From Amycolatopsis vancoresmycina (GTDB lineage Bacteria > Actinomycetota > Actinomycetes > Mycobacteriales > Pseudonocardiaceae): a DNA stretch of 64,000 bases. Position 1 is the first letter of the stretch; the number at the start of each line of letters is the position of its first letter. The notes under the pieces are model-generated. The model searched no databases and was not told the origin of the DNA. It worked only from the letters and a program-made list of their open reading frames with translations. The stretch spans positions 179,259-243,258 of the forward strand of contig NZ_JNYY01000016.1 in NCBI RefSeq assembly GCF_000716785.1. The letters run 5' to 3'. The translations under genes were made by a program, and so were the position numbers. This document shows positions 1 through 64,000 of the stretch, in pieces.

Positions 1-3000
1 GGCCCAGGTACTCCAGCTCACCGCGCGCGGTCCAGCGCACGACGTCGCCGGTGCGGTACATCCGGGCGCCCGGCTCGCCGAAGGGGTCGGCGACGAACCG
101 GCCGGCGGTCAGGCCCGGCCGGCCGAGGTAGCCGCGGGCCACCCCGGCGCCGCCGAGGTGCAGCTCGCCGGGGACGCCGACCGGCACCGGCCGCATCCCG
201 GCGTCGAGGACGCAGGCGCGGAGGCCGGCGATCGGGCGGCCGATCGGCGGGGTGCGGTCGGTGTCGTGGTACCACGCGGTGGCGTACACAGTGGACTCGG
301 TGGGCCCGTAGATGTTGGCGATCCGGCTGCCGGGCAACGCCTTCCGGATGTCGTGCAGCGCGTGCAGCGTCAGCGCTTCGCCGGCCAGGACCACAGTGGA
401 CGGCCGGACCGACACCGCGCCCTGGGCCAGCAGCTGCGCGAACGCCGACGGCACGCCGCTGACCAGGCCGACCGGCCGGCCGGTGTCCTCGCCCTCGCCG
501 AGGGCCAGCACGTCCCGGACCACCTCGACGGTGGCGCCGGTCATCAGCGGCGCGAAGATCTCGAACACCGAGACGTCGAAGTTCAGCGACGTCGAAGCGA
601 CCACTGTGGACCCCGGCCGGAAGACGTCCCGGAAGTCGTTGCCCGCCCACGCCATCAGGTTCGCGGCGCTGCGGTGGGCGACCACGACCCCCTTGGGGCG
701 GCCGGTCGAGCCGGACGTGTGGATCACGTAGGCCGGGTGGTCCGGGTTCGTGGCGCGGCCGAGCGGCTCGCCGGAGCAGCCGTCGAGCAGGCCGGGGTCG
801 TCGAACGCCAAGGTGGGCACGGCGCCGGGACCGCGGCCGTCCGGCGTGAGCAGCAGGGCCGGGGCGGCGTCCTCGAGGATCAGTTCCTGGCGGTCGGCCG
901 GGTAGGCCGGGTCGACCGGGAGGTAGGCGGCGCCGGACTTGAGCACGCCGAGCAGCGCCACCAGGATCCGCTCGGTGCGCGGCAGCGAAACGGCGACGAA
1001 CCGCTCGGGCCCGGCACCCCGTCCGGCCAGGATCCGGGCCAGCCGGTTGGCCTGCTCGTCGAGCTCGGCGTAGGTGAGCGAGCGGCCCTCGCAGACGACG
1101 GCGACCGCGTCCGGCGTGCGGGCCGCCTGGGCCTCGAACAGCTGCGGCAGCGTGGCTTCCGGCGCGGCGGGCACCGGACCGCGGGAGAGCTCGGCGAGGT
1201 GGGCCAGCTCGGCGTCGCCCATGATCGGCAGCCCGGCCACCGGCCGGTGCGGCTCGGCGACCACGGCCGCGGCCAGCGTCCGCAGGTGCCCGGCGAACCG
1301 GTCGATCGTGGCGGCGTCGAACAGGGCGGTGTCGTACTCGATCGCGAAGCCGCGGCCCTGCGGCTGGAACTCCAGCACCAGGTCGAACCGGGCCCGGGGG
1401 CGGGGCAGATCGTGCTCGCCCAAGCGGAGGGCGCCCGCCTCCCGGGGCCGGACCAGGTCCTGCTGCAGCACCAGCAGGACCTGCACCAGCGGGGTCCGGC
1501 TCGGGTCACGGGCCGGCCGCAGGTCGTCGACGACCTGGTCGAAGGGCACTTCCGCGGCGGCGAAGGCCGCCAGCGTCGTTTCCCTGACCCGGCCGAGGAA
1601 GGTGTCGAACGGTTCTCCCCGGTCGATCGCGGACCGCAGGACGAGGGTGTTGACGAAGAAGCCGGCGAGCCGTTCGAGCTGGTCGTGGTCGCGGCCGGAC
1701 ACCGCGGTGCCGACGGCGACGTCGTCCTGCCCGGTGTAGCGGGCCAGCAGCACCTGGACGAGCGCGGTCAGCGTCGTGAACAACGTCGCCCCGGTGTCGT
1801 GGGCCAGCTCGGTGAGGCCGGCGGGCAGGTCGTACCGGCGGATCGCGCCTTCGGTGGCGCGCACGGGCGGGCGCGGCCGGTCGGTGGGCAGGTCCAGGGG
1901 CTCGAGCCCGGCGAGCTGCGCCCGCCAGTACGCCAGCTGCCGGTCGCGCAGCGGGCCGGCCAGCCGCTCGTGGTGCCAGCGGGAGTAGTCGCGGTAGCCG
2001 ATCTCCAGCGGGTCGAGCTTCTCCCCCGCGTACAGCGCGGCGAGCTCGTCGACGAGCAGGCCGACCGACCAGCCGTCGGTGACGATGTGGTGCTGGCTCA
2101 GCAGGAGCACGTGGTCTTCGGGGCCACGGCGGAGCAGCAGGGCACGCGTGAGCGGCCCGGTCCCCAGGTCGAACGGGCGGTCCAGCTCGGCCGCGAGCTG
2201 CCCGTCCAGGTCGGCTTCGGCCTCGGCCTCCCGCAGGGGGATGGTGCCCTCGTCGGCGACGACCTGGACGCCTTCGCCGTCGACGGTCCGGAACGTCGTC
2301 CGCAGTGACTCGTGCCGCGCGGCCAGCGCGTCGAGGCAGGCACGCAGCGCGTCGCGGTCCAGCGGGCCGGTGAGGGTGAGGCCGACACCGGCGTTGTACT
2401 CGGTGCTGCCGGGGTTCTGCCGGTCGAGCACCCAGAGGCGGCGCTGGACCGGCGACAGCGGCACCACGGCGTCGTGCGGCACGGACGCGATCCGGCCGGC
2501 GGCCGGGGTGTCACCGTCGGGCAGCAGCTCGGCGAGTTTCGCGATGGTGCGGGCGTCGAACACCACCCGCGGCGAGAGGTCGGCGCCGAACCGGGCGCGG
2601 ATCCGGGCGAGTGCGCGGGCGCCGAGGATCGAGTCGCCGCCGAGCTCGAAGAAGTCCGCGTCGACGCCGATGTCCGGGACACCCAGGACGTCGGCCCAGA
2701 TCTCGGCGAGGGCCCGCTCGGCCGGGGTCCGCGGCGGAAGGTGCGCGGCCTGCACCTGCGCCTGCCAGTCGGGTTCGGGCAGCGCGTCGCGGTCGAGCTT
2801 GCCGTGGTGGGTCAGCGGCATCCGCTCGAGCGGGACGATCGCGGCCGGGACCATGTAGGGCGGCAGCCGGTCGGCCGCGGCGGCGCGCAGCCGCGCCGGG
2901 TCGGCGTCTCCGGCGAAGTAGGCGACCAGGCGCTTGACGCGGTCCTCGCGGGCGACGACGACCGCCTCGCGGACACCGTCCTGCGCGAGCAGCAGCGCTT

Positions 3001-4252
3001 CGATCTCGCCGGGTTCGATCCGGAAGCCGCGGATCTTGACCTGGTGATCGGCCCGCCCGACGAACTCCAGCTCGCCGGTGGTAGTGCGGCGGACGACATC
3101 ACCGGTCCGGTACATCCGAGCGCCCGGCGCGCCGAAGGGGTCGGCCACGAACCGGCTCGCCGTCAGCCCCGGCCGGTCGAGGTAGCCGCGGGCCAGGCCC
3201 GGGCCGGTGACGTAGAGCTCGCCGATTTCGGCGGGGCGCAGCGCGTCGTCGAGGACGTAGGCGGTGGCCTCCGGCAGCGGGCGGCCGATCGGCGGCGTGC
3301 CCCCGGGGACCAGCGGGTCGCTCCAGGTGGCCACGACGGTGAACTCGGTGGGGCCGTAGGAGTTGATCATCCGGCGCCCGGGGGCCCAGGTCCGGACCAG
3401 TTCAGGCGGGCAGGCGTCCCCGCCGACGATCACCGTGCGGAAGTCCGGCAAGGCGTGCCCGGCCGGCAGCGTGGCGAGCGCGACCGGCGGGATGAGCGCG
3501 TGGGTGACCCGGTGCTCGGCCAGGACCTCGGCGAGCCGGTCGCCCAGCAGCGGGCCGGGTGGCGGCACGACCAGGGCCGCCCCGTGCGGCAGCGCCATGC
3601 CGAGCTCCAGGATGGACGCGTCGAAGCTCGGCGAGGAGAACTCGAGGACCCGGTCGCCGGGCCGCACGTCGTACTGCTCGCGCATGGCGGCGAAGAAGCC
3701 GGGCAGGCCGCGGTGGGTGACGAGCACGCCCTTGGGCACGCCGGTCGAGCCGGACGTGTAGATGAGGTAGGCCGGGTGGTCGACGTGCAGCGGGCGCGTC
3801 CGGTCGGCGTCGGTGAGGTCGGTGTCCGGCTCGGCCCGATCGTCGAGTTCGCCGAGGTCGAGGGTGGCTTCCGCGTGCCCGCGGCCCACGACCAGCACCG
3901 GCCGCGCGTCGGCCAGCATGAACGCGATCCGCTCGGCGGGCTGGCCGGGGTCGACGGGCAGGAAGGCCACGCCGGCCTTGGCCGCCGCCAGCTGCGCCAC
4001 GACGAGGTCGGCCGACCGCGGCAGGACGAGCGCGACGACGCCCTCCGGGCCTGCGCCGCGGGAGACCAGCAGCCGCGCCAGCCGGTTCGCCCGTGCGTTC
4101 ACCGCCGCGTAGCTCGTCGCGACGCCGGCGCCGGTCAGCGCCGTCGCCCCCGGAGTGCGGGCGACCTGCGCTTCGAACAACTCGGCCAGGGTGCGCACGG
4201 GCACCGATCTGTCGTCGTCGGCGGCGGGAACCGAGACGTCGTATCGCGGCAT
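1..4252 (-). CDS. Non-ribosomal peptide synthetase, N-terminal part (A-T-C-A...). The start codon is at 4252 and the gene continues beyond the window start.
   Basis: The minus-strand translation has no stops from 4252 down to 1. It begins [14 protein letters not shown] with the A1 motif ([14 protein letters not shown]) about 30 aa in. Further motifs are A3 ([14 protein letters not shown]), A8 ([35 protein letters not shown], plus strand about 3080-3200), PCP ([12 protein letters not shown], about 2630-2680), the condensation motif HHIVTDGWS (about 2070-2095), and a second A domain with A1 [15 protein letters not shown]2 [16 protein letters not shown]3 [15 protein letters not shown] and A8 [21 protein letters not shown] at 1-120. 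A GAAAGG Shine-Dalgarno lies upstream of the ATG. It is missing from the ORF track because it runs off the window edge. Confidence 0.9.
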
Positions 4253-5124
4253 TGCGGAAACCTTTCGAGCACGGGTGAGGGCGGCGCAGGGGCCGTCGAT
4301 GCGCGGGGAGAGCACATCCGGATCGGGCCTGCGACCAGGCGATTCACGAATTGCGATGGAGCAGCGGGCCGGTTCCGGCCGTCGACCCCCCGAGGCCGGG
4401 AACCGGTTCTTTTTGCCACTCGTTCAACAAATCGGCCCGGCGTGCCACCCGCCGGGCGAACCCGCTGGAACGAGCGCAAGACACAGTGATCCTTTCCACC
4501 CGGACCGCCGCGGCGAGACTCGGAAACAGTTCCGATATCGGCGGTCACCCCCGCGGTGCGATTGCGCACCAGCGACCGCCGAACGCGTGCGACAACCGGC
4601 GTTCTTCGTGCAACAGGTCGGTCATCCGGCCGTCAAGTACCCCCAAGACCAGCCGGATTGGCATCACGCTACCCAGAGAACGCGTTGCTCGTACCGCCGA
4701 ACGGAGCATTGGCGAAAATGTCCAAAAATCGCATCGCTAAGTCCGGACAGCGAGTAGTTCGTCGTCGATTTTTGTTCACTCTTCTGCCGGAAAATGTTAC
4801 CTCGATTGGGAGGTTTGAGTTTGCTGCAGTGCGCCTACCTGCACCGATCCGGCGCCAGCCGGGTGACGAGCGGAGCCAACCGGGCGGATACCCCTGCAGA
4901 AGCAAGTATCGAAATTCGTGGTCCACGTTACGGGACGTCACCCGATTGGCGGGTAACACGGACATCCGCGAAAAGATCGCGTCACGGATGCACCCGGCGC
5001 AGATCTTCACGGTCGCCGTCAAGCGGACAAACTTCACGCCGTAATGGTGACCCGGCGATTGCCGCGCCTTGCGACCCGCGGCCGGCTACCCCTACGGTCG
5101 GCGAGTCGACGAAGGGGAGGCGGC

Positions 5125-6528
5125 GTGCGCGTGTTCGCAGCGGTACTGGGAAGCCTGCTCATCCTGGCCGGCGGCACGCCCGCCGTGGCCGGCCCCGGCT
5201 GGTCGCCGGCACCGATTGTCTGGACAACCTGTCCCGACGACCCGGACAGCCCCGCCCCGCCCGACGGCGAGTGCAGCACGCTGCAGGTGCCCCTGGACTG
5301 GGCGCGGCCGTGGGGCCCGTCGATCAGCCTCGCGGTGGCCCGGCACCGGGCGTCCGATCCCGCGCACCGGCTCGGCGTGCTGCTGGCCGATCTCGGCGGC
5401 CCCGGCTCGTCGAACGCGGAGTTCGCGCTGAGCCCCGGCCTCTTCAGCCCGGAGGTCCAGGCCCGGTTCGACGTGGTCGGCTTCGACGTGCGCGGCACCG
5501 GCCGCAGCGAGTTCGTCAAGTGCGCGGACACGACCGCCCCGCCGGACGACGAGCCGGCCGGCCGCGCGCAGTTCGACGCGCTGCGCAGCTACCAGGAGAA
5601 AGCGGTTTCCGACTGCCGCGCCCGCAACCTCCCCGTCTTCGACCACGCCGACACCGGCGTCAACGCCGAGGACATGGACGCGGTCCGCCGCGCGCTGGGC
5701 GAAGCCCGGATCAGCTTCCTCGGCATTTCCTACGGCACGCTGCTCGGGCAGCAGTACGCCGAGAAGCACGGCGACCGGGTCCGGGCGCTGGTGCTCGACA
5801 GCTCCATCGACCACAGCGCCGGCCTGGAGCGCTTCCTCGGCGACCGGGCCGCCGCCGCGGACGACCTGCTCCGCCAGTTCGCCGCGTGGTGCGACCGGAC
5901 GGCGACCTGCGCGCTGCACGGCCGGGACGTCCTGGCGCTCTGGCCGCGGGCCCTCGCGGTGGCCGACGGGCTGCCGGCGCCGCACAACTGGCTGCGCGAC
6001 CGGGTGTTCAAGGACATGTACGGGCCCGACTGGGCCGACGCGGCCCAGGTCATCGACAGCACCCTCGCCGGGCAGCCACCGGTGACCGCGCAGTTCGAGT
6101 ACAACTACGACTCGATCCGCCTGGCCGTCGTCTGCCAGGACTTCGACCTCCGGATCCGGGATTTCGCGCAGTACCGCGTGCTGCACGCCGAAGAGCTGCG
6201 CCGCGGGCCGCTGATGCGCGGCAGCATGCTGGGCCACAGCGAGGCGATGGCGTGCCTGGGCGTCCACGGGCCGCCGTCGAACCCGCCCCACCGGCTGAAC
6301 CTCTCGCGCGCCCCGCAGGTCCTGCTGCTGAATTCCCGGTACGACCCGGCAACGCCGTACGCCTGGGCCCTCGCCATCCACCACCAGGCACCGGCGAACA
6401 CGACGTTGCTGACGTACGAGGGCTCGGGCCACGGCGTCTACCCGCGCACGGCCTGCACCCGGGCGGCGGTGGACCGCTACCTGCTGACGCTGGAACCGCC
6501 GCGGCACGACGTCAGCTGCCCGGCCTGA
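5125..6528 (+). CDS. Secreted alpha/beta-hydrolase, S33 tripeptidyl-aminopeptidase (TAP/SlpD-like) family
   Basis: A GTG start at 5125 is preceded by GAAGGGGAGG. The signal peptide is RVFAAVLGSLLILAGGTPAVAGPG and the nucleophile elbow is GISYGT. The size (about 467 aa) and the architecture (secreted hydrolase with lid and catalytic domains) are typical of Streptomyces Tap. The longer track ORF from 5044 has an Arg-rich leader that is probably not translated. Confidence 0.75.
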   Translation: MRVFAAVLGSLLILAGGTPAVAGPGWSPAPIVWTTCPDDPDSPAPPDGECSTLQVPLDWARPWGPSISLAVARHRASDPAHRLGVLLADLGGPGSSNAEFALSPGLFSPEVQARFDVVGFDVRGTGRSEFVKCADTTAPPDDEPAGRAQFDALRSYQEKAVSDCRARNLPVFDHADTGVNAEDMDAVRRALGEARISFLGISYGTLLGQQYAEKHGDRVRALVLDSSIDHSAGLERFLGDRAAAADDLLRQFAAWCDRTATCALHGRDVLALWPRALAVADGLPAPHNWLRDRVFKDMYGPDWADAAQVIDSTLAGQPPVTAQFEYNYDSIRLAVVCQDFDLRIRDFAQYRVLHAEELRRGPLMRGSMLGHSEAMACLGVHGPPSNPPHRLNLSRAPQVLLLNSRYDPATPYAWALAIHHQAPANTTLLTYEGSGHGVYPRTACTRAAVDRYLLTLEPPRHDVSCPA

Positions 6529-6678
6529 CCACGCGACGGCTCGCGCCGATCCTTTCCGGCGCTCTCCCACCGCCCGCCCCGGCCATCGGTGATACACCAA
6601 CGGAAATGGTATCCGCCCCGGAATTTTCGCGACAATTCCGTCGCCGGGTTCGCGCGAATTCCGCCGTACAATGGCCGG

Positions 6679-8316
6679 ATGAGCAGCCAGGAACAGCAGG
6701 CCCTCGACGCGCTCTACGACGTCGACAACGTGCTCACGATCGATATCGTGCTGCCGCAGGCGGACTGGGACGCCGTGCGGGGCGAGCAGCCCGCCGGCGG
6801 GGTGTGCAACTTCGACTGGGCCGGCGGAAGCCGTTACACCTGGCGGAAGGCGACGTCGGTCGAGATCTCCGGGACGAAGTTCCCGGCGCGGACCTCGTTT
6901 CCCGACGTCGGGATCAAGAAGAAGTCGTTCTGCGGTTCGATCGACAGCGACAAACCCTGCCTGCACATCGACTTCGGCAAGTTCCTCGACGCGAACAAGG
7001 GGCCCGTCCAGCAGCTGATCGGTTCGCGGTACCTGACGCTCAACAACTCCGTGCAGGACCTCTCCTATCTGCGGCAGCTGCTCGGGTACAAACTGTTCGA
7101 GCTCGCCGGTCTCCCCCATTCCCGCGCCAACTACGCGCGCGTGCTCGTGAACGGCACGCCGATCGGGCAGGGCGTGGCCCGGGTCAACAGCCCCGGTGTC
7201 TTCGTGAACGTCGAACCGATCATGCCCCGGTACATCGAACGCAACTTCGGGGACCACAAGGGGAACCTGTACGAGATCGAGCACCAGGACGACTTCGTCG
7301 ACGGCCGGTTCTCCTTCGTCGGCGTGGAACCGCTGTCGAGGTTCGACGACAAGGCCGACCTGCGGTTCGCCATCGACCACCTCGCCGCGCACGGGCTCGC
7401 CGGCGCGGCCGACGTCTTCGACCTCGACCAGTTCACCCGGCTGTACGCGATGGAGTTCTTCCTCAAGCACTGGGACGGCTATTCCCGGAACACCAACAAC
7501 ACCTACGTCTACAACGACGTGGACGCCGTCGCGCAGCCGGGCGTGGACGACATCGACTTCAAGCTGATCCCGTGGGGCCTCGACCAGACCCTGCAGCCCG
7601 CCCGCCACTTCCGCCTCGACACGGCCGGGCTGCTCGCCAAGCTGGTGCGCGACGACCCCGGGCGGCGGGCGCAGGTGTTCGACCGGATCCGCGAGTACCG
7701 CGAAACCGTGTTCGGCCGCCGGACCCAGCAGGAGGTCCTCAAGCCGCTGCTCGACCGGATGGCGGCGGTGCTGACCGGGCTCGGCGTCCCGGACGTGCCC
7801 GCCCAGCTCACGATCGTGCGCAAGCAGCTGCGGCTGGCCACGTCCGCCGGCTACCTCTGCGGCGGCCTGCCGGGCGCCGAGGGCGCGTACGTCCGCGACG
7901 ACGTCACCAACGAATGCATGCACGCCGGCGCCTCCGAGGCGGTCGCGGACGGCTTCGAGGTCACCCACCGGCTCCGGCCGGCGAACGTCGACGACGCGGA
8001 CCTGTGGTGCTTCGCCCCTTCCGGCGGCGGTCAGGGCGGCGGGCAGTCGGTGCGGAGCAAGGCGTCCGGCCGGTTCCTCCACGCGACCGCGACGACGTCG
8101 GCCCAGGGTCACCCGCTGCTCGCCACGCAGGCCGCGGACGACGCGTTTTCGGTCGTCCCGGCCGACCCCGCCGACGACGAATTCACCTCCGGCGGCCGGT
8201 TCACGCTGAAGAACGTCCGCACCGGCCTGAGCGCGGCGTTCGGCGCGGACCCGACGCCGGCCGGGAAACCCCGCGTGTACCAGGACCCCGCGCCCACGCA
8301 GCTGTACTTCACCTGA
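6679..8316 (+). CDS. CotH-like kinase family protein, cytosolic, with a C-terminal beta-trefoil/lectin-like region
   Basis: The ATG is at 6679 (MSSQEQQALDALYDV) and there is no signal peptide. The central region (LNNSVQDLSYLRQLLGYKLFELAGLPHSRANYARVLVNGTPIGQGV...HKGNLYEIEHQDDF) matches the CotH kinase-fold signature. The C-terminus has beta-trefoil-like repeats (GRFLHATATT...GGRFTLKNVRTG). Confidence 0.6.
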   Translation: MSSQEQQALDALYDVDNVLTIDIVLPQADWDAVRGEQPAGGVCNFDWAGGSRYTWRKATSVEISGTKFPARTSFPDVGIKKKSFCGSIDSDKPCLHIDFGKFLDANKGPVQQLIGSRYLTLNNSVQDLSYLRQLLGYKLFELAGLPHSRANYARVLVNGTPIGQGVARVNSPGVFVNVEPIMPRYIERNFGDHKGNLYEIEHQDDFVDGRFSFVGVEPLSRFDDKADLRFAIDHLAAHGLAGAADVFDLDQFTRLYAMEFFLKHWDGYSRNTNNTYVYNDVDAVAQPGVDDIDFKLIPWGLDQTLQPARHFRLDTAGLLAKLVRDDPGRRAQVFDRIREYRETVFGRRTQQEVLKPLLDRMAAVLTGLGVPDVPAQLTIVRKQLRLATSAGYLCGGLPGAEGAYVRDDVTNECMHAGASEAVADGFEVTHRLRPANVDDADLWCFAPSGGGQGGGQSVRSKASGRFLHATATTSAQGHPLLATQAADDAFSVVPADPADDEFTSGGRFTLKNVRTGLSAAFGADPTPAGKPRVYQDPAPTQLYFT

Positions 8317-9183
8317 TCAGAGCACCGCGTACCCGCCGGCGTCGTCGACGACGAGGAGCCGCTCCTCGCCGTCGACCGTGAAGGCCGTGACGCCTTCCGG
8401 CTTCGCGGTCCGGTGGAAGGCGACGTCGAGCAGCTCGACCCGGCCGCGGCCGGGGTGCCAGGTGCCGAGCCGGAACGGCGCGTCGCCGTCGCTGGCCGAC
8501 CGCCCGAGCAGCACCAGCAGGTCCCCGGCCCGCCCGGCACCGGCCAGGTCGCGGATGCCCCACGGCACGGCCGGGTCCGGCAGCGGCAGCGCGACCACCT
8601 CGGGCGCCCCGAGGACGGCGGTCGTCCACCGCGCCGCGCCGACGTCGGCCGGGACCCGGACGACGGTGGCTTCGCCGGGCGTGGCCGGCCCGCGCAGGCC
8701 GAACAGCAGGGTGCCCGCGTCCCAGGCGAGGCCCTCGACGTTCAGCCCGCCCGCATCGGGCACCAGCCGCCCGGCCGCGGCGAACTGCGGGAGGCGCGCG
8801 AGGAACCAGGCGCGGAAGCCGTCCATCGGCTCGGCGGGCAGGTCACCGTCGCGCCGGTAGCGGACGCGCACGAGACCGTCGCTGACCCGGTCCCCGTTCC
8901 CGGCGCACAGCGAAGAGGCGACGACGAGGAAGGTTTCCCCGGCCACGTCGGCCCGCGTCAGCCCTTCGGGATCGCGCAGGGCGGTCCGGCCCAGCCCGGC
9001 CAGCCGCCGCCGGTGGATCCGCTCGACCGTGGTGATCCGGGGGTCGAAGGTCAGTTCGAAGAGGGAGCCGGGATCCTTGTTGTCGACGAAGACGAAGTGC
9101 CGCGAGCCGACCCGGACCACGCCGGAAGCGTTGAACGGCACGGCGCCGTTCTTCTCGGGGAAGGGCACCGGCCTGACCTTCAC
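8317..9183 (-). CDS. Hypothetical protein, possibly DUF3616-like beta-propeller
   Basis: This is a clean 288-aa ORF, convergent with the CotH gene (the stops abut at 8316/8317). It has no signal peptide and I recognise no catalytic motif. Confidence 0.45.
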   Translation of the reverse strand: MKVRPVPFPEKNGAVPFNASGVVRVGSRHFVFVDNKDPGSLFELTFDPRITTVERIHRRRLAGLGRTALRDPEGLTRADVAGETFLVVASSLCAGNGDRVSDGLVRVRYRRDGDLPAEPMDGFRAWFLARLPQFAAAGRLVPDAGGLNVEGLAWDAGTLLFGLRGPATPGEATVVRVPADVGAARWTTAVLGAPEVVALPLPDPAVPWGIRDLAGAGRAGDLLVLLGRSASDGDAPFRLGTWHPGRGRVELLDVAFHRTAKPEGVTAFTVDGEERLLVVDDAGGYAVL

Positions 9184-9319
9184 GACGGCACCTCCCCGGA
9201 CCCGCGTCCGATACCGGCTGAGTCGCGGACCCCGGCCGTGCCGTTACGGCCGGCGCGGCCGCCATCGATTTCGGCGCCAACTGCCCCCGGACGCGGTGCT
9301 CGGTGATTAGGGTTCCGGG

Positions 9320-10282
9320 GTGGACCGAGTGGAACTGGGATTGCTGCAGGCGCTGCAGATCTACGGGCGGGTGCCGTTCAGCCAGGTGGCCGAGGTGCTC
9401 GGCGTGTCGGACCAGACCGTCGCGCGGCGCTACCAAGCGTTGCGCGCCTCGGGCGCCGTCCGGGTCGTGGGGCAGACGGCGCCGGACGCCGTCGGGGAGG
9501 AGTCCTGGCTGGTCCGGGTCGCCTGCACGCCGGGCGCGGCCGACGGGCTCGCCCGGGCGCTGGCCAACCGGCCGGAGACGTCGTGGGTGCACATCGCCTC
9601 CGGCGGCTCGGAGATCGTCTGCATGGTACGCACCCCGGCGCAGGCGGCGACGTCGTCGGTGCTCGCCCGCCTGCCCCGCACGCCGCCGGTGACCCAGGTG
9701 AGCGCGCACTGCGTCGTGCACGTCTTCTTCGGCGGCCCCACCAGCCAGCTGACCAAGTCCGGGCCGCTGACCCGGGCCCAGGCCGAGCAGTTCCGGCCAC
9801 CGGACCCGGTGCTCCCGGACGACCCGGTCGAGCTGACCGGCGGCGACCGCGCGCTGCTGGCGGAGCTGGCCCGCGACGGCCGCACCGGCTTCCGCGAGCT
9901 CGCCGCGGCGACCGGCTGGTCGCAGACGACAGTCCGGCGGCGGCTCGGCGAGCTGCGCGACTCGGGGGCGCTGTACTTCGACGTCGACTTCGCGCCCGAG
10001 GTGCTGGGGCTGCGCACGGCGGCGTCGCTGTGGCTGTCGGTGGCTCCCCGCCACCTCGAGTCCGCCGGGACCGCGCTCGCCGGGCACGCCGAGGTGGGGT
10101 TCGCCGCGGCCACGACCGGGCCGGCGAACCTGTACGTCAGCGTCCTGTGCCGCCACCCCCGCGCGCTCTACGGCTACCTCACCGGCCCGCTGGCCGCGCT
10201 GCCCGGCGTGTCCGCGGTGGAGACCGCCCCGGTCATGCGGACCCTCAAACGGTCGGAAACCGCCGTCCAGTCTTCGAAATAG
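9320..10282 (+). CDS. Lrp/AsnC-family transcriptional regulator, tandem two-domain type
   Basis: There are two HTH_AsnC-like N-terminal segments (LGLLQALQIYGRVPFSQVAEVLGVSDQTVARR... and DRALLAELARDGRTGFRELAAATGWSQTTVRRRLGELRDSG), each followed by an RAM-like domain. Confidence 0.8.
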   Translation: MDRVELGLLQALQIYGRVPFSQVAEVLGVSDQTVARRYQALRASGAVRVVGQTAPDAVGEESWLVRVACTPGAADGLARALANRPETSWVHIASGGSEIVCMVRTPAQAATSSVLARLPRTPPVTQVSAHCVVHVFFGGPTSQLTKSGPLTRAQAEQFRPPDPVLPDDPVELTGGDRALLAELARDGRTGFRELAAATGWSQTTVRRRLGELRDSGALYFDVDFAPEVLGLRTAASLWLSVAPRHLESAGTALAGHAEVGFAAATTGPANLYVSVLCRHPRALYGYLTGPLAALPGVSAVETAPVMRTLKRSETAVQSSK

Positions 10283-10379
10283 GAGGATAACGCCGAAATT
10301 CGCGGCTTTCCTGGGGTTGTTCCGGCACGGCGATGACAGTGGGGCCCGTCCTGGTGCCCTCTCTGATCGGAGACCTCCC

Positions 10380-11210
10380 ATGTCCCTCGGCCTCGGCCTG
10401 CCCGTCGCCCGCCCCGAACGGCTGCTCGACTGGGCGAAACGCGCCGACGACGGCCCGTTCCGCACCCTCGGGCTGGCGGACCGCCTCCTCTGGGACAACC
10501 CCGAGCCGCTGGTCACCCTGGCGGCGCTCGCCGGCGCGACGAGCCGGATCCGGCTGCAGACCGAGGTCCTGCTCGCCCCGCTGCGCGAACCCACGCTGCT
10601 GGCGAAGCAGGCGGCGACCCTGGACCGGCTGTCCGGCGGCCGATTCACGCTCGGCCTCGGCGTGGGCGGGCGTGCGGACGAGTTCGAGCTCGTCGGCGTG
10701 GACCTGCGCACCCGTGGCCGCCGGTTCGACGAGCAGCTGAAGCTCATGCGCGACATCTGGTCCGGCGGCCCGGTCGGCCCGGCCCCGGCCCGTCCCGGCG
10801 GTCCCGAGGTGCTGATCGGCGGGTTCGCCGAGCCGGCCCTCGACCGCGTGGCCCGGTTCGCCGACGGACTGCTGTGCGCGACCGCGCTTTCCGCGGCGGG
10901 CCGGCAGTTCGAGTACGTCGAAGCGTCCTGGGCCCGCGCCGGGCGGCCCGGACGGCCGCGGCTGGTGGGGCAGGTGACCGTCGCACTGGGCCCGGAGTCC
11001 ACTGTGGAGGAAGCGCGCGAGCAGATTCTCGCCTACTACGCGTTCGATCCGCAGCTGGCGGCCGCGACGGCCGGCCGCCTGCTGACCACCCCGGCGGCGA
11101 TCCGGGACGCGGTCGCGGAGTTCACCGCACTGGGCGCCGACGAGGTGGTCTGCTACTGCTGGTCACCGGACACCGACCAGGTGGACCGTCTCGCCGACGT
11201 CCTCTGCTGA
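10380..11210 (+). CDS. LLM-class (luciferase-like) flavin/F420-dependent oxidoreductase
   Basis: The ATG at 10380 (MSLGLGLPV) is preceded by GGAG. The sequence resembles TIM-barrel LLM proteins (RLSGGRFTLGLGVGG, EVLIGGFAEPALDRVARFADGLL). Confidence 0.7.
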   Translation: MSLGLGLPVARPERLLDWAKRADDGPFRTLGLADRLLWDNPEPLVTLAALAGATSRIRLQTEVLLAPLREPTLLAKQAATLDRLSGGRFTLGLGVGGRADEFELVGVDLRTRGRRFDEQLKLMRDIWSGGPVGPAPARPGGPEVLIGGFAEPALDRVARFADGLLCATALSAAGRQFEYVEASWARAGRPGRPRLVGQVTVALGPESTVEEAREQILAYYAFDPQLAAATAGRLLTTPAAIRDAVAEFTALGADEVVCYCWSPDTDQVDRLADVLC

Positions 11211-11415
11211 CCACGGGTGCGGCGGCGGCCGGTGGGCACAATTCCACATTCCCCCGTTCCCGCCGGCCGCCGCCGTGAAATTTTCATTCGTCGGCTCCGC
11301 CTTTCAGCCGAACGGTTCGGCGGATCCGCGCCGCCTCTTGTGAGCGTGAACATCCGATGCCACACTGCGTTCACCGTCACCCAGGAAAGGCGGCGGCCGG
11401 AAAGTTCCGCGGTGA

Positions 11416-14228
<2,813 letters not shown>

Positions 14229-14253
14229 AATTTTCGTCGAGCGAAGGAACACC

Positions 14254-16227
14254 ATGTCGTTACGTTCGCCGGTCCTGGCGGCGGCCACCGCGGTCGCCGC
14301 CGGGGCGGCCGCGACCCTGGTCGCGCTGTCCGCCCCCGCCGCGGCCGCCACCGGCTGCTCAATCAGCTACACGAAGACGTCGGAGTGGCAGGGCGGGTTC
14401 GGCGCGTCCGTGTCGATCACCAACCTCGGTGACGCGGTCAGCGGCTGGACGCTCGAGTGGTCCTTCGCACCCGGCCAGCAGGTGGGCCAGCACTGGAACG
14501 CGACGCTCACCCAGGACGGCACGCAGGTGACCGCGAAGAACGTCGCCTACAACGCCGCCATCCCCACCGGCGGCAAGGCGGAGTTCGGGTTCAACGGCAC
14601 CTTCTCCGCGAGCAACCCGGTTCCCTCGTCGTTCCGGCTCAACGGCACCACGTGCACCGGCGGCGTCGACACGCCGACACCCACGACGACTCCCACCACC
14701 CCGACCACCACGACGACGCCGAACCAGCCGGGCACCTTCACGAACCCGGTGGTGTGGCAGGACTTCGCCGACGGCGACATCATCCGCGTCGGCGACACCT
14801 ACTACTACTCGGCCTCCACGATGCACTACTCGCCGGGCGCGCCGATCCTGCGCTCCTACGACCTGGTGCACTGGGAGTACGCCGGCCATTCGGTGCCGAA
14901 GCTGGACTTCGGCGCCAAGTACGACCTGAACGGCGGACGCGGGTACGTCCGCGGCATCTGGGCGTCGTTCCTCAACCACCGGGCGAGCAACAACACGTTC
15001 TACTGGGGTGGCTGCATCGACTTCGCCAAGACCTACATCTACACCGCCACCGCGGTGGACGGCCCGTGGTCGCGGCACACGACGATCGACAAGTGCTACT
15101 ACGACGCCGGGATGCTCATCGACGACGACGACACGATGTACGTCGCCTACGGCAACACCACCCTCAGCGTCGCCCAGCTGTCCCCCGACGGGAAGACGGA
15201 AGTCCGTTCGCAGCAGGTGTTCCAGACGCCGTCGAACATCGGCACCCTGGAGGGTTCGCGGTTCTACAAGCGCAACGGCAGCTACTACATCTTCGCCACG
15301 CGCCCGGCCAACGGCCAGTACGTCCTGAAGGCCAGCAACCCGTTCGGCCCCTACACCGTGCAGCAGGTGCTGCTGGACCTGCCGGGCCCGATCCAGGGCG
15401 GCGGCGTGCCGCACCAGGGCGGGCTGGTGCAGACGCAGAACGGCGACTGGTACTACATGGCTTTCGTCGACGCCTACCCCGGCGGGCGCGTCCCGGTGCT
15501 GGCCCCGATCACCTGGACGGCCGACGGCTGGCCGCGGCTGCAGACGGTCGACGGGCGCTGGGGCGTCACGTACCCGAAGCCGAACCTGCCGCCGCCACCC
15601 CGCCAGGTCGAGCCGATGACCGGCACGGACACCTTCCAGGGCACCGCGCTCGGGCCGCAGTGGGAGTGGAACCACAACCCGGACCCGGCGAAGTTCTCGG
15701 TCGGCAACGGGCTGAAACTGTCCACCGCCACGGTCACCAACGACCTGTATTCGGCCCGCAACACGCTGACCCGCCGCATCCAGGGCCCCACCTCCACCGC
15801 GACGGCCACGCTGGACCTGACGTCGATGCGGGACGGCGACCGGACCGGGCTCGCGATGCTGCGCGACTCGTCGGCGTGGATCGGTGTCAAGCGCGACGGC
15901 GGCCGCAACCGCGTCGTCATGGTCACCGGACTGACCATGGACGGGAACTGGAACACGACCGGCACCGGCACCGAGGTCGCGGCCGCGGACCTGCCGGGCA
16001 CGAAGATCTGGCTGCGCGCCAACGCCGACATCCGCCCCGGCACCGGACGGCAGGCCCGGTTCTCCTACAGAACGGACGGGGTGACGTTCACCCCGCTGGG
16101 CAGCGGGTTCACGCTGAACAACGCGTGGCAGTTCTTCATGGGCTACCGGTTCGCCGTGTTCGACTACGCGAGCCAGTCGCTCGGCGGCGCGGTCACCCTG
16201 CAGCGGTTCGACCTGACCACGCCGTAA
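14254..16227 (+). CDS. Secreted CBM2-GH43 beta-xylosidase/alpha-L-arabinofuranosidase with a C-terminal beta-sandwich
   Basis: After the signal peptide comes an N-terminal CBM2a (CSISYTKTSEWQGGFGASVSITN...NGTTCTGG) and a PT linker. The GH43 core (FADGDIIRVGDTYYYSASTMHY, EGSRFYKRNGSYYIF) is followed by a laminin-G-like C-terminal domain. Confidence 0.85.
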   Translation: MSLRSPVLAAATAVAAGAAATLVALSAPAAAATGCSISYTKTSEWQGGFGASVSITNLGDAVSGWTLEWSFAPGQQVGQHWNATLTQDGTQVTAKNVAYNAAIPTGGKAEFGFNGTFSASNPVPSSFRLNGTTCTGGVDTPTPTTTPTTPTTTTTPNQPGTFTNPVVWQDFADGDIIRVGDTYYYSASTMHYSPGAPILRSYDLVHWEYAGHSVPKLDFGAKYDLNGGRGYVRGIWASFLNHRASNNTFYWGGCIDFAKTYIYTATAVDGPWSRHTTIDKCYYDAGMLIDDDDTMYVAYGNTTLSVAQLSPDGKTEVRSQQVFQTPSNIGTLEGSRFYKRNGSYYIFATRPANGQYVLKASNPFGPYTVQQVLLDLPGPIQGGGVPHQGGLVQTQNGDWYYMAFVDAYPGGRVPVLAPITWTADGWPRLQTVDGRWGVTYPKPNLPPPPRQVEPMTGTDTFQGTALGPQWEWNHNPDPAKFSVGNGLKLSTATVTNDLYSARNTLTRRIQGPTSTATATLDLTSMRDGDRTGLAMLRDSSAWIGVKRDGGRNRVVMVTGLTMDGNWNTTGTGTEVAAADLPGTKIWLRANADIRPGTGRQARFSYRTDGVTFTPLGSGFTLNNAWQFFMGYRFAVFDYASQSLGGAVTLQRFDLTTP

Positions 16228-16360
16228 CCCGTTCGGCGGTAAACCGGACGCCCCGGGATTTCCACCGGCCTGCACCACGGACTCGCCGCCGTCGCGGTGG
16301 TTCACTGGTCACCGGAGCCGACCCCCAGGGCTCCCGGGCCGCCGGGCCGCACGCCACGAA

Positions 16361-16390
16361 GGTGGCCGCCGCACCGGCCCGGCGGCCACC
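16361..16390. terminator. GC-rich hairpin between convergent genes (GH43 and the protease)
   Basis: GGTGGCCGCCG-caccggcc-CGGCGGCCACC is a perfect 11-bp stem with an 8-nt loop, lying 10 nt downstream of the protease stop. It has no U-tract, as is usual in actinomycetes. Confidence 0.3.
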
Positions 16391-16400
16391 CCTCGGCGGG

Positions 16401-17123
16401 CTACTTCCAGGACTCGATTTCGGCGATCACCTCCCGGGTCAGCCGCACCGCTTCGTTGGACTTCTTGTCCGCCGCCACCCCCGCGTGGATGCCCACGGCG
16501 GCGGGCGAGCGCTCCTCCAGGTACGGCGACACCGGGGCCCCGCTCTGCCCGCCGGAAGTGGAGATCCGGTAGTTCAGGATGCGGGTGCCCGGCGGGCTGA
16601 GCAGCTTGCCGCTGTCGTACCACAGCGAGTTCTCCGGCGCCTTGTCGTCGGGGTAGCCGGCGACCTGCCACGTCGCGGCCTCCAGGCCGGTGTCCGTCGC
16701 GGGAAGCATCTGGTACAGCGTCACCTCAGATGGCAGCGGCGCCGCCAGCCCGAGCAGGCAGTAGTCGTACGGCCGGCCGCCGGAGGGGTACTGCCCCGGG
16801 TAGGTCCACGCGGTCGCCTTGACCACGCCGAACGGCGTCCGGGTGGCGTCCCGGGCGGCCTGGAACGTCACCGCGACGGCCCGGCCGCCGTTGGCCTGCT
16901 TGTAGACCGCGTGGGCCGCGGTCACCACGTACCGCGGGGCGATGGCGAACCCGGTCGACTCCCAGATTTCGCCGTCGGGCATCGTCGCCGACACCAGGCC
17001 GAGGCCCGACCAGGGCGGCTGGGTGGTCTGCTGCACCCGCTCCCGGCCGTCGGGGTGGAACGGGATGCCGACCTGGGCGTGGGCGCGGACCGGCTGGTGG
17101 AACACGGGCAGGGTGGTCGTCAT
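16401..17123 (-). CDS. Cytosolic trypsin-like serine protease (S1 family, V8/Glu-specific-endopeptidase-like)
   Basis: It has a His motif TAAHAV and a Ser motif TSGGQSGAPV (the GxSGxP type), and no signal peptide (MTTTLPVFHQPVRAHAQ). A perfect SD (AAGGAGG) sits 6 nt upstream of the ATG at 17123. It lies 25 nt downstream of the 17149-18552 ORF, so the two form an operon. Its GC content (about 65%) is lower than the flanks. Confidence 0.75.
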   Translation of the reverse strand: MTTTLPVFHQPVRAHAQVGIPFHPDGRERVQQTTQPPWSGLGLVSATMPDGEIWESTGFAIAPRYVVTAAHAVYKQANGGRAVAVTFQAARDATRTPFGVVKATAWTYPGQYPSGGRPYDYCLLGLAAPLPSEVTLYQMLPATDTGLEAATWQVAGYPDDKAPENSLWYDSGKLLSPPGTRILNYRISTSGGQSGAPVSPYLEERSPAAVGIHAGVAADKKSNEAVRLTREVIAEIESWK

Positions 17124-17148
17124 GGCAGTCCTCCTTGGGGTTTCGCGG

Positions 17149-18552
17149 TCAGACCTTGACTCGCCGGGGTGCGGTCGAACGGCTCACGCGCGGCGCCGGC
17201 ACCAGGCCGCCGGTCACCATTTCCTCGACGCGCGCCAGTACGCGGTCGACCTCTTCCGGCGATGCCGCGGTGATTTCCGGGCTGCCGTCTTCGCGGATCC
17301 CGGCCACCGACGCGAATTCGGTGAGCGCCTGGGTGTTCAGGTACGAGACCATCGTCGAGTACTGCTGCGGCGTCCACTCCCCGGATTCGACCTTGGCCAT
17401 GTAGAGCAGCAGTTTCTTCCGCTTGGCCTCCTTTTCGGTGTTGATCCGCTGCTGCAGCCCGTCGTGCTTGGCCTTGGTGACGCAGCCCTGCTGCATCAGC
17501 TGCAGGTCGTAGAAGTGGCTCTCGGTCGACGCCGCGCACGGCACCGCCAGCGCCATCGAGCTGTTGAACCGGACCGGCATCATGCCCTCGAACGTCACCG
17601 TCTGGTCGAAGGTGATTTCCTGGTTGAAGAAGTTGCTGACGTACCCGACGTTGATCGACGTGGTGAACGGCAGCAGTTTCGACGCCCACTTCTCGTCTTT
17701 CGTGGGTTCCTGCGGGGTCGGGTTGGGTTCGAACTTGAACATCCCTTCGCCCGCGGTGATCTGCTTGTTGATCGCCTCGAAGAGGGTTTTGGTGCTGTTG
17801 AGCATCTGCCAGCCGAACTCGTTGCCGCCGCCGCCCTGGACGTACCGGATCTGGACGACGTTGTTCGTGATCAGGTCCTGGGTGATCTTGTCGATGCTGG
17901 TGCCCAGGTTGAACCAGCCGATGTTCAGCCCGACATCGACCTTCGTGCGGGTGTACTCCCAGACCCGCCGGAGGTCGGCGTGGATTTCGGCCACCCACGG
18001 GTCGGCGTAGAGCTCGGCCTCGCCGGAGAGGTTGATCGCGAAGTCCGGCCGCGGTTCCGCGTTGTCCTGCTCGCTGCCCACCAGTTCGGCGAACAGGCTG
18101 TTGCCGCTGCCGATCTGGTAGCCGGTGCTGGCGCCCAGCGACATCTCGTTGGGGAAGGTGGCCGAGCCGCCGGTGCCCATGTCCACGATGTGCTTGGCGA
18201 AGATCGGCTGCACGGTGACGTTGTTCAGCACCAGCGGCACCAGGTTGGGTTTCTTGACGCCGTAGACGTCCCCGATCACCTTGCTGATGTTGGCCCGCTG
18301 GGCCGTGGTGATCTCCGGCACGGCGGTCCCGGACAGGTTGCCGCCGACGCAGCTCTGGTAATCGCCGTTGCCCATGTCGACCCAGTACGGCTTGGCGTTG
18401 ATGCCGTAGTAGTCGACCTTGAAGTTGCGCAACGTCTCGCCGAGGACCGAATCGATCCGCAGCGGGAAGTAGTGGAACATGTCCTGCTTGTCCTTGTCCT
18501 GGTACGCGACGACGCCATCCGCCGCGGCAGGACGGTTGAGCCTTCCGGCCAT
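17149..18552 (-). CDS. Hypothetical Asn/Thr/Gly/Lys-rich protein of unknown function, low-GC and probably horizontally acquired
   Basis: The ATG at 18552 (MAGRLNRPAAADGVVAYQDKDKQDMFHYFPL) is preceded by GGGAG. It encodes 467 aa with about 58-60% GC against roughly 72% in the flanks. The overlapping 17120..18598 frame is Arg-rich junk. There is no signal peptide and I recognise no motif. It has a beta-rich central region with Ser/Gly/Thr alternating segments and an alpha-helical, Lys/Glu-rich C-terminal tail. Confidence 0.6.
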   Translation of the reverse strand: MAGRLNRPAAADGVVAYQDKDKQDMFHYFPLRIDSVLGETLRNFKVDYYGINAKPYWVDMGNGDYQSCVGGNLSGTAVPEITTAQRANISKVIGDVYGVKKPNLVPLVLNNVTVQPIFAKHIVDMGTGGSATFPNEMSLGASTGYQIGSGNSLFAELVGSEQDNAEPRPDFAINLSGEAELYADPWVAEIHADLRRVWEYTRTKVDVGLNIGWFNLGTSIDKITQDLITNNVVQIRYVQGGGGNEFGWQMLNSTKTLFEAINKQITAGEGMFKFEPNPTPQEPTKDEKWASKLLPFTTSINVGYVSNFFNQEITFDQTVTFEGMMPVRFNSSMALAVPCAASTESHFYDLQLMQQGCVTKAKHDGLQQRINTEKEAKRKKLLLYMAKVESGEWTPQQYSTMVSYLNTQALTEFASVAGIREDGSPEITAASPEEVDRVLARVEEMVTGGLVPAPRVSRSTAPRRVKV

Positions 18553-18967
18553 GGGAAACTCCCGAAACGAAGGAAAAGGTGAAGGGGCAGGTGCGCAATT
18601 TCGGTGGCCACCGGTTCCGCGCCTCATCGACGGTACGCAGAATTCGCGTGGCTCCATCAGTCCACGAACTGATGAGCTTCCCTCACCGCGGGTCACGACG
18701 GCTTCCCGATCGCCCGGGATTTCCCCCGGTCCGGCAGAATCGTGCCGCCAAGCGGACCGCTTTCCCCGTGGCGAGGCCACGGCGGCTTCCCCGCCCCGCC
18801 ACCGGAAACCGGGCCGGCACCCGCGCCGCCGCCCGGTGAACATCGCTGCTCCACGTGAGGGAAACGCTTACCGTTCGGGGAAATCCCGGCGCGGCGCGGG
18901 TCAGCGGTCCGCGTCCCGGTTACGCCACCCGGAGGACCGGCGCCGATCGATCCGGGTGGTTCCCGCG

Positions 18968-20167
18968 TCAGAACCCGAGCGCCGCCGCCAGCAACGCCGC
19001 CACCGCGGCCCGGTGTTCGGGCCGGTCCGCCCACCGCAGCAGCCTTCCGGCCTCCACCACCACGCCGAAACCCGCGTGCACCAGCACCCGCGCCTGGCGC
19101 GCGTCCAGCTCCGGGCGCGCCTCCCGCAACTGCTGCTCCCACACCGCGATGTGCTCGCGCTGCGCCGCCACCAGGGGGCGGCGCAGCGCCGCCGGGAGGC
19201 CCGCGATCTCCGCGTCGGCCACGCTGGTGAGCGCGTGGTGCTCGAAGCTGTAGGCCACGTAGGTCGCCGTCAGTGCGGCCAGCGCGTCGTGCGGGCCCGC
19301 CGTCCCGCGGACGTTGTGCTCGACCGCCTGGGCCAGCAGGCCCGCGGCCTGCAGGCAGGCCGCGGCCAGGATGTCGGCCTTGCCGGGGAAGTACCGGTAG
19401 AGCGCGGACGGCACCAGGCCCACCGCCTCGGCGATCCGGCCGTTCGTGACCGTGGCGAAGCCGTCCCGCTCGAACAGCGGGACGGCGGCCGCGAGGATCT
19501 CCGACCGGCGGGTGCGGGGCACGGGCGCGGCCGGGAGTTCGACGACGCGCGCGTTCGCCGCCGGAGCCGTCGCGGCCACGCGCAGCGCCGCCTCCTGCAG
19601 GAGGGTCTCGGCGCGGCGCTGGGCGATCGACGTGTGGTGCATCGTGACGGACCCGATCGCCCCGAGCGCGGCCACCGCCCGCAGCTGCTCGCCGGGCCAC
19701 GGGTGCGCGCGCCGCACGGCGTCCGCGACGCGGCCGACCACCGACGCGAACTTCGCCCGCAGCAGCCTGCGGTCCGCGCGTTCGAGGTACCGGGCTTCCC
19801 ACCGGTACACGCCACCGGACGCGCGGTGGGCGACGGTGACCCGGGTGACGGCGGCGAGGACGTCCGGCAGCCCGGCGTCCGCCGGGACCTCGCCGAGCGC
19901 CGCGACCAGCCGGTCCGCCATGACGTTCGCGCACTCGGCGAACAGCGCGTACTTGTTCGGGAAGTGCCGGTACAGGGCGGCCGCGGTGATGCCCACGCGC
20001 GCCGCGATCTCCTCCATCGACGCCGCGTGGTAGCCGCGCTCGCTGAACAGCGTGGCGCCCGCTTCGACGATGAGCTGCCGCCGGTTGCGCGGCCGGACGG
20101 CCGCGGCGGGCCCGGCCGTCACCGCGGCCGCCGGGGCGAGGTGCGCGGGGCCATGGGTGCCATCCAA
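18968..20167 (-). CDS. Tandem-duplicated TetR-family transcriptional regulator (two TetR_N HTH domains)
   Basis: The first HTH is LIVEAGATLFSERGYHAASMEEIAARVGITAAALYRHFPNKYALF and the second is EILAAAVPLFERDGFATVTNGRIAEAVGLVPSALYRYFPGKADIL. The overlapping 18693..20171(-) and 18479..20182(+) frames are artefacts. Confidence 0.8.
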   Translation of the reverse strand: MDGTHGPAHLAPAAAVTAGPAAAVRPRNRRQLIVEAGATLFSERGYHAASMEEIAARVGITAAALYRHFPNKYALFAECANVMADRLVAALGEVPADAGLPDVLAAVTRVTVAHRASGGVYRWEARYLERADRRLLRAKFASVVGRVADAVRRAHPWPGEQLRAVAALGAIGSVTMHHTSIAQRRAETLLQEAALRVAATAPAANARVVELPAAPVPRTRRSEILAAAVPLFERDGFATVTNGRIAEAVGLVPSALYRYFPGKADILAAACLQAAGLLAQAVEHNVRGTAGPHDALAALTATYVAYSFEHHALTSVADAEIAGLPAALRRPLVAAQREHIAVWEQQLREARPELDARQARVLVHAGFGVVVEAGRLLRWADRPEHRAAVAALLAAALGF

Positions 20168-20302
20168 CCACAGCGCGGCTAGGTCTTGCCGACCCGCGAG
20201 CGACCTCTTATGTTAATGAGGAATCTCGTCTTGATGCCCTGCCGCACGATGGATCACGACCGCTGAACGGCCTACTGCCTACCATGGAAGCTAGGTAAGT
20301 AA

Positions 20303-21481
20303 ATGAGCAATCTCAGCAGGAGGAACGTCCTTACGCTCGGTGTCGCGCTGGGTCTGGTGAGCGCGGCGAGCGTCGTCCCCGCCTGGGCGGCCGGCGCCGC
20401 CGACCCGTGGTGGGTCTGGGACGACGAGGTGGACCGCCTGGTCGCGGGCCTCGTCGACGGCGGTCAGGTGCCCGCCGTCAACACCGCGCTGCGGTCGTGG
20501 GTGAACAACGGCGACCCGCTGCCCGCCGGGCTGCCGTCGGGCCTGGCCGGCTGGCTCGGGCGGGTGAACGGGCTGCCGTCCTGGGCCGACGCCGCGAAGC
20601 TGCGGCGCGCCGCCGACTTCAACCGCCGCAAGGACACCTACCTGTTCATGCTGTACGGCCTCGGCAGCGGCATCATGAGCACGGTCATCCCGCGGGAGGC
20701 CCGGTCGGTCTACTGGTCGGCGGGCGGGGCGAACATGCAGGACCGCGCGGCCAAGACGTTCACCTTCGGCTACGACCTCAGCGACCTCAACGCGTTCGAA
20801 CCCTCGGGCCAGTTCGTCGTCACGGCCAACAAGACTCGGCTGGTGCACGCGGCGGTCCGGCACCTGCTGCCGCAGTCACCGCACTGGCGGGCGGTCTCCG
20901 ACGAGCAGGTGCCGATCAGCAACGGCGACATCCTGGTCACCTTCCACAGCCTCGGCACCTTCGTGCACCGGAAGCTGCGCGAATGGCACGTCCCGATGTC
21001 GGCCGCCGACGAGGAGGCCTTCCTGCACCAGTGGCAGGTCGCCATCCACCTGCTCGGCGTGCGCGACGAGTTCATCCCGAAGACGTGGGCGGAGGCGGAC
21101 GCGCAGTCGGCCCAGGTGCTCACCCCGCTCCTGGCCCCGACGACCGAGGGCAAGGAGCTGGCCGAGGACCTGCTCGGGCTGACCGCGCAGATCGACCTCG
21201 GCGTCACCCGCGGGTTCCTCAACGAGTTCGTGCGGTACGTGCTCAGCGACGAGGTCGGCGACTGGCTCGGCCTGCGTCGCGACTACGCGGCCGCCGCGCT
21301 GGTGCGCACCGGGTGGCCCGCCTACATCGCGTTCCGCGAGGGCCTGCTGCCGATCGCCCCGGCGGGTTTCTACCTGTTCGACCAGTTCCTGCGCGCGATC
21401 GCCATGCTGTTCCTCAACAAGGCGTCGTCCCCGGCGAGCACGCCGATCACCATCCCGACCGGGAACCGGCCCGGCGCCTGA
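20303..21481 (+). CDS. Tat-secreted oxygenase of the MpaB/DUF2236 family (latex-clearing-protein-like)
   Basis: It has a twin-arginine signal (SRRNVLTLGVALGLVSAASVVPAWAAG). The size and the conserved HxxxPxxxxxW-type core are consistent with DUF2236 oxygenases, but this is a family-level call only. Confidence 0.55.
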   Translation: MSNLSRRNVLTLGVALGLVSAASVVPAWAAGAADPWWVWDDEVDRLVAGLVDGGQVPAVNTALRSWVNNGDPLPAGLPSGLAGWLGRVNGLPSWADAAKLRRAADFNRRKDTYLFMLYGLGSGIMSTVIPREARSVYWSAGGANMQDRAAKTFTFGYDLSDLNAFEPSGQFVVTANKTRLVHAAVRHLLPQSPHWRAVSDEQVPISNGDILVTFHSLGTFVHRKLREWHVPMSAADEEAFLHQWQVAIHLLGVRDEFIPKTWAEADAQSAQVLTPLLAPTTEGKELAEDLLGLTAQIDLGVTRGFLNEFVRYVLSDEVGDWLGLRRDYAAAALVRTGWPAYIAFREGLLPIAPAGFYLFDQFLRAIAMLFLNKASSPASTPITIPTGNRPGA

Positions 21482-21535
21482 CGGGGTGACCGCTCCGGTC
21501 ACCGGACCGTGACCCGGTGACCGGAGCGGGGCCGG

Positions 21536-21820
21536 TCAGCAGAAGTACTGCGCCAGGACGTAACCGCCGTACGGCGAGTTGATGTGCCACCACACGTTGT
21601 CGTTGTGGTTGTCGACGTTCACCCGGACGCCGTAGCCGATCGTCTCGCCCGGGATGGCCGGGCCGCCCGCGTACGAGCGGACCGTGACGCTGTCCGCGCC
21701 GCACTGCCAGCGGACCTCGTCCACCGCGCTGCCGCCGGCGCTCGCGATGCCCGGGGTACCCAGGCAGATCGCCGCGGCCACCAGCACACCCGCTCCGATG
21801 ACGTTCTTCGCACTGCGCAC
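21536..21820 (-). CDS. Small secreted Cys-containing protein (about 94 aa), hypothetical
   Basis: The GTG at 21820 is preceded by GGAAGGA. It has a signal peptide (VIGAGVLVAAAICLGTPGIASA) and lies 16 nt downstream of the 21837-22484 gene, so the two form an operon. The upstream part of the track ORF (to 22114) is Arg/Thr-rich junk. Confidence 0.45.
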   Translation of the reverse strand: MRSAKNVIGAGVLVAAAICLGTPGIASAGGSAVDEVRWQCGADSVTVRSYAGGPAIPGETIGYGVRVNVDNHNDNVWWHINSPYGGYVLAQYFC

Positions 21821-21836
21821 GATCGTTTCCTTCCGG

Positions 21837-22484
21837 TCAGTCGTTGTCGTTGTAGAGGGAAGCCGGCCGCTGGACGCAGCCGATCGGCAGGAACCCCCAG
21901 CCGAGCACGGTGTCGCGCACCACGGCCGCCTGGCCGTCGCGCGTGGTGAAGCGGTAGCGGACGCTGCTCTGCGGCGCGCCCGCCGCCGTCGCCCAGTGAC
22001 CGCCGTTCGACGCGAAGTCGGTTCCGTAGAAGTAGTTGAAGTACAGCGTGCACGCCGGGTTGGCCGGCACCGAGCTGCCGTCGGTCGCCTGGTGGGCGGG
22101 GGCGTTGTAGTCACGGCCCACGGTCAGGCGGTGCGAGATCGTCGCCTGCGTGGTGGCGGAGCAGCTGTCCGCCACCGGCCCGGCGTCGGCGCCCATCGAG
22201 CCCGGGAGCACCCAGCCGCACATGTTGACCGTCGACTGCGCGCGGCCGAAGTGCCAGTTGGCGCTCGTGGTGACCTCGTCGTCGAAGGTGTCCCCCGGCA
22301 TCGCCCGGCCGACGTAGTACCCGCTCGGCTTGTTGACGATCCAGCTTCCGCCCCCGTCGATGGGTGCCCCCGTGCTCGGCGACGGCGCGGTCTTGATCCG
22401 GTGCACCTCCCCGGCCTGCGCGGCGGGCGCCGCCGTCAGCAGCGCCAACCCGAGGGAGACAGCCAGTAATCGGAGTTTTCCCAT
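21837..22484 (-). CDS. Secreted hypothetical protein (215 aa)
   Basis: It has a signal peptide (MGKLRLLAVSLGLALLTAAPAAQA) and a Cys-containing beta-rich mature domain. I recognise no motif. Confidence 0.5.
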   Translation of the reverse strand: MGKLRLLAVSLGLALLTAAPAAQAGEVHRIKTAPSPSTGAPIDGGGSWIVNKPSGYYVGRAMPGDTFDDEVTTSANWHFGRAQSTVNMCGWVLPGSMGADAGPVADSCSATTQATISHRLTVGRDYNAPAHQATDGSSVPANPACTLYFNYFYGTDFASNGGHWATAAGAPQSSVRYRFTTRDGQAAVVRDTVLGWGFLPIGCVQRPASLYNDND

Positions 22485-22603
22485 CGCACCTCGTTTCGTT
22501 CGGTAATCGGTGACCTCACCGAATGGATCCTGGTGAACGGCCGACAGCGGCGGCTAGGGTTCGGGACGCACCCGGACGGATCCGGACGAGAAACGGAGCG
22601 AAG

Positions 22604-23215
22604 ATGCCGACCGGAACGACGACGCAATTGATCGGTGATCTGCACGGGATCCGCCGCAGAAACGGCATGCCGAGCTTCGCGGAACTGGCCCGAAGAACCG
22701 GCTTCCCCCGCAGCACGCTGCACGACGCGCTCCGGGGTGACCGCCTGCCCGCCTGCGACCTGGTGGTGGCGGTGGCCGAGGCGTGCGGCGAACCGGGCCC
22801 AGCCTGGAAGGAACGCTGGATCGCCGCGGCGGCCGCCGAGCAGGACGGCCGTCCGGCACCGTCCGGCGGCCGTCCGCACCCGTCCGAACCGCCGCCGACC
22901 AGGCGGATCAGCGTCCGGACGGCCCTGGTGGTGAGCGCGGCGGCGGCGCTGACCGGCGCCGGCGTGGCGCTGCTCGGCACGGCGGACGAGCCGTGCGTGC
23001 CGGCCCGCGACTACCGGGTCACCCGCGCCGGAGCGGTCCTCGACGCGGCGGGCAGCCCGATCGGCGAGGTCCGCACCGCCGACGTCGTCCAGGTGCGCAC
23101 GCTGACCCACGACCGCTACCCGCACCGCTACTTCGGCACGGTCGCGCGCACCGGGATCAGCGGGTACGTCGACGAGGCCAAGCTGACGTTCACCGCACCC
23201 CGCTGCACGTCGTGA
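22604..23215 (+). CDS. XRE-like HTH regulator with a transmembrane anchor and an extracytoplasmic C-terminal domain
   Basis: The ATG at 22604 is preceded by GGAG. The HTH is SFAELARRTGFPRSTLHDALRG. A TM helix ([19 protein letters not shown]) follows a Pro-rich spacer. Confidence 0.55.
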   Translation: MPTGTTTQLIGDLHGIRRRNGMPSFAELARRTGFPRSTLHDALRGDRLPACDLVVAVAEACGEPGPAWKERWIAAAAAEQDGRPAPSGGRPHPSEPPPTRRISVRTALVVSAAAALTGAGVALLGTADEPCVPARDYRVTRAGAVLDAAGSPIGEVRTADVVQVRTLTHDRYPHRYFGTVARTGISGYVDEAKLTFTAPRCTS

Positions 23216-23299
23216 TCGCGACCCGGGAACCCGCGGCCCCATTCCCGGTGCCGTAGGATCGGCTTCTTCTCGCGGGGGCGGCGATCTTGGGGGAGTTCG

Positions 23300-24193
23300 A
23301 TGACCGGCAACAGTTCTCCGGCGAACAACGTCGAGGGAAATGCCGCGCAGATCCTGCAGGCCCGTGACATCACCGGCGACGTTTACGTCGGCAAGCGGCC
23401 CATGCGGCCGCGGTGGTGGCTGATCGGCGGCCTGGTGGTCCTGCTCGCCGCCGGCACCGGCGCCGTCGTCTGGCTGCAGCCGTCCGGGCCGGCCGGCCTG
23501 CGCGTGACCGCGGACCTGTCGGCCAACGACGCCGGGCCGTGGGGCTACGCGAGCGAAGACCCGGGGTTTCCCGGTCCCGAGCTGGCCGCCCGGCTCGCCC
23601 GCCCCGGCGCCGTCACCGATTCCGCGCTGGCGCACGACGTCCGGGTTTCCGGCGGCGCGAGCCTGCTGCACCAGGTCATCCGCCTGCACCTCGAGGGCCC
23701 GCGGACCGGGCAGGTCGTCGTCACCGACATCCGGGCGGTGATCCGCAAGCGGCGGCCGCCGTTGAGCGGCAGCCTCGTGTGGTCACCGCCGCAGGGAGCG
23801 GAGGATTCGGCGCAGACGCTGCTCGAACTGGACGACCGGTTCCCCGTCCTGCAGTCGGCCGTGCGCGACGACGTCCACGACCGGAACATCCCGGCGGGTC
23901 CGTACTTCCCGACGCACACGATCAAGCTCACCGGTGGCGAAACCAGCGAGGTGATCGTGACCGCGTCGGCGGCCAAGGGCGCCTACGAGTACGCCCTCGC
24001 CGTGTTCTCCCAGTCCGGGACGGAGATCAAGCAGACGATCGTCGACGACGGCGGGGAGCCGTTCCGCGTGAGCGGATTCCCCTGCAGCGGCCGGGGGCAG
24101 GCGGCGTACCGCACCTTGTACTTCGGCCAGGCCGACACCACCGTCTCCCGCCAGCCGGATCCGCAGCACTTCGACGGTGTGAGCGAATGCTGA
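23300..24193 (+). CDS. Membrane-anchored hypothetical protein
   Basis: It has an N-terminal cytoplasmic tail, then a TM helix (RWWLIGGLVVLLAAGTGAVVWL), and a large extracytoplasmic domain. Its stop overlaps the next start (ATGCTGA). Confidence 0.5.
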   Translation: MTGNSSPANNVEGNAAQILQARDITGDVYVGKRPMRPRWWLIGGLVVLLAAGTGAVVWLQPSGPAGLRVTADLSANDAGPWGYASEDPGFPGPELAARLARPGAVTDSALAHDVRVSGGASLLHQVIRLHLEGPRTGQVVVTDIRAVIRKRRPPLSGSLVWSPPQGAEDSAQTLLELDDRFPVLQSAVRDDVHDRNIPAGPYFPTHTIKLTGGETSEVIVTASAAKGAYEYALAVFSQSGTEIKQTIVDDGGEPFRVSGFPCSGRGQAAYRTLYFGQADTTVSRQPDPQHFDGVSEC

Positions 24194-24702
24194 TCAGGGG
24201 AGGCTCCGTGCGGAGAAGAACCCGGTGGCTCGTCGCCGGTGCGGTGCTTTTGCTCCTGCTCGGCGGCACCGGCTGGCTGGCGTACCGTGGGAACGATCCG
24301 GAAGCTGCTTTACCGCCACCGGACGAGCCGGTGTGCGGGGCGATCAGGATGGTCGACCGGACTGGCCGCCCCATAGCCGAACAGCTCGTGGTCCCCGTCG
24401 CCGCCGTCCACGACGCAGCCTGCCACCGTGACTACGAAGCGCTGTCCGAGTGGATGGAGAACCCGTCCGGCACCCGCATGGCCGAGCTCCGGGCGAACGA
24501 CGGCGCCCCGCTGACGATCCTCGCGCAGACCCTCGAAGGCGCCGCGATCACCGATCAGGGCGGTCTGACCTACTGCCACCCCCATGGCGCGATCGCGGTC
24601 TTCTCCCGCGGAACCCCAGCCCACCAGGGCCAGCTGACCGTTTTCACCCTCACCGGCGACAACCCCATGTCAGCAGCCTGCTACGACGCCAGCCCCCGGT
24701 AG
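24187..24702 (+). CDS. Membrane-anchored hypothetical protein, a paralogous architecture to the previous gene
   Basis: The ATG is at 24187 and it has a TM helix (RWLVAGAVLLLLLGGTGWLAY). It is translationally coupled to the 23300-24193 gene. Confidence 0.5.
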   Translation: MLIRGGSVRRRTRWLVAGAVLLLLLGGTGWLAYRGNDPEAALPPPDEPVCGAIRMVDRTGRPIAEQLVVPVAAVHDAACHRDYEALSEWMENPSGTRMAELRANDGAPLTILAQTLEGAAITDQGGLTYCHPHGAIAVFSRGTPAHQGQLTVFTLTGDNPMSAACYDASPR

Positions 24703-25214
24703 ACCGGGACCGAGACCCGCCGGGCGGGCCCGGTCCACGGCGTGCGCCCCCACGGCTTGGCGACCGAAAGCCACGTCATGAACAGGAAAGCCACGAGGTT
24801 GAGCGCCGCACCGTAGGCCAACGGACCGGCGGCCGGGCTCTCCAGCCCGCCGGCGGCCCGGTTCTCCTCCACCCAGACACCGAGGCCGAACGTGCTGTAC
24901 CCGATCACCGCCACCGTGAGCACCAGCTTCACCAGCACCCACCAGTAGCGGGCGACGCCCCACTTCGTGACCACGCACAGCACGAGACCGCCGGCGAGAC
25001 TGGCGAACGCCGCCGGGATCACCACGAAGTCGTCGATCTTCTCGATCATCAGGTAGCACACGATCCGCACGTCCGGCCGGTCCGTGTAGCCGGCCGTCAT
25101 GGCCAGGACGACGTTCGCGGCGCCGGCCCCCAGCCAGCCGACCGACACGGCCACGTGGACGAAGACCAGCAGCTGCCGCAGGCGCTTGCCCGCGGTCCAC
25201 CCCCGCAGCACCAT
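24681..25214 (-). CDS. Integral membrane protein (4 TM helices), hypothetical
   Basis: It is hydrophobic throughout and lies immediately downstream of tspO (stop 25225), so the two form an operon. Confidence 0.5.
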   Translation of the reverse strand: MVLRGWTAGKRLRQLLVFVHVAVSVGWLGAGAANVVLAMTAGYTDRPDVRIVCYLMIEKIDDFVVIPAAFASLAGGLVLCVVTKWGVARYWWVLVKLVLTVAVIGYSTFGLGVWVEENRAAGGLESPAAGPLAYGAALNLVAFLFMTWLSVAKPWGRTPWTGPARRVSVPVYRGLAS

Positions 25215-25224
25215 CAGCGTCCCC

Positions 25225-25694
25225 TCACGGGTTGAGCACGACGATCGCCGCGTTGAGCGCCGTGGCGAACAGGGTCCAGGCCAGGTACGGCAGCTGCAGC
25301 GCGGCGGCCGCCGCCGAGCGCCGCCGGAACACCACCAGCGTTCCGGCGACCACCACGTCGAGGACGACGATCTCCACCAGCGCCAGGGTGTACGCGCCGG
25401 CCGCGAAGAACAACGGCGTCCACGCCGCGTTGAGCACCAGCCCGGCCGCGTACCAGGCGAATTCGCGGCGGGTGCCCGAAGCGCGCCAGAACAACCAGCC
25501 CGACACCGCGATCAGCACGTACAGCACCGTCCACACCGGACCGAACAGCCAGGACGGCGGCGCCCAGCCCGGCTGCACGAGTCCGTTGTAGACAGTGCGG
25601 GACTGCGTCGCGGCCAGGCTGCCGACGACGGCCACCACGGCGACCGCGGCGAGGAAACCGGCCAGGGCCAGCGGGGACCGGGCGGATCGGGGCA
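25225..25694 (-). CDS. tspO: TspO/MBR tryptophan-rich sensory protein
   Basis: The ATG is at 25694 (MTTLPRSARSPLALAGFLAAV). It has five TM helices rich in Trp, Tyr and Pro (WAPPSWLFGPVWTVLYVLIAVSGW, LNAAWTPLFF), about 155 aa. Confidence 0.8.
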
Positions 25695-25700
25695 GCGTCG

Positions 25701-27071
25701 TCATGCCGGGTCTCCCGCGGTCGAACCGATCAGCCCGGTGGCGGGGGCGGCCGCGGTGCCGAGCAGGTGCGCGAGCGCGTCCGCCAGCCGCGGGTGGCGG
25801 AACTCGTGACCGGCGTCGAGTAGCCGCCGTGGCTCGACCCGCTGGTCGGCGAACGCGAGTTCCCGGGCGCCGTCGGCACCGAGCAGCAGCCGCGGGCCGA
25901 ACGCGGGCACCTTCAGCAGCGTCGGCCGGTTCAGCACCTTGCCGAGGACCCGGGTGTATTCGGCGTTGCGCACCGGCTCCGGGCTCACCGCGTTGACCGC
26001 ACCGGACAGGCCCGGATCGGTCACCGCGCGCAGGTAGACGTCGGCCAGGTCGTCGATGCCGATCCACGGCATCCACTGCCGCCCGCTGCCGAGCGGGCCG
26101 CCCAGCCCGGCGGCGAACAGCGGGTACTGCAGGCGCAACAGGCCGCCGCGCGGGCTGAGCACCAGCCCGGTGCGCACCCGCACCACCCGGTGCCCCGCCA
26201 CCAGGGCCGGTTCCGTCGCCGCCTCCCATTCGGCGACCACGTCGGCGAGGAACCCGGTGCCCCGCTCGCTTTCCTCGGTGAGAACCACATCGCCGCGGTC
26301 GGGCCCGTAGTAGCCGACCGCGGACGCCGAGACGAACACCTTGGGCCCGCCGGCGGTCCGCGCGGCCAGTGCGGCGAGCGCCCGCGTCGGCGCGATGCGG
26401 CTTTCGCGCACGGCCCGCCGGTGCCGCTCGTCGAACCGCCCGGCCACCGAGGCGCCGGCGAGGTGCACCACGGCGTCGACGCCGTCGAGCAGGTCCGCGG
26501 CGGGGTCATCCGGCTGCCACTCCCGCTCGCCGTCCGCCGCGACGGGCCGCCGCACCAGCCGGACGACCTGGTGGCCGCCGGTGGTCAGCAGGGCCGTCAG
26601 CGCGGTCCCGACGAGCCCGCTCGCCCCGGTCACCGCCACGGTCAGCGGCTCGTGCCGGTACCGCCGGTGCGCGGCCAGGTCGGCGGCCAGCTGCCGGTGC
26701 CGGTAGGCGAACATGGCCCGCAGGAAGGCCTCCGGAACCGGCGTGTCGACCTGATCGGTGACGGCCGTCCGGTCGGGCCCGGCCGCCTCGAAGCGGTGCG
26801 TGTGCCGCCACCGCAGCAGCGGGCTGGCCAGCCGGTCGACGAACTGCCGCGGGGGCGCGTAGCCGGCCGCGTCGTGGGCGGCCACCCACGGAAGCCCGCC
26901 GGGCAGCAGGAGTTTCGCGGTGCCGTCGCGCAGGGAACCGGCTTCGGCCCCGACTCGCACGGGCTGCCACGGCGGGGTCAGCCTGGTGATCGCGCCGGGC
27001 CGGGCGTGCCAGGCGAAGACGTCGTCGACCGCCGACCGGACGACCGACCGGAACACCTTGACCACAGCCAC
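25701..27071 (-). CDS. SRPBCC-domain plus TIGR01777 (YfcH-like, SDR39U1) NAD-dependent epimerase-family fusion protein
   Basis: It has an N-terminal SRPBCC-like region of about 140 aa, then a Rossmann motif VAVTGASGLVGTAL and a C-terminal DUF1731-like tail (AFADQRVEPRRLLDAGHEFRHP). Confidence 0.75.
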   Translation of the reverse strand: MAVVKVFRSVVRSAVDDVFAWHARPGAITRLTPPWQPVRVGAEAGSLRDGTAKLLLPGGLPWVAAHDAAGYAPPRQFVDRLASPLLRWRHTHRFEAAGPDRTAVTDQVDTPVPEAFLRAMFAYRHRQLAADLAAHRRYRHEPLTVAVTGASGLVGTALTALLTTGGHQVVRLVRRPVAADGEREWQPDDPAADLLDGVDAVVHLAGASVAGRFDERHRRAVRESRIAPTRALAALAARTAGGPKVFVSASAVGYYGPDRGDVVLTEESERGTGFLADVVAEWEAATEPALVAGHRVVRVRTGLVLSPRGGLLRLQYPLFAAGLGGPLGSGRQWMPWIGIDDLADVYLRAVTDPGLSGAVNAVSPEPVRNAEYTRVLGKVLNRPTLLKVPAFGPRLLLGADGARELAFADQRVEPRRLLDAGHEFRHPRLADALAHLLGTAAAPATGLIGSTAGDPA

Positions 27072-27168
27072 CCCTCGATGCGCAGACGCTGCAATGCACC
27101 GAATCCTAGGACGAATTCGGTCAGTTCGCCCGGCGAAGTGTGGTAATGCGATGCAGATTCGATGCAGT

Positions 27169-29157
27169 TCAGCCTTCGGTTCGCTGGGTGACGATCGTGG
27201 TCGGGGTCAGCTGCGCGGGCCGGCCGGCCATCGCCGCGGTCACCGCACCGACGCTGACGTCGAGCGCGAACGCCCAGCTGAACACCACGAGGATGTCGCC
27301 GAGTGTGCCGGTCCAGGCCGGTTCGAGCCAGCGGTAGGCGGCGAGCGACAGGACAACGGCGAGCACCGCGAAGCGCGCCAGGCCCACGGCCCAGCGAACG
27401 CCGGTGACGAGGACCTGACGCCGGCCCAGGGAGACCCGCGATCGCGCCACCGCGCGCCGCGCCGGGACGTGCAGCGCGGGCCGTGCCGGCGTCCCGGTGA
27501 AACCGGCGGCCGCCTCTGCGTCCGCTGACCGGCCGAGCTCGGTCACCCCCAGCTCCAGCAGTGCGGGAAGCTGAGCGGCGGCCGCGGAAAGGGGCAGGGA
27601 TCCGGCCAGCGCCGCGCGGACAGCGGCCGCGGCGGCCGCGCCCGGTGTGCGCTTGGCTTCCGGGAGGGCGGCGGCGAACACCTCGACGGCCTGCCCGAGC
27701 CGGTCGACGAGCTCGGCTTGCGCGTGCGCGGCGCCGTACGCGGCGGTCACCACAGCGGCGGACGAGGCGTCGGACGCGGGAGCGGTCAGCGCCGCCAGCT
27801 GACGAGCCCGGCCGGCGACCGGGCCGAACACGGGAGCGGGCCGGGCGGTGAGGACCTGCGCGAGCTGTCCTGCGCCCTCGGTGATTTCGTCCTGGTACTG
27901 GCGCGCGCTCCCGGCGATCAGGCCGACGTCCGTCTCGAGTTCGTCGAGCGCGGTCCGCGCACGGGAGAGGTTTCCGCGGTCCAGCAGCCCGTCGAGCTCG
28001 TCGAGGCGCTTCCGCGCCTTGGCCAGGAGGCCGGCCCACGGCACGGGTCCGGGCACCGGCCGATCCGGGCGCACCACCTTTTCGAGCTCGGGCAGGGCCG
28101 AGGCGACCTCCGCCAGTCCGGTGTCGAGTTCCTCGAGCGCGGTGTTGGCTCGGGTTTCGGCCTCGGTGACGAGGGTGTCCAGTTCTGCCGCCGGGCGCAG
28201 CAGCCACCGGCGGGACTTCGCGTCGAGGTCGGTGAGCAGGGCGCCGATTTCCCGGCGGAAGTGGTCGTCCTCCCGGCCGGCGGTCAGCTCTGCGAGCCGG
28301 GCGGCGAGCTCGGTGGCGCGGCCGGCGGCCGCGGCGCGGTCCTGCACGGCCACCAGGATCCGGCGGACGGACACCCCGGCGAACAGCCCCAGCAGGGCGA
28401 ACACCACGATCAGCGCCGGATCGCGCCGGGTGGTCACCCGGAACTGCACGGTCAGCGGCCGGGCCAGCTGCGCGGAGTCGAGCTGCACGGTGCGGGTCAC
28501 GGTCCCCAGCGGTGGCGTGCCGGTGATCCGGTACGGCAGCGTGAGCGCGGCCGGGCCGGTCACGGGCATGGCCGGGCCGGTGACCACGACCTGGTCGGCG
28601 CTGCTGTCCAGCCCGGTCACGAGGAGCTCGGTGATCCGCGTGTCGGGCCCGGCCCCGACGTGCAGTTCGGGCAGCTCCTCGCGGGTACCGCCGATGCCCC
28701 ACTCCGGGAACCACACGGTGCGCTTGACCTCGATCGCCGCCGTGGCCTGCAGATCGGCTCCTGGCCGCTTGAAGACGACGTCGACGAGTTCCGAACGCCC
28801 GCCGTCACCGACGGCGACCGTCGCCGTGTAGTCGCCGACGCGCTTCAGATCGTCGACGCGCACGTCGAAGCGCAGCGCCGGCACGGCGGGCTCGATCCGC
28901 ACGCCGATCGCCTGCATCGTCTCCGCCGGAACGGGCCTGCCGTCCCGCACGACCCGGACGACCCGGGCGGTGAGTCCCGTGACGGCGACCCCGGGTGCCG
29001 GGGTGAGCGGCAGCAGCACGACCGCATCGGCTTCGGCAGGCAGCGTCGCCGACGCCCCGGACGACAGCTCCACCAGGTCGTCCGCGCTCGCCGGGCCGGC
29101 CGCGAGCACCACGGCACCGATCGCGAACGCACCGGCGAGCAGGATCGACCGCCTCAT
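27169..29157 (-). CDS. Signal-peptide protein with an extracytoplasmic beta-rich domain, a TM helix, a long cytoplasmic coiled coil and two C-terminal TM helices (662 aa)
   Basis: The ATG at 29157 is preceded by GGAGG and overlaps the CHAT gene stop (ATGA). The signal peptide is MRRSILLAGAFAIGAVVLAAGPASA and the TM helix is ALIVVFALLGLFAGVSV. The coiled-coil region of about 330 aa is rich in Ala, Leu, Glu and Arg. The upstream part of the track ORF (to 29940) is junk. Confidence 0.6.
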   Translation of the reverse strand: MRRSILLAGAFAIGAVVLAAGPASADDLVELSSGASATLPAEADAVVLLPLTPAPGVAVTGLTARVVRVVRDGRPVPAETMQAIGVRIEPAVPALRFDVRVDDLKRVGDYTATVAVGDGGRSELVDVVFKRPGADLQATAAIEVKRTVWFPEWGIGGTREELPELHVGAGPDTRITELLVTGLDSSADQVVVTGPAMPVTGPAALTLPYRITGTPPLGTVTRTVQLDSAQLARPLTVQFRVTTRRDPALIVVFALLGLFAGVSVRRILVAVQDRAAAAGRATELAARLAELTAGREDDHFRREIGALLTDLDAKSRRWLLRPAAELDTLVTEAETRANTALEELDTGLAEVASALPELEKVVRPDRPVPGPVPWAGLLAKARKRLDELDGLLDRGNLSRARTALDELETDVGLIAGSARQYQDEITEGAGQLAQVLTARPAPVFGPVAGRARQLAALTAPASDASSAAVVTAAYGAAHAQAELVDRLGQAVEVFAAALPEAKRTPGAAAAAAVRAALAGSLPLSAAAAQLPALLELGVTELGRSADAEAAAGFTGTPARPALHVPARRAVARSRVSLGRRQVLVTGVRWAVGLARFAVLAVVLSLAAYRWLEPAWTGTLGDILVVFSWAFALDVSVGAVTAAMAGRPAQLTPTTIVTQRTEG

Positions 29158-31001
29158 GAGGCCTCCAGGACGACGTCGGCCGAGCCGAAGGCGACGAACG
29201 CCAGCGCCGGCACCTGTTTCTCCGCGAGGAGGTGCTGCCGGGCCGCCTGCATGGCCGCTCCGACGCTGGCCCCGCTCCCGGCGAGCGTGGCGACCAGGCA
29301 CCGGGCGAACTGGCGGGCGTGATCGGTCATGATCACGCATTCGGTCGCGACCACCCCGCTGGCCCCGACCGCGGTCAGCGCCGAGACGTGGTTGGTGAGG
29401 TTGCCGGGAAGCAGCACGCCCGAGCCGCAGGCCAGCAGCAGGATCAGCGGCGACGGCGCGGTCCACGACCCGGAGACGACCCGCTGTTCGGTGATCATCC
29501 GCGGGGTCAGCCGGATTTCGGCGGTGCCGCAGTCGATCTCCTGCGTGTCCGCGTCGTGGTGACCGAGGATGGTGACGACGGGCGCGCGGTCCCCCGGGTC
29601 CCACAGCAGGGACAGCAGCCGGTGTTCCTTCCCGAGTTTCCGCGGCGCACCGATCGCGGCCAGGTCCGAGACCAGGCCGGTCACCTCGGCGTCGACGACG
29701 CCCAGCGCGAGGTCGACCTTGAGCTTGCCGCGGTGGGGTACGAGGTGGCGGGCGAGGTCGCCGGACCCGTCGAGGCGTTCCTCGACCTGGTGGCGCACGC
29801 CCCAGAAGCCGCGGGCGCAGATCACCCGGCTTTCGCGGTGGTGGCCGCACCGCTTCCCCGAGCCGGGCGGGTCGAATCCCCAGCACACGGGTCCTTCCGG
29901 AGGGCCCGCCGGCAGGAGCCAGTCGTACAGCAGGGTCCACGGCACGGAGTGGTGCCGCTCCGCGCGGGTGATCTGGATGATCTCGTCGGATCGGAGGGTC
30001 AGCTCGCGAAGCGGCTCCCCCGCCGCACCGGGCAGTTCGCCGAACAGCGCCGCCCAGACCGCCCAGCCGCCCTCGGCGAGGGCGCGCAGGGCCGCGTCCG
30101 GCCCGAGCGTTCCCCGGGCCGCGTCCGTCATCGTGTCGCGCAGCGCGGGGAGGACCCTCGTCCGCACGTCGTCGTTCACCGGGAAGTGGAACACGGTTCC
30201 GGTGGACTTGACGAACACCCGGTGCCGGCCGTCACCGGCGTCCGCGTTGACGACCAGCGAAACGTACCGCGGCCGGAAGTCGGCCACATTGGCCCACGCC
30301 GTCGTCGCGGAGTACTCCAGCCGGGCCGCGGTCACCTCTTCGTCGAACCACTGCTCCCGTTCCCCGACCCGGGCGACCAGCCGGTAGGTCTGGATCAGGT
30401 TGTCCCGGTGCAGGACGTTGACCCGCACCCACGCCTCGCCGGGCTCGGCGGGTGCGCGCAGCTCGAAGACGACGGTCTCGGACGGCCCGGCCGGGGGCAG
30501 CCGCAGCGGCCGCACCGGCGGACCGTCCACGGTGAACCCGCCGGTGTAGATCACCACTTCCAGTTCGTGCCCCGACGCGGAATCCGGCAGCAGCGGGTCG
30601 ATGCCCGGTTGCGGCCCGCGTACCACCGACCACGGCGACCGGCCGCCGATCCGCGCGTCCAGCAGGTACTGCCCGCCTGCCTGCAGCGCGCACCGGTCGC
30701 CGACGAAGGGCGTCTTTTCGGCCGCCTCGATGCCGGCACCGCGGCGGAGGGTCAGGTCGAAGACCCGCGGCGGGTCCGGAAAGATGTACTTCCAATCGAA
30801 TTCGATTCTGTTGTACCGCGCCCGCGGGAAATCCCTCCGGAGCAGCACATCCGCGCTCAGCAGCCCGACGACCGCGGGCAGCGCAGCCAGCACCAGCAGC
30901 CACACGAGTTGCGCCCGGCCCGCTTCGACCAGGACGGCGGCAAGGACGAAGGCCAGCGTCGTCACGACAGCGACCAAGGCCTGCAGCCAGCGGATGCGCA
31001 C
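29154..31001 (-). CDS. Membrane-anchored CHAT-domain (caspase-like, clan CD) peptidase
   Basis: The N-terminus has 2 TM helices (LQALVAVVTTLAFVLAAVLV, LVWLLVLAALPAVVGLLSA). The C-terminal CHAT domain has a catalytic His in ILGHHDAD and a Cys in LILLLACGSGV. It is followed by the typical CHAT tail ALTAVGASGVVATECVIMTDHARQFARCLVATLAGSGASVGAAMQAARQHL. Confidence 0.75.
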   Translation of the reverse strand: MRIRWLQALVAVVTTLAFVLAAVLVEAGRAQLVWLLVLAALPAVVGLLSADVLLRRDFPRARYNRIEFDWKYIFPDPPRVFDLTLRRGAGIEAAEKTPFVGDRCALQAGGQYLLDARIGGRSPWSVVRGPQPGIDPLLPDSASGHELEVVIYTGGFTVDGPPVRPLRLPPAGPSETVVFELRAPAEPGEAWVRVNVLHRDNLIQTYRLVARVGEREQWFDEEVTAARLEYSATTAWANVADFRPRYVSLVVNADAGDGRHRVFVKSTGTVFHFPVNDDVRTRVLPALRDTMTDAARGTLGPDAALRALAEGGWAVWAALFGELPGAAGEPLRELTLRSDEIIQITRAERHHSVPWTLLYDWLLPAGPPEGPVCWGFDPPGSGKRCGHHRESRVICARGFWGVRHQVEERLDGSGDLARHLVPHRGKLKVDLALGVVDAEVTGLVSDLAAIGAPRKLGKEHRLLSLLWDPGDRAPVVTILGHHDADTQEIDCGTAEIRLTPRMITEQRVVSGSWTAPSPLILLLACGSGVLLPGNLTNHVSALTAVGASGVVATECVIMTDHARQFARCLVATLAGSGASVGAAMQAARQHLLAEKQVPALAFVAFGSADVVLEAS

Positions 31002-31103
31002 CGCTCCTCACCTCCCGCCACACGCGGTCACAAGGGTGAGTCGCGCGTGCGCCGGACGGCGTAACCGGGTCAGCCTCACACTTCGATCACGAAAGCGGCC
31101 GGC

Positions 31104-32897
31104 CTACTCCCCGGCCACGCCGTCCCCGTTCTCGATCGGCTTGGGCTGGTCCTGCCGGGGCAGCGTCTTGGTGCCGTCCCGCTGGGCTCCCCAGTCCTTG
31201 AGCACGTCCAGGATCTGCGCGGCCGGCATGACCCGGAGCAGGGCGTCGACGCTGTCGCTGCCGCCCCCGCCGCTGATGATCTGCGGGACCTGCGCCTTGG
31301 CGTACTGCGCCAGCACGCGCTCGACCCCGACGTACTCCGGCCCGAGCTGCTCGGCCAGCACCTTCACCTTGACGTACTTCAGCTTCTCGCGTTCCTCCTC
31401 GACCTTCACCCGCATCATCTCGATCTCGGCGAGCACCTTCTCGTTCTTCTTCTCCGCCTCGAGCTCGGCGAGCCGGGCGTTCGCCAGGGCGATCGCCTGT
31501 TCCTGCAGGGACACCCGCTTGCGGCGCTCGTTGATCTCCGGGTCGTCGCACTCGAACTCTTCGAGGTTCGTGCTCGTCGCGATGACCCCGATCGGGGCCA
31601 GCGCCTGCCGCACCTCACCCGTGAGGTCGTTGCAGAGCTCGTTGTACTTGGTGATGAAGTCGAGGATCGTCCGCTCGCCCGAAACCCGCCGGAAGTAACC
31701 GTCCACAGTGGACACCAGGACCTTCTCGACGAGCTGCTTCACGGTGGCCAGCCCGCCGATGTCCTTCGTCGTGCCGAACCGGAGGACCAGCTGCGGGGCC
31801 ACCTCCCGCGGGATCTGCACGGTCTGCTTCATGTCGAGGCGGACCGTGTGACCCTGCACGTTCAGCACGATCTGGTCGAGGGAGGCGTCCAGGTTGTCGT
31901 CGGACTTCTTGTGCTTCGACCACTCCAGGATCAGCTCGCGCGTCGGGATCCGGACGACGTGGGCGAACCAGGGGTTGAGGGAATAGCGCCCGGAGTCGTG
32001 CAGGGTCTCCTGCTGGACGCCCTTCCGGCCGCCGCCGGCCAGGAAGACCCACGGTTCCTGGAAGCTGTGGTGCCCGGGCACCGGCGGCGCCACCGACGAG
32101 CGGTTGCCGGGGCCTTCGACACCCACGTGCGTCACGACGACGCCGGTTTCGGCGACCTCGAGCTTGATGTCGCGCAGGTCCGCGAGGTCGATGCCCTCCC
32201 GCTCGGCCACTTCCGGCGTTTCGACGGTGATGACCTCGAACATCTCGGTGTTGATGTCGTAGTGGCCGCCGGTGAGGATCTGCTGCTGCGGCCCCTGTTC
32301 GCCACCGCCGGCGAGGAAGCTGACACCGTCCCGGAAGAAGTCGCACTCGACGTGCTTGGCCAGCTGGCTGCCGGGCGCCCGGATCCCGCCGACCTTGGCC
32401 TTGACGACGCCGATCGTCCCGTCCGGGACGCGGGTCCGCGGCACGGTGACGACGTCGAACAGCTCGGTGTTGATCTCGTAGGTGCCGCTGGTGAGGACCT
32501 GCTGCTGGGCCCCACGCTCGCCGCCGCCGGCGAGGAACGTGACGCCGTCCCGGAAGTCGTCGCACTCCACGTGTCTCGGCAGGGAGCCCTTCACCCGGCA
32601 GTTCCGGTCGACCTTGGCCTTGACGATGCCGACCATCCCGTCCGGCACGGTGACCCGCGGCACGGTCCGGACTTCGTGCAGGAAAGGCATCAGCCAGGTG
32701 CGGCTGTTGGACCGGAGCGTCCGTGCCTGGACGCCCCTTCCCCCGCCGACGCTCACCGCCGAGTCGTCGTCCCCCTCGGCCCGCCGGCCGAATTTCCGGA
32801 CGACGATCCCGACTTCCCCGGCGGGAACGGTGTGCAGCCCGGCCACCCCGAGGTACCCGGCGGCGGCGAGCAGCACGATGAGAACCACGAATTCCAC
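31104..32897 (-). CDS. SPFH/band-7 (flotillin/YqiK-like) membrane protein with three N-terminal repeats and a C-terminal coiled coil
   Basis: The GTG at 32897 is preceded by GGAG. It has an N-terminal TM helix (EFVVLIVLLAAAGYLGVAGL). There are three repeats of about 75 aa, each containing FLAGGGExGxQQQ. The coiled coil is rich in Glu, Ala and Lys (LQEQAIALANARLAELEAEKKNEKVLAEIEMMRVKVEEEREKLKYVKVKVLAEQ). The start lies 1 nt after the stop of the cyclase-like gene (TGAcGTG). Confidence 0.6.
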   Translation of the reverse strand: MEFVVLIVLLAAAGYLGVAGLHTVPAGEVGIVVRKFGRRAEGDDDSAVSVGGGRGVQARTLRSNSRTWLMPFLHEVRTVPRVTVPDGMVGIVKAKVDRNCRVKGSLPRHVECDDFRDGVTFLAGGGERGAQQQVLTSGTYEINTELFDVVTVPRTRVPDGTIGVVKAKVGGIRAPGSQLAKHVECDFFRDGVSFLAGGGEQGPQQQILTGGHYDINTEMFEVITVETPEVAEREGIDLADLRDIKLEVAETGVVVTHVGVEGPGNRSSVAPPVPGHHSFQEPWVFLAGGGRKGVQQETLHDSGRYSLNPWFAHVVRIPTRELILEWSKHKKSDDNLDASLDQIVLNVQGHTVRLDMKQTVQIPREVAPQLVLRFGTTKDIGGLATVKQLVEKVLVSTVDGYFRRVSGERTILDFITKYNELCNDLTGEVRQALAPIGVIATSTNLEEFECDDPEINERRKRVSLQEQAIALANARLAELEAEKKNEKVLAEIEMMRVKVEEEREKLKYVKVKVLAEQLGPEYVGVERVLAQYAKAQVPQIISGGGGSDSVDALLRVMPAAQILDVLKDWGAQRDGTKTLPRQDQPKPIENGDGVAGE

Positions 32898-32898
32898 G

Positions 32899-34080
32899 TC
32901 ACCACTCCGATTTCCGCAGCTGTCCGTGAACGGCCATGATCATGGACGCCCACTCGTCGTGCCATTCCGGATGTGTTTCGCGCTCCGGATTGCGCAATGT
33001 CGGGTAGAACGGCCCGCCCGCCTCCGCCCGCCGCGTGAACGCGGGATACGGGGGCGAAACCTCTTCCTGGTCCGCGCGCCAGCCGATCCGCACGCACACC
33101 TCGCGGAATTCGCGGCGCTTGGACAGTTCCAGGCCGGCCAGCCGCTGGTGCTGGGCGCGGAATCCCCAGGTGCCGCCGGAGGTGTCCGCCCACGCGGCGT
33201 CCAATTCGGTGATCAGCGCAAGCGGGAGCCGGGCGCCGTCCGACGCGCGCAGCCATCCGCTGCGGCCGCGGCCTGCCGCTTCGGCCAGCACCAGCGTGGT
33301 CACCGTGTCCGCGTGGTCGACTTCGCCGTCCTCGAGGAGTTTCCGGATCTGCCGCACCCGGTCCGTGAGCGCCGGATCCAGTCCGGGTTCGGGCTCCGGC
33401 GGCGGCGTCGCGGGCGGCGGCGACGTGCGTGCGGGCGCCGGCTCGGGCCGTTTCGGGAACGGGATCCGGAAGGGCTCGGCCCGGGTCTCGGGCGGCCGCG
33501 GCGGGAGCGCCGAAACCCCTGGTACGTGGAGGTATGCGGGTTCCCGGAATTCCTTGACCTCGATCCGGACCGGCCGGAACTGCCCGGGCCGCAGCCCACC
33601 GAGCCCCGATCCGACGACCTTCCGGTAAACCGGGCCGGAGATGATCTGCGCGAGGTGCGCGCGGGGATTCTCGTCCAGCGCGGCCCGCAGCGGCTTCGAG
33701 TCGAGCAAGCGGGCGGTGATGATCGAAGCCGGCCCGGCCCAGCCGAGCGGGCCGGCGGTCATGACATCGCTGTGCATGGCGACGCGCAGCCGGATCCGCA
33801 TTTCCGGTTCGTGATCTTCGTTGTGGTCCGCGAGCCGGATGTCCAGTTCGTTGACGAACCCGCGGACGACCGCGATCAAATCCACGTCGGGCGGCACCAT
33901 CGCCAGTTCGCCGTCGCCGCCGGGCTGCCGGTCCCACCGGTCCCGGCCGATTCCCGCGCTCTCCGCCGCCTCCCCCAGAATTCGATCGAGTTCCCGCTGC
34001 AGCACGACGTGCCTTCGGACGGGCCGGTCACTGTACTTCTGGATGTCGACTCCGAGCACGAAACGTTCGAAGAGAGACAC
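32899..34080 (-). CDS. Palm-domain nucleotidyl-cyclase-like protein (class III AC/GC-GGDEF superfamily) with a C-terminal domain of unknown function
   Basis: The GTG at 34080 is preceded by CAGGAGGT (VSLFERFVLGVDIQKYSDR). The metal-binding Asp residues are in GVDIQ and in QPGGDGELAMV, and the sequence IRLRVAMHSDVMTAGPLGWAGPASIITARLLDS matches the class III lrvGihtGpvvaGviG..y.v.GdtVNlAaRle pattern. The C-terminal domain of about 140 aa (GTWGFRAQHQRLAGLELSKRREFREVCVRIGW...WHDEW) is unassigned and may be GUN4-like. The longer track ORF (to 34647) has an Arg-rich junk leader. Confidence 0.55.
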   Translation of the reverse strand: MSLFERFVLGVDIQKYSDRPVRRHVVLQRELDRILGEAAESAGIGRDRWDRQPGGDGELAMVPPDVDLIAVVRGFVNELDIRLADHNEDHEPEMRIRLRVAMHSDVMTAGPLGWAGPASIITARLLDSKPLRAALDENPRAHLAQIISGPVYRKVVGSGLGGLRPGQFRPVRIEVKEFREPAYLHVPGVSALPPRPPETRAEPFRIPFPKRPEPAPARTSPPPATPPPEPEPGLDPALTDRVRQIRKLLEDGEVDHADTVTTLVLAEAAGRGRSGWLRASDGARLPLALITELDAAWADTSGGTWGFRAQHQRLAGLELSKRREFREVCVRIGWRADQEEVSPPYPAFTRRAEAGGPFYPTLRNPERETHPEWHDEWASMIMAVHGQLRKSEW

Positions 34081-34202
34081 GCAACCTCCTGCGCGGCGCC
34101 CCGACCGCTCGAACCGACGAGAGTGACCGGCCCGACAATACTCCCTTCGAATGCCGCTTCTGTGCCAGAAGGCACACAAGCAATAGTTTTTTTCCGCAAG
34201 CG

Positions 34203-34793
34203 TTACTCTTCCACGGCGCGGCCGGCGTTCGCGCGAAGAACGGGCATCGCCAGATCGTCGACGACGTGTTCGGCGAATCCCTCGTCCAGCGGCAGCCGCC
34301 ACAGCCACCGCATGAACATCACCGACGCGACGACCTCTTCGAACAGCCCGGCGTCGGCCGGGCCGGGCAGTTCCCCCCGTTCGACGGCCCGGCCGACCGC
34401 CTCCGCCGGGAGCCGCGCGCCGCTGGAGAACCGGGCCTCGAGCTCGTCGACGAGCTCCGGGTCGGCGGCGCGGGCCTGCACGAGGCCGACCGCGAGCCGG
34501 CCGTCGAACCCGGTGAGCACGTCGGCGAAGCGGCGGGTGTGGGCGAGCAGGTCGCCGCGGAACGTGCCGGTGTCGACGGTCCACTCGGTCTGCGTGCCGT
34601 GGTAGCGGGCCATGGCGGCGACGGTGATCTCCCGCTTGTTGCGCCACCGGCGGTAGATCGTGGCCTTCGACGTGCCCGACCGGGCGGCGACGGCGTCGAT
34701 CGTCATCGACACGTACCCGGCCTCGGCCAGCAGCTCCAGCACGGCGTCGAGGATGCGGGCGTCCCGGGTGGGATCCAGGGGGCGAACACTCAT
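34203..34793 (-). CDS. TetR-family transcriptional regulator
   Basis: The HTH is ILDAVLELLAEAGYVSMTIDAVAARSGTSKATIYRRWRNKREI. It is divergent from the ADH gene. Confidence 0.8.
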   Translation of the reverse strand: MSVRPLDPTRDARILDAVLELLAEAGYVSMTIDAVAARSGTSKATIYRRWRNKREITVAAMARYHGTQTEWTVDTGTFRGDLLAHTRRFADVLTGFDGRLAVGLVQARAADPELVDELEARFSSGARLPAEAVGRAVERGELPGPADAGLFEEVVASVMFMRWLWRLPLDEGFAEHVVDDLAMPVLRANAGRAVEE

Positions 34794-34886
34794 GCCGTGA
34801 GCATATCAGTGCACTTCACAGCGCTGAACAGTACGAAACCGTTTCGTACTGTAGGGTCGACGGCGACTCCGAGAGGAAGGGACACC

Positions 34887-35906
34887 ATGACCGTCACCTC
34901 CTACGCGGCGCACTCCGCGGGCACCCGCCTCGAACCGTACGGCCGCGAGCCCGGCCCGCTCGGCGCGCTGGAAGCCGACGTCCGCGTGACGCACTGCGGC
35001 GTCTGCCACAGCGACATCGGCCAGATCGACGACGAGTACGGCATCACCCGCTACCCCTGCGTCGCCGGCCACGAAGCCGTCGGCGTGGTCGAAGCCGCCG
35101 GCAGCGCGGTCGACACCGAGCTGCTCCCGATCGGCACCCGGGTCGGCGTCGGCGCGATCGCCGGGGCCTGCTTCCGCTGCGCCTTCTGCCTCAGCGGCCG
35201 GCACAACCTCTGCCCGCAGCGCGACGACACCGTCATGCGCGGCGACGGCGGCGCCTTCACCGAGCTGCTCCGCGTCTCCGACTGGCGCACCGCCTACCCC
35301 ATCCCGGACGCCATCCCTTCCGCACAGGCGGCTCCGCTGATGTGCGCCGGTGTCACCGTGTTCGCGCCGCTGCTGCGCCACGGTGTCCGGCCGGTCGACC
35401 GGGTGGCCGTCGCCGGGGTCGGCGGGCTCGGCCACCTGGCCCTGCAGTTCCTGGCCCGGTGGGGTTGCGACGTCACCGCCATTTCGCGGTCACGGTCCAA
35501 AGAGGACGAAGCCCGCTCGTTCGGCGCGACCTCGTTCATCGCCACGGGCGAAGAAGGCGCTCTCGAGGCCGCGGCCGGAACGTTCGACTTCGTCCTCTCG
35601 ACGGTGTCGGCCGACCTGCCGTGGGACGCCTACCTGGACCTCCTGGTCCCCCAGGGCAGGCTGAGCATCGTCGGCGTCCCGCCGGAGAAGATCGCGGTGC
35701 ACCCGATGAGCCTGCTCCCGGCCGAGAAAACCGTTTCCGGGGGCGTTCCGGCCTCCCCGGCGGAAACCAGGCTGATGCTGGACTTCGCCGCCCGCCACGG
35801 AATCGGCCCGCAGGTGGAGCTGTTTCCCGTGGCCGAAATCAACGACGCGATCGACACCGTCCGGGCCGGCCGGGCCCGCTACCGCGCGGTGCTGACCCTC
35901 GTTTGA
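34887..35906 (+). CDS. Zinc-dependent NAD(P)-alcohol dehydrogenase (MDR superfamily, cinnamyl-ADH-like)
   Basis: The ATG at 34887 is preceded by GAGAGGAAGGGA. It has the catalytic Zn motif GVCHSDIGQIDDEYG, the structural Zn motif CxxCxxC (CFRCAFCLSGRHNLC), and a Rossmann motif VAVAGVGGLGHLALQFL. Confidence 0.85.
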   Translation: MTVTSYAAHSAGTRLEPYGREPGPLGALEADVRVTHCGVCHSDIGQIDDEYGITRYPCVAGHEAVGVVEAAGSAVDTELLPIGTRVGVGAIAGACFRCAFCLSGRHNLCPQRDDTVMRGDGGAFTELLRVSDWRTAYPIPDAIPSAQAAPLMCAGVTVFAPLLRHGVRPVDRVAVAGVGGLGHLALQFLARWGCDVTAISRSRSKEDEARSFGATSFIATGEEGALEAAAGTFDFVLSTVSADLPWDAYLDLLVPQGRLSIVGVPPEKIAVHPMSLLPAEKTVSGGVPASPAETRLMLDFAARHGIGPQVELFPVAEINDAIDTVRAGRARYRAVLTLV

Positions 35907-35912
35907 CGCGGG

Positions 35913-38885
35913 TCACGGCAGCAGATCGGGACAGATCTGCCTCGTCAGGGCGAGCAGATCCGCCTTTTCCTCGATCTCCGGGCCGTCGGCGCGCAGCAGT
36001 TCCCGCACCGTGCGGTCCACCATCGACGGCGGCAGCCGGTCGCGCAGGATCCGGAGCTGGTTCAGGAAGAGCACGCGGAACCGCCGGCGCGTTTCGTGGT
36101 CGTAGGGCGCGAAACCGTGCACGGCGTGTTTCAGGCAGGGGAAATACGCGGCCGCCAGCTCGTCGGCACCGGCTCCGCTCCCGGACTTGAGCCAGAGGGT
36201 GATCAGCGCGTTCGCGGGCGAAAGGGGTCGCGCGTCGCCGAAGCCGTAGAACGTGGTGATCATGTTCCCGTAGCCGTCCGCGAACGGCGCCAGTGCGTGG
36301 ACCGCGGTGTCGCCTTCGACGCTGCACAGGAACTCGATCTCCGACGCGAGCGTGTCGAAGGAGAACCGGATCCACCCGCGGTAGCTGTCCTCCCCGATCG
36401 GCTCGGCGTTCGGCTGGAACCGGTAGGACCAGTAGAGGTCGATGTCCGGCTCCGGGGCCTCGGACCGGGCCGCCCCGTTCGTGACCCGGACGACTCTCCT
36501 GCCGTCCTGCCGGCCGCGGAACAGCGTCAGCGCCTCGACGAGTCCGTGCCGTCCTTCGGCGGACAGCTGGGCGGCCCACAGCGTCGCGGTCTTCGTCCAC
36601 TCCCGGACGGGATGCTCGACATCGGGGAAGAGCTGGTCGGTCGTGACCTCGAACGGCGGTCCTGTGACCAGCAGCAGGCACAGGTTCGCGGAATACCGGG
36701 CACAGCGCGCGGGCACCAGGACCCGGTCCGGCCGGTAGCCGGAAAGGGTGGAGTCCCTCGGCAGCAGCGCGGCGCGGAACAGCGTCAGGAGGGTGTCGTA
36801 CACCGGGCGGAAGCGCGGCGCCGCCAGCTCGGCCACGATACTGCCGATGAAGGCGGGCACGGTCTTCCGGTCCGTGAGCGAGGCGAACGACAGCAACGCG
36901 TGGAAGAAGTCGTCGTTGTCGCGCCGCCCTTCGGCGAGGGCCAGCAGTTCCCGCACGGTGAGCCGGGCGATGAGGTACTCGCCGAACGTCGGGTGCATGA
37001 ACTCGTACGTCCGCAGGCGGAGGTGCTCGTCCTTGCGGGCCTGCGCGGTGTGGATGAAGTAGAAACTGCTGATCACCACCCTGGCACTGGCCTCCCCCAC
37101 CGGCAGCGCGGCGAGATCGGCGTCGAGCTCCGCCGCGGTGACCCACTGCCGGCCGCGGTTGAACATGGCGAACGCCGCGACCGACAGCCGGACCAGCTCC
37201 CCTTCGACCAGCCGCGTCACCTCCTCGTCGGGCTCGTCCGCGTGCTGCTTGAGCACCTCCCGCCGCGCGAACCCGGTCAGCAGGCCCTCGTAAAGCTGCA
37301 CCTGCCCGATGGCGTCCCCGTGCTCCGCGAGCGGGCACTCGGTGCGGTCGTAGATCGCCAGGAGCAGGAGCAGCAGGGGCTGGCGGGCCAGCTCGGCGTG
37401 CGGCCGCAGGACGTCGACGGTGAGCGCCGTGCCGTTGAGGCGGCGCCACGGGCCCAGCCACTGCTCGATCTGCTCGTCGTCGAACGGTTCGAGCAGCAGG
37501 CTGACCATTCCGCCGACCGGCCGGGCCCGGTCGGCCACCGACACGCGGCTGGTGACGATCACGACGACCGGGTGCTGCAGATCGGCCTCCCGCTGCTGGA
37601 ACCGGGCCAGCCGCTCGAGGAAGTCGGACTGGCTCGTGTTCGTCGCCTGCAGGAGTTCGTCGAACCCGTCGAGCAGGATCACGGGCACCGCGTCACCCGC
37701 CGAGCGGGCGACCTCGCGCCAGGGCAGCTGCTCCCCGGTCGAGATGCGGAGCCCCTGCTCGATCTGGGTCTGCACGTCGCTGTCGGCGGAAACCTCGCGC
37801 AACGGGACCGGAACGGCCAGGAAGTCGCCGGCCGGCAGCCGCGCCGCGAGCACTTTCGCCAGCATCGACTTCCCCGACCCCGGCTGGCCGAGGACGACGA
37901 GGGGCGCCTCGGTGGCCGACGGCGACGTCAGGTGCCCGATCAGGAACTCCTGCAGGTCGGTGCGGACGGGCTGGCCGTCCCACCACCCTTCGTCGGCGAT
38001 GTTTTCGTTCCCCACCTCGGCGGCGACCCGGAAGCGGGGGTTCACGTAGGCCTCGGCGACGGTGGGCAACCGGATGCCGGCCGGGGTCGCCGGCAGCAGC
38101 GGCCGGGACAGCACCGCCTCGTGGAACCGCGCCAGCCTCGCCCGCCGGTCGTCGGGGGTCCGCCCGGACGCGATTTCCGACAGCACCCGGGTGACCCCCG
38201 CCAGGCCGGCCCGCAAGCGGCGGAGCTCGGCCGTGACCGCCTGGTGGTCGGCCCGGCCCGCCCAGAAGGCGACCTCGGGGAAATCGCCGGCCAGGCGCCG
38301 GAACATGTCCTCGTACGTCGTGACCGCCTTGGCCGTGGCTTCGCCGAGCACCGCCGTTTCGGTGGCCCGCCTGCCCCGCTCGTCCAAGCGGTCCCACCCG
38401 GCCAGCCCGGTGAGGAATTCCAGCACCTCGCCCGCCATCCGGGTGTAGTGGCCGGCCAGGGCTTCGATCGTCTGCTCGTAGGACCGGTGCGGCGCCAGCA
38501 CGGGCGCCGGTGTGCGCAGCAGTGCGGTGGTGAACCGGTCCGGCGGGGTGAGCCCGAGGCCGGCGAGGTCGAAGGGCAGGCGAACCGACGCCACGGCGTC
38601 GAAGAACGCCGCCACCACGATGACGCTGTGCGCGGCGGACAGCTGTTCGCCGCGTTCCACCCGGCTGCTGCCGCGCAGCCGTGTGCTCAGCCGGGACACC
38701 AGTTCGCCGGTCAGCCGGCAGAATCCGGACTCCGCGTCGAACAGGCTCACCGCGACCGCGGACCCGGTGGCGGACAACGCGAACAGGGCACCGCCGGTCA
38801 GCTGGTCGAGGGCGGTCACCACCTTGTTCGGTGCCCCGCCACTCAGCACCAGCACGGCGTCCGCGTAGCTCATAGCCCTCGACAT
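35913..38885 (-). CDS. NACHT-family STAND NTPase (bacterial NLR-like) with an N-terminal helical domain of about 340 aa and a C-terminal helical sensor-like region of about 500 aa
   Basis: The ATG at 38885 is preceded by GGAGGTGG (MSRAMSYADAVLVL). It has Walker A VVLGQPGSGKSMLAKVL, Walker B VILLDGFDELL and the downstream IVTSR. I see no TPR or WD40 repeats. The track ORF start at 39047 adds 54 improbable residues. Confidence 0.8.
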   Translation of the reverse strand: MSRAMSYADAVLVLSGGAPNKVVTALDQLTGGALFALSATGSAVAVSLFDAESGFCRLTGELVSRLSTRLRGSSRVERGEQLSAAHSVIVVAAFFDAVASVRLPFDLAGLGLTPPDRFTTALLRTPAPVLAPHRSYEQTIEALAGHYTRMAGEVLEFLTGLAGWDRLDERGRRATETAVLGEATAKAVTTYEDMFRRLAGDFPEVAFWAGRADHQAVTAELRRLRAGLAGVTRVLSEIASGRTPDDRRARLARFHEAVLSRPLLPATPAGIRLPTVAEAYVNPRFRVAAEVGNENIADEGWWDGQPVRTDLQEFLIGHLTSPSATEAPLVVLGQPGSGKSMLAKVLAARLPAGDFLAVPVPLREVSADSDVQTQIEQGLRISTGEQLPWREVARSAGDAVPVILLDGFDELLQATNTSQSDFLERLARFQQREADLQHPVVVIVTSRVSVADRARPVGGMVSLLLEPFDDEQIEQWLGPWRRLNGTALTVDVLRPHAELARQPLLLLLLAIYDRTECPLAEHGDAIGQVQLYEGLLTGFARREVLKQHADEPDEEVTRLVEGELVRLSVAAFAMFNRGRQWVTAAELDADLAALPVGEASARVVISSFYFIHTAQARKDEHLRLRTYEFMHPTFGEYLIARLTVRELLALAEGRRDNDDFFHALLSFASLTDRKTVPAFIGSIVAELAAPRFRPVYDTLLTLFRAALLPRDSTLSGYRPDRVLVPARCARYSANLCLLLVTGPPFEVTTDQLFPDVEHPVREWTKTATLWAAQLSAEGRHGLVEALTLFRGRQDGRRVVRVTNGAARSEAPEPDIDLYWSYRFQPNAEPIGEDSYRGWIRFSFDTLASEIEFLCSVEGDTAVHALAPFADGYGNMITTFYGFGDARPLSPANALITLWLKSGSGAGADELAAAYFPCLKHAVHGFAPYDHETRRRFRVLFLNQLRILRDRLPPSMVDRTVRELLRADGPEIEEKADLLALTRQICPDLLP

Positions 38886-39021
38886 CCCGCCACCTCCACC
38901 CGGTAGTCGGCGGGACACGGGGCGGTGTTGCGGTATTGCGGCTTCCGGTCCGGCGGGGGTTCCCGCATTACCCCCTTGACGCGCGCCGCCACCCGGTACG
39001 GTGCGCTCGCAGGAGGTACGC

Positions 39022-40029
39022 ATGCCCTCGATCCGCGACGTCGCCAAGCAGGCTCAGGTCTCCACGGCCACGGCTTCCCGGGCCCTGCGCGGGCTTCCCG
39101 CGGTGACCGCCGAGACGCGGGCGCGAGTCGAACGCGTGGCCGCCGAACTCGGTTACGTCATCCCGTTCAACGCCTCGAGCCTCGCTTCGGGCCGGACCAA
39201 TTCCGTCGGGATCGTGGTGCCGTTCGTCTCCCGGTGGTTCTTCGGCACGGTGGTCGCGGGTGCGGAGACCGTGCTGCGCGAAGCCGGCCTGGACCTCGTC
39301 GTGTACGGGGTGCCGGGCGCGCCGAGCCGGGAACGGTTCTTCGCCGAGCTGCCGGTGCGGCGGCGGGTCGACGCGGTCCTCGTGCTGTGCCTGCCGCTGA
39401 CCCGGTGCGAGGCCGACGCCCTGCTGGCGCTCCGGATCCCGGTGGTCCTCGTCGGCAGCACCGCCGACGGCATCTCGTCGGTGCGCATCGACGACGTCGC
39501 CTCCTCGGCCCGGGCGGTGCGGCACCTGGTCGAGCTCGGGCACCGCCGGATCGGGCTGCTCGGGGAAAGCGACCCGCCGCCCCACGGGTTCACCACGCCC
39601 GGCCTGCGCCGCAACGGCTACCTCCGGGTCCTGGCCGAAGCGGGCATCGAACCCGACCCGGACCTGGAGGTGGCCGGCCGGTTCACCGCCACCGAAGGCG
39701 AAGCCGCGATGGCCCGCCTGCTCGCCCGGCGGAACCCGCCGAGCGCGGTGTTCGCGATGTCCGACGAGATGGCGTTCGGCGCGCTGCAGGCCCTGCGCCG
39801 GGCCCGGGTCGACGTCCCCGGCGGCATGTCGGTCATCGGCTTCGACGACCACGAGCTGGCGGCCGCCCTCGACCTTTCGACGATCGCGCAACCGGTCTTC
39901 GCCCAGGGGGAACGCGCGGCCGGGCTCCTGCTCGACCAGCTGCGGCGGCAGGCCCCGCCCGCGGACGTCGTGCTCCCGACCGAGCTGGTCCGCCGGGGCA
40001 CCACCGGACCGGCGGCCGCGCTGAACTGA
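39022..40029 (+). CDS. LacI-family transcriptional regulator
   Basis: The ATG at 39022 is preceded by AGGAGG. The HTH is SIRDVAKQAQVSTATASRALRG and a periplasmic-binding-protein-like sugar-binding core follows. Confidence 0.85.
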   Translation: MPSIRDVAKQAQVSTATASRALRGLPAVTAETRARVERVAAELGYVIPFNASSLASGRTNSVGIVVPFVSRWFFGTVVAGAETVLREAGLDLVVYGVPGAPSRERFFAELPVRRRVDAVLVLCLPLTRCEADALLALRIPVVLVGSTADGISSVRIDDVASSARAVRHLVELGHRRIGLLGESDPPPHGFTTPGLRRNGYLRVLAEAGIEPDPDLEVAGRFTATEGEAAMARLLARRNPPSAVFAMSDEMAFGALQALRRARVDVPGGMSVIGFDDHELAAALDLSTIAQPVFAQGERAAGLLLDQLRRQAPPADVVLPTELVRRGTTGPAAALN

Positions 40030-40035
40030 CCGCCG

Positions 40036-40485
40036 TCAGCGCTCTTCCGCCACCCGCCGGCGGGACCACGCGCCGGCGTCGGTGGTGTAGCGGACGAGGA
40101 GCCGCGCGAACTGGAGGCGTTCCTCCGGCGGCCAGCCGGCAGTGATCTCTTCGAACACCGCGCGCTGCTCGGCGGCGAACCGCGTCCGCTCGGCCTCGCC
40201 GCGTTCGGTCAGCTCGAGCACGGTCCGGCGGCCGTCGGCCTGGGACGCCGCCCGCCGCAGCAGGCCGTCGGCGATGCAGGCCGCGACCGTGCGGCTGGCC
40301 ACCGGCTGCACGACGCCCATCTCCGCGGCCAGCCCGCCGACCGTCAGCTCGCCCGGGGCGTCGGCGACCACGTTCAGCACCAGGTTCCGGGACAGGTCGC
40401 GGCTCGAGGCCGGGGTGCGCCGGCGCAGCCGGGACAGGGCCGGGCCGACCTGGTCCAGCAGCGGGTCTTCGGCGGAACTGGTCAC
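40036..40485 (-). CDS. MarR-family transcriptional regulator
   Basis: It has a winged-helix core (LTVGGLAAEMGVVQPVASRTVAACIADGLLRRAASQADGRRTVLELTERG). It is divergent from the amidohydrolase gene. Confidence 0.75.
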   Translation of the reverse strand: MTSSAEDPLLDQVGPALSRLRRRTPASSRDLSRNLVLNVVADAPGELTVGGLAAEMGVVQPVASRTVAACIADGLLRRAASQADGRRTVLELTERGEAERTRFAAEQRAVFEEITAGWPPEERLQFARLLVRYTTDAGAWSRRRVAEER

Positions 40486-40575
40486 CCGCCGGATCGTAGT
40501 ACCCCCCGCATTTGCATACCAGTGGCAAACTCCATAGCATTAGGTATGCAACTGCGACGAGAAAGCGAGGCCGCC

Positions 40576-41793
40576 ATGGCCACCACTGCCATCACCGGGG
40601 CCCGGGTGTTCGACGGGGAGAAGCCGCTGGGGGTGCAGACCGTCGTCCTCGACGGCCCGAAGATCCGGCGGATCGGCGGCGACGTGCCCGAGGGCGCCGA
40701 AACCGTCGACGGCCGGGGCGCGACCCTGCTGCCCGGGCTCATCGACGCCCACGTCCACTCCAGCCCCGGCTCCCAGGCGCTGGCGCTGCGGTTCGGCGTC
40801 ACGACCGAGCTGGAGATGCAGGGCTTGCACACCCGCGAAAACCGGGCGCACATCACCGAGGACGACACGGTCGCCGACATCCGGTCGGCGGGGTTCGGCA
40901 TCACCCCGCCCGGCGGTCACCCCAGCGAGCTGATGCCGGAGGGGTTCCGGCCGGCGGGCGACCTGCCGCCGGTGAGGCCGCTGATGCCGTTCTCCACCAC
41001 ACCGGAGCAGGCCGCAGCGTACGTCCCCCAGCTGCTGGCGCGCGGTTCCGACTACATCAAGTTCATGATCGACGACGGCAGCGTCGAGGGACACCCCGGG
41101 CTGCCGATGCTCGACCAGGCCACGCTGAACGCGGGCGCCGCCGAGGCCAGGAAGCACGGCGCCCTGACGGTGGCCCACACGCTGACCCTCGACGCCACCC
41201 GGATGGCCGTCGAGGCGGGCATCGACGGCGTGGTCCACGTGTTCATGGACCGGCCGCACACCACCGAGATCGTCGACCTGATCGCCGGGGCGGACATGTT
41301 CGTGGTGCCGTGCATCTGCCTCGACGCGTCGATGATGGGCATCACCGGCAGCACCCTCGCCGACGACCCCCGCGTGGCCCGCCGCCTCGACGTCAAGTGG
41401 GACGAAACCCTGCGGTCGAGCTACCACCGCTACCCGCAGGGCAAACTCGAGGACGTCCTGGAGACGGTGCAGGCATTGGCCACGGCGGGCGTGGACATCC
41501 TGGCCGGCACGGACGCGTCCATGCCCGAAACGTTCTTCGGCGGCCTGGCCCACGGCGCCAGCCTGCATCAGGAACTGCAGTACCTGGTGGCCGCGGGTTT
41601 GACGCCCGCGCAGGCCCTGCGCGCCGCAACGGCCACGACGGCCCGCCGGTTCGGCCTCTCCGACCGGGGCCGGATCGCCGAGGGCCTCCGGGCCGACCTC
41701 CTGCTGGTGGACGGCGACCCGGCGGAGAACATCGCGGACACGCTGAACACCCGCGCCGTCTGGCGCCGTGGCCGCAGGCTCGCGCAGGCGTGA
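40576..41793 (+). CDS. Amidohydrolase-family metal-dependent hydrolase
   Basis: The ATG at 40576 is preceded by GAAAGCGAGG. It has an HxH metal motif (LIDAHVHSS) and downstream His/Asp ligands (VAHTL, GTDAS). Confidence 0.75.
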   Translation: MATTAITGARVFDGEKPLGVQTVVLDGPKIRRIGGDVPEGAETVDGRGATLLPGLIDAHVHSSPGSQALALRFGVTTELEMQGLHTRENRAHITEDDTVADIRSAGFGITPPGGHPSELMPEGFRPAGDLPPVRPLMPFSTTPEQAAAYVPQLLARGSDYIKFMIDDGSVEGHPGLPMLDQATLNAGAAEARKHGALTVAHTLTLDATRMAVEAGIDGVVHVFMDRPHTTEIVDLIAGADMFVVPCICLDASMMGITGSTLADDPRVARRLDVKWDETLRSSYHRYPQGKLEDVLETVQALATAGVDILAGTDASMPETFFGGLAHGASLHQELQYLVAAGLTPAQALRAATATTARRFGLSDRGRIAEGLRADLLLVDGDPAENIADTLNTRAVWRRGRRLAQA

Positions 41794-41890
41794 CCACGGT
41801 TCTTGTGCTGTCCGGCAAGGTGAATCGGGCGCGGCTGCCGGACGTTCCCGTCCGGCGGGTCAGCGCCGGGACGGGAACGGGCGGCCCCGG

Positions 41891-43804
41891 TCAGCCGATG
41901 TTCTTCAGAAACAGGGACTTCGCCGTGCTCGTCTTCGAGTCGTCGACGCCGTGCCCGTGGGTGTAGTCGCGCTGTTCGTTGTGCGCCCAGTCCGCGATCG
42001 GCTTGCCGCCGACGTCGAGGTGGTGGAACGCGGACCCGTCCCAGCCGAACTGGTAGATCTTCGCGTGGTCGGCGTAGTACGGCGTGTACGCCGCGCCCGC
42101 GGTGATCTGCTTGGTCATCGTGTTGGCGAAGAAAACGTTGCGGGGGCCGGAAGAACCGGACCACTTGACCGCCTTCTGCCCGGCCGACCAGTAGATCGGG
42201 AACCACGCCGAGTCGTCCGGTGCGTCGCCGCCCTCGTCGCCGCAGTGCGCGGTGCAGTTGCCCGAGCGGTGGGCGTAGGAGACGTTGTTCGTGTTGTTCT
42301 CGAACAGGTTGTTGCGCTCGTAGCCGCCGTGGATGTTGAAGTCGGAGTCGATGTCGTTGCCGATCACCACGTTGCCCGAGGCCGACCACTGGAAGGTGAA
42401 GTGCCGCAGGTCACGGGTCGTGTTGCCGGCGTAGAGCGAGTCCCACACCCGCGAGCCGCGGAAGTAGCCGTTGCCGCCCTTGCCCTTGTTCCACGAACCG
42501 TCCAGCTCGTTGTTCACGATCTGCAGGTTCTTGGCCTCCTCGGTCACGATCGGGTGCGACCCGGTCATGATCGCGTGGATGCCGCGCACCCACGAGTTCG
42601 CCGCCCACTTGAACACGATCCCCTGCATGGCCAGGGAAGGGGCCAGGTTGCCGTAGTTGTCCTTGGCCTGTTCGGGCGTCACGCCGGGCGGCGGCGCCTG
42701 GGTGAAGGCGAAGTCCTCGAAGCCGACGCCGACGACCGGGTCCACGATCGGCGCCGCCTTCGACGCGTACACCGTGCCGTCGATCGGCGCCGAACCGTCC
42801 GAAGTGGAGTCGACCGGGACGTCGTACTCGAGCGGCTTGTCGACGGACACCGTGTGGTTCTTGGTGTCCACGGCGGTGACGGTGAACCACTGCTGGCGCA
42901 TGTGCAGGTTCTGCAGCGGCCACGTCGTGGGCACCGCGTTCATCGACTGGTAGAACTTCATGCTGTTCGCGGCCCGGATGTTGACGAAGCCGCCGACCTT
43001 CAGGCTCGCCGTCTTGGCGCCGGTGGCCAGGTAGACGGTCCGGTCGCCGGTGCGCGCGGCGAAGCCCTTGTCGCCGGGCTTTTCCCGCAGTTTCAGGCCG
43101 GCCTTCCAGTGCACGTTGACCGTGCCCTCGAAGAGGTCCTTCCGGTTGGCGGGCGCGGACGCGTACTGGTCGGCGTAACTCGGTTCCACGCCGCGCGACT
43201 GCACCCGGAACAGGCCGCGGCCGGGCCACAGCCAGCCCCCGGAGCCGTCCTCGTAGTTCATTTCGTGCTGGTCCCACTGGTCGCCGTCGGGGGTCACCAC
43301 GTCGTATTCGGTGTTCTTGTCCGGCCGGTACACGAACTTCGTCCGGTCGGTGCCGGCGCCGCGGAGGATCAGGTAGCTGGCGTCGACGTGGATTTCGTGC
43401 GTGACGTCCAGCGTGCCGGCCGGGAACGTGATCAGGCTGAGCTTGCCGTAGCCCGCCGAGGGCGAGCACGAGGTGTGGATCCGGTCGATGGCCGCCTGGA
43501 TGCCGGCGGTGTCGTCGACCCCGTCGTCGGGCTTGACGCGGTAGGTGGTGGCGAGCTGGGCCGCGGTGATCCGGCAGCTCGCGCTGGGGTTGACCGCGTC
43601 GGCGCCGGGCAGGTCCTGCCCGCCGCGGAAACCGGCCTTGCTCCAGTCGTAGAGGCCCGGCACCGGCGCCGCGCGGTTGCCCGCCGACGTGTCCAGGGTG
43701 GTCAGTGCGCCCGAGCCGGGTGCGGCGACGGCAGCCGGGGCGAAGCCGGCCGCAACGCACACGGCGGCCACGATCAGTGGTGCGGATTTTTTCCTGCGGG
43801 ACAA
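41891..43804 (-). CDS. Secreted right-handed parallel beta-helix protein (pectate-lyase-fold carbohydrate-active enzyme candidate)
   Basis: It has a signal peptide (MSRRKKSAPLIVAAVCVAAGFAPAAVAAPG) and Asn/Gly-rich beta-helix rungs (IVNNELDGSWNKGKGGNGYF, NNLFENNTNNVSYAHRSGN). Confidence 0.6.
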   Translation of the reverse strand: MSRRKKSAPLIVAAVCVAAGFAPAAVAAPGSGALTTLDTSAGNRAAPVPGLYDWSKAGFRGGQDLPGADAVNPSASCRITAAQLATTYRVKPDDGVDDTAGIQAAIDRIHTSCSPSAGYGKLSLITFPAGTLDVTHEIHVDASYLILRGAGTDRTKFVYRPDKNTEYDVVTPDGDQWDQHEMNYEDGSGGWLWPGRGLFRVQSRGVEPSYADQYASAPANRKDLFEGTVNVHWKAGLKLREKPGDKGFAARTGDRTVYLATGAKTASLKVGGFVNIRAANSMKFYQSMNAVPTTWPLQNLHMRQQWFTVTAVDTKNHTVSVDKPLEYDVPVDSTSDGSAPIDGTVYASKAAPIVDPVVGVGFEDFAFTQAPPPGVTPEQAKDNYGNLAPSLAMQGIVFKWAANSWVRGIHAIMTGSHPIVTEEAKNLQIVNNELDGSWNKGKGGNGYFRGSRVWDSLYAGNTTRDLRHFTFQWSASGNVVIGNDIDSDFNIHGGYERNNLFENNTNNVSYAHRSGNCTAHCGDEGGDAPDDSAWFPIYWSAGQKAVKWSGSSGPRNVFFANTMTKQITAGAAYTPYYADHAKIYQFGWDGSAFHHLDVGGKPIADWAHNEQRDYTHGHGVDDSKTSTAKSLFLKNIG

Positions 43805-43922
43805 CGGAAACCTCCATAGCCGGGCTGGTTGGCACCAGGACTGCTCGAAGGCGGCGGTGAGACGACCATACCGCCGCCTCCCCCATTAGTAAAGTAACCT
43901 TCCAAATGGGGACCGGGCCGGC

Positions 43923-44768
43923 TCAGCGGAAGCCGGCGGCGTGGTCCGCGGCCCACGCGGCGAAGTTCCGCGCCGGGCGGCCGGTGACGTCCCGGACCGT
44001 CCCCGTCGTCGGCTGCGGCCGGCCGACCAGCGCCGCCAGCCGCCGGATCCGGGCTTCGATCACCTCGGCCGACCCGGCGCTGCCGAGCCCGCGGGCCTCG
44101 AACACCGCGGTCAGCTCGCGGCGGTAGCCGTCGAGGTCCTGGGTCTCGACGCGAACCGGACGCCCGGCGACGCGGCGGATCAGCGACACCTGTTCCCGCA
44201 CCGTCAGCGACTCGGGCCCGGTCAGCTCATACACCGCACCGATGTGCCCGGAGGTCAGCGCACACGCGGCGACGGCGGCGATGTCGGCTTCGTGGATCAA
44301 CGCCGAATGCGAGTCCGGGAACGGGTCGCGCACCACACCGCCGCGGACGGACGCCGCCCACAGCAACCGGTTGGCCGCGAACCCGCCGGGACGCAGGAAC
44401 GTCCACGGGATGCCCGCGTCCCGCACCGCCTGCTCGGCTTCGCCGTGGGCGCGGGTGATCGCGTCTTCCGACGTCGCGTCGGCGCCCAGGGCCGACAGCA
44501 GCACCACCTGCTCCAGCTCACCGGCCCGGGACAGGAACCCGTCCAGACCGGCCGTGCCCGCGTAGACGAACGCCTTCGTGACGCCGTCGAGCGCCGCGTC
44601 CCAGCCCGCGGGCCGGGCGAGGTCGGCCGCGACCACCTCGACCCCGCCGGGCAGCCGGGCCCGGCCCGGGTCGCGGCCGGCCGCCCGGACCTCGTGTCCG
44701 CCTTCGAGCAGTTGTCCCACCAGCGCGCGGGCGACGTTCCCGCGGGCGCCGGTCACCAAGATCGTCAC
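43923..44768 (-). CDS. NmrA-like/atypical SDR NAD(P)-binding protein
   Basis: The GTG is at 44768 and the Rossmann motif is ILVTGARGNVARALVGQLLEGGHEV. The upstream part of the track ORF is junk. Confidence 0.7.
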   Translation of the reverse strand: MTILVTGARGNVARALVGQLLEGGHEVRAAGRDPGRARLPGGVEVVAADLARPAGWDAALDGVTKAFVYAGTAGLDGFLSRAGELEQVVLLSALGADATSEDAITRAHGEAEQAVRDAGIPWTFLRPGGFAANRLLWAASVRGGVVRDPFPDSHSALIHEADIAAVAACALTSGHIGAVYELTGPESLTVREQVSLIRRVAGRPVRVETQDLDGYRRELTAVFEARGLGSAGSAEVIEARIRRLAALVGRPQPTTGTVRDVTGRPARNFAAWAADHAAGFR

Positions 44769-44847
44769 GCCCCCGAGCCTCGCCGCCGGGGCGCCGAGCG
44801 GGGTAGGCACTGGCGGTACCACCCCGGCGCGGGGTGATGATGGCAGC

Positions 44848-45642
44848 GTGGACAGGGCGGAACTGAGCGGCTTCCTGCGCAGCCGGCGGGCGCGGCTGCA
44901 GCCCGCCGACGTCGGCCTGGAACCCGGCCCGCGGCGGCAGGCACCGGGGTTGCGGCGCACCGAGGTCGCCCTGCTCGCCGGCATCTCCATCGACTACTAC
45001 GTCCGGCTCGAGCAGGGCCGCGGGCCGAACCCCTCGAAGCAGGTCCTGACCGCGCTCGGGCGGGCGCTGCGGCTGACCGGCGACGAACACGCGTACCTGC
45101 GGCAGCTGGCACGCCCGGCTCCCCCACCCCCACCGCGACCGGTCCCCGGCAACGTCCTCCGGCTGCTGGACCGCCTCGCCGACGTCCCGGCAATGGTGAT
45201 CGACGCGGCCTACGACGTGGTGGCCTGGAACCGGCTGCTGGCCGCCCTGATCGGCAACCCGGCCACCTGGCCACCCAGGCGGCGCAACCGCCTGCGCCGC
45301 CTGTTCGACACCACGGACACGATCACCGGCAACCGCCTGGAGCTGGCCCGCCTGTGCGTCGCGGACCTGCGCGCGGCCGGCCGCTACCCGGCCGACCCCG
45401 CGGTCCGCGAGCTGGTCGACGAGCTGCTCGGGGAGAGCCCGGAGTTCGCGAGGCTGTGGGCGGAGCGGGAGGGGGTGGTCCCGCGCACGCTGACCAAGGT
45501 GACGAACCACCCGGTTGCGGGCCCGCTCGAGCTCGACTGCGAGATCCTCGCGGTCCCCGGCCACGAACACCGGCTGCTGATCTATACGGCAGCGCCGGGC
45601 TCACCGTCCGAGGAAGGGCTGAAGCGGCTGCTCACGGGGTGA
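44848..45642 (+). CDS. MmyB-like XRE-family transcriptional regulator
   Basis: The GTG is at 44848 and the HTH is LSGFLRSRRARLQPADVGLEPGPRRQAPGLRRTEVALLAGISIDYYVRLEQGRG. It has the MmyB-type C-terminal ligand-binding domain. It is divergent from the NmrA-like gene, which is a typical pairing. Confidence 0.65.
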   Translation: MDRAELSGFLRSRRARLQPADVGLEPGPRRQAPGLRRTEVALLAGISIDYYVRLEQGRGPNPSKQVLTALGRALRLTGDEHAYLRQLARPAPPPPPRPVPGNVLRLLDRLADVPAMVIDAAYDVVAWNRLLAALIGNPATWPPRRRNRLRRLFDTTDTITGNRLELARLCVADLRAAGRYPADPAVRELVDELLGESPEFARLWAEREGVVPRTLTKVTNHPVAGPLELDCEILAVPGHEHRLLIYTAAPGSPSEEGLKRLLTG

Positions 45643-45676
45643 CGGCACGCCTCCCACGGTGAGCGGCGACCGTGCC

Positions 45677-47986
45677 TCAGCGATCCTGGCCCAGCTTGTT
45701 CAGCTGGTACCGGCTCACCGAGTCCGTCTTCTCGTCGCGAAGCGTCAGGTACACGACACCGTTCGCCTCCACATCGGCGGTCAGCACGATGTCACCGCCC
45801 GTCGCCACGACGGGGATGGTCCCGAAGACCAGGCCCGATGATCGCGGAATCTCGACGAACGTCATCTCGTGGGTGGTGCCGGCCTTGCCGGTCAGGCGGA
45901 AGCTTTCGGCATCCCTGGTCGGGATCGTCCTCGACGAATCCAAGAGGGTCATGACTTCTTTGTTGCTTCCGGCGTCGGGGGACACCAGGTGCAGGCTGCC
46001 TTCCTTCCCCGACACGCGAACGCCCACCCCGAACCGCAGCGCGTTCAGCAGCAGGAAGCCCCGCTGGAACCCGGTCAGCACGCCGGCCTGGGTGCCGAGA
46101 CCGTGCGCCACGGCGGTCTCCTGGTAGCTCGAGACGACTTCGGCACCGGGGAGGACCGAGGCGATCTGCTCGGACACGGTGAAGATCTTCGTGCCCTGCC
46201 CGGCCAGGAGGACCTTCCCGCCGCGGCTGATCCACGCGCTCACGTCCTCGCCGAACCGGAGCCGGGGGAAGACGGCGCCGAGGGTCGAGCGGATGGTGTC
46301 GTTCAGCTCGGCGGTGAGCTGCCGGAACCGCGCGCGGTCGAGTTCGATGCTGATGTCGACCAGGCCGTGGGAACCGCCGTCGAGGTCGGTCAGCAGCATG
46401 GTCGTGGCATCCCGGTAGCCGAGGTCCCGCTTGGCGCGCTCGGCCTCCCGGCGCAGCTTGTCGCGCACGGTCGACGTCAGTTCGCCGTGCCACCCGTGCA
46501 CCGTCCGCAGCTGGTCCTCGGCGTAGGCCACCAGCGCGTCGTCGAAGTCGAGCCCGCCCACCTCGTTGCTGCCGGTGACCGCCCTGACCTCCGCGATCCC
46601 CTCCCCGGCTTCGACCAGCGCGACGTCGAACGTGCCCCCGCCGAGGTCGACGACCAGGTAGTCCTGCTCCTGCTCGGGGGTCGCCATCAGGGTCAGCAGG
46701 GACGCGGCGTTCGGCTCCCCGATCATCCGGGTGACGGTCAGGTCGGCCAGTTCGAAGGCTTGTTCCAGCGTGTCGATCTGGCGCAGCGTGAAGTTCGCCG
46801 GGTGGGAGGCGAGGCACCGCCGGACCGGCGTGCCGAGCGCCTCCTCGGCGTTGCGCCGGAGCGATCGCAGGATCAAGCCGACCGCGAGCACCGGTTCGAT
46901 GCTGCGGCCGTTGACGGAATAGCCGGCCGAGCGCCCGAGATCGCGTTTCGCGTGCCGGATGGTCGACGACGGCCGGTACGGCGTCGCCTCGACGGCCGCG
47001 GCGCCGACCAGGTAGTCCATGTCCGGCAGGAAGTGCAGCACGGAGGGCACCAGCGGCCGTCCGTCCGGCCCGGGGAGCAGCAGGACGTCACCTTCGGGCC
47101 GGTACCACGACACGACGGAGTAACTCGTGCCGAAGTCGATGGCGAGCAGCGGATCGTCGACGGCACCGGGAGGAACCACCGGAGCGACGCGCCTGGCCCG
47201 CCGCTCGGTGCCGATCGGCGTCGTCGCGCGCCACTGGTTGCGCGTCCGCTCGGAGACGAGTTCGAGGTGCTGCACGCCGAGCGGCTCGACCCGGGAGTGC
47301 GGTCGCTGGTCGGGCTTCCCGTGTGCCCTGGCCAAGGCCGGCACCTGGGTCGAAAGGTAGGCATCGAGTTCGTGGATCGTCCGGCACCGGCCCGCGGGAC
47401 TGAACGCGGAACACAGCGCTTCGGTGAAGACGCCCGCCCTGATGCCGTCGACCTCGTACGACACCCGCCCCGGACGGCACGAGCAGAAGGAGACGACACC
47501 CGGCGGGCACAGGGCGTCGACGTCCACGCGAGGCAGCGACGCCGAAGCCGCCTTCCCGCCGTCCAGGACGTTCCGGCAGGCATCGAGGAACAGCACGAGG
47601 TGCGGCGCTGCGGCCGCACCGAGGTAGCGCACGATCACGTCGAACCGCAGGGCCGTGTCCTCCACGGCCGCCCGCACGCAGTCGATCGGCAGCAGGTACT
47701 GCGTGTTGTCGCCGGCTTGGAAGCCGTGGCCGGAAAAGAAGAAGTAGAGGATCCCGTCGGGCCGGGGATCGGCCGCCATCCGGGTGAGGTGCCGCAGCAG
47801 GTTGGTCCTCGTCGGCCGGTGCGACGCCGGCATGTTGTCGTGCAGGAGGACGAGGTCTGCATCGTCGACGCCGCAGACCGTGCGCAGCGTGTCCGCGACC
47901 CTCGCCGCATCGGTCTGCGCGTGGCGCAGCGGAGCGATGTCGGGGTCCTCGTAGCCCGCGCAGCCGACCACGAGCGCGCGGTTCAC
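45677..47986 (-). CDS. Caspase-domain (peptidase C14)-Hsp70/actin-fold ATPase fusion protein
   Basis: The N-terminal caspase domain has a His-Cys dyad (FFFSGHGFQ ... LVLFLDACRN). The C-terminal part has Hsp70 nucleotide-binding-domain motifs: LAIDFGTSYSVVS (phosphate 1), RMIGEPNAASL, VVDLGGGTFDVALV (phosphate 2), GSNEVGGLDFDDALV, VLLAGQGTKIFTVSE (adenosine), YQETAVAHGLGTQAG. A beta-rich tail follows. Confidence 0.8.
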   Translation of the reverse strand: MNRALVVGCAGYEDPDIAPLRHAQTDAARVADTLRTVCGVDDADLVLLHDNMPASHRPTRTNLLRHLTRMAADPRPDGILYFFFSGHGFQAGDNTQYLLPIDCVRAAVEDTALRFDVIVRYLGAAAAPHLVLFLDACRNVLDGGKAASASLPRVDVDALCPPGVVSFCSCRPGRVSYEVDGIRAGVFTEALCSAFSPAGRCRTIHELDAYLSTQVPALARAHGKPDQRPHSRVEPLGVQHLELVSERTRNQWRATTPIGTERRARRVAPVVPPGAVDDPLLAIDFGTSYSVVSWYRPEGDVLLLPGPDGRPLVPSVLHFLPDMDYLVGAAAVEATPYRPSSTIRHAKRDLGRSAGYSVNGRSIEPVLAVGLILRSLRRNAEEALGTPVRRCLASHPANFTLRQIDTLEQAFELADLTVTRMIGEPNAASLLTLMATPEQEQDYLVVDLGGGTFDVALVEAGEGIAEVRAVTGSNEVGGLDFDDALVAYAEDQLRTVHGWHGELTSTVRDKLRREAERAKRDLGYRDATTMLLTDLDGGSHGLVDISIELDRARFRQLTAELNDTIRSTLGAVFPRLRFGEDVSAWISRGGKVLLAGQGTKIFTVSEQIASVLPGAEVVSSYQETAVAHGLGTQAGVLTGFQRGFLLLNALRFGVGVRVSGKEGSLHLVSPDAGSNKEVMTLLDSSRTIPTRDAESFRLTGKAGTTHEMTFVEIPRSSGLVFGTIPVVATGGDIVLTADVEANGVVYLTLRDEKTDSVSRYQLNKLGQDR

Positions 47987-48357
47987 GTCCCGGTGCCCTC
48001 GGTACGGCGGAAGACCAGCTTCACTCCCCCCTTGATTTCGCTGGAGAAGGACCCGACGAGCCGGACTTCGCCCTTCGCGGTGAGGTCCAGGTTCACCTCG
48101 AAGGCATCGAGCCCGAACGCTTCCGATGCCTCCCCGGCCCGCCGGAAGGCGTTGGCCAGCCGCGAGCAGACGGCCGACAGGTTCCGCGCCAGCTCTTCCG
48201 AGTCCAGTTCACCGATCCGCCCCGCGACCTGGCGCGCGGTCGAGAACAGGCCCTTCTCACCGTCGACGCCCGGATCCACCCACACGATCGGGATGCCGGC
48301 TCCGCTCACCGCCGTCACTGCCTCGCCCTCGCCTTCGTCCGACGCACCAGCTTGCAC
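47983..48357 (-). CDS. Small Trypco2-like (CU044_2847-like) protein, about 110-124 aa, start uncertain
   Basis: Its stop overlaps the start of the caspase-Hsp70 gene (ATGA). The C-terminal pattern LDAFEVNLDLTAKGEVRLVGSFSSEIKGGVKLVFRRTEG resembles trypsin-co-occurring domain 2 proteins. Start candidates are the GTG at 48357 and an internal GTG 13 codons in. Confidence 0.45.
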   Translation of the reverse strand: MQAGASDEGEGEAVTAVSGAGIPIVWVDPGVDGEKGLFSTARQVAGRIGELDSEELARNLSAVCSRLANAFRRAGEASEAFGLDAFEVNLDLTAKGEVRLVGSFSSEIKGGVKLVFRRTEGTGT

Positions 48358-48496
48358 CGGAAAGACTCGGGATGATCAAGCATCGTGTTACGACCGCGTC
48401 CTGGGTGCCGCTGACAAAGCGGCCGCTTACAATGGCGGGCAGCGGATCGGCCGTCGGGGCCGCCGGTGGGGCGGGGCGATCTGGGAGGATCAGCGG

Positions 48497-49117
48497 ATGA
48501 CGATGTCGCTGTCGGCCGAACTGTGGCCGGACGTGCAGCCCGAGACCGCGCGGCGGCTCATGCTCGCCGGGGTCGAGGCCTTCGCCAAGCGCGGGTACCA
48601 CGCCACCACCACGCGGGACATCGCCGGGGCCGCGGGGATGTCGCCCGCCGCGCTCTACGTGCACTTTCCCTCCAAGGCCGCGCTGCTGTTCGCCATCAGC
48701 CGCTACGGGCACGAGCAGACCCTCGCGCTCGTCGAGAACGTCGTCGCCAAGGAAGCCGATCCGGTGGCGCGGATCCGGCTCATCGTCGAGGACTTCGTGG
48801 CCTGGCACGCTCGGCGGCACACCGTCGCCCGGGTCGTCCAGTACGAGTTGCAGGCGCTGCCCGAGCAGGAGTTCGAGGTGGTCGCCGAGCTGCGGCGGCG
48901 GATCGAGCGGATCGTGCGGGAAGTCATCGCCGCGGGCACCGACGCCGGCGTGTTCACCGTGTCGGACCCGCACGTCGCCGCGCGGGCCGTGCTCTCGCTC
49001 GGGGTCGACGTCGCCCGCTGGTACACCGAGCGGGCGCGGCAGACACCGACCGCGCTCGGCAAGGAGTACGGCGGGCTCGTGCTGCGCATGCTCGGCGTGA
49101 TGCCCGTCACAGACTGA
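48497..49117 (+). CDS. TetR-family transcriptional regulator
   Basis: The ATG at 48497 is preceded by GGGAGG. The HTH is LMLAGVEAFAKRGYHATTTRDIAGAAGMSPAALYVHFPSKAAL. The long track ORF from 45869 is junk upstream of this point. Confidence 0.8.
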   Translation: MTMSLSAELWPDVQPETARRLMLAGVEAFAKRGYHATTTRDIAGAAGMSPAALYVHFPSKAALLFAISRYGHEQTLALVENVVAKEADPVARIRLIVEDFVAWHARRHTVARVVQYELQALPEQEFEVVAELRRRIERIVREVIAAGTDAGVFTVSDPHVAARAVLSLGVDVARWYTERARQTPTALGKEYGGLVLRMLGVMPVTD

Positions 49118-49184
49118 GCGGTCGTTCAACACCCCTCGCCAATAGCGGTCACACTCTGTCCGCTTTCTCTGCCAGAGTGACTCC

Positions 49185-50273
49185 GTGCCGAAACTGGACA
49201 CGCGCGCCCTCAACCGCGCCACGCTCGCCCGCCAGCTGCTGCTCGAACGGGCCACCCTCCCCGTGCACGACGCCGTCGCACACCTCGGCGGCCTGCAGGC
49301 GCAGGAGCCGCAGGAACCGTTCACCGGGCTGTGGTCACGGCTGCGCGGCTTCGCCCCGGCGGCGCTGGACGAGCTGCTGACCGGGCGGCACGTGGTGCGG
49401 ACCCACCTCATGCGCCGGACCGTGCACCTGCTCACGGCGGGCGACGTGCTCGCCTGGCGGACCCGCTTCGACGCGATGCTGCGCCAGCGCGTCCTCGGCA
49501 CCTACCGCCGCGAACTCGCGGACGTCGACCTCGGCGAGCTCGCGGCCGCGGGCCGGGCGGTGCTGGCCGACGGCGAGCCGCGCTCGATGGGCGAGCTGGC
49601 CAGGGCGGTCGCCGGCCGGTGGCCCGCCGCGGGGCCGCGGCCGCTCGGCGAGATGCTCGTCGCCGCGCTGATCCCGATGGTCCAGCTGCCGCCACGCGGG
49701 CTGTGGCGGACCAAGGCCGGCGTGCGCAACCTGCCGCTGCCGGCGTGGCTGGGCCGTGACGGCGACCCGCTCGACCCGGCCGACGGTGTCGGGCAGGTCC
49801 TGGTGCGCCGCTACCTGGCGGCCTACGGCCCGGCGGCGACGGCGGACCTGCGCGCGTGGTCCGGCCTGGCCGGGCTGCCGGCGGCGGTGAAGGCGGTGCG
49901 CGAAGAGCTGGTGGCCTTCCGCGACGAGCGCGGCCGCGAGCTGCTCGACCTGCCGGACGCCCCGCGCCCCGGCCCGGACACGCCGGCACCGGTCCGGTTC
50001 CTGCCGGCGTTCGACAACGCGATCCTCGGCTACGACGACCGCACCCGCATCATCGACGACGCCCACCGCGGGCTGTCGGTGGCGGGCGAGCGGGTGGTGC
50101 TGGTCGACGGCCGGGTCACCGCCACCTGGACAACCGACGGTGACGCGGTCGTGGTGCGGCCGCTGCGGCGCCTGACCGCACGAGAACGCCGTGAGGTGGC
50201 CGCCGAAGGAAGCGAACTGGCGGCGTTCCTGACCGACGGCGAGAGCGACCGCGCGCGGGTGGAACCGAGCTAG
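49185..50273 (+). CDS. Winged-helix DNA-binding domain protein (AlkZ/YcaQ-like DNA-glycosylase family candidate)
   Basis: The N-terminus LNRATLARQLLLERATLPVHDAVAHLGGLQAQEPQEP is characteristic of the DUF1006/AlkZ-like family. This is a family-level call only. Confidence 0.55.
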   Translation: MPKLDTRALNRATLARQLLLERATLPVHDAVAHLGGLQAQEPQEPFTGLWSRLRGFAPAALDELLTGRHVVRTHLMRRTVHLLTAGDVLAWRTRFDAMLRQRVLGTYRRELADVDLGELAAAGRAVLADGEPRSMGELARAVAGRWPAAGPRPLGEMLVAALIPMVQLPPRGLWRTKAGVRNLPLPAWLGRDGDPLDPADGVGQVLVRRYLAAYGPAATADLRAWSGLAGLPAAVKAVREELVAFRDERGRELLDLPDAPRPGPDTPAPVRFLPAFDNAILGYDDRTRIIDDAHRGLSVAGERVVLVDGRVTATWTTDGDAVVVRPLRRLTARERREVAAEGSELAAFLTDGESDRARVEPS

Positions 50274-51250
50274 GGCCCGACCGCCCGCGCGAACCGCTCC
50301 GCCACCTCCCGCAGCCGCTCCACCAGTCCCGCCGGTGCCTCCTCCACCACGAAGTCGTACCCCCACTGCGCCAGGTGGTACGGCACCGCGTCCAGACTGT
50401 TCGCCCCGGTCCGCACCCGGCAGCTGTGCTCGTCGACCGCCTCCACCACCCCCGCCGTCGGCGGGATCCGGCGGGCCAGCACCTCGGCCGGTGCGGCCAC
50501 GCGCAGCACGAACTGGTGCGAGTACGGCGCCGTCGAGATCTGCCGCGAGACGTACTCGGCCAGGTCCGGCGCCGGTGGCTCGCGCGGGGCGAACCGAAAG
50601 CCCGCCGACGGCACGCCCGTGATCCGGTCGACCCGGAACGTCCGCCACGCCTCGCGGCCGAGGTCGAACGCCACCAGGTACCAGCGCCGTCCCGTGTGGA
50701 CCAGGCGCAGCGGCTCCACCGACCGGTCCGTCGAGGCTCCCGTGCGGTCGCCGTAGCCGAAGCGCAGCCGCTCGTGGTCGCGGCAGGCCGCCGCGATCGC
50801 CGTCAGCACCGACGCGTCCACCGTCGGCCCCGCCCCCGGCAGGGAGAGCGTCGCCGCGTGCAGGGCGCCGACCCGGGGGCGCAGGCGCGCCGGCAGCACC
50901 TGCTCCAGCTTCGCCAGCGCGCGCACCGACGTCTCCTCGATGCCGCTGACCGTGCCGCTCGCCGCCGTGCGCAGGCCGACCGCGACCGCCACCGCTTCGT
51001 CGTCGTCGAGCAGCAACGGCGGCAGGGCCGCGCCCGCGCCGAGCCGGTAGCCGCCCGCCACGCCCGGGGTCGCGTGCACCGGGTAGCCGAGGGACCGCAG
51101 CCGCTCGACGTCGCGGCGGATCGTGCGGACGTCGACCTCGAGCCGGGCCGCCAGGTCCGCGCCCGGCCAGTCCCGGCGGGCCTGCAGCAGGGACAACAGC
51201 CGGAGCAGGCGTTCCGAGGTGCCGTACATGGCACGCAGTGTGCCAGACAT
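50270..51250 (-). CDS. WYL-domain transcriptional regulator (HTH-WYL-WCX, YafY-like)
   Basis: It has an HTH (LLRLLSLLQARRDWPGADLAARLEVDVRTIRRDVERLRSLGYPV), a WYL-like core (EPLRLVHTGRRWYLVAFD) and a WCX-like tail. The start is at 51250, with an alternative at 51229. The upstream part of the track ORF is junk. Confidence 0.7.
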   Translation of the reverse strand: MSGTLRAMYGTSERLLRLLSLLQARRDWPGADLAARLEVDVRTIRRDVERLRSLGYPVHATPGVAGGYRLGAGAALPPLLLDDDEAVAVAVGLRTAASGTVSGIEETSVRALAKLEQVLPARLRPRVGALHAATLSLPGAGPTVDASVLTAIAAACRDHERLRFGYGDRTGASTDRSVEPLRLVHTGRRWYLVAFDLGREAWRTFRVDRITGVPSAGFRFAPREPPAPDLAEYVSRQISTAPYSHQFVLRVAAPAEVLARRIPPTAGVVEAVDEHSCRVRTGANSLDAVPYHLAQWGYDFVVEEAPAGLVERLREVAERFARAVGP

Positions 51251-51340
51251 CGAGGACAGATCCGGTCCGCGATCCGCCGGATAGTGCAGTCGGGCGGTCA
51301 AACACTTGCCAGGCGCCGCCCCGGCCGGAAAGAGTGGCGC

Positions 51341-51799
51341 ATGCCGATCGACCCGCACGCCCTGCTCGCCGTCGCCCGCGAAGAAGCCGAGCTCGGCAAG
51401 GCCGAAGGCGGCGTGCCGATCGGGGCCGCGCTGTTCGACACCGCGGGCACCCTGCTCGGCCGCGGGCACAACCGGCGCGTGCAGGACGGCGACCCGTCGA
51501 TGCACGCCGAGACCGCGGCCTTCCGCAACGCCGGCCGCCGCCCGCACTACCGCGACACGATCATGGTCACCACGCTCTCGCCGTGCTGGTACTGCTCCGG
51601 GCTCGTCCGTCAGTTCGGTATCGGGCGCGTGGTCGTCGGCGAAGCGGAGACGTTCCACGGCGGGCACGACTGGCTCGCCGGGCTGGGCGTGGAGATCACC
51701 TTGCTCGACGATCCCGGCTGCACCGCGCTGATGACGGAGTTCATCGCCGCGCGCCCGGACCTGTGGTTCGAGGACATCGGGGTGGAAAAGTCCGAATAG
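51341..51799 (+). CDS. Zinc-dependent nucleoside/nucleotide deaminase (cytidine/deoxycytidylate-deaminase fold)
   Basis: The ATG is at 51341 and it has the Zn-binding motifs HAE ... PCxxC (SMHAETAAF, LSPCWYCSGL). It is divergent from the WYL regulator. Confidence 0.75.
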   Translation: MPIDPHALLAVAREEAELGKAEGGVPIGAALFDTAGTLLGRGHNRRVQDGDPSMHAETAAFRNAGRRPHYRDTIMVTTLSPCWYCSGLVRQFGIGRVVVGEAETFHGGHDWLAGLGVEITLLDDPGCTALMTEFIAARPDLWFEDIGVEKSE

Positions 51800-51823
51800 G
51801 ACAGTGCTGGACGAGGAGCCGGT

Positions 51824-52786
51824 ATGCCGTCAACCGTTCCGCTCGTGGACCTGTCGCCGTGGTTCGCGGGCACGTCCGAGGGCCGCGCCGACGTCGCCGC
51901 CCGGATCGACCACGCCCTGCAGGAGTCCGGCTTCCTGCTGGTCACCGGGCACGGCGTGCCGGACGGCCTGCGCACGCGGACCCGTGAGCTGGCCCGGCAG
52001 TTCTTCGCGCTGCCGGAGGACGTCAAGCAGCGCTACGCGGTCACCGTCGGCGGCCGCGGCTGGCTGCCGCCCGGCGTCGAGGCCAACGGGTACGCGGAGG
52101 GCACCGAGACACCGCCGGACCTCAAGGAGTCCTACTCCGCGGGTGCGGACGCCAAGCTCGGCGTCGCCGAGATCGACGGGTTCTGGTTCCAGCCCAACGT
52201 GTGGCCGCACGAGGTGCCCGGCCTCGGCGAGGTGGCCACCGAGTACATGCGCCGGATGCGGGCGCTGTCGGACCACCTGCTGGAGATCTTCGCCGCGGCG
52301 CTCGGCCTCGCGGAGAGCCACTTCACCCGGCACACCGCGCACCCGACGTACACCTTCAACATCAACTGGTACCCGCCGATGACCCACGTCGGGCCGCCGG
52401 AGCCGGACCAGTTCCGGATCGGCCCGCACACCGACTTCGGCACGGTCACCGTGCTCGACCGCCAGGCCGGGCTGGGCGGGCTGCAGGTCTGCACGGCCGA
52501 CGGCGGGTGGGAGGACGCGCCGTTCCACCCGGACGCGTTCACGGTGAACATCGGCGACCTGATGGCCCGCTGGACCGGCGACCGCTGGCGGTCGACGCGC
52601 CACCGCGTCCTGCCGCCGCCGGCATCGGCCCCGGACGAGGACCTGGTGTCCCTGATCTTCTTCTACGAAACCGACCACGACGCCCGGATCACGTCGCTGG
52701 CGCCGCCGCTGGGCACCCGGACCTACCCCGAGGTGATCGCGTCGGAGTACCTGCGGGAGAAGCTCGACGCCATCACGATGAGCTGA
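51824..52786 (+). CDS. 2-oxoglutarate/Fe(II)-dependent oxygenase (isopenicillin-N-synthase-like)
   Basis: It has an N-terminal DIOX_N region, the HxD...H facial triad (GPHTDFGTVTVL ... RHRV) and the RxS motif (RWRSTRHRV). A GAGGAG lies upstream of the ATG. Confidence 0.8.
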   Translation: MPSTVPLVDLSPWFAGTSEGRADVAARIDHALQESGFLLVTGHGVPDGLRTRTRELARQFFALPEDVKQRYAVTVGGRGWLPPGVEANGYAEGTETPPDLKESYSAGADAKLGVAEIDGFWFQPNVWPHEVPGLGEVATEYMRRMRALSDHLLEIFAAALGLAESHFTRHTAHPTYTFNINWYPPMTHVGPPEPDQFRIGPHTDFGTVTVLDRQAGLGGLQVCTADGGWEDAPFHPDAFTVNIGDLMARWTGDRWRSTRHRVLPPPASAPDEDLVSLIFFYETDHDARITSLAPPLGTRTYPEVIASEYLREKLDAITMS

Positions 52787-54053
52787 CGTCCGGTTCGGCG
52801 CAGACCGTCCGGTTGCGGCCCGCCGCCTTCGCCCGCAGCAACGCCGTTTCCGCGGCCGGCAGCGCGTCCGCGAGGCCGCCGGCCGCGCAGCCCGCCACGC
52901 CGATCGACACCGTCACCCCGACGAACTGCGGGCCGTCGCCCGACGCCTTCAGCGCCACCAGCGTCGAGGCGATCCGCAGCCGGATCCGCTCGGCGATGGC
53001 CATCGCGTCGAAGGCGCCGGTGCCGGGCAGCAGCACCGCGAACTCCTCGCCGCCCGAGCGGCCCACGAGGTCGGCGGCCCGGACCTCGTCGCGCAGGGTG
53101 CCGGCGACCGCGCGCAGGACGGCGTCGCCGATGCGGGCGCCGTAGCGGTCGTTGAGCAGGCGGAAGTGGTCGAGGTCGAGCAGCAGCACGGCCGGGCCGG
53201 GACCGTGCCCGCCGAGCCGGTCCAGCCGGGCCTCGGCGGCGCCGCGCCACGACGCGGCGGTCAGCACGCCGGTGCCGGGATCGAGGGTGACGTGGTCGCG
53301 GCGCCCGGCCCCCAGCCCGCCGCGGTGCAGCACGACCGTGGCCCCGGCCAGCAGCGGCACCAGCAGCGGCGCGGCGCCGGCGGCCCAGGCGAGCGGGAGG
53401 CCGAACGCGGTCATCGCGGCGTCGAAGGCGTGCCCGGCGGCGGCGTCGCGGGGACGGCGGGGCCCGTCGGCGCCGGTCACGAGGGCGGCGTTCACCGCGA
53501 GGAACACCACCCCGGCGACGGTGAGCAGGCCGACGGTCCGGGCGTCGAGGGCCTCGCCGAGCGGCCGGACCCCGGTCGCGGTGAGGAAGGCACCGGCGGC
53601 GAGCCCGGCCAGCGCCGTCGCCGCGGCGCCGAACACCTGCCGGTACCCGGGTCTTCTGCGGACCCGGAACCACTGGTGCAGCGCGGAGAGCACGACCAGC
53701 GCGACGGCGAGGCCCGGCCGGAGCACGAGCACCCCGGCGAAGATCCACGGCGTGTCGACGCCGGGGCCGAGCAGGGTGTCCTCGCGGTGGCGTTCCACCG
53801 GCCGCGCGAGTTCGGCCGACACCAGCATCCCGCCCAGGAGCAGCGCGAACGGCCCCAGCATCGCGGGCAGTGGCGGGAAGCGGAGGGCGGCGAGCACGAC
53901 GGCGGCGACGGCGAGCGCGTCGACCCCGAGGAGGTAGCAGACCTGGCCGCGGCGCGGCAGCCGCCACAGCGCCCAGCGCTGCAGGACGAGGGCGGGCAGG
54001 AACCGGCCCGGGCGGCGTTCCCCGCCGGCGGCGACCGTGGAATCCCCCACCAT
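52773..54053 (-). CDS. Membrane-bound GGDEF diguanylate cyclase
   Basis: It has an N-terminal polytopic membrane domain and a GGDEF domain with LLLDLDHFRLLNDRYGARIGD and the active site RSGGEEFAVLL. The start is uncertain. Confidence 0.8.
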   Translation of the reverse strand: MVGDSTVAAGGERRPGRFLPALVLQRWALWRLPRRGQVCYLLGVDALAVAAVVLAALRFPPLPAMLGPFALLLGGMLVSAELARPVERHREDTLLGPGVDTPWIFAGVLVLRPGLAVALVVLSALHQWFRVRRRPGYRQVFGAAATALAGLAAGAFLTATGVRPLGEALDARTVGLLTVAGVVFLAVNAALVTGADGPRRPRDAAAGHAFDAAMTAFGLPLAWAAGAAPLLVPLLAGATVVLHRGGLGAGRRDHVTLDPGTGVLTAASWRGAAEARLDRLGGHGPGPAVLLLDLDHFRLLNDRYGARIGDAVLRAVAGTLRDEVRAADLVGRSGGEEFAVLLPGTGAFDAMAIAERIRLRIASTLVALKASGDGPQFVGVTVSIGVAGCAAGGLADALPAAETALLRAKAAGRNRTVCAEPDVSSS

Positions 54054-54148
54054 TTCGGCAAAGTAGCCGGAATGCGGGCCGGTGTCGATCCGCCTTCAGG
54101 GGAATTTCACATCGGTGGTCCGGACGACTCCGTGGGTCATTTTCCGAC

Positions 54149-54176
54149 CGACGGAGGGTTGACACGCAATATTGGT
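54149..54176 (+). promoter_or_regulatory. Candidate promoter -35 element (TTGACA at 54149-54154) overlapping a DasR-responsive element (dre)-like site ATTGGTCTAGTCCATT (54161-54176) upstream of the GH18 chitinase
   Basis: It matches the dre consensus ACTGGTCTAGACCACT at 13 of 16 positions. It lies 95-110 nt upstream of the chitinase ATG. Confidence 0.5.
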
Positions 54177-54270
54177 CTAGTCCATTGTGTGGTGGCACAC
54201 AGCACTCCTCCCGGGTTGATCCCGCCGCCTCAAACCGGAGGTGCTCCACCTGCGCGTTCGGAGGACCCCC

Positions 54271-55230
54271 ATGAAATCAGTGCGCCGTCTGCTCACCTTC
54301 GCGGCCGCGGCTTCGGCCGCAGTGGCGACGACGGTCGGGCTCGCCCCGCAGGCCATGGCCGCGGTCGACCCGGTGCTCGCCTCCCCGTACCTCTACCAGT
54401 GGGGCGGGCAGACCAGCCCGACCGCCGCGATGTCCGCGACCGGCGTGAAAGCGTTTACGCTCGCGTTCGTGCTGTCGGACGGCTCCTGCAACCCGAAGTG
54501 GGACGGCAGCCGTTCGCTGACCGGCTCGGACAAGACGATGATCCAGAACATCCGCAACGCGGGCGGGGACGTGATCCCCTCCTTCGGCGGCTGGTCCGGC
54601 ACGAAGCTGGGCTCGAAGTGCACGTCGGCGTCGGCGCTGGCCGGCGCGTACCAGAAGGTGATCGACGCCTACGGCCTCAAGGCGATCGACCTCGACATCG
54701 AGAACACCGACGAGTTCCAGAACAACACGGTCCAGGACCGCATCCTCAACGCGGTCAAGCTGACCAAGCAGAAGAACCCGAACCTGAAGGTCGTCATCAC
54801 CATCGGCACCACCACGACCGGCCCCGACTCGTGGGGCAAGCGCCTGATCAACCAGGCCAAGGCGATCGGGGCCCCGGTCGACGTCTGGTCGGTCATGCCG
54901 TTCGACTTCTCCAGCGGCGGCGACATGGCCGCGCACACGAAGTCCGCGGTCGACGGGCTGAAGAACCAGCTCAAGACCACGTTCGGCTGGAGCGACGACA
55001 CCGCCTACCGGCACAGCGGCCTCTCCTCGATGAACGGCAAGACCGACAACGCGGGCGAGACGGTCACCGTGGCGAACTTCAATTCCATCCGCAGCTACGC
55101 GGCGAGCCACCACCTGGCCCGCTTCACGTTCTGGGCCACCAACCGCGACTGCAGCGGCGGCGGCGAATGCAGCGGCATCACGCAGGACAAGTACGCGTTC
55201 ACCAAGGTCGTCGCCGGCTACACCGGCTGA
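54271..55230 (+). CDS. Secreted GH18 family chitinase (single catalytic domain)
   Basis: The ATG at 54271 is preceded by GGAGGA. It has a signal peptide (MKSVRRLLTFAAAASAAVATTVGLAPQAMA) and the GH18 DxxDxDxE motif (AIDLDIENTDE). Confidence 0.85.
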   Translation: MKSVRRLLTFAAAASAAVATTVGLAPQAMAAVDPVLASPYLYQWGGQTSPTAAMSATGVKAFTLAFVLSDGSCNPKWDGSRSLTGSDKTMIQNIRNAGGDVIPSFGGWSGTKLGSKCTSASALAGAYQKVIDAYGLKAIDLDIENTDEFQNNTVQDRILNAVKLTKQKNPNLKVVITIGTTTTGPDSWGKRLINQAKAIGAPVDVWSVMPFDFSSGGDMAAHTKSAVDGLKNQLKTTFGWSDDTAYRHSGLSSMNGKTDNAGETVTVANFNSIRSYAASHHLARFTFWATNRDCSGGGECSGITQDKYAFTKVVAGYTG

Positions 55231-55300
55231 CACGGGCCCGTAGTGGGGCAGTCGGAGGCCCTCTCACCGGCATCGGGGTCGGTGAGGGGGCCTTCGCGGG

Positions 55301-55792
55301 TCAGTGCCCCCAGCCGCCGCAGTAGTACGGGTTGCACGGGTAGGAGTTCCACGGCGGCGGGCTCCAGGTGGGTGGTCGCACGCTCGTCGTCGGGGACGGC
55401 GGCGGCAGCTCGACCGTCACGGTCGGCGTCGGGGTCGGCGTTTTGCGCGCGTGCATGACGACCGGGGACGGCGTGGTCGTTTCGGTCGGCACGGCCAGCA
55501 CGGTCGAGGACGAAGGCACGGCGCTGGCCGGCTGCAGCTGCGGGAACTGCGTGGACCCGGGCACCGGATCCGACCGCGTGGCCAGCACGAGCACCAGCCC
55601 GCCGAGCACGACGATCACCGCCGAAGCCAGCGCCATCCGCGCGGCCCCGCTCGGCCCGGGTTCGCCCCCGGTGTCCCGGCGCGCGGCCAGCTCGGCGGCC
55701 CGCGACCCGGGTTTGCGCGGCCGCGCCCCGGTCTGCCGGAGCAGTTCGTCGACCGTGACCCGGTCCCGCCGCCTGCGCGCACTGCGCGTCAT
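55301..55792 (-). CDS. Membrane-anchored Pro/Thr-rich hypothetical protein
   Basis: The ATG is at 55792 (MTRSARRRRDRVTVDELLRQTG). It has a TM helix (MALASAVIVVLGGLVLVLA), a PT-rich extracellular tail and a Cys-rich C-terminus (CNPYYCGGWGH). Confidence 0.45.
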   Translation of the reverse strand: MTRSARRRRDRVTVDELLRQTGARPRKPGSRAAELAARRDTGGEPGPSGAARMALASAVIVVLGGLVLVLATRSDPVPGSTQFPQLQPASAVPSSSTVLAVPTETTTPSPVVMHARKTPTPTPTVTVELPPPSPTTSVRPPTWSPPPWNSYPCNPYYCGGWGH

Positions 55793-56052
55793 GCACGACC
55801 TCCACCTGATACCCCCGCCGCCGCGCTCGCCCGCGGCGGCCTGATCCGGGTGGATAGTAGAAACCCTTGCAGGAAAAGTAAACGCGCTGATCGCCGCGGT
55901 CTCGTTACCGTTCCGAGACAACCGGATCGCCCTCCCGGCCGTAGCCGTCAACGAGCGGGCAACCCCCCTGCCGCCACTGCCGCGAATGACTCATTCGGGA
56001 CCTCGGACGTCCCGAATGAGTCATTCGCGACGTTCGAACCGGCGGTGCGACC

Positions 56053-57834
56053 TCAGCGAGGCACGAAGCGGCGCCGCAGGCCGGCCACCCGGCGGGTCAC
56101 CGGGGCGAACTCCGGCAACCTCAGCACCGCCAGCAGCCCGAACGGCACCGCCATCCCCAGCAACCCCTGCACCGGCAGCTTCACCCACGCGCCCGGGATC
56201 ACCCCGAGCGACGCCGGCACCGCGTACCCCGCCAGCACCGCCGCCACCACGCCGAGCCCGCTCACCGACAACGTGATCAGGCCGACCCGCAGGGACCGCT
56301 TGCTGCGCAGGTGGCCGAGCCGGACCCACAGCCACACCTGGCCGAGGACCGCGCCGACCACGAACCCCGCGCCGTTCACCAGCATCACGCCGTAGACGAT
56401 GTGCTCGCCGTCGAGCAGGCCGCGGCAGAGCAGCAGCAGGGGGATCTTCACCGCCGTCATCACCAGCATGATCAGCGTGGGCGTGCGGGCGTCCTTCATC
56501 GCGTAGAACACCCGCAGCTGCAGCATGACCAGCGCGAACGGCAGCAGCCCGACCGCGGAGACGGCCAGGGTCTGACCGAGCCGTTCGGCGTCGTCCAGGG
56601 TGCCGCGGCCCCAGGTGAAGATGGCGATGCCGATCGGGGTGCCGACCACGGCCAGCACCGCCGAAATGGGCACGAACAGCACCGTCGACATGCGGGAAGC
56701 GAGCGAGAGGTCGCCGACGAGGGACACCGTGTCGCCGTCCGCGGCGGCGCGGCTCATCCGCGGCATCAGCGCCGTCAGCAGCGAGACGCCGAGGATGCCG
56801 TACGGCAGCTGGAACAGCAGGGACGCGTAGCTGTAGGCCGTGACGCCGCCGCTGTTGCCGCCGGTCAGCACGCGGGTGGTGATGACGAACCCGACGTGGC
56901 TGACCACGACGTAGCCGAGGATCCAGGCGGCGAGCCCGCCGAACTCCTTGATCCGCGGGTCGAAGCCCCAGCGCCAGCGGAACCGGAACCCGGTGCGCAG
57001 CAACGCCGGGATCAGCACGAGCGCTTGCGCGACGATGCCGAGCGTGGTGCCGAGGCCGAGCACGAGCAGCTTCGGGTCGCTCATCCGGACCGGATCGAGG
57101 GTCAGCTCCCCCGGCACCAGCGCGAACACCACGAGCGTGCCGGTGACGACGACGTTGTTCAGCACCGGCGCCCAGGCCGGCGGGCCGAAGACGTTCTGCG
57201 CGTTGAGGATGGCCGAAAGCAGCGCGAACAGCCCGTAGAACAGGATCTGCGGCAGCAGCAGGTACGCCAGCGCGGTGGTCAGCCCGGGGTTCGCGGTCGG
57301 GGACGATTTGTCGACGTAGAGCGCGGTGAACAGCGGGGCGATCGCCACCGCGACGGCCGTGCCGGCGACGAGCAGCACCAGCGCCATCGTGATCAGCCGC
57401 TGCGTGTAGGCGCGGCCGCCGTCCGGGTCGTCGTGGGAACGGACCAGCAGCGGCACCACGACACTGGCCAGGACGCCGCCGAAGAGCAGCTCGAAGACGA
57501 TGTTCGGCAGCGTGTTCGCGACGGTGAAGGAGTCGTTGACGACCCCGGTCCCGACCACGGCGGCCAGCAGCAGTTTCGCGACGAACCCGGTCACCCGGCT
57601 GACGGCGGAGGCGACCGCCATCCGGCCACTGGAGCGGGCCAGCGACGAGCCGGCCCCTTCCCCGCGGCCGGCGCTGACCGGCGACGCGGGCGGCCGCGCG
57701 ACGATCTGGCCGGCGAACTCGTCGTAGGGCCGCCGCGAGACGTCGAGGTCACGGGTCGGCCAGTGCGGGCCCCGCAGCTCGCTCGGCAGGAAGACCGTCG
57801 CCTCGTCGTCCACCGGTGGTGGGTGCTCCGCCAT
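56053..57834 (-). CDS. murJ: Lipid II flippase MurJ (MviN)
   Basis: It encodes 593 aa with 14 predicted TM helices, the actinobacterial N-terminal extension and the C-terminal basic tail. The MviN-type segments VANTLPNIVFELLFGGVLASVVVPLL and RVFYAMKDARTP are present. Confidence 0.85.
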   Translation of the reverse strand: MAEHPPPVDDEATVFLPSELRGPHWPTRDLDVSRRPYDEFAGQIVARPPASPVSAGRGEGAGSSLARSSGRMAVASAVSRVTGFVAKLLLAAVVGTGVVNDSFTVANTLPNIVFELLFGGVLASVVVPLLVRSHDDPDGGRAYTQRLITMALVLLVAGTAVAVAIAPLFTALYVDKSSPTANPGLTTALAYLLLPQILFYGLFALLSAILNAQNVFGPPAWAPVLNNVVVTGTLVVFALVPGELTLDPVRMSDPKLLVLGLGTTLGIVAQALVLIPALLRTGFRFRWRWGFDPRIKEFGGLAAWILGYVVVSHVGFVITTRVLTGGNSGGVTAYSYASLLFQLPYGILGVSLLTALMPRMSRAAADGDTVSLVGDLSLASRMSTVLFVPISAVLAVVGTPIGIAIFTWGRGTLDDAERLGQTLAVSAVGLLPFALVMLQLRVFYAMKDARTPTLIMLVMTAVKIPLLLLCRGLLDGEHIVYGVMLVNGAGFVVGAVLGQVWLWVRLGHLRSKRSLRVGLITLSVSGLGVVAAVLAGYAVPASLGVIPGAWVKLPVQGLLGMAVPFGLLAVLRLPEFAPVTRRVAGLRRRFVPR

Positions 57835-57909
57835 GGGGACAAGACTGCCAGGTCAAGGGCACGCACGGGAGACCGAACACCTGTTCGACCCCGCGACGCT
57901 GCGTGACGC

Positions 57910-58191
57910 TCAGGCAGCGACGGTGATCGCCAGCGCGGCCCGGCCGGCCTCGGTCAGCTCGGCGGCCACGCGCCCGGTGCCGCCTTCGACGGCGGGCCGC
58001 AGGTAGCCGCCGTGGGCGAGGGCGTGCGCGGTCATCTGGTCGCAACAGGCGAATCCGTCGATGAAGAGGTCGGGCTCGCAGCTGCAGGACATCTGCGCAC
58101 GTCCCGCGGCCACCGCCTTCAGCATCGCCATCGCGCGGTGGGTGAGCTCGACTCCTGAACCGGACACCGGACTGCCTTTCTCGTTCGTCAC
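57910..58191 (-). CDS. Small Cys-containing hypothetical protein (93 aa)
   Basis: It is a clean ORF upstream of murJ with the motif CSCEPDLFIDGFACCDQ. I recognise no family. Confidence 0.35.
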   Translation of the reverse strand: MTNEKGSPVSGSGVELTHRAMAMLKAVAAGRAQMSCSCEPDLFIDGFACCDQMTAHALAHGGYLRPAVEGGTGRVAAELTEAGRAALAITVAA

Positions 58192-58392
58192 TACAACGGG
58201 TTATTCGCCCGTTGGGCCGATTGTGTTACTTGCGGCAGTATGACGTTTGGGGGGCGGGTCGGGTTCCGTCCGGTCTCGGTGTCGCTTGGCTTGTGGTCGG
58301 GTTCTAGGGCAAAAGATGTCCTCGCCGGACGGGCAGGCTCTGGGATGACCTTGGGTTTCGTCTTTGCGCTCGCCTTTTCGTGGGGGCCGCGG

Positions 58393-58528
58393 GAGGTCAT
58401 CCCGTCGCCTGATTGAGGCCTATCACTTTGAGCCAGGCCCGCAAGGTTGCGCTTCTGTCTCGCGGTCGTTGGTGGGTTGCGGGCCTGGCTCAAAGTGATT
58501 TTTCGGCCTCAGGCGACGGGATGACCTC
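58393..58528. repeat. Large imperfect inverted repeat/hairpin element of about 136 bp in the intergenic region downstream of the TetR gene
   Basis: Arm 1 (58393-58444) is GAGGTCATCCCGTCGCCTGAttgaggcctaTCACTTTGAGCCAGGCCCGCAA. Arm 2 (58470-58528) is its reverse complement, with 20+22 perfect matches around a 10-nt mismatch. The loop is about 25 nt. The motif GGGATGACCT also occurs at 58333-58342. Confidence 0.5.
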
Positions 58529-58549
58529 GCCGCTCCTTTGGCTGGTTGC

Positions 58550-59146
58550 TCAGCCGAGGCGGAGCTCCAGGGTTCGGGCCCACTCGCGGACGATTTGGCT
58601 TCGTCTGCGGGTGTCGTCGGTCAGGAGGTTGGCCAGGCCCAGGCCTCGGGCCAGGTCCAGGGTGGCCTGGACCAGTTCGCGCACGCCAGGGCGGGACTCG
58701 TCGACGCCCAGCAGCTCCACCGTCACTCGGTGGGCCTCGCGGCCGACTCGGGCCTCCAAGGGCACCAGTACGTCGCGGAGGGCCTCATCGGTCGCCGCCA
58801 CCGACCACAGTTGCAGGGCCGCTCGGAACAGCGGGCCGGTGTACAGGTTCAGCACCATCTCCACCACGCGCTCGATGCGGGACGCGCCGCTCGGCAGGTC
58901 GGCCGCCTGGGCGCGTAGCTCGTCGATCTGGGCCTCGCCCAGCAGGTCGACCGCCGCCACCACGAGGTCCTCGCGGGCCGGGAAGTGGTGCTGGGCCGCG
59001 CCGCGGGAGACGCCCGCCCGCTCGGCTATTCCGGCCACCGTCACGCCGTGCCAGCCGCGCTCGCCGAAACTGTCGAGCGCGGCTTCGACCAGGCGCCGCC
59101 GCGTGGTGCGGCTGCGTTCCTGCTGGGGTTCGCGGATTCCGGTCAC
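58550..59146 (-). CDS. TetR-family transcriptional regulator (liuR-like), translationally coupled to the upstream ACAD gene
   Basis: The GTG at 59146 overlaps the TAG stop of the ACAD gene (TAGTG). The HTH is RRRLVEAALDSFGERGWHGVTVAGIAERAGVSRGAAQHHFPAREDL. Confidence 0.8.
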   Translation of the reverse strand: MTGIREPQQERSRTTRRRLVEAALDSFGERGWHGVTVAGIAERAGVSRGAAQHHFPAREDLVVAAVDLLGEAQIDELRAQAADLPSGASRIERVVEMVLNLYTGPLFRAALQLWSVAATDEALRDVLVPLEARVGREAHRVTVELLGVDESRPGVRELVQATLDLARGLGLANLLTDDTRRRSQIVREWARTLELRLG

Positions 59147-60312
59147 TAGTACGACTTCGGGAGGCCGAGGCTGTGCTGGCCGACGAAGTTGAGCACCATT
59201 TCGCGGCTCACCGGGGCGATCCGGCCGAGCCGCACCGCCGTGACCAGGGTGCCCAGGCCGTATTCGGTGGCCAGGCCGTTGCCGCCGTGGGTCTGTACCG
59301 CCTGGTCGGTTGCCCGGATTGCTACCTCGGCTGCGGCGTACTTGGCCATGTTGGCCGACTCGCCCGCGCCGAAGTCGTCGCCGGAGTCGTAGAGGGACGC
59401 GGCCTTCTGCGTCATCAGCTTGGCCAGTTCCAGCTCGATCTTGATCTCCGCCAGGGGGTGCGCGAGACCCTGGTGGGCGCCGATCGGGGCGCCCCAGACC
59501 TGCCGCTGGTTGGCGTAGCCGACCGCCTTCGCCAGTGCGTACCGCGCGATGCCCAGGGAGAACGACGCGCCCATGATGCGTTCCGGGTTGAGGCCCGCGA
59601 ACAGCTGCGCGATGGCCGCGTCCTCCTCGCCGACCAGTGCCTCGGCCGGGAGCTTGACGTCGTCGAGGAACAGCGAGAACTGGTTCTCCGGCGCCACGAT
59701 GTCCATCGGGATCTTCGTGTACTCGAAGCCCTCGGTGCCGGTCGGCAGGATGAACAGCGCGGGCTTGAGCCGGCCGGTCTTCGCGTCCTCGGTGCGGCCC
59801 ACCACGAGGACCGCGTCGGCCTCGTCGACGCCGGAGATGTAGACCTTGCGTCCACTGAGGACCCAGCCGTCGCCGTCGCGCTTGGCGGTGGTGGTGATCT
59901 TGTGCGAGTTGGAGCCGGCGTCCGGCTCGGTGATCGCGAACACCATCCGCTTGGTGCCGTCGGCGATGCCGGGCAGCCACTGCTTCTTCTGCTCTTCGGT
60001 GCCGAAGCGGGAGATCACGGTGCCGCAGATGGCCGGCGAGACCACCATGAGCAGCAGCGGTGAACCCGCGGCGGCCAGTTCCTCGAGGACGGCCGCGAGG
60101 TCGGCGATGCCCGCGCCGCCACCGCCGTACTCCTCGGGGATGTTGACGCCGAGGTAGCCCAGGCGCCCGGCTTCGTCCCAGAGTTCGTGCGTCTTCTCGT
60201 CCGCGCGGGCCTTGCGGGCGTAGTACTCGTGCCCGTACTTGGCGCCGAGTTCGGCCACGGCCTTGCGAAGCGCGATCCGCTCCTCCGGCTCGATGAAGTT
60301 CATCGCGTTCAT
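59146..60312 (-). CDS. Acyl-CoA dehydrogenase (isovaleryl-CoA dehydrogenase-like)
   Basis: The ATG at 60312 is preceded by GGAGAAG (MNAMNFIEPEER). The ACAD fold has the catalytic-base region GGNGLATEYGLGTLVTAVRLGRIA. The upstream part of the track ORF is junk. Confidence 0.85.
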   Translation of the reverse strand: MNAMNFIEPEERIALRKAVAELGAKYGHEYYARKARADEKTHELWDEAGRLGYLGVNIPEEYGGGGAGIADLAAVLEELAAAGSPLLLMVVSPAICGTVISRFGTEEQKKQWLPGIADGTKRMVFAITEPDAGSNSHKITTTAKRDGDGWVLSGRKVYISGVDEADAVLVVGRTEDAKTGRLKPALFILPTGTEGFEYTKIPMDIVAPENQFSLFLDDVKLPAEALVGEEDAAIAQLFAGLNPERIMGASFSLGIARYALAKAVGYANQRQVWGAPIGAHQGLAHPLAEIKIELELAKLMTQKAASLYDSGDDFGAGESANMAKYAAAEVAIRATDQAVQTHGGNGLATEYGLGTLVTAVRLGRIAPVSREMVLNFVGQHSLGLPKSY

Positions 60313-62258
60313 TCTGCTTCTCCCACCACCGCGAGGATCGTGCCCACTTCGACCTGCTGTCCCACCGTCACCGGCAGTTCCGCCACCACGCCGTCGGCGG
60401 GCGCGGCGATCCGGTGTTCCATCTTCATCGCCTCGAGCCACAGCAACGGGTCGCCCGCCTTGACCGGATCTCCGGCCTGGACGGCGAGCCGGACGACCGT
60501 GCCCGGCATCGGCGCGACCAGCGAGCCCGCCGCGAGCGCCGCGTCCGGGTCGGCGAACCGCGGCGCGGCCTCGAGTGCCACCGAGCCGAGCGCGGAGTCC
60601 ACATAGGACACACCGTCGTGGCGGGCGACGTCGAACGTGCGCCGCACCCCGGCGACGTCGAGCACGACCCGGCCGGGCTCGTTCGACACCAGCTCCACTT
60701 CGAAGCCCTCCGCCCGGAGGCCATCGCGGGTCAGCGAGTAGACCACCTCGTGCTCGCGGCCGGCCACGGTGAAGACCTTGCGCTGCCCGGCCGAGCGGAC
60801 GTTGCGCCAGCCGCTGGGCAACCGGGCCTGCGTGGTCGCTCGCGCCCGGTTGGCCGCCGCTTCCGCCAGTGCCGCGGCGAGCGCGGACAGCCGCTCGGTG
60901 CCGGGCGTGGCCAGCGGCGCGGCGAGCGTGTCCAGGCCGTGGCGGTCGAAGAACGCCGTGTCGGTCTCCCCCGCCAGGAACGCTTCGTGGCGCAGGATGG
61001 TGACCAGGAGGTCGCGGTTGGTCACGACGCCGTGGATCTTCGACGCCGCCAGTGCCTTCGCGAGCCGCCGGGCCGCCTCGGCCCGGGTCGGCGCCCAGGT
61101 GATCACCTTGGCGAGCATCGGGTCGTAGTGCACGCCGACCACCGAACCGGTTTCGAATCCGGAGTCGAGCCGGAGACCGGGTCCGTGCTCGAACGAACGG
61201 TCCACATCGGGCACTTCGAACGTGTGCAGCGTGCCGCTCTGGGGCTGCCAGTTCGCGGCCGGGTCTTCGGCGTAGAGCCGGACTTCGATGGCGTGGCCCA
61301 CCGTCGGCGGCGGGTCGGCCGGGAGCCGCTCGCCCTCGGCGATCCGCAGCTGCAGCGCGACGAGGTCGAGGCCGGTGACGTTCTCGGTGACCGGGTGCTC
61401 GACCTGCAGCCGGGTGTTCATCTCCAGGAAGTAGAACCGGCCGTCGGGCCCGGCGAGGAATTCGACCGTGCCGGCGCCGACGTAGTCGATCGCCTTGGCC
61501 GCTTTGCGCGCGGCGTCGAACAGCTCCTCGCGCATCGCCGCGTCGACGAACGGCGACGGCGCTTCCTCGACGACCTTCTGGTGGCGGCGCTGGATGGAGC
61601 ACTCCCGCTCCCCCACCGCCCACACCGTGCCGTGCCGGTCGGCGAGGACCTGGACCTCGATGTGGCGCCCGGTTTCCAGATACCGCTCGCAGAAGACGGT
61701 CGGGTCGCCGAACGCCGATCCGGCCTCCGCCTTGGCGCTTTCCACGGCCTCGGCGAGTTCGGACAGTTCCCGCACCACCCGCATGCCGCGGCCACCACCA
61801 CCGGCGGATGCCTTGACCAGCAGCGGCAGGTCATCGGAGGTCACCGACGCCGGGTCCAGTTCGGACAGCACCGGCACCCCCGCGGCAGCCATCAGCCGCT
61901 TGGACTCCACTTTGGAGCCCATGGTCTCGATGGCTTCCGGCGGCGGCCCGACCCAGGTCAGCCCGGCGTCGAGGACGGCCCGGGCGAAGGCGGCGTTCTC
62001 GGACAGGAAGCCGTAGCCCGGGTGGACGGCGTCGGCGCCGGTCTCGGCCGCGGCCTTGACCAGTAGCTCGGCCCGCAGGTACGTCTCGGATGGCGCGTTG
62101 CCGGGCAGCCGGACGGCCGTGTCCGCCGCCAGCGCGTGCGGGGCGGCGGCATCGGCGTCGGAGAACACCGCGACCGTGCCGATCCCGGCGTCGCGGCAGG
62201 TGCGGAAGACGCGGCGGGCGATCTCGCCGCGGTTGGCGACCAGCAGGTTCTGGATCAT
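60309..62258 (-). CDS. Biotin-dependent acyl-CoA carboxylase alpha subunit (biotin carboxylase + BCCP), methylcrotonyl-CoA carboxylase-like
   Basis: It has the biotin carboxylase ATP-grasp domain (MIQNLLVANRGEIARRVFRTCRDAGI, EMNTRLQVEHPVTE) and the biotinylation motif EAMKMEH near the C-terminus. Its stop overlaps the ACAD start. Confidence 0.9.
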   Translation of the reverse strand: MIQNLLVANRGEIARRVFRTCRDAGIGTVAVFSDADAAAPHALAADTAVRLPGNAPSETYLRAELLVKAAAETGADAVHPGYGFLSENAAFARAVLDAGLTWVGPPPEAIETMGSKVESKRLMAAAGVPVLSELDPASVTSDDLPLLVKASAGGGGRGMRVVRELSELAEAVESAKAEAGSAFGDPTVFCERYLETGRHIEVQVLADRHGTVWAVGERECSIQRRHQKVVEEAPSPFVDAAMREELFDAARKAAKAIDYVGAGTVEFLAGPDGRFYFLEMNTRLQVEHPVTENVTGLDLVALQLRIAEGERLPADPPPTVGHAIEVRLYAEDPAANWQPQSGTLHTFEVPDVDRSFEHGPGLRLDSGFETGSVVGVHYDPMLAKVITWAPTRAEAARRLAKALAASKIHGVVTNRDLLVTILRHEAFLAGETDTAFFDRHGLDTLAAPLATPGTERLSALAAALAEAAANRARATTQARLPSGWRNVRSAGQRKVFTVAGREHEVVYSLTRDGLRAEGFEVELVSNEPGRVVLDVAGVRRTFDVARHDGVSYVDSALGSVALEAAPRFADPDAALAAGSLVAPMPGTVVRLAVQAGDPVKAGDPLLWLEAMKMEHRIAAPADGVVAELPVTVGQQVEVGTILAVVGEAE

Positions 62259-62265
62259 CGCTCGC

Positions 62266-63864
62266 TCACATCCGGAAGACGCCGAAGCCCTCGGCGCCCT
62301 TCACTGGTCCATTGTGGATCGCGGACAGGCTCAGGCCCAGCACGGTGCGGGTGTCGCGCGGGTCGATGATGCCGTCGTCGTAGAGCATGCCGGAGAGGAA
62401 CATCGGCATCGACTCGGCCTCGATCTGCCCCTCCACCATGGCGCGCATGGCCTTGTCGTGCTCCTCGTTGTACTCCTGGCCCCGGCTTTCGGCCGCCGCG
62501 CGGGCCACGATGGACAGCACGCCGGCCAGCTGCGCCGGGCCCATCACCGCGGACTTCGCGCTCGGCCACGCGAACAGGAACCGCGGATCGTAGGCGCGGC
62601 CGCACATGCCGTAGTGCCCGGCGCCGTAGGACGCTCCCATCAGGACGGACAGGTGCGGCACCTTCGAGTTCGACACGGCGTTGATCATCATCGCGCCGTG
62701 CTTGATGATCCCGCTCTGCTCGTACTCCTTGCCGACCATGTAGCCGGTCGTGTTGTGCAGGAACACCAGCGGCGTGTGGATCTGGTTGGCCAGCTGGATG
62801 AACTGCGCGGCCTTCTGCGACTCCTCGCCGAACAGCACGCCCTGGGCGTTGGCGAGCACGCCGACCGGGTAGCCGTGGATGCTCGCCCAGCCGGTCACCA
62901 GCGACGAGCCGTAGAGCGGCTTGAACTCGTCGAAGTCGGAGCCGTCGACGACACGGGCGATGACCTCGCGCGGGTCGAAGGGCACCTTGAGGTCGGTCGG
63001 GACGATGCCGAGCAGGTCCTCGGTGTCGTACAGCGGCTCGGCGTAGTCCGGCTTCGGCGTCGGGCCCTGCTTGGTCCAGTTGAGCCGCTTGACGATGTTG
63101 CGGCCGAGGCGGATCGCGTCCTGCTCGTCGGCCGCCAGGTAGTCGGCCAGGCCCGAGGTCCGGGCGTGCATCTCGGCGCCGCCGAGCGACTCGTCGTCGG
63201 ACTCCTCGCCGGTGGCCATCTTGACCAGTGGCGGGCCGCCGAGGAACACCTTCGCGCGTTCCTTGACCATCACGACGTAGTCCGACATGCCCGGCAGGTA
63301 CGCCCCGCCCGCGGTGGAGTTGCCGAAGACCAGCGCGATCGTCGGGCAGCCTGCGGCCGAAGCTCGCGTGATGTCGCGGAAGATCCGGCCGCCCGGGATG
63401 AAGATCTCCTTCTGCGTCGGCAGGTCGGCGCCGCCGGATTCGACGAGGTTGATCGACGGCAGCCGGTTCTGCGCGGCGATGTCCGCGGCGCGGAAGCTCT
63501 TCTTGGTCGTCCACGGGTTGCTCGCGCCGCCCTTGACCGTCGGGTCGCTGGCCGAGATCAGGCACTCGACGCCTTCGACGACGCCGATCCCGGTGACCAG
63601 GCTGGCGCCGACGCGGTAGTCGGTGCCCCAGGCGGCCAGCGGCGACAGCTCCAGGAACGGCGAGTCCTCGTCGAGCAGCAGCTCGATGCGTTCCCGCGCG
63701 AGGAGCTTGCCGCGCTTGCGGTGGCGTTCGACGTACTTCTCGCCGCCGCCCGCGACGGCCTTGGCGTGCTCGGCGTCGATCTCGGCGAGCTTCTCCAGCA
63801 TCGCCTCGCGGTTCGCGCCGAACTCGGCGGCCCGCGTGTCCACTGTGGACCTCAAGGTAGTCAC
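62266..63864 (-). CDS. Acyl-CoA carboxylase carboxyltransferase (beta) subunit, methylcrotonyl-CoA carboxylase-beta-like
   Basis: It is a 532-aa carboxyltransferase with N and C domains (GKLLARERIELLLDEDSPFLELSPLAAWG, GGAYLPGMSDYVVMV, HLSVLMGASYGAGHYGM). Confidence 0.9.
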   Translation of the reverse strand: MTTLRSTVDTRAAEFGANREAMLEKLAEIDAEHAKAVAGGGEKYVERHRKRGKLLARERIELLLDEDSPFLELSPLAAWGTDYRVGASLVTGIGVVEGVECLISASDPTVKGGASNPWTTKKSFRAADIAAQNRLPSINLVESGGADLPTQKEIFIPGGRIFRDITRASAAGCPTIALVFGNSTAGGAYLPGMSDYVVMVKERAKVFLGGPPLVKMATGEESDDESLGGAEMHARTSGLADYLAADEQDAIRLGRNIVKRLNWTKQGPTPKPDYAEPLYDTEDLLGIVPTDLKVPFDPREVIARVVDGSDFDEFKPLYGSSLVTGWASIHGYPVGVLANAQGVLFGEESQKAAQFIQLANQIHTPLVFLHNTTGYMVGKEYEQSGIIKHGAMMINAVSNSKVPHLSVLMGASYGAGHYGMCGRAYDPRFLFAWPSAKSAVMGPAQLAGVLSIVARAAAESRGQEYNEEHDKAMRAMVEGQIEAESMPMFLSGMLYDDGIIDPRDTRTVLGLSLSAIHNGPVKGAEGFGVFRM

Positions 63865-63875
63865 GAGGTGTATCC

Positions 63876-64000
63876 CAATCGCTTCGCGGCCAGGCCGGTG
63901 AGGATCTCGGTGGTGCCGCCGCCGATGCCGAGGATCCGGACGTCGCGGTAGTGGCGCTCCACTTCGGACTCGCGCATGTAGCCGAGCCCGCCGTGCAGCT
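63876..64000 (-). CDS. Acyl-CoA dehydrogenase, 3' end only (the gene continues beyond the window end)
   Basis: The minus-strand translation of 63876-64000 ends ...LHGGLGYMRESEVERHYRDVRILGIGGGTTEILTGLAAKRLGYTS*, which is the ACAD C-terminal signature (YxRExxVERxxRDxRI..I.eGTneI). Confidence 0.65.

Follow-up and report, generated by a model that had tools for sequence, protein, structure and literature searches.

A candidate protease-licensed effector module in Amycolatopsis vancoresmycina, formed by a protein of an uncharacterised family and a trypsin-fold protease

The window, a 64,000-nucleotide stretch of the Amycolatopsis vancoresmycina genome, contains two minus-strand genes located between GH43 glycosidase genes on one side and a TetR gene on the other (Table 1). 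The first gene of the pair encodes a 467-aa protein, referred to below as protein A, and is followed by the gene of a serine protease. A sequence-only reading of the same DNA had proposed this pair, together with a 25-nt gap carrying a perfect Shine-Dalgarno sequence for the protease, and both open reading frames, the gap and the AAGGAGG motif were recovered. The motif sits 6 nt 5' of the protease ATG, and a spacer this short with such a motif implies that the two genes are co-transcribed and that their translation is coupled. The start of gene A is fixed by the conserved N-terminus of its homologues (MAGRLNR...AYQD) and by non-coding-type indels farther upstream, and the GGGAG block preceding it is kept in the upstream alignment of orthologues. 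A longer ORF of 564 aa, starting at 18843, was rejected, as the part of it ahead of the A start shows no GC bias by codon position (0.67/0.70/0.72), the indels among orthologues are not multiples of three, and the homologues begin at MAGRLNR. Past the protease gene, between convergent genes, lies a strong GC hairpin (-37.3 kcal/mol, z -3.1; none of 200 shuffled sequences reached its stability), which probably terminates the two-gene operon. The operon structure, comprising the spacer, the strong Shine-Dalgarno sequence and the terminal hairpin, speaks for a module.

Table 1. Features of the gene pair and its flanking regions (positions of the window)
Feature	Position	Strand	Remarks
Gene A	17149-18552	minus	467 aa; from ORF and translation
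Partner protease gene	16401-17123	minus	240 aa; trypsin-fold serine protease, S1B type
A-protease spacer	17124-17148		25 nt
Shine-Dalgarno sequence AAGGAGG of the protease gene	17130-17136	minus	in the A-protease spacer; read from sequence
RBS-like motif GGGAG of gene A	18559-18563	minus	6 nt 5' of the A ATG
Inverted repeat CATCAGT-N6-ACTGATG	18655-18674		~100 nt upstream of the A start
Second near-invariant upstream block GGGAAAGCGGTCCGCTTGGCGGCACGATTCTGCCGGACCGGGGGAAA	18715-18760 (approximate)		from orthologue alignment
Palindrome CGTGGCgagGCCACG	18767-18781		present, background-level
GC hairpin, stem GGTGGCCGCC / GGCGGCCACC	16361-16390	minus	11 nt past the protease stop codon

Within the region upstream of gene A, the perfect inverted repeat at 18767-18781 had been suggested as an operator. 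The repeat is present, but it does not rise above background: a 415-bp stretch of the window is expected to contain ~1.1 inverted repeats with arms of 7 bp, and the fold of this one has a z-score of -0.67. In five related Amycolatopsis loci the aligned orthologous upstream sequence lacks it, and it probably does not belong to the system. A better candidate for an operator or promoter element is the repeat CATCAGT-N6-ACTGATG (fold of -14.3 kcal/mol, z -1.8), which falls within a block that is invariant in six out of six orthologous upstream regions. A search with Rfam at E <= 1 over the upstream region, including the second near-invariant block, identified nothing relevant and no regulatory RNA. 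The adjacent TetR gene (18968-20167) was considered as a conserved regulator of the module and rejected; only the closest Amycolatopsis relatives have it beside the pair, at one homologous locus (L005) it is reduced to a remnant, and it is absent at the others.

Base composition had been taken as a sign of horizontal acquisition, with 58-60% GC estimated for gene A and about 65% for the protease gene. Computed over the full genes, the values are 64.0% and 72.5%, respectively, the window mean being 71.8%. The dip of gene A stays, as no other 1.4-kb stretch of the window is lower in GC (minimum 62.9% vs 71.8 +/- 2.6%), whereas that of the protease gene is gone. The GC3 of A (0.932) equals the window coding mean (0.928 +/- 0.029), that of the protease gene is 0.97, and A has the highest share of K/N/I/F/Y/M residues within the window; the dip is therefore an effect of amino acid composition and not of foreign codon usage, and acquisition cannot be read from GC where GC3 is native. 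Patchy phyletic distribution and differing genomic contexts do indicate that the A family has been mobile over long timescales.

Protein A belongs to a rare, uncharacterised family without a detectable relative of known fold. In agreement with the earlier remark that it carries no recognisable motif, it gave no matches to the Pfam, NCBIfam, PADLOC and PHROGs HMM libraries, even at E <= 1. A profile built from 56 homologues returned only noise from all PDB sequences (E >= 0.96), neither fold neighbours nor an HK97-like match were found from the predicted structure, and comparison with known pore-formers revealed no similarity. A literature search for the family retrieved only general work on protease-effector systems, with no description of the family. 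Neither tblastn against INPHARED (50,697 phage records) and PLSDB (72,556 plasmids) nor a pattern scan of IMG/VR gave a match. Nothing linked A to a phage capsid or to another structural or housekeeping family, with no PHROGs, HK97-like or other fold match and no phage, plasmid or IMG/VR homologue in these searches.

Residues 1 to ~412 of A form a conserved core, and the last ~55 residues are variable. A beta-rich core and a Lys/Glu-rich helical C-terminal part had been described from the letters of the sequence, and the predicted secondary structure agrees: a long helix rich in K/E spans residues 360-390 and is followed by the variable tail. In the AF2 model, beta structure prevails, two strands (168-193 and 314-336) are very long, and the C-terminal part consists of a hairpin (414-429), a helix (432-447) and a disordered end (448-467); pLDDT exceeds 90 over residues 330-450, so that the variable C-terminal element is confidently modelled. 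G, P, F, Y and W account for most of the invariant positions, which also include two cysteines (C339 and C357), and no plausible catalytic constellation was found among them. An effector role of A is favoured by the lack of such a constellation, by the beta-rich architecture with its very long strands, and by the variable C-terminal element. No hydrophobic N-terminus or TM segment was found in A or the protease (KD19 maximum ~1.1), and both are predicted to be cytoplasmic. The two invariant cysteines would better suit an extracytoplasmic protein, which speaks against a cytoplasmic module.

The partner protease matches the Pfam families Trypsin_2 (E 2.9e-8; 35 bits, cut-off 27.6) and Trypsin (E 2e-5). 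Its catalytic residues H71, D120 and S194 are present, and the S1 motifs and missing signal peptide noted earlier were thus corroborated. The V8-like label and the suggestion of Glu specificity also seem reasonable, the nearest solved relatives being glutamyl endopeptidases of MEROPS subfamily S1B: a PDB sequence search retrieved 1p3c (BIEP; E 1.3e-9 over residues 24-215), as well as Esp of S. epidermidis and V8 of S. aureus. The window protease aligns with these enzymes almost end to end, at an identity of only ~25%, and shares with them the trypsin fold, the His/Asp/Ser triad and an N-terminal D-G-R-x-x-V motif. A Thr and a His aligned in the window protease correspond to what we take to be the S1-pocket residues of Glu-specific S1B members. 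BIEP, Esp and V8 carry a signal peptide and a propeptide, are secreted and work outside the cell; the window protease, by contrast, has no secretion signal and is tied to one intracellular partner. It is a bare 240-aa catalytic domain with no attached sensor, which begins with an N-terminal extension of ~19 residues relative to the mature Bacillus intermedius glutamyl endopeptidase. Glu-specific relatives need a free, processed N-terminus; because the extension lies at this very point, the protease may itself be a zymogen.

The pairing of A with a protease recurs among homologues. S1B-type protease genes lie directly downstream of A in the window and at L001-L006, L009, L012, L013, L029, L034, L035 and L048, and such a gene lies directly upstream of A at L025. 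At other loci (L007/L036, L008, L026, L038-40 and L043-45) and in the proteins P0016, P0018-20, P0022-24, P0031, P0035 and P0042 the protease is fused to the C-terminus of A; fused chains of ~700 aa occur in Burkholderia, Paraburkholderia, Zavarzinella and metagenomes. The adjacency is found at > 20 independent loci and the fusions in several phyla, and across ten loci the identity of A tracks that of the protease (Spearman 0.88, p = 0.0009). The pair is co-conserved, which the sequence-only reading had left to be checked. The adjacency, the fusions and the co-variation contradict the view that A and the protease are chance neighbours whose low GC carries no meaning, a view that we find hardly credible.

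Besides S1B enzymes, unrelated proteases are linked to A. A YopT-like Peptidase_C58 with a visible C/H/D triad is fused to it at L015, and an AvrRpt2-like C70/C39 protease in P0050, P0057, L049 and L051. At L019, three tandem A paralogues are followed by Nal1/S64-like serine proteases with GDSGS, a trypsin-like gene follows A at L037, and P0044 displays by inspection a caspase/CHAT-like pattern (His-Gly...Ala-Ser-Cys), along with a weak DUF4347 match. At least four protease families have been identified as partners (S1B, Nal1-like, C58 and C70/C39), and A is the sole constant partner across them. The swapping of protease classes around a constant non-enzymatic partner is the hallmark of known protease-effector modules (PMC12642450).

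A sister branch of the family is exported. A Sec signal peptide was found in ~17-20 of ~95 full-length representatives, with a cleavage site that abuts the domain start. Members of this branch have no protease; instead, the gene directly downstream encodes a conserved lipoprotein (11 independent loci), which argues that A is not merely the pro-domain of a protease. A pro-domain or chaperone function, with A serving as a large folding or inhibitory pro-region, intramolecular or in trans, and the protease working elsewhere (protein turnover, nutrition), would be consistent with the position of A N-terminal to the protease in the fusions, with the matching gene order, and with the fact that V8 and BIEP, both S1B relatives, are synthesised as pro-enzymes. 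However, serine-trypsin, Nal1-like, C58 and C70/C39 folds would all need to share a single pro-region of 450 aa, conservation is much higher in A than in the protease, A occurs as tandem paralogues at L019 and L025, and it stands without a protease at several cytoplasmic loci as well as in the exported branch; we consider such a function very unlikely. The length of the C-terminal tail was rejected as a feature discriminating the protease-linked from the exported branch, as it does not differ between them. This equal length, and the lack of the proposed cleavage-target tail in copies 2 and 3 of L019, speak against a module.

The exported branch also raises the possibility that A generally acts outside the cytoplasm, as an antibacterial or anti-eukaryote toxin or as part of an envelope or extracellular assembly, with the signal-less branch leaving by a non-classical route and the protease acting in maturation or self-processing. 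In addition to the signal peptides, several features are compatible with this scenario: the downstream lipoprotein could serve in immunity or anchoring, the two invariant cysteines suggest a disulfide, C58 and C70 are known as secreted effector protease families (Pfam descriptions), and a Paraburkholderia copy lies among transposases and an integrase, beside a lipase gene. Yet no signal peptide, TM segment or recognisable secretion-system marker was found in any protease-linked member, the window protein included. Moreover, the eight annotated neighbourhoods have no recurring secretion-system genes, and apart from the protease no recurrent gene and no consistent immunity-like gene follows the protease-linked forms in them. 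We consider this scenario unlikely. Autoprocessing and polymorphic toxins do resemble the A family in combining a constant N-terminal region with variable C-terminal peptidase domains and in their patchy, horizontally mobile occurrence. Unlike them, A has neither a recognisable secretion or trafficking domain nor a consistent immunity gene, and in place of mixed chemistries all of its identifiable variable domains are peptidases. A polymorphic or secreted toxin may be at work only in the exported branch, which is paired with the lipoprotein.

In contrast to most characterised protease-effector modules of defence, no sensor domain (STAND, TPR, WD40 etc.) was found attached to the protease or consistently nearby, and the eight annotated neighbourhoods contain no recurrent sensor or defence genes and no consistent defence islands. 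These absences, like that of A from the phage, plasmid and IMG/VR sequences searched, speak against a module, as does the lack of a recognisable protease at ~30% of the cytoplasmic-type loci (L010, L011, L016, L023, L031, L033, L042 and L046). The sensor or regulatory part could instead be A itself, recognising a phage or stress ligand or a cellular target, in which case the protease would be an effector degrading host or invader proteins upon engagement of A. A constant N-terminal module with a swappable C-terminal enzyme is also typical of sensor-effector defence proteins, and the bare catalytic domain of the protease, the C-terminal extensions of P0047, P0056, L047 and L048, which are not recognisable proteases, and non-protease neighbours such as NUDIX at L031 and L026/27 fit this assignment of roles. 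Nevertheless, every swapped domain that could be identified is a protease; with four or five unrelated folds represented, this points to cleavage of a common partner and not to diverse killing chemistries. Furthermore, the exported branch has no enzymatic partner at all, and A must therefore act there on its own. We regard A as a sensor for an effector protease as unlikely.

Among known systems, bacterial gasdermins (bGSDM) likewise place a non-enzymatic protein beside a dedicated protease, whose class varies by lineage (serine trypsin-like; cysteine caspase-like or papain-like). Both have a poorly conserved C-terminal region that by analogy may be an inhibitory, cleavable element, and both are enriched in soil and multicellular bacteria. 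Unlike bGSDM, A has no PADLOC or Pfam match at E <= 1 to the gasdermin N-terminal domain, and its predicted fold lacks the gasdermin architecture, the twisted beta-sheet core of solved bGSDM structures. The initial comparison with gasdermin-protease or protoxin-activator pairs is therefore strongly supported with respect to the coupling of an effector with a dedicated protease, by co-conservation, fusion and swapping, whereas the likeness to gasdermin itself was not borne out in sequence or predicted fold. Pepco (Trypco1/2) and EACC1, which are common in Actinobacteria and cyanobacteria, are also unknown-fold effectors found through their linkage to trypsin-like or cysteine proteases (PMC12642450). 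They are pore formers activated by one specific cut, which in Pepco removes the C-terminal tail (Evans et al. 2025 preprint, PMC12642450); Pepco has 117 aa, and EACC1 is small and cut into fragments of 5.7 and 7.1 kDa (PMC12642450). Protein A (467 aa) is four times larger than Pepco and has no Pfam Trypco match at E <= 1, and the proteases of Pepco and EACC1 are fused to Avs/STAND or other sensors, whereas that of A is sensor-less. Of the general hallmarks of protease-effector modules, the A family displays persistent adjacency or fusion and interchange of protease classes (S1B, Nal1-like S1, C58, C70/C39), and lacks a sensor-linked protease and a defence-island context.

Taken at a probability of about 0.5, our main reading is that A and the protease constitute an effector module complete in itself and licensed by proteolysis, with A as its constant effector and the protease as the dedicated processing or licensing enzyme; it would follow the logic of gasdermins with a new fold. 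The linkage to several unrelated kinds of protease makes A a strong candidate for a novel effector switched by proteolysis, which may be a cell-killing one. Both proteins would be made in the cytoplasm from one transcript, with full-length A held inactive. The protease would then cut A in its poorly conserved C-terminal region (residues ~413-467) or, in the fused versions, in the linker between A and the protease. Cut A would change state, most likely, by analogy, through oligomerisation or an attack on the membrane, and the cell would be poisoned, arrested in growth or lysed. In mostly soil-dwelling, often multicellular bacteria, such a switch may serve in abortive infection or programmed cell death. 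That A is the protease substrate, where it is cut, its activation by cleavage, the membrane damage or toxicity that follows and the biological trigger are all what we infer.

A further-reaching version, which we put forward only tentatively and consider doubtful, is that A represents the first member of a new structural class among the executioners of cell death activated by proteases, a functional parallel to gasdermins, Pepco and EACC1 with an unrelated, hitherto unseen fold of ~410 residues. The pair would then be a minimal, sensor-less switch made of two components or one fused chain, in which a cut in the linker both matures the N-terminus of the Glu-specific protease and frees active A. 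In the Sec-exported branch, the same fold would work from the periplasmic side and be restrained by the dedicated lipoprotein.

The licensing of effectors by proteases, as in gasdermins, Pepco, EACC1 and MBL nucleases, increasingly appears to be a dominant principle in bacterial immunity and programmed death, and also to lie at the roots of eukaryotic pyroptosis. The A family appears to be an undescribed example, with no recognisable domain or fold relative and at least four unrelated protease families around it. Since the module is simple, consisting of two small genes or one fused gene without a sensor, its direct reconstitution is feasible. If A were instead an exported toxin or assembly, it would still represent an unannotated, widely scattered family with a clean genetic handle. 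If it is membrane-active or otherwise toxic, it would add a new fold to the regulated cell-killing proteins and make one ask what sets off a protease switch that has no sensor.

The gene for the uncharacterised 467-aa protein, here called A, and that for its partner protease lie head-to-tail on the minus strand, separated by a 25-nt spacer, and form a predicted compact two-gene operon. The genes, spacing and motifs listed in the sequence-only reading were borne out by ORF calls and sequence reading. A longer, 564-aa ORF for A, starting at 18843, was rejected as non-coding: the extra stretch shows flat codon-position GC and carries 10- and 22-nt indels in orthologues, and the start of every homologue is the equivalent of MAGRLNR.

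Features of the A-protease operon, its upstream region and its neighbours in the window
Feature	Position	Strand	Remarks
Gene A	17149-18552	minus	467 aa, ATG start
Protease gene	16401-17123	minus	240 aa
Shine-Dalgarno AAGGAGG	in the spacer between the two genes	minus	6 nt 5' of protease ATG
GGGAG motif	directly ahead of gene A	minus	read from sequence
Hairpin	16361-16390	minus, 3' of protease stop	-37.3 kcal/mol, z -3.1, very stable
Invariant block with inverted repeat CATCAGT-N6-ACTGATG	18655-18674		~100 nt upstream of A start, from alignment
Second invariant block	about 18715-18760		upstream of A, from alignment
Palindrome of the sequence-only reading	18767-18781		
Duplicated TetR regulator	18968-20167	minus	399 aa, two TetR_N stretches
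MpaB/Lcp-like oxygenase gene	20303-21481	plus	divergently paired with the TetR gene
Two large secreted proteins	12228-16227	plus	consecutive genes converging on the protease gene
Apparently non-coding stretch	~4400-4950		~550 bp, AT-rich runs; no 500-bp bin of the window has a lower GC (0.608)

In the upstream alignment of six Amycolatopsis orthologous regions (79% mean column identity), both non-coding blocks nearer gene A show no variation, and the inverted repeat in the first is a better candidate regulatory site than the palindrome previously proposed as an operator. The palindrome is present, but an operator role was not upheld: its fold is unexceptional (z -0.67), the window holds 171 inverted repeats with 7-bp arms (~1.1 per 415 bp), and unrelated sequence replaces it in all five orthologous regions. 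The upstream region has no match in Rfam. The TetR gene is not kept with the A-protease pair beyond the nearest relatives; together with the oxygenase gene it probably forms a separate regulatory unit with no connection to the pair. By eye, the two secreted proteins look like glycoside hydrolases of beta-propeller type, with Thr/Pro linkers and a carbohydrate-binding-like module.

The GC content is 64.0% for A and 72.5% for the protease gene, against a window mean of 71.8%; both figures exceed the earlier estimates of 58-60% and 65%, and the protease gene does not stand out. Gene A is the lowest-GC 1.4-kb stretch of the 64 kb (minimum 62.9% vs 71.8 +/- 2.6%). Since its GC3 is native (0.932 vs 0.928 +/- 0.029 for 32 long coding ORFs in the window) and its share of Lys, Asn, Ile, Phe, Tyr and Met is the largest among the long coding ORFs of the window (0.238 vs 0.137 +/- 0.048), its low GC stems from an unusual amino-acid make-up that native codons encode. 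The dip is not a signature of recent transfer and gives no support to the horizontal acquisition suggested on its basis. Long-term mobility of the pair is supported by its limited synteny and by the scattered distribution of the family: among the loci fetched with A homologues (L-numbers), synteny around the pair is confined to the closest Amycolatopsis genomes (L001-L004), with other contexts in L005, L006 and L009, and the family occurs in Actinomycetota, Pseudomonadota, Myxococcota, Planctomycetota, Bacteroidota, Bacillota, Cyanobacteriota, Armatimonadota, Acidobacteriota and Gemmatimonadota. In Paraburkholderia, a fused A-protease gene lies amid IS21 and DDE transposases and a phage-integrase fragment (L026:2898-9727), which suggests carriage on a mobile island; an adjoining Lipase_3 gene is retained in L027 too. 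No family copy was found in the phage, plasmid and viral sequence collections searched.

Protein A has no match at E <= 1 in Pfam, NCBIfam, PADLOC or PHROGs, and a 56-sequence profile found nothing among PDB sequences, in agreement with the orphan status assigned to it earlier. When 1.84 billion cluster representatives were searched exhaustively by HMM, just 118 family proteins came up, ~95 of them full length, which databases name 'hypothetical protein' or, for fusions, 'trypsin-like serine peptidase'; within the libraries and literature searched, the family appears undescribed. AlphaFold2 modelling with 56 sequences gave a pLDDT of 80.9 and a weak middle region, and with 100 sequences a pLDDT of 88.5 and a pTM of 0.78. 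The better model is beta-rich, with long strands at 168-193 and 314-336, followed by a 30-residue K/E-rich helix (360-390), a hairpin and helix (414-447); the end of the chain is disordered. Nothing in this predicted model resembles a gasdermin, MACPF/CDC, aerolysin-type, capsid or enzyme fold, and the suggested gasdermin likeness, taken as homology, fails on both sequence and predicted fold. Conservation is high from residue 1 to ~412 and then collapses. Gly, Pro and aromatic residues make up most of the invariant positions, alongside two cysteines (C339, C357), a pattern that speaks for A being a structural or assembly protein and against its being an enzyme.

Across 66 loci around A fetched from genomes and metagenomes, and the additional protein matches (P-numbers), S1B-type homologues of the window protease recur as partners. 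These lie directly downstream of A in the window, L001-L006, L009, L012, L013, L029, L034, L035 and L048, directly upstream in Archangium (L025), and fused to the C-terminus of A, giving ~700 aa, in Burkholderia, Paraburkholderia, Zavarzinella and several metagenomic lineages. Other proteases that take this place are a fused YopT-like C58 domain in a Cytophagales MAG (L015; 30.3 bits, Cys/His/Asp visible), fused AvrRpt2-like C70/C39 papain-fold domains (P0050, P0057, L049, L051), two Nal1/S64-like serine proteases with GDSGS encoded after a tandem array of three A copies in a Blastocatellia MAG (L019), a trypsin-like gene after A in L037 and, by inspection only, an extension in P0044 with the His-Gly/Ala-Ser-Cys pattern typical of caspase/CHAT domains (weak DUF4347 match). 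By our count, a recognisable protease accompanies roughly 70% of non-redundant cytoplasmic-type loci, those without a signal peptide on A; none was recognised in the remainder, e.g., Streptomyces L023, Hoeflea L031 and Clostridium L016. The divergence of A and protease co-varies (Spearman 0.88, 10 loci), the protease evolving faster. Adjacency, fusions, protease swapping and co-varying divergence together support the functional coupling to a dedicated protease proposed from the sequence.

Several further features were observed at these loci. Tandem amplification of A occurs in two lineages, Blastocatellia (L019:2301-8498; paralogues 33-51% identical among themselves) and Archangium violaceum (L025:6812-11201; protease, A, then a second paralogue of 564 aa with a ~120-aa extra C-terminal extension). 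A frameshift just past the A core in one metagenomic A-C70/C39 fusion (L050:3040-3570 vs L051:5159-5968) marks a pseudogene or stems from misassembly. In Hoeflea, the protease-less A is immediately followed by a NUDIX hydrolase gene (L031:8484-9131), and so is the fusion in Paraburkholderia (L026:12218-12895; also L027). The two NUDIX proteins share 34% identity over 91 aa; NUDIX could be a third component that recurs, or its presence could be coincidental. Two small overlapping ORFs (185 and 126 aa) directly 3' of a protease-less homologue (L011:7434-8368, minus strand) resemble, by eye, an AbiE-type nucleotidyltransferase/HTH toxin-antitoxin pair. In Streptomyces sp. CSDS2, a 1029-aa NB-ARC (STAND-type) protein (L023:955-4044; weak Pfam match) is encoded ~3 kb upstream of A, a possible sensor link in this single lineage, and a 385-aa protein without family directly downstream.

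The window protease matches Trypsin_2 (35 bits, E 2.9e-8) and Trypsin in Pfam, retains H71, D120 and S194, and has glutamyl endopeptidases as closest solved relatives (B. intermedius 1p3c, E 1.3e-9; Esp; V8). Weak PADLOC and NCBIfam matches to the protease domains of Avs1b, LmuA and RT-protease were discounted as reflecting only the common trypsin fold. No hydrophobic N-terminus was found. In the 1p3c alignment, residue 24 pairs with residue 5 of the mature Bacillus enzyme, and the window protease therefore has ~19 extra N-terminal residues. In the S1B subfamily the processed N-terminus forms part of the Glu-binding pocket, so that with this extension a zymogen state is plausible.

The fusions bring up a rival explanation, that A is a pro-domain of the protease. 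Against it stands a distant branch of the family (30-36% identity), in which a Sec signal peptide is present on about 17-20 full-length representatives; its predicted cleavage site, AxA|AP[KH]F[SY], adjoins the very first conserved residues of the A domain. This exported branch has no protease; directly downstream, 11 independent loci (L017, L018, L020, L021, L022, L054, L055, L056, L058, L062, L065) always encode a homologous lipoprotein-like protein of ~160-190 aa, lipobox-like (...GC) and without a Pfam family. The branch shows that A has a function of its own for which a protease is not needed, and that its fold is employed on either side of the cytoplasmic membrane. The same branch bears on a second rival, in which A is an exported toxin and the protease its maturation enzyme: the signal peptides accord with export, and it is the exported members that lack the protease.

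In protease-effector modules, including gasdermins, Pepco/Trypco and EACC1, a latent effector is released by a specific cut (PMC12642450; PMC7159879). Such modules link one unchanging, non-enzymatic component time and again with proteases that differ in fold, and A shows this pattern. The most economical reading, at module level, is that A is both substrate and effector and the protease the licensing enzyme, to which we give even odds (about 0.5). A less likely rival reverses the roles, with A as sensor and the protease as effector. No sensor domain was found with the module. That absence counts against a classical defence system, as do the lack of recurrent defence-island context at A loci, the absence of A from the phages and plasmids searched, and two A paralogues without the C-terminal tail. 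That effector A is membrane-active is less likely than the module-level reading: the only pointers to membrane attack or pore formation are analogy, the long beta-strands and the lipoprotein-guarded exported branch. If A is substrate and effector, the cut would fall in its variable C-terminal region or, in fusions, in the linker. There, cleavage at the mature N-terminus of the protease would release A and switch on the protease in one step, and such a dual release would make an attractive self-amplifying switch. On the predicted model, A would be filed as an effector of novel fold within the known kind of protease-licensed effectors.

Follow-up and report, generated by a model that had tools for sequence, protein, structure and literature searches.

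Two candidate two-gene membrane modules, cyclase-GUN4/SPFH and CHAT protease/membrane partner, lie head to tail in Amycolatopsis vancoresmycina

In actinobacterial conflict-system proteins a cyclic nucleotide (cNMP) cyclase is often coupled to Band-7 domains, and caspase or cyclase proteins are paired with a membrane protein in such systems (Kaur, Burroughs, Iyer and Aravind 2020, eLife 9:e52696, PMC7159879). GUN4 domains in conflict systems were described in the same study as confined to cyanobacteria. Here we analyzed a 64,000-nucleotide stretch of Amycolatopsis vancoresmycina DNA (the window) in which four consecutive genes, G1 to G4, encode a cyclase-fold protein with a GUN4 domain, an SPFH protein, a CHAT protease and a large membrane protein. 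A first-pass annotation, made from the sequence alone, had known of no described defense or signaling system with such a composition, and none of the four genes was matched by a PADLOC or NCBIfam model. On balance, we lean towards reading the locus as a head-to-tail, lineage-specific juxtaposition of two autonomous, undescribed two-gene membrane modules, A (G1 and G2) and B (G3 and G4). What we observed are the four genes and their arrangement, the domains and folds assigned to their products, the conservation of catalytic residues, and the fact that each pair is conserved independently of the other.

GC3 frame analysis and an ORF listing agreed on four tightly packed minus-strand genes in the order G1-G2-G3-G4 (Table 1). 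The stop codon of G1 (TGA, 32901-32899) is separated by a single base from the GTG start codon of G2 (32897-32895). The resulting motif TGAcGTG had been noted before at 32897-32901; the motif is present, but its true span is slightly wider (32895-32901). The gap of only 102 nt between G2 and G3 (31002-31103) and the 4-nt overlap ATGA, shared by the G3 stop and the G4 start (29154-29157), were found as previously annotated. In homologous loci G1 and G2 are separated by 1 nt (L020) or 4 nt (L081) or overlap by 13 nt (L080), and the 4-nt overlap of G3 and G4 recurs in L001, L003, L006 and L083 as well as, according to ORF coordinates, in L012 and L017, with a 1-nt overlap in L005. As it is kept in homologous loci, the tight gene coupling is not a chance feature. 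Hydropathy analysis predicted no transmembrane (TM) helix for G1, one N-terminal helix for G2, two N-terminal helices for G3, and one internal and two C-terminal helices for G4, which bears out the view that three of the four products are membrane proteins. The strain-specific insertion directly upstream of G1 is the upstream boundary of the modules and no part of either.

Table 1. Coordinates of the genes, domains, catalytic residues and flanking features in the window
Feature	Position	Strand	Remarks
G1	32899-34080	-	393 aa; GTG start, AGGAGG before start
G1 cyclase-homology domain	33526-34080	-	aa 1-185; Foldseek, conservation
G1 GUN4-like helical domain	32905-33375	-	aa 236-392; Pfam GUN4 E=1.2e-11
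G2	31104-32897	-	597 aa; ORF listing
Tandem duplication inside G2	32224-32666	-	~222-nt unit; off-register blastn, tblastn
G3	29154-31001	-	615 aa; GTG start, GGGAGGTGAGGAG before start
G3 Cys/His cluster (C373, C385, H387, C395)	29790-29885	-	GFWGxRHxVEE follows cluster
G3 His481	codon 29559-29561	-	invariant in 17 homologues
G3 Cys525	codon 29427-29429	-	invariant in 17 homologues
G3 CHAT catalytic core	29184-29744	-	aa ~420-606
G4	27169-29157	-	662 aa; ORF listing
Strain-specific 5.85-kb insertion directly upstream of G1	34197-40041	.	blastn breakpoints vs L008, L001
TetR	34203-34793	-	in 5.85-kb insertion; Pfam
Zn-ADH	34881-35906	+	in 5.85-kb insertion; Pfam
NACHT with NNH7 N-terminal domain	35913-39047	-	in 5.85-kb insertion; Pfam
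LacI-type regulator	38980-40029	+	in 5.85-kb insertion; Pfam

In the soluble G1 protein, for which 103 homologues were collected, a Pro-rich linker connects a divergent domain of class III cyclase fold to a GUN4 domain. Its AlphaFold model has a pLDDT of 91, and the best 50 Foldseek matches in the PDB, with TM(target) values of up to 0.77, were without exception catalytic domains of adenylyl or guanylyl cyclases, confirming the nucleotidyl-cyclase palm fold proposed earlier. Conserved residues of the cyclase domain include D12, D56 (within GGDGE), R99, H103, R124 and K176. Over 69 diverged family members, D56 of the metal-binding Asp pair is invariant and D12 is kept in at least 90%, and R99, R124 and K176 are likewise conserved; R99 and H103 fall on the LRIGIH motif when the family is aligned, weakly, by profile with the ANP-receptor cyclase. 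The position of the canonical transition-state Asn is occupied by Ile120 (family consensus Val) and that of the base-specifying Lys by Gln52, and none of the 69 members matched Pfam Guanylate_cyc. Because of these two replacements and the missing Pfam match, the domain could be inactive or make an unexpected product. The C-terminal GUN4 domain had been missed in the first-pass annotation; its Pfam match exceeds the gathering score, and its family profile matches the solved GUN4 structures 1z3x and 1y6i (3e-8 to 3e-7).

The assignment of G2 to the flotillin-like SPFH proteins is supported by a Pfam Band_7 match (E=5e-14, aa 293-483). Its TM helix lies at aa 1-25, the protein contains internal repeats, and its C-terminal part is helical and rich in Glu and Lys. 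The tandem duplication was marked by off-register blastn matches of the window to L008 and L001; in tblastn, G2 aligned twice to L020. The motif FLAGGG-x2-G-x-QQ-x-L is present in three copies in the protein, which is 68 aa longer than its homologue in Saccharothrix.

G3 is a CHAT (caspase-like) protease. Careful alignment showed that the His/Cys dyad is intact as claimed before, and the family profile matches the TPR-CHAT protein Csx29 (8d9h, E=2.7e-5) with GH placed on CH and LLLAC on GAC, i.e., on the Csx29 dyad. Among 17 family members, 7 were matched by Pfam CHAT, the strongest match having an E-value of 1.7e-8, and the best Foldseek matches were Craspase, separase, SAVED-CHAT and DdvA. 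The model has a pLDDT of 52 overall and of 63-83 in the CHAT core. In the Cys/His cluster, where model confidence is low, the three cysteines (C373, C385, C395) show no variation among the 17 homologues and H387 almost none, suggesting a possible metal site. Hydropathy agrees with the earlier proposal that the two N-terminal TM helices serve as anchor, and the predicted topology places the CHAT domain in the cytoplasm. Outside Amycolatopsis, G3 homologues carry a soluble N-terminal domain of about 350 aa; in the Amycolatopsis lineage this domain has been lost and the two TM helices are found instead.

According to alignments and hydropathy, G4 starts with a segment resembling a signal peptide (aa 1-25), which is followed by an extracytoplasmic region rich in beta structure (~26-245, about 215 residues), TM1 (247-270, with conserved G257), about 310 aa of cytoplasmic amphipathic, apolipoprotein-like helices (~271-580) and a C-terminal TM pair within 582-642 (conserved G617, F630 and D633). 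This topology is kept in 139 representatives; at E<=1e-10 the whole family comprises 437. No Pfam domain was found in G4 or in the family proteins tested, and the G4 profile matched only apolipoprotein-type helical proteins in the PDB, matches which may be purely compositional. Of the earlier label "coiled-coil membrane protein", the helical membrane protein is supported by the alignments, the hydropathy and the PDB profile matches. The signal-peptide-like start and the ensuing extracytoplasmic residues had gone unnoticed. Plasmid-borne G4 was not found.

Adjacency of all four genes is limited to the window and to three close Amycolatopsis-type loci (L001/L002, L008), with 77-93% protein identity and 88-91% nucleotide identity. 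Given this nucleotide identity, the four-gene loci represent a single evolutionary event, and their shared arrangement therefore says little on selection for linkage. A GUN4-fused G1 homologue was followed by a G2 homologue in all 10 loci with downstream sequence, and in 6 of these 10 CHAT/G4 was not detected; the genes that lie downstream of the pair in L020, L080 and L081 are unrelated. G1 and G2 occur without G3 and G4 in Saccharothrix, A. xylanica, a Streptosporangiaceae MAG and metagenomes, and many Amycolatopsis genomes do not contain them. Conversely, a CHAT gene was followed by G4 in 16 of 19 distinct loci, from Georgenia, Actinoplanes, Dactylosporangium, Demequina, Bryobacterales, Paludibaculum, a Pseudomonadota MAG and metagenomes, so that this pair spans several phyla without G1 and G2. 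All-against-all ORF clustering of 17 loci together with tblastn identified G3 and G4 as the sole genes co-conserved across genera; their neighbors in other genomes had nothing in common. A search of 5.8 billion proteins with G3 gave only 7 matches; G3 occurs across unrelated phyla. Co-conservation of the four genes as a single system is not supported by these results.

The neighbors of both pairs elsewhere are mostly metabolic genes and not defense islands. Upstream of G1 in the window, the NACHT-NNH7 gene lies at 1.8 kb and a caspase-Hsp70 fusion at 11.6 kb; in L003/L004 insertion sequences flank the G3-G4 pair. In 24 loci a stand-alone relative of the G1 cyclase domain (e.g., in L021) adjoins the gene of a Crp-like regulator that binds cNMP, and on two Streptomyces linear plasmids such a relative lies beside a Crp/Fnr gene and a gene annotated in RefSeq as "Pycsar system effector family protein". 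To judge from this context, both modules seem to behave like accessory conflict/stress modules, not like core genes, because their distribution is patchy, their neighbors vary and the cyclase relatives occur near annotated Pycsar effectors. As stated previously, no CNB, SAVED or TIR domain was found by Pfam in the four genes, and a nucleotide-binding domain was not detected in G2, G3 or G4.

For both modules we infer an enzymatic activity, a ligand, a protease substrate and a biological role along the following lines. Module A would comprise a soluble cyclase-GUN4 protein and a membrane-anchored SPFH scaffold, translated right after it. The GUN4 domain, which is of a small-molecule-binding type, would bind a ligand and thereby gate cyclic mononucleotide synthesis by a dimeric cyclase held at the SPFH assembly on the membrane. 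In module B a cytoplasm-facing CHAT cysteine protease would be co-translated with the membrane-spanning G4, which would act as envelope-side sensor and also as substrate or regulator of G3. Upon a trigger, the protease would cleave G4 within its helical part in the cytoplasm or be released by G4, and either membrane integrity would be altered or a signal passed on. This scheme is modelled on the protease-plus-partner logic of Craspase-Csx30 and of protease-gasdermin pairs, and it is by this analogy that G4 is a candidate substrate.

The proposal of the first-pass annotation had been a single chain in which a cyclic-nucleotide or membrane-stress signal activates a flotillin-scaffolded CHAT protease that cleaves G4 or other targets. 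An integrated system of this kind, with a cyclase-GUN4 signal at an SPFH platform recruiting or activating the TM-anchored CHAT protease, would be consistent with the common strand and tight spacing (1 nt, 102 nt, 4-nt overlap), with the retention of the arrangement in three related loci and with the recurrent coupling of cyclase and Band-7 in actinobacterial conflict proteins (PMC7159879); moreover, the two TM helices of the lineage-specific G3 would put it in the same membrane as G2. However, the loci go back to one event, each pair is autonomous elsewhere, and G2, G3 and G4 lack a detectable nucleotide-binding domain. In L082, a short TM-anchored G3 is followed by G4 without an SPFH gene directly upstream, and the anchor is therefore independent of a neighboring SPFH gene. 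As a four-part chain the proposal thus has no comparative support, and we consider it unlikely; its CHAT-to-G4 step is plausible, and cross-talk between the two modules in Amycolatopsis may occur.

Two further readings concern what two autonomous modules would do. Module A might be a tetrapyrrole- or heme-responsive second-messenger module tied to membrane organization, and module B an envelope-sensing system of regulated proteolysis, with a surface sensor and a cytoplasmic protease, rather than a system for immunity or suicide. The GUN4 fold binds tetrapyrroles (PMC7159879), SPFH proteins organize membrane microdomains in actinobacteria (PMC11920096), and a gene for the tetrapyrrole-binding TspO lies 1.5 kb downstream of G4; the largely metabolic neighbors, the lack of PADLOC matches and the regulatory role of CHAT domains such as that of the anti-sigma factor DdvA, one of the G3 fold matches, point the same way. 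We nevertheless find such a non-conflict role doubtful, as both pairs are patchy, insertion sequences flank one of them in L003/L004, the cyclase sister clade occurs near annotated Pycsar effectors on plasmids, and TspO is absent near G1-G2 in L020, L080 and L081. Likewise rather improbable is that G1 is a pseudo-enzyme whose cyclase fold only binds a nucleotide, or acts towards the SPFH protein as a module for dimerization or as an adaptor, and makes no second messenger. The residues at positions 120 and 52, the missing Pfam match, an operon without receptor domain and the finding that many cyclase domains of conflict proteins are catalytically inactive (PMC7159879) would fit this idea, but the conservation of D12, D56, R99, R124 and K176 is hard to explain without catalysis, and the sister clade adjoins cNMP-binding Crp/Fnr proteins and annotated Pycsar effector genes.

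If the locus is read as two juxtaposed modules, each can be compared with described systems. With Pycsar and class III adenylyl/guanylyl cyclases G1 shares the fold, the metal-binding Asp pair and the Arg/Arg/Lys set of phosphate and transition-state residues, and its stand-alone relatives lie beside genes annotated in RefSeq as Pycsar effectors and beside Crp/Fnr regulators. It differs in the replaced Asn and base-specifying Lys, in matching neither Pfam Guanylate_cyc nor any PADLOC model, whatever Pycsar cyclase models that library may contain among them, in its fusion to GUN4 and in having an SPFH partner instead of a cNMP-binding TM or TIR effector; the four-gene operon in the window encodes no receptor. 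The modules of Kaur et al. (PMC7159879) are similarly centered on actinobacteria and membrane-proximal, with a caspase-superfamily peptidase or cNMP cyclase and a membrane partner. There, however, cyclase and Band-7 are domains within a single giant protein, the vWA component of ternary MoxR-vWA systems, whereas G1 and G2 are separate small genes without vWA or MoxR. In "System 4" of that study the gene of the EACC1 partner, a small protein with a single TM helix, lies on the 5' side of the caspase gene, whereas the G4 family consists of multi-domain partners of ~660-770 aa encoded 3' of the CHAT gene.

The analogy of the SPFH-CHAT pairing to SPFH-NfeD, drawn earlier, holds for the window, where, as in SPFH-NfeD and HflK/C-FtsH operons, the SPFH gene adjoins that of a membrane-anchored protease, but this adjacency is limited to one lineage. 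The locus contains no NfeD or FtsH, and the conserved partner of G2 is the upstream cyclase-GUN4 gene, not a protease. DdvA of Myxococcus xanthus (PMC11506125), found among the G3 fold matches (8rw5, 8rot), is likewise a membrane-anchored CHAT protein; it is a transmembrane anti-sigma factor, whereas G3 was found to have neither an anti-sigma domain nor an ECF sigma partner, its CHAT domain is predicted to be cytoplasmic and its family members are mostly soluble. In comparison with Craspase (Csx29-Csx30), SAVED-CHAT and bacterial gasdermins with their caspase-like proteases, G3 and G4 lack Cas7-11, SAVED, TPR and gasdermin domains, G3 is set apart by its conserved Cys/His cluster, which is unique to it, and outside Amycolatopsis also by the additional N-terminal domain, and G4, whose cleavage is putative, has an extracytoplasmic domain and is already inserted in the membrane. 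Common to all is a CHAT-fold His/Cys protease beside a dedicated partner, and by analogy G3 could likewise activate G4, as a membrane-active or regulatory partner, by proteolysis.

The four minus-strand genes listed in the table encode a cyclase-fold protein with a GUN4 domain (G1), an SPFH protein (G2), a CHAT protease (G3) and a large membrane protein (G4). Their consecutive arrangement is backed by the list of open reading frames and by the third-codon-position G+C profiles of the window, which has a G+C content of 72%. The G1 and G3 products are 100% identical to proteins of Amycolatopsis vancoresmycina. The GTG start codons of G1 and G3 are each preceded by an AGGAGG-type ribosome-binding site. 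G1 and G2 meet in the sequence TGA-c-GTG (32895-32901), G2 and G3 are separated by 102 nt, and the stop codon of G3 overlaps the start codon of G4 in ATGA (29154-29157). The profiles, the reading frames and the junctions bear out the four coupled genes described in the first-pass annotation.

Coordinates of the genes of the window and of selected features in the window and in homologous loci
Feature	Sequence	Coordinates	Strand	Length	Content
G1	window	32899-34080	-	393 aa	cyclase fold and GUN4
G2	window	31104-32897	-	597 aa	SPFH protein
G3	window	29154-31001	-	615 aa	CHAT protease
G4	window	27169-29157	-	662 aa	large membrane protein
Tandem duplication	window	32224-32666			inside G2
Insertion	window	34197-40041		5.85 kb	directly upstream of G1
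Caspase-Hsp70 fusion	window	45677-48208	-	843 aa	Peptidase_C14 and Hsp70-type ATPase
TspO/MBR gene	window	~25225-25700	-		tetrapyrrole-binding membrane protein type
Crp/cyclase/DUF4407 cassette	L021	7147-14047			stand-alone cyclase with four neighbouring genes
Plasmid cyclase locus L084	NZ_CP107897.1	5399-13008			Streptomyces linear plasmid; stand-alone cyclase between Crp/Fnr and annotated Pycsar effector genes
Plasmid cyclase locus L085	NZ_CP108260.1	4637-7346			Streptomyces linear plasmid; stand-alone cyclase between Crp/Fnr and annotated Pycsar effector genes
CHAT-G4 locus	L003	1249-9580			CHAT and G4 between transposase genes
Phage-tail-sheath-like gene	L009	2016-3686	-		Georgenia sp. H159

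The same annotation had proposed that the four genes form one system. We searched all fetched loci with the four proteins by tblastn and clustered the open reading frames all against all, and only G3 and G4 were common to different genera. A CHAT gene followed by G4, usually with overlapping stop and start codons, was present in 16 of 19 distinct loci, the hosts including Georgenia, Actinoplanes, Dactylosporangium, Demequina, Bryobacterales, Paludibaculum, a Pseudomonadota MAG and metagenomic contigs; the three loci without this pairing are among the most divergent CHAT relatives. Neither G1 nor G2 was found in the CHAT-G4 loci outside Amycolatopsis. No conserved third gene around G3-G4 was found by clustering or by Pfam searches of 79 neighbouring proteins and the immediately upstream genes; GGDEF proteins occurred in three loci, together with assorted kinases and peptidases but no consistent partner. 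A G2 homologue lies directly 3' of the GUN4-fused G1 homologue in all 10 loci with downstream sequence, and in Saccharothrix ecbatanensis, Amycolatopsis xylanica and a Streptosporangiaceae MAG the G1-G2 pair is followed by unrelated genes, with no CHAT gene or G4. Adjacency of all four is limited to the window, two identical metagenomic contigs and Amycolatopsis sp. NPDC004625. Nucleotide identity among these loci is 88-91% across the region as a whole, and they therefore represent a single evolutionary event. The proposal of a single four-gene system was thus not sustained by the co-conservation search, which found G1+G2 and G3+G4 as separate pairs elsewhere. On this comparative evidence we favour reading the locus as two modules of two genes each, autonomous and arranged head to tail: module A (G1 and G2) and module B (G3 and G4). 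An SDR/DUF1731 gene (G5) and TspO, also considered as operon members, were rejected since they are syntenic only in close relatives.

The assignment of G3 relies on its family. Pfam gave no match to the window protein, and none to CHAT even at E<=10, but CHAT was matched in 7 of 17 homologues (best E=1.7e-8), with proteins P0006 and P0007 just over the gathering score. A search of 5.8 billion proteins returned only seven homologues; 12 further loci came from scanning species-representative genomes. In the alignment of 17 sequences His481 and Cys525 (LLLAC-x-SG) are invariant. The profile built from it matched the Csx29 TPR-CHAT protein of Craspase (E=2.7e-5) and separase, and H481 and C525 aligned with the catalytic His and Cys of Csx29; with a smaller profile of 6 sequences no CHAT entry in the PDB was matched. 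The earlier claim of a CHAT protease with an intact His/Cys dyad therefore held on alignment. The structural model of G3 had a pLDDT of 52 overall and of 63-83 over residues 420-600, where H481 ends strand 475-480 and C525 ends strand 519-525. The best Foldseek matches were Craspase TPR-CHAT, separase, SAVED-CHAT (rmsd 4.0 over 209 columns) and the anti-sigma factor DdvA, which agrees with a caspase-haemoglobinase fold in this region, the model being poor elsewhere. A cluster of Cys and His residues (C373, C385, H387, C395) followed by GFWGxRHxVEE is conserved in the family and may bind metal.

The two N-terminal TM helices of G3 are confined to the short, Amycolatopsis-type forms. All other homologues are soluble proteins of ~800-1000 aa, and most of the longer ones examined share a homologous N-terminal domain of ~350 aa without assigned fold. 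We considered whether this replacement of the N-terminal domain by helices was linked to the acquisition of the SPFH neighbour. It was dropped as evidence in view of locus L082, in which a short TM-anchored G3 is followed by G4 and preceded by an unrelated gene, so that the anchor is no sign of an adaptation to SPFH. In locus L013 a gene for a second TPR-CHAT protein (967 aa) closely follows CHAT and G4 in convergent orientation.

Family searches with G3 and G4 gave no PADLOC or NCBIfam match, nor did PADLOC match relatives that are longer or more typical. Pfam found no domain at all in G4 or in 10 relatives. We derived the architecture of G4 from an alignment of 13 homologues and hydropathy. 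A signal-peptide-like N-terminus is followed by ~215 extracytoplasmic, beta-rich residues with the conserved end motif PLGT...PQL...TTRR, by a TM helix with a conserved Gly and by ~310 residues of amphipathic helix; two hydrophobic helices with a conserved GT...F-x2-D motif form the C-terminus. The former description as a coiled-coil membrane protein was thus roughly right but incomplete. A profile search with a word prefilter gave only 3 proteins; the exhaustive search yielded 437 representatives at E<=1e-10 and 703 at the looser threshold of E<=1e-3, most of them full length. The G4 family is therefore large yet undescribed. In 139 full-length representatives the topology is kept, with the middle TM helix in 96% and a C-terminal one in 94%. 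G4 profiles matched nothing but helical proteins that associate with lipids, the exchangeable apolipoproteins and others like them. ApoA-IV came first (1.4e-9), ahead of ApoA-I/E, TIP47, colicin Ia and Cry6Aa; this likeness may be compositional. No plasmid matches were obtained for G4.

For G1, the sole Pfam match was a C-terminal GUN4 domain (PF05419, aa 242-349, E=1.2e-11, 45.4 bits vs a cut-off of 29.2) that the first-pass annotation had missed. We found 103 G1 homologues. The GUN4 model matched 46 of 69 family members, and the profile from these 69 homologues matched the solved GUN4 structures 1z3x, 1y6i and 7e2r. The N-terminal 190 residues had no sequence-level match to any family, and a PDB sequence search with this domain alone gave none either. 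Pfam Guanylate_cyc was matched by none of the 69 members at E<=0.1, and the family profile gave only marginal alignments with PDB cyclases (E~0.5-1.2). The AlphaFold model calculated with the 69-sequence alignment had a pLDDT of 91 and contains the palm fold of the cyclase homology domain (beta-alpha-beta-beta-alpha-beta). When the N-terminal domain was compared with the PDB by Foldseek, the top 50 matches were all class III adenylyl/guanylyl cyclase catalytic domains (E~5e-7, TM(target) 0.6-0.77, the highest value for Ma1120). As the model is confident and its top 50 matches are all class III cyclases, the proposed palm-domain cyclase is upheld at fold level.

The sister group of this cyclase domain consists of stand-alone relatives of ~250 aa, which adjoin a Crp-like regulator with a cNMP-binding domain in 24 loci and are commonly followed 3' by three conserved genes, one of them for a DUF4407 protein. 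Locus L021 carries such a cassette, made up of the regulator, the cyclase, proteins of ~777 and ~546 aa and the DUF4407 protein, and the same cassette is present in L030, L033, L048, L053, L061, L064 and L071-L073 from other actinobacteria and soil metagenomes. Neither NCBIfam nor PADLOC matched the ~777- and ~546-aa proteins, for which no Pfam match is recorded either, and the cassette looks like an undescribed cyclic-nucleotide system. The flanks of the two plasmid-borne cyclases, whose effector label is the RefSeq annotation "Pycsar system effector family protein", tie the clade to antiphage-type cyclic-mononucleotide signalling. The plasmid loci have insertion sequences and an N-6 DNA methylase nearby, and in L084 the cyclase is followed by a 1750-aa TPR protein. 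The operon of the window contains no receptor domain and matched no PADLOC models. Among the G1 homologues P0059, P0088, P0105, P0106 and P0109, a G1-homologous region (~82% of G1) occurs with SEFIR/TIR domains, an Actinomadura protein has TIR fused to GUN4, and part of G1 is matched by a 483-aa protein that carries a cNMP-binding domain. These architectures point to modular shuffling typical of conflict systems.

The SPFH call for G2 proved correct, as the protein matches Band_7 (PF01145, aa 293-483, E=5e-14, 53.1 bits vs a cut-off of 23.6) and has a single N-terminal TM helix according to hydropathy. Its C-terminus contains a helical stretch rich in Glu and Lys, as judged by eye. A PDB sequence search found no solved structures close to G2. 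The ~222-nt tandem duplication inside the gene results in three copies of a ~70-aa unit with the motif FLAGGG-x2-G-x-QQ-x-L. The copy number of this unit varies among homologues, and the Saccharothrix protein is 68 aa shorter.

We mapped the residues of G1 to class III cyclase motifs by sequence motif and predicted secondary structure, helped by a weak alignment of the profile with the ANP-receptor cyclase. The predicted metal-binding aspartates are D12 (conserved in at least 90% of the 69 sequences) and D56 in GGDGE (invariant), both at the expected secondary-structure positions. By this mapping R99, in LRVAMH aligned to LRIGIH, is the phosphate Arg, the invariant R124 is the Arg of helix alpha4 and K176 is the Lys of beta7-beta8; all five residues are invariant or nearly so in the family. 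The transition-state Asn of alpha4 (G-x3-N-x3-R) is absent, its place being taken by Ile120 in G1 of the window and by Val in the family consensus, and the base-specifying Lys position is occupied by Gln52. The catalytic set is mostly intact, although not canonical, and we infer cyclase activity. The alternative is that G1 is a catalytically dead cyclase, with the missing Asn on its side and the conserved aspartates, arginines and lysine on the other; we regard it as unlikely.

The other rival, a housekeeping role in the envelope or in tetrapyrrole sensing, seems improbable to us. In other genomes the neighbourhoods of both pairs are mostly metabolic. In the window, the insertion upstream of G1 encodes TetR and a LacI-type regulator, along with a Zn-dependent alcohol dehydrogenase and a 1044-aa NACHT protein whose N-terminal helical domain is NNH7. 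It is absent from the related loci of Amycolatopsis sp. NPDC004625 (L008) and of a metagenomic relative (L001), in which a MarR gene immediately precedes G1. The caspase-Hsp70 gene (Peptidase_C14 4.7e-20, Hsp70-type ATPase 3.2e-50), located ~11.6 kb upstream of G1, has a conflict-system-like architecture, and together with the NACHT-NNH7 insertion it gives the surroundings of the modules some conflict-gene flavour. The NACHT-NNH7 protein is bacterial NLR-like. The TspO gene shares the strand of G4 and lies 1.5 kb downstream of it. Its proximity to G1, with a GUN4 domain of tetrapyrrole-binding type, is probably coincidental, because the G1-G2 pairs of Saccharothrix, A. xylanica and the Streptosporangiaceae MAG have no TspO nearby.

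In L003 the CHAT-G4 pair is flanked by ISL3 on both sides. In L004 its upstream neighbour is an rve_3 integrase and its downstream one ISL3, and these flanks hint at mobility. In both loci a divergent gene for a CYTH-domain protein (CyaB/thiamine-triphosphatase family) precedes the pair. In Georgenia sp. H159 the phage-tail-sheath-like gene, of a contractile injection system or prophage, is located ~5 kb upstream of it.

With the locus read as two modules, module A would consist of a GUN4-gated, dimeric class III-type cyclase producing a cyclic mononucleotide at a membrane SPFH assembly. In module B, the cytoplasmic CHAT protease and the co-translated G4 would form a trans-envelope unit in which the outside domain of G4 acts as sensor, while its inside amphipathic region is either cut by the protease or controls it; the outcome would be changed membrane integrity or a relayed signal. 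The combination of these two G4 domains suggests outside-to-inside control of a caspase-like protease, which to our knowledge is undescribed for bacterial CHAT systems. That module A feeds module B in Amycolatopsis is a speculative extension with a low chance of being correct. Less probable still is a broader scheme in which CHAT+G4 is a widespread, undescribed trans-envelope caspase-like class: a surface event (e.g. phage adsorption or wall damage) would act through the conserved Gly/Asp membrane core to switch on the protease, the apolipoprotein-like helices of G4 would be processed into a membrane-disrupting or signalling form, and in Amycolatopsis the pair would be wired to the Pycsar-related cyclase-GUN4/SPFH pair as a four-part membrane immunity complex.

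If these inferences hold, the locus comprises two uncharacterised pairs whose parts (caspase-like protease, cyclic-nucleotide synthase, flotillin-type scaffold) are also used repeatedly in immunity and cell death of prokaryotes. Of the two, CHAT+G4 is the better lead, on account of the G4 topology given above and of a partner family of several hundred diverged representatives, the tested members of which have no Pfam domain or PADLOC model. The cyclase-GUN4+SPFH pair would, on the same condition, extend GUN4 beyond the cyanobacterial conflict systems of its description and link a Pycsar-related cyclase clade to membrane scaffolds. In experimental work the locus should be treated as two modules, not one.

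In the literature we found no description of SPFH or CHAT membrane defence systems with this composition. As we found no family models either, both pairs appear undescribed, although protease-based and cyclase-based modules are themselves known kinds. The SPFH-NfeD operon differs in its NfeD-type partner of the SPFH gene, as no NfeD was found in any neighbouring product. Pycsar differs in that PADLOC did not match the G1 cyclase domain and G2-G4 contain no cNMP-binding domain; only the sister-clade stand-alone cyclases adjoin genes annotated as Pycsar effectors. CBASS is distinguished by its CD-NTase fold, whereas the fold of G1 is that of a class III cyclase, and no PADLOC match was obtained. 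Bacterial gasdermin-protease systems differ as well, since Pfam found no gasdermin domain in G4 or 10 relatives. Closer in concept are the systems of Kaur et al. 2020 (PMC7159879), who described the frequent coupling of a cNMP cyclase to Band-7 inside large actinobacterial conflict proteins and a two-gene membrane system of EACC1 with a caspase or cyclase. In their System 4 a 5' gene encodes the small single-TM EACC1 and a 3' gene a protein with an N-terminal caspase domain. By this description it is set apart from the CHAT+G4 pair, in which the protease gene is 5', the CHAT domain is C-terminal and the 3' partner is a multi-TM protein of 660-770 aa. The systems of Kaur et al. are therefore conceptual relatives of the two modules, which differ from them in gene order, partner size and context.

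Follow-up and report, generated by a model that had tools for sequence, protein, structure and literature searches.

A predicted membrane-held CHAT/separase-type protease and its conserved membrane-protein partner in Amycolatopsis vancoresmycina

Relation to described CHAT and caspase-superfamily systems

HetF of Anabaena, one of the proteins that gave CHAT its name, carries a transmembrane (TM) segment and has been shown to be a membrane protein; its CHAT domain is N-terminal and is followed by one TM helix and by TPRs at the C-terminus, and the protein has a role in the divisome with FtsI (PMC8406250). DdvA of Myxococcus xanthus is a transmembrane anti-sigma factor with a TPR-CHAT domain, which is periplasmic and joined by one TM helix to a cytoplasmic zinc anti-sigma domain; DdvA has an ECF sigma factor as its partner (PMC11506125). 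The EACC1-caspase two-gene system, predicted computationally and common in actinobacteria, has been proposed to couple a membrane sensor to a caspase-superfamily peptidase; in it, a small single-TM protein is encoded 5' of the peptidase, which has an N-terminal caspase domain and variable C-terminal effectors and, in a third of cases, TM helices (Kaur et al. 2020, PMC7159879).

Here we analyze a 64,000-nucleotide stretch of the A. vancoresmycina genome (the window) that encodes a divergent protease of this superfamily followed by a 662-aa membrane protein. Compared by fold, the protease resembles HetF in being a CHAT protease with a TM segment, whereas HetF lacks both its beta-sandwich domain and a partner like the 662-aa protein. 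HetF shows that membrane tethering of a CHAT protein is not new, and DdvA is also membrane-bound; the contrast drawn by the first-pass annotation with the usually soluble CHAT domains of defense systems thus does not make membrane anchoring unprecedented. In contrast to the periplasmic CHAT domain of DdvA, the window protease is predicted to follow a TM hairpin and to lie in the cytoplasm. It presents no anti-sigma or TPR domain, neither it nor its partner has a sigma or anti-sigma domain, and the window contains no adjoining sigma factor gene, sigma-70 region 4 domains occurring in only 2 of 83 immediate neighbors in related loci.

Csx29 (the TPR-CHAT protease of Craspase, type III-E CRISPR) and eukaryotic separase share only 11-15% identity with the window protease, which differs from them in having a beta-sandwich and a TM hairpin but no TPR/ARM solenoid (no TPR match was obtained), and in carrying a GFWGxRH motif and a CCHC insert specific to its family. 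Furthermore, the context of these proteases (Cas7-11/gRAMP, Csx30, Csx31 or securin) is missing, and no cas genes were found among the neighbors, either in the window or across 25 related loci. SAVED-CHAT proteins (CBASS/type III CRISPR) are likewise distinct, since the N-terminal part of the window protease is a hairpin plus beta-sandwich and yields no SAVED match in Pfam or PADLOC. The partner and the other neighbors gave no gasdermin model match in the same two collections, and the locus has neither gasdermin nor CRISPR genes, no SAVED domain, no cyclase/CD-NTase gene and no PADLOC match.

The likeness to the EACC1 system lies in the pairing of a proposed membrane sensor with a caspase-superfamily peptidase. 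Against the description of that system in PMC7159879, however, gene order and architecture are reversed here: the protease gene precedes that of the partner, a protein of about 700 aa that has an ectodomain and three TM helices, and the protease carries its CHAT domain at the C-terminus.

Domains and active site of the protease

The 615-codon open reading frame is intact, with a third-position GC content (GC3) of 0.92 against a genomic GC content of 72%, and its product is 100% identical to an A. vancoresmycina hypothetical protein (P0001). A Shine-Dalgarno-like sequence ahead of the GTG codon favors the long start, which takes in the TM hairpin. The features of the locus are listed in Table 1.

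Table 1. Features of the protease locus (positions within the window; residues refer to the protease)
Feature	Position	Strand	Details
Partner gene, 662 aa	27169..29157	minus	ATGA overlap with the protease stop; translationally coupled
Protease gene, 615 aa	29154..31001	minus	GTG start at 31001, TGA stop at 29154-29156; predicted CHAT/separase-type, membrane-tethered
Catalytic CHAT (caspase-fold) lobe, residues 336-615	29157..29996	minus	
Cys525 codon, predicted catalytic	29427..29429	minus	LLLACGSG ending strand 519-525; kept in 61/61 relatives
His481 codon, predicted catalytic	29559..29561	minus	GH motif ending strand 475-483; kept in 60/61 relatives
Putative CCHC zinc knuckle (C373, C385, H387, C395)	29817..29885	minus	followed by invariant GFWGxRHxVE motif
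Strands-plus-helices region, residues ~216-335	29997..30356	minus	conserved
Beta-sandwich domain, residues ~79-215	30357..30767	minus	strands over 80-213, pLDDT >90 (AlphaFold)
Tether, residues 55-78	30768..30839	minus	poorly conserved; the protease's only true linker, 24 aa
Two-helix TM hairpin, residues ~3-54	30840..30995	minus	hydropathy and AlphaFold; predicted N-in/C-in
Shine-Dalgarno-like GGGAGGTGAGGAG	31004..31016	minus	read off the sequence; GGAGG/GAGGAG, 3-14 nt 5' of GTG
SPFH/Band-7 (flotillin-like) gene, 597 aa	31104..32897	minus	Pfam Band_7 5e-14; N-terminal TM helix
GUN4-domain gene, ~393 aa	32899..34080	minus	Pfam GUN4 1.2e-11; translationally coupled to SPFH gene

The analyses presented below show the fold, the conserved dyad, the hairpin, the gene coupling, the phyletic spread and a fusion. 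A scan of the protease against Pfam, NCBIfam and PADLOC returned no CHAT match even at E<=10, the sole domain match being a weak one to Peptidase_C25 (E=0.055). Several homologues nevertheless exceed the 24-bit cut-off of Pfam CHAT (PF12770), at 38 (P0011), 37.5 (P0056) and 25.3 bits (P0022), and the His and Cys of homologues fall within their CHAT matches; CHAT membership of the window protease thus holds only by transitive homology. The AlphaFold model (pLDDT 88.2, pTM 0.84) presents a caspase/hemoglobinase fold of the separase/Csx29 type, with a His-then-Cys order and a core beta-strand ending, on its C-terminal side, at each of the two residues. In the profile of the family, the Cys525 motif (LLLACGSG, 521-528) aligns with 'LLMGCSS' (E=0.0016), the catalytic Cys motif of separase. 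His481, within ILGHHDAD (478-485), lies 44 residues N-terminal of Cys525, and the DdvA dyad, H862/C907, is similarly spaced (PMC11506125). The alignment therefore bears out the first-pass placement of both residues at dyad positions; of the 'canonical CHAT domain' proposed there, the separase/CHAT-type fold stands and the word canonical does not. As judged from these comparisons, the protein is predicted to be an active, divergent separase/CHAT-type cysteine protease.

The catalytic lobe also contains three cysteines (C373, C385, C395) kept in all 61 relatives and a histidine (H387) kept in 59 of them, which may bind zinc. The roughly 270 residues previously read as a linker resolve, in both model and alignment, into the 24-aa tether (RRDFPRARYNRIEFDWKYIFPDPP, 55-78) and two conserved folded regions. 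The first of these is the beta-sandwich, conserved in 61/61 relatives with Y112 and Q204 invariant and with weaker fold matches to Ig-like/MG/FW domains; the second (residues ~216-335) is probably the N-terminal lobe of a separase/Csx29-type protease module.

Membrane hairpin and predicted topology

TM segments of the protease were called from hydropathy, the positive-inside rule and the AlphaFold model. Hydrophobic stretches at about 5-25 and 32-54, with Kyte-Doolittle 19-residue means of up to 2.5, correspond to modeled helices at 2-26 and 30-47, separated by a short EAGRAQ loop and flanked on both outer sides by Arg (MRIR..., ...RRDFPRAR). The hydrophobic hairpin is kept in 4/4 orthologues despite sequence drift. 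The two N-terminal TM helices of the first-pass annotation are upheld. The hairpins of L003, L010 and L009 are kept with an almost neutral hairpin dN/dS (0.66-0.85), which suits a plain anchor more than it does a TM-TM interface for specific docking. The adjoining tether has a dN/dS of about 1 or higher, and pLDDT falls below 50 at residues 42-70.

An exhaustive search for family members gave 4276 cluster representatives with E<=1e-3, of which 738 reached E<=1e-30. Among the best 150 of the 4276, most have 850-1050 aa, the typical member having about 950 aa and a soluble N-terminal domain of about 290 aa. Only the Amycolatopsis clade has a TM hairpin in place of this domain: among 155 proteins compared, it is present in P0001, P0002 and P0004 and absent from the other 152, so that it is unusual inside its own protease family. 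A third form of N-terminus occurs in one metagenomic member (P0117, a single sequence), in which an entire partner paralogue (partner-like 21-563, with two TM helices) precedes the protease part (676-1152). This part retains the GH and C residues, and the gene still has a separate partner gene directly 3' with a 4-nt overlap.

The loss of a domain present in nearly all relatives, together with the nearly neutral evolution of hairpin and tether, would be compatible with an N-terminally truncated, decaying remnant of a 950-aa member whose hydrophobic N-terminus is a deletion accident, and the NCBI annotation of one orthologue (P0003, 510 aa) indeed uses a downstream start that excludes the hairpin. 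We regard this as very improbable. Four lineages, down to 63% identity, retain an intact reading frame, and all of them encode two hydrophobic helices with Arg on the flanks. The dyad, the CCHC residues and the GFWGxRH motif persist, the partner gene remains intact and coupled, and the long start has a good Shine-Dalgarno sequence ahead of it. Furthermore, dN/dS in the folded domains is 0.2-0.5, indicating that this is not a decaying gene.

Two hydrophobic helices with positive residues on both flanks predict a cytoplasmic location for the protease. The alternative, in which only one stretch is membrane-spanning or the first serves as a signal sequence, would leave the CHAT domain extracytoplasmic, where it would meet the large ectodomain of the partner, as the periplasmic CHAT domain of DdvA illustrates (PMC11506125). 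This arrangement appears highly unlikely, given the two stretches of about 20 residues with their short loop and positive outer ends. In addition, some 150 homologues lack both a signal peptide and TM helices and must be cytoplasmic, the invariant cluster of three Cys and one His suits a reducing compartment such as the cytoplasm, and the protease part of P0117 comes after a cytoplasmic region and an even number of TM helices. The catalytic domain of the window protease is thus predicted to be cytoplasmic.

The partner gene, its neighbors and a proposed mechanism

Judged by sequence and hydropathy, the 662-aa protein starts with a signal peptide and an ectodomain of about 220 aa. A TM helix (245-272) then leads into a predicted cytoplasmic helical region of about 310 aa, and the C-terminus forms a TM hairpin (582-642) bearing a conserved WxGT..D..F.WAF.LD motif. 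This hairpin is its best-conserved part; the cytoplasmic region is poorly conserved, and comparison of homologues revealed no obvious conserved cleavage motif in it. The partner family has no match in Pfam, NCBIfam or PADLOC. As in the window, 28 non-redundant loci have a partner homologue directly 3' of the protease gene and on its strand; they represent about ten phyla (Actinomycetota, Acidobacteriota, Bacteroidota, Myxococcota, Nitrospirota, Pseudomonadota, Chloroflexota, Methylomirabilota, Gemmatimonadota and Desulfobacterota). Across these loci the partner start and the protease stop often share 4 nt, and the partner architecture (signal peptide, TM, C-terminal TM) is constant, at about 700 aa. 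The neighbor that the first-pass annotation had named in passing, for a substrate test, is the real, conserved partner of the protease.

No other conserved neighbor gene accompanies these loci: among 83 immediate neighbors in 25 loci, no family occurs in more than two, and the strongest single matches are to housekeeping or metabolic genes. Neighborhoods of this kind give no functional pointer for the module.

The flotillin-like protein proposed alongside the partner fared differently. SPFH proteins paired with membrane proteases are an established theme, and a single four-gene operon (GUN4-SPFH-CHAT-partner), in which the SPFH protein would scaffold or cage the protease in the manner of HflK/C-FtsH or stomatin-NfeD, could be envisaged: the four genes share a strand, the SPFH-protease gap is 102 nt with no terminator found in it, and SPFH protein, protease and partner are all membrane-anchored. 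Three Amycolatopsis genomes or assemblies share this arrangement, but the synteny weighs little because they are close relatives (82-88% identity). SPFH adjoins the protease only in the A. vancoresmycina clade, and both the SPFH and GUN4 genes are missing from all other protease-partner loci; L009, whose 63%-identical orthologue carries a TM hairpin, lacks an upstream SPFH gene. Conversely, the GUN4 gene has 73 homologues in Pseudonocardiales and Streptosporangiales, and a coupled GUN4-SPFH pair exists without protease or partner in Saccharothrix, A. xylanica, Actinocorallia and a metagenome (L047-L050). We found no conserved co-occurrence of SPFH and protease and consider a four-gene operon quite unlikely; the SPFH gene is probably outside the protease-partner module, as part of an independent GUN4-SPFH pair.

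A different reading concerns the function of the module, which might serve abortive infection or cell suicide with a gasdermin-like logic. The partner would then be a latent membrane-disrupting effector, and a danger signal would lead the CHAT protease to cut its cytoplasmic helical region, freeing the C-terminal TM hairpin to permeabilize the membrane. The strong conservation of this hairpin would be in line with such a role, as would the activation of immune effectors by CHAT proteases, seen in the structural neighbors Csx29 and SAVED-CHAT. So would the rare and patchy distribution over many phyla, the ISL3 transposases on the flanks of the L001 and L002 modules, the occurrence on actinomycete plasmids of distant relatives whose N-terminal modules differ (annotated leucine-rich repeat), the fairly high dN/dS of the protease domains, and a NACHT/NNH7 NLR-like gene 5 kb upstream within the window. 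However, this NACHT gene is not kept beside the module in related Amycolatopsis genomes, PADLOC has no match for protease or partner, and the predominantly housekeeping or metabolic neighbors of the 25 loci include few defense-model matches. Moreover, no homologue was found among 50,697 phage records. We therefore view a suicide module as an unlikely, though not negligible, explanation.

Taken together, these data make it somewhat probable that the protein is an active, cytoplasm-facing protease of the CHAT/separase/Csx29 type, held at the membrane by its hairpin and forming one half of a conserved two-gene module with the partner. From this arrangement we infer a topology, a physical interaction, a direction of signaling and a substrate, as follows. 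The protease would sit at the inner face of the membrane through its own two-helix hairpin, and its variable N-terminal part appears to dock it onto the partner there. In the working model that we consider most likely, the partner, a membrane protein with a secreted, putatively beta-rich ectodomain, would act as the transmembrane sensor and regulator and is probably also the substrate. It would relay an event in the envelope to the protease, and the protease would in turn cut its cytoplasmic region or other targets. The pairing of this protease with a large membrane protein represents a previously undescribed two-gene module that extends across many bacterial phyla.

A conserved protease and membrane-protein gene pair

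The gene for the 615-residue CHAT/separase-type protease is a coding frame in a window of about 72% GC, with a GC content of 0.92 at third and 0.50 at second codon positions, and its GTG start is preceded, at a distance of 3-14 nt, by a ribosome-binding sequence (GGAGG/GAGGAG). Its product is 100% identical to an Amycolatopsis vancoresmycina hypothetical protein and contains every sequence string quoted in the first-pass annotation. The protease stop codon is overlapped (ATGA) by the start of a second gene, which encodes a membrane protein of 662 residues (hereafter, the partner).

A homologous partner gene lies directly downstream in every protease homologue with readable context. Scanning one genome per species with a single peptide pattern (C[VIA]xGFWGxRH) returned 35 loci from many phyla, a sample rather than a census. 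Pooled with other contigs of homologues, these include 28 non-redundant loci in which the partner is found directly downstream and on the same strand, often with a 4-nt overlap. The arrangement of signal peptide, TM helix and C-terminal TM segment is constant among them. Conservation in the partner is strongest at the end of the ectodomain (PLGTV), in the first TM helix and, within the C-terminal hairpin, at the motif WxGT..D..F.WAF.LD; the protein matches no family in Pfam, NCBIfam or PADLOC. All-against-all clustering and Pfam and PADLOC scans of 83 immediate neighbours revealed no third conserved gene around the pair. No neighbour family recurs in more than two of the 25 loci from which they were drawn; many of these genes are housekeeping or metabolic and a few are defence-like or mobile. 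Genomic context is hence of little help in assigning function, and a search for phage homologues returned none.

Coordinates of the genes and partner segments discussed in the text (residue numbers for partner segments)
Feature	Locus	Position	Strand	Remarks
Partner gene	Window	27169-29157	-	662 aa
Partner, signal peptide	Window			Sec-type (…GPASA/DD)
Partner, ectodomain	Window			~220 aa
Partner, TM helix	Window	245-272		Positive charge after
Partner, helical cytoplasmic region	Window			~310 aa, predicted
Partner, TM hairpin	Window			C-terminal
Protease gene	Window	29154-31001	-	615 aa
SPFH/Band-7 (flotillin-like) gene	Window	31104-32897	-	Upstream of protease
GUN4-domain gene	Window	32899-34080	-	Translationally coupled to SPFH gene
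TetR gene	Window	34203-34793		
NLR-like gene	Window	35913-39047	-	1044 aa
Open reading frame of P0003	L010 (= L008)	~9995-11821		Orthologue
Protease-partner fusion gene (P0117)	L051	1270-4728		Metagenomic
Separate partner gene after P0117	L051	4725-4901		4-nt overlap
Distant-branch member	L045	4846-8036		Rhodococcus plasmid pN2
Distant-branch members	L046	316-7758		Streptomyces plasmid
Distant-branch members	L036, L039, L040, L042, L043			
CYTH-domain gene	L001	2561-3124		Soil metagenome
CYTH-domain gene	L002	1681-2217		Soil metagenome
ISL3-family transposase genes	L001	1249-2400; 8345-9580		Soil metagenome
Peptidase_C14-FGE-sulfatase gene	L031	6428-8380		Pyrinomonadaceae

Fold, active site and N-terminal variation of the protease

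The first-pass annotation described a canonical CHAT domain, a description that direct profile searches do not bear out: the window protein has no CHAT match in Pfam, NCBIfam or PADLOC, even at E<=10, and its sole match in these collections is a weak one to Peptidase_C25 (E=0.055). Several family homologues do score above the 24-bit gathering threshold of Pfam CHAT (38, 37.5 and 25.3 bits), and the positions corresponding to His481 and Cys525 of the window protein fall inside the matched stretch. In an AlphaFold model calculated from a 61-sequence alignment (pLDDT 88.2, pTM 0.84; with only 7 sequences, a pLDDT of 58.5 was too poor for use), His481 ends the strand 475-483 and Cys525 the strand 519-525, and the two residues are kept in 60 and 61 of the 61 relatives, respectively. 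The family profile segment VLLlaCeSaa aligns with VLLMGCSSAA of separase (E=0.0016). This Cys motif was the only match in a sequence search of PDB chains with the 61-sequence profile; the 7-sequence profile found nothing there, and the family homologue P0011, used alone, gave noise. The His-Cys spacing of 44 residues is the same as that of DdvA H862/C907 (PMC11506125). By homology and predicted fold, rather than by direct profile search, the window protein is thus assigned as a CHAT protease, and the proposal that it is probably active is reasonable in view of the conserved dyad, the fold, the CHAT matches of homologues, the separase motif and the His-Cys spacing. A cluster formed by C373, C385, H387 and C395 and a GFWGxRHxVE motif are also conserved across the family, and the cluster is a putative zinc knuckle.

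The segment of about 270 residues between the membrane anchor and the CHAT domain, originally taken for a linker, proved to be mostly conserved folded protein. Only residues 55-78 are linker-like, with low pLDDT and a dN/dS of at least about 1. The beta-sandwich that follows (residues 79-215) is modelled with confidence and conserved in all relatives, and residues 216-335, composed of strands and helices, are likewise conserved.

The anchor comprises two strongly hydrophobic stretches (residues 5-25 and 32-54; 19-residue Kyte-Doolittle means of up to 2.5), both helical in the AlphaFold model. A short loop (EAGRAQ) joins them, with MRIR before the first and RRDFPRAR after the second. On hydropathy and charge, the positive-inside rule predicts an N-in/C-in hairpin, which would therefore place the protease on the cytoplasmic side. 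Such a hairpin replaces the soluble N-terminal domain only in an Amycolatopsis clade, comprising the window protein and its orthologues P0002 (87% identity) and P0004 (63%). The public annotation of the orthologue in Amycolatopsis sp. NPDC004625 (P0003, 510 aa) begins about 100 codons late and leaves out the TM hairpin; the open reading frame of this orthologue also opens with a two-helix hydrophobic N-terminus. Its hairpin segment has a dS of about 0.79, against about 0.2 across the remaining gene, which suggests local replacement or misalignment.

Among orthologues, dN/dS is 0.2-0.5 in the folded domains and 0.66-0.85 in the hairpin, and hairpin hydrophobicity and flanking arginines are preserved in all orthologues compared, a pattern that reads as that of a plain anchor in a gene still under selection. 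The anchor reported initially is a lineage-specific variation with precedents, not a surprise in itself. We also considered derivation of this hairpin from the C-terminal hairpin of the partner and rejected it, since by eye the WxGT/WAFxLD motif is absent from the protease hairpin.

Two word-indexed homologue searches had returned only 7 relatives, as opposed to the far larger family recovered by an exhaustive HMM search with the profile of these first seven (4276 cluster representatives at E<=1e-3, of which 738 reach E<=1e-30). Lengths of 850-1050 residues predominate among the best 150 representatives, and the N-terminus of typical members is a soluble domain of about 290 residues that contains an HDxPLHEA motif and belongs to no Pfam family.

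A third arrangement is provided by P0117, a protein of 1152 residues known from one metagenomic contig only. Its N-terminal part matches positions 23-695 of the partner HMM, contains two TM helices and is fused to the beta-sandwich/CHAT core, in which the dyad is intact. A separate partner gene follows 3', so that, judging from this sequence, a partner copy appears to stand in place of the usual N-terminal domain. The core is hence preceded by three types of N-terminal module (soluble domain, TM hairpin and partner paralogue), and all three examined forms have a partner gene 3' of the protease. From this we infer that the N-terminal module positions the protease at the membrane, on its partner, and that partner proteins associate with one another.

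A distant branch of the beta-sandwich/CHAT superfamily (23-27% identity) carries other N-terminal modules, one of which bears a leucine-rich repeat annotation. In place of the large partner, some members of this branch have a short conserved ORF of about 110 residues next to the CHAT gene, downstream in the plasmid cases, and the Streptomyces plasmid encodes two distant-branch CHAT genes in tandem. The matches on actinomycete plasmids are all distant relatives of this kind, lacking the partner.

Neighbouring genes in the window and at related loci

The flotillin-like SPFH gene upstream of the protease, which had been named together with the partner for co-expression tests to identify substrates, is coupled to a GUN4-domain gene. 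These two genes occur without protease or partner in Saccharothrix, Amycolatopsis xylanica, Actinocorallia and one metagenome, and they define a conserved two-gene module of Pseudonocardiales and Streptosporangiales with 73 homologues (for example, loci L047-L050). Conversely, no other protease-partner locus contains either gene, and the 63%-identical hairpin-bearing orthologue has no upstream SPFH gene. A link between the protease and SPFH/GUN4 as a conserved feature was accordingly rejected, and this distribution argues for two independent two-gene modules lying next to each other in the window. Promoter and terminator scans and RNA folding of the 102-nt gap between the SPFH and protease genes were uninformative; no terminator was seen between the modules, so they may be co-transcribed.

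Residues of about 80-330 of the SPFH protein, between its N-terminal TM helix and Band_7 domain, apparently form three tandem repeats of about 70 residues (…VPDG.VG.VKAKV…HVECD.FRDGV.FLAGGGE.G.QQQ.LT.G.Y.INTE.F.V.TV…) with no Pfam match. PADLOC links the GUN4 part of the adjacent protein to PD-T4-6, and the N-terminal domain of this protein (about 240 residues) has no Pfam or PDB match. A by-eye likeness of this half to class III nucleotide cyclases was set aside for want of Pfam or PDB support, its one point in favour being the source-given name of a homologue (P0194, 'Class 3 adenylate c…').

About 5 kb upstream of the module, behind a TetR gene, the window encodes an NLR-like STAND NTPase with an NNH7 helical N-terminus (Pfam E 1.5e-58) and a NACHT domain. 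This gene is not kept beside the module in related Amycolatopsis genomes, where a MarR gene is found instead. In a 30%-identical soil-metagenome relative, a divergent CYTH-domain gene sits just upstream of the protease, and ISL3-family transposase genes lie on both sides of the CYTH, protease and partner genes, suggesting a mobile cassette. In a Pyrinomonadaceae locus, the gene immediately 5' of the pair encodes a Peptidase_C14 caspase fused to an FGE-sulfatase domain, an architecture that has been described in multicellular bacteria as part of conflict systems.

A candidate sensor-protease module

CHAT proteases are bacterial relatives of caspases and separase, and they act as the switch in several immune systems, including Craspase, SAVED-CHAT and gasdermin activation. 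The main rival reading of the pair follows this last case and would make it a gasdermin-like suicide device. In our best model, the partner would instead be a transmembrane sensor or regulator, coupled to a CHAT protease that is held at the membrane on its cytoplasmic side; the likely substrate of the protease would be the cytoplasmic region of the partner.

Membrane-bound CHAT proteins are already documented: HetF has one TM helix and was shown to be a membrane protein (PMC8406250), and DdvA contains a periplasmic TPR-CHAT domain (PMC11506125). A two-gene system with a membrane-associated caspase, EACC1-caspase, has also been predicted in actinobacteria (PMC7159879). None of the three shares its gene order or partner architecture with the window module, nor the beta-sandwich/CCHC features, and literature searches for this combination of features found nothing. 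The module to which the window protein belongs appears undescribed in the resources searched.

More tentatively, and with the odds against it, the pair could represent a new and widespread 'receptor-caspase' module, in which a transmembrane protein with an extracytoplasmic sensing domain exerts direct control over a separase/Csx29-like protease at the inner membrane face. An envelope event (for example, phage attack, cell-wall damage or kin contact) would thereby give rise to proteolytic signalling or to a decision to die, and the Amycolatopsis hairpin and the fusion would be alternative hard-wirings of one complex.

These analyses indicate a large CHAT subfamily of 738 cluster representatives (E<=1e-30) for which the resources searched hold no characterisation, and which is paired with one membrane protein family that Pfam, NCBIfam and PADLOC do not match. 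Its soluble domain, TM hairpin and fusion offer three natural docking solutions as ready-made constructs for the sensor-protease idea and, if the pair is indeed a transmembrane sensor-protease unit, it would constitute a new bacterial route from the cell envelope to regulated proteolysis.
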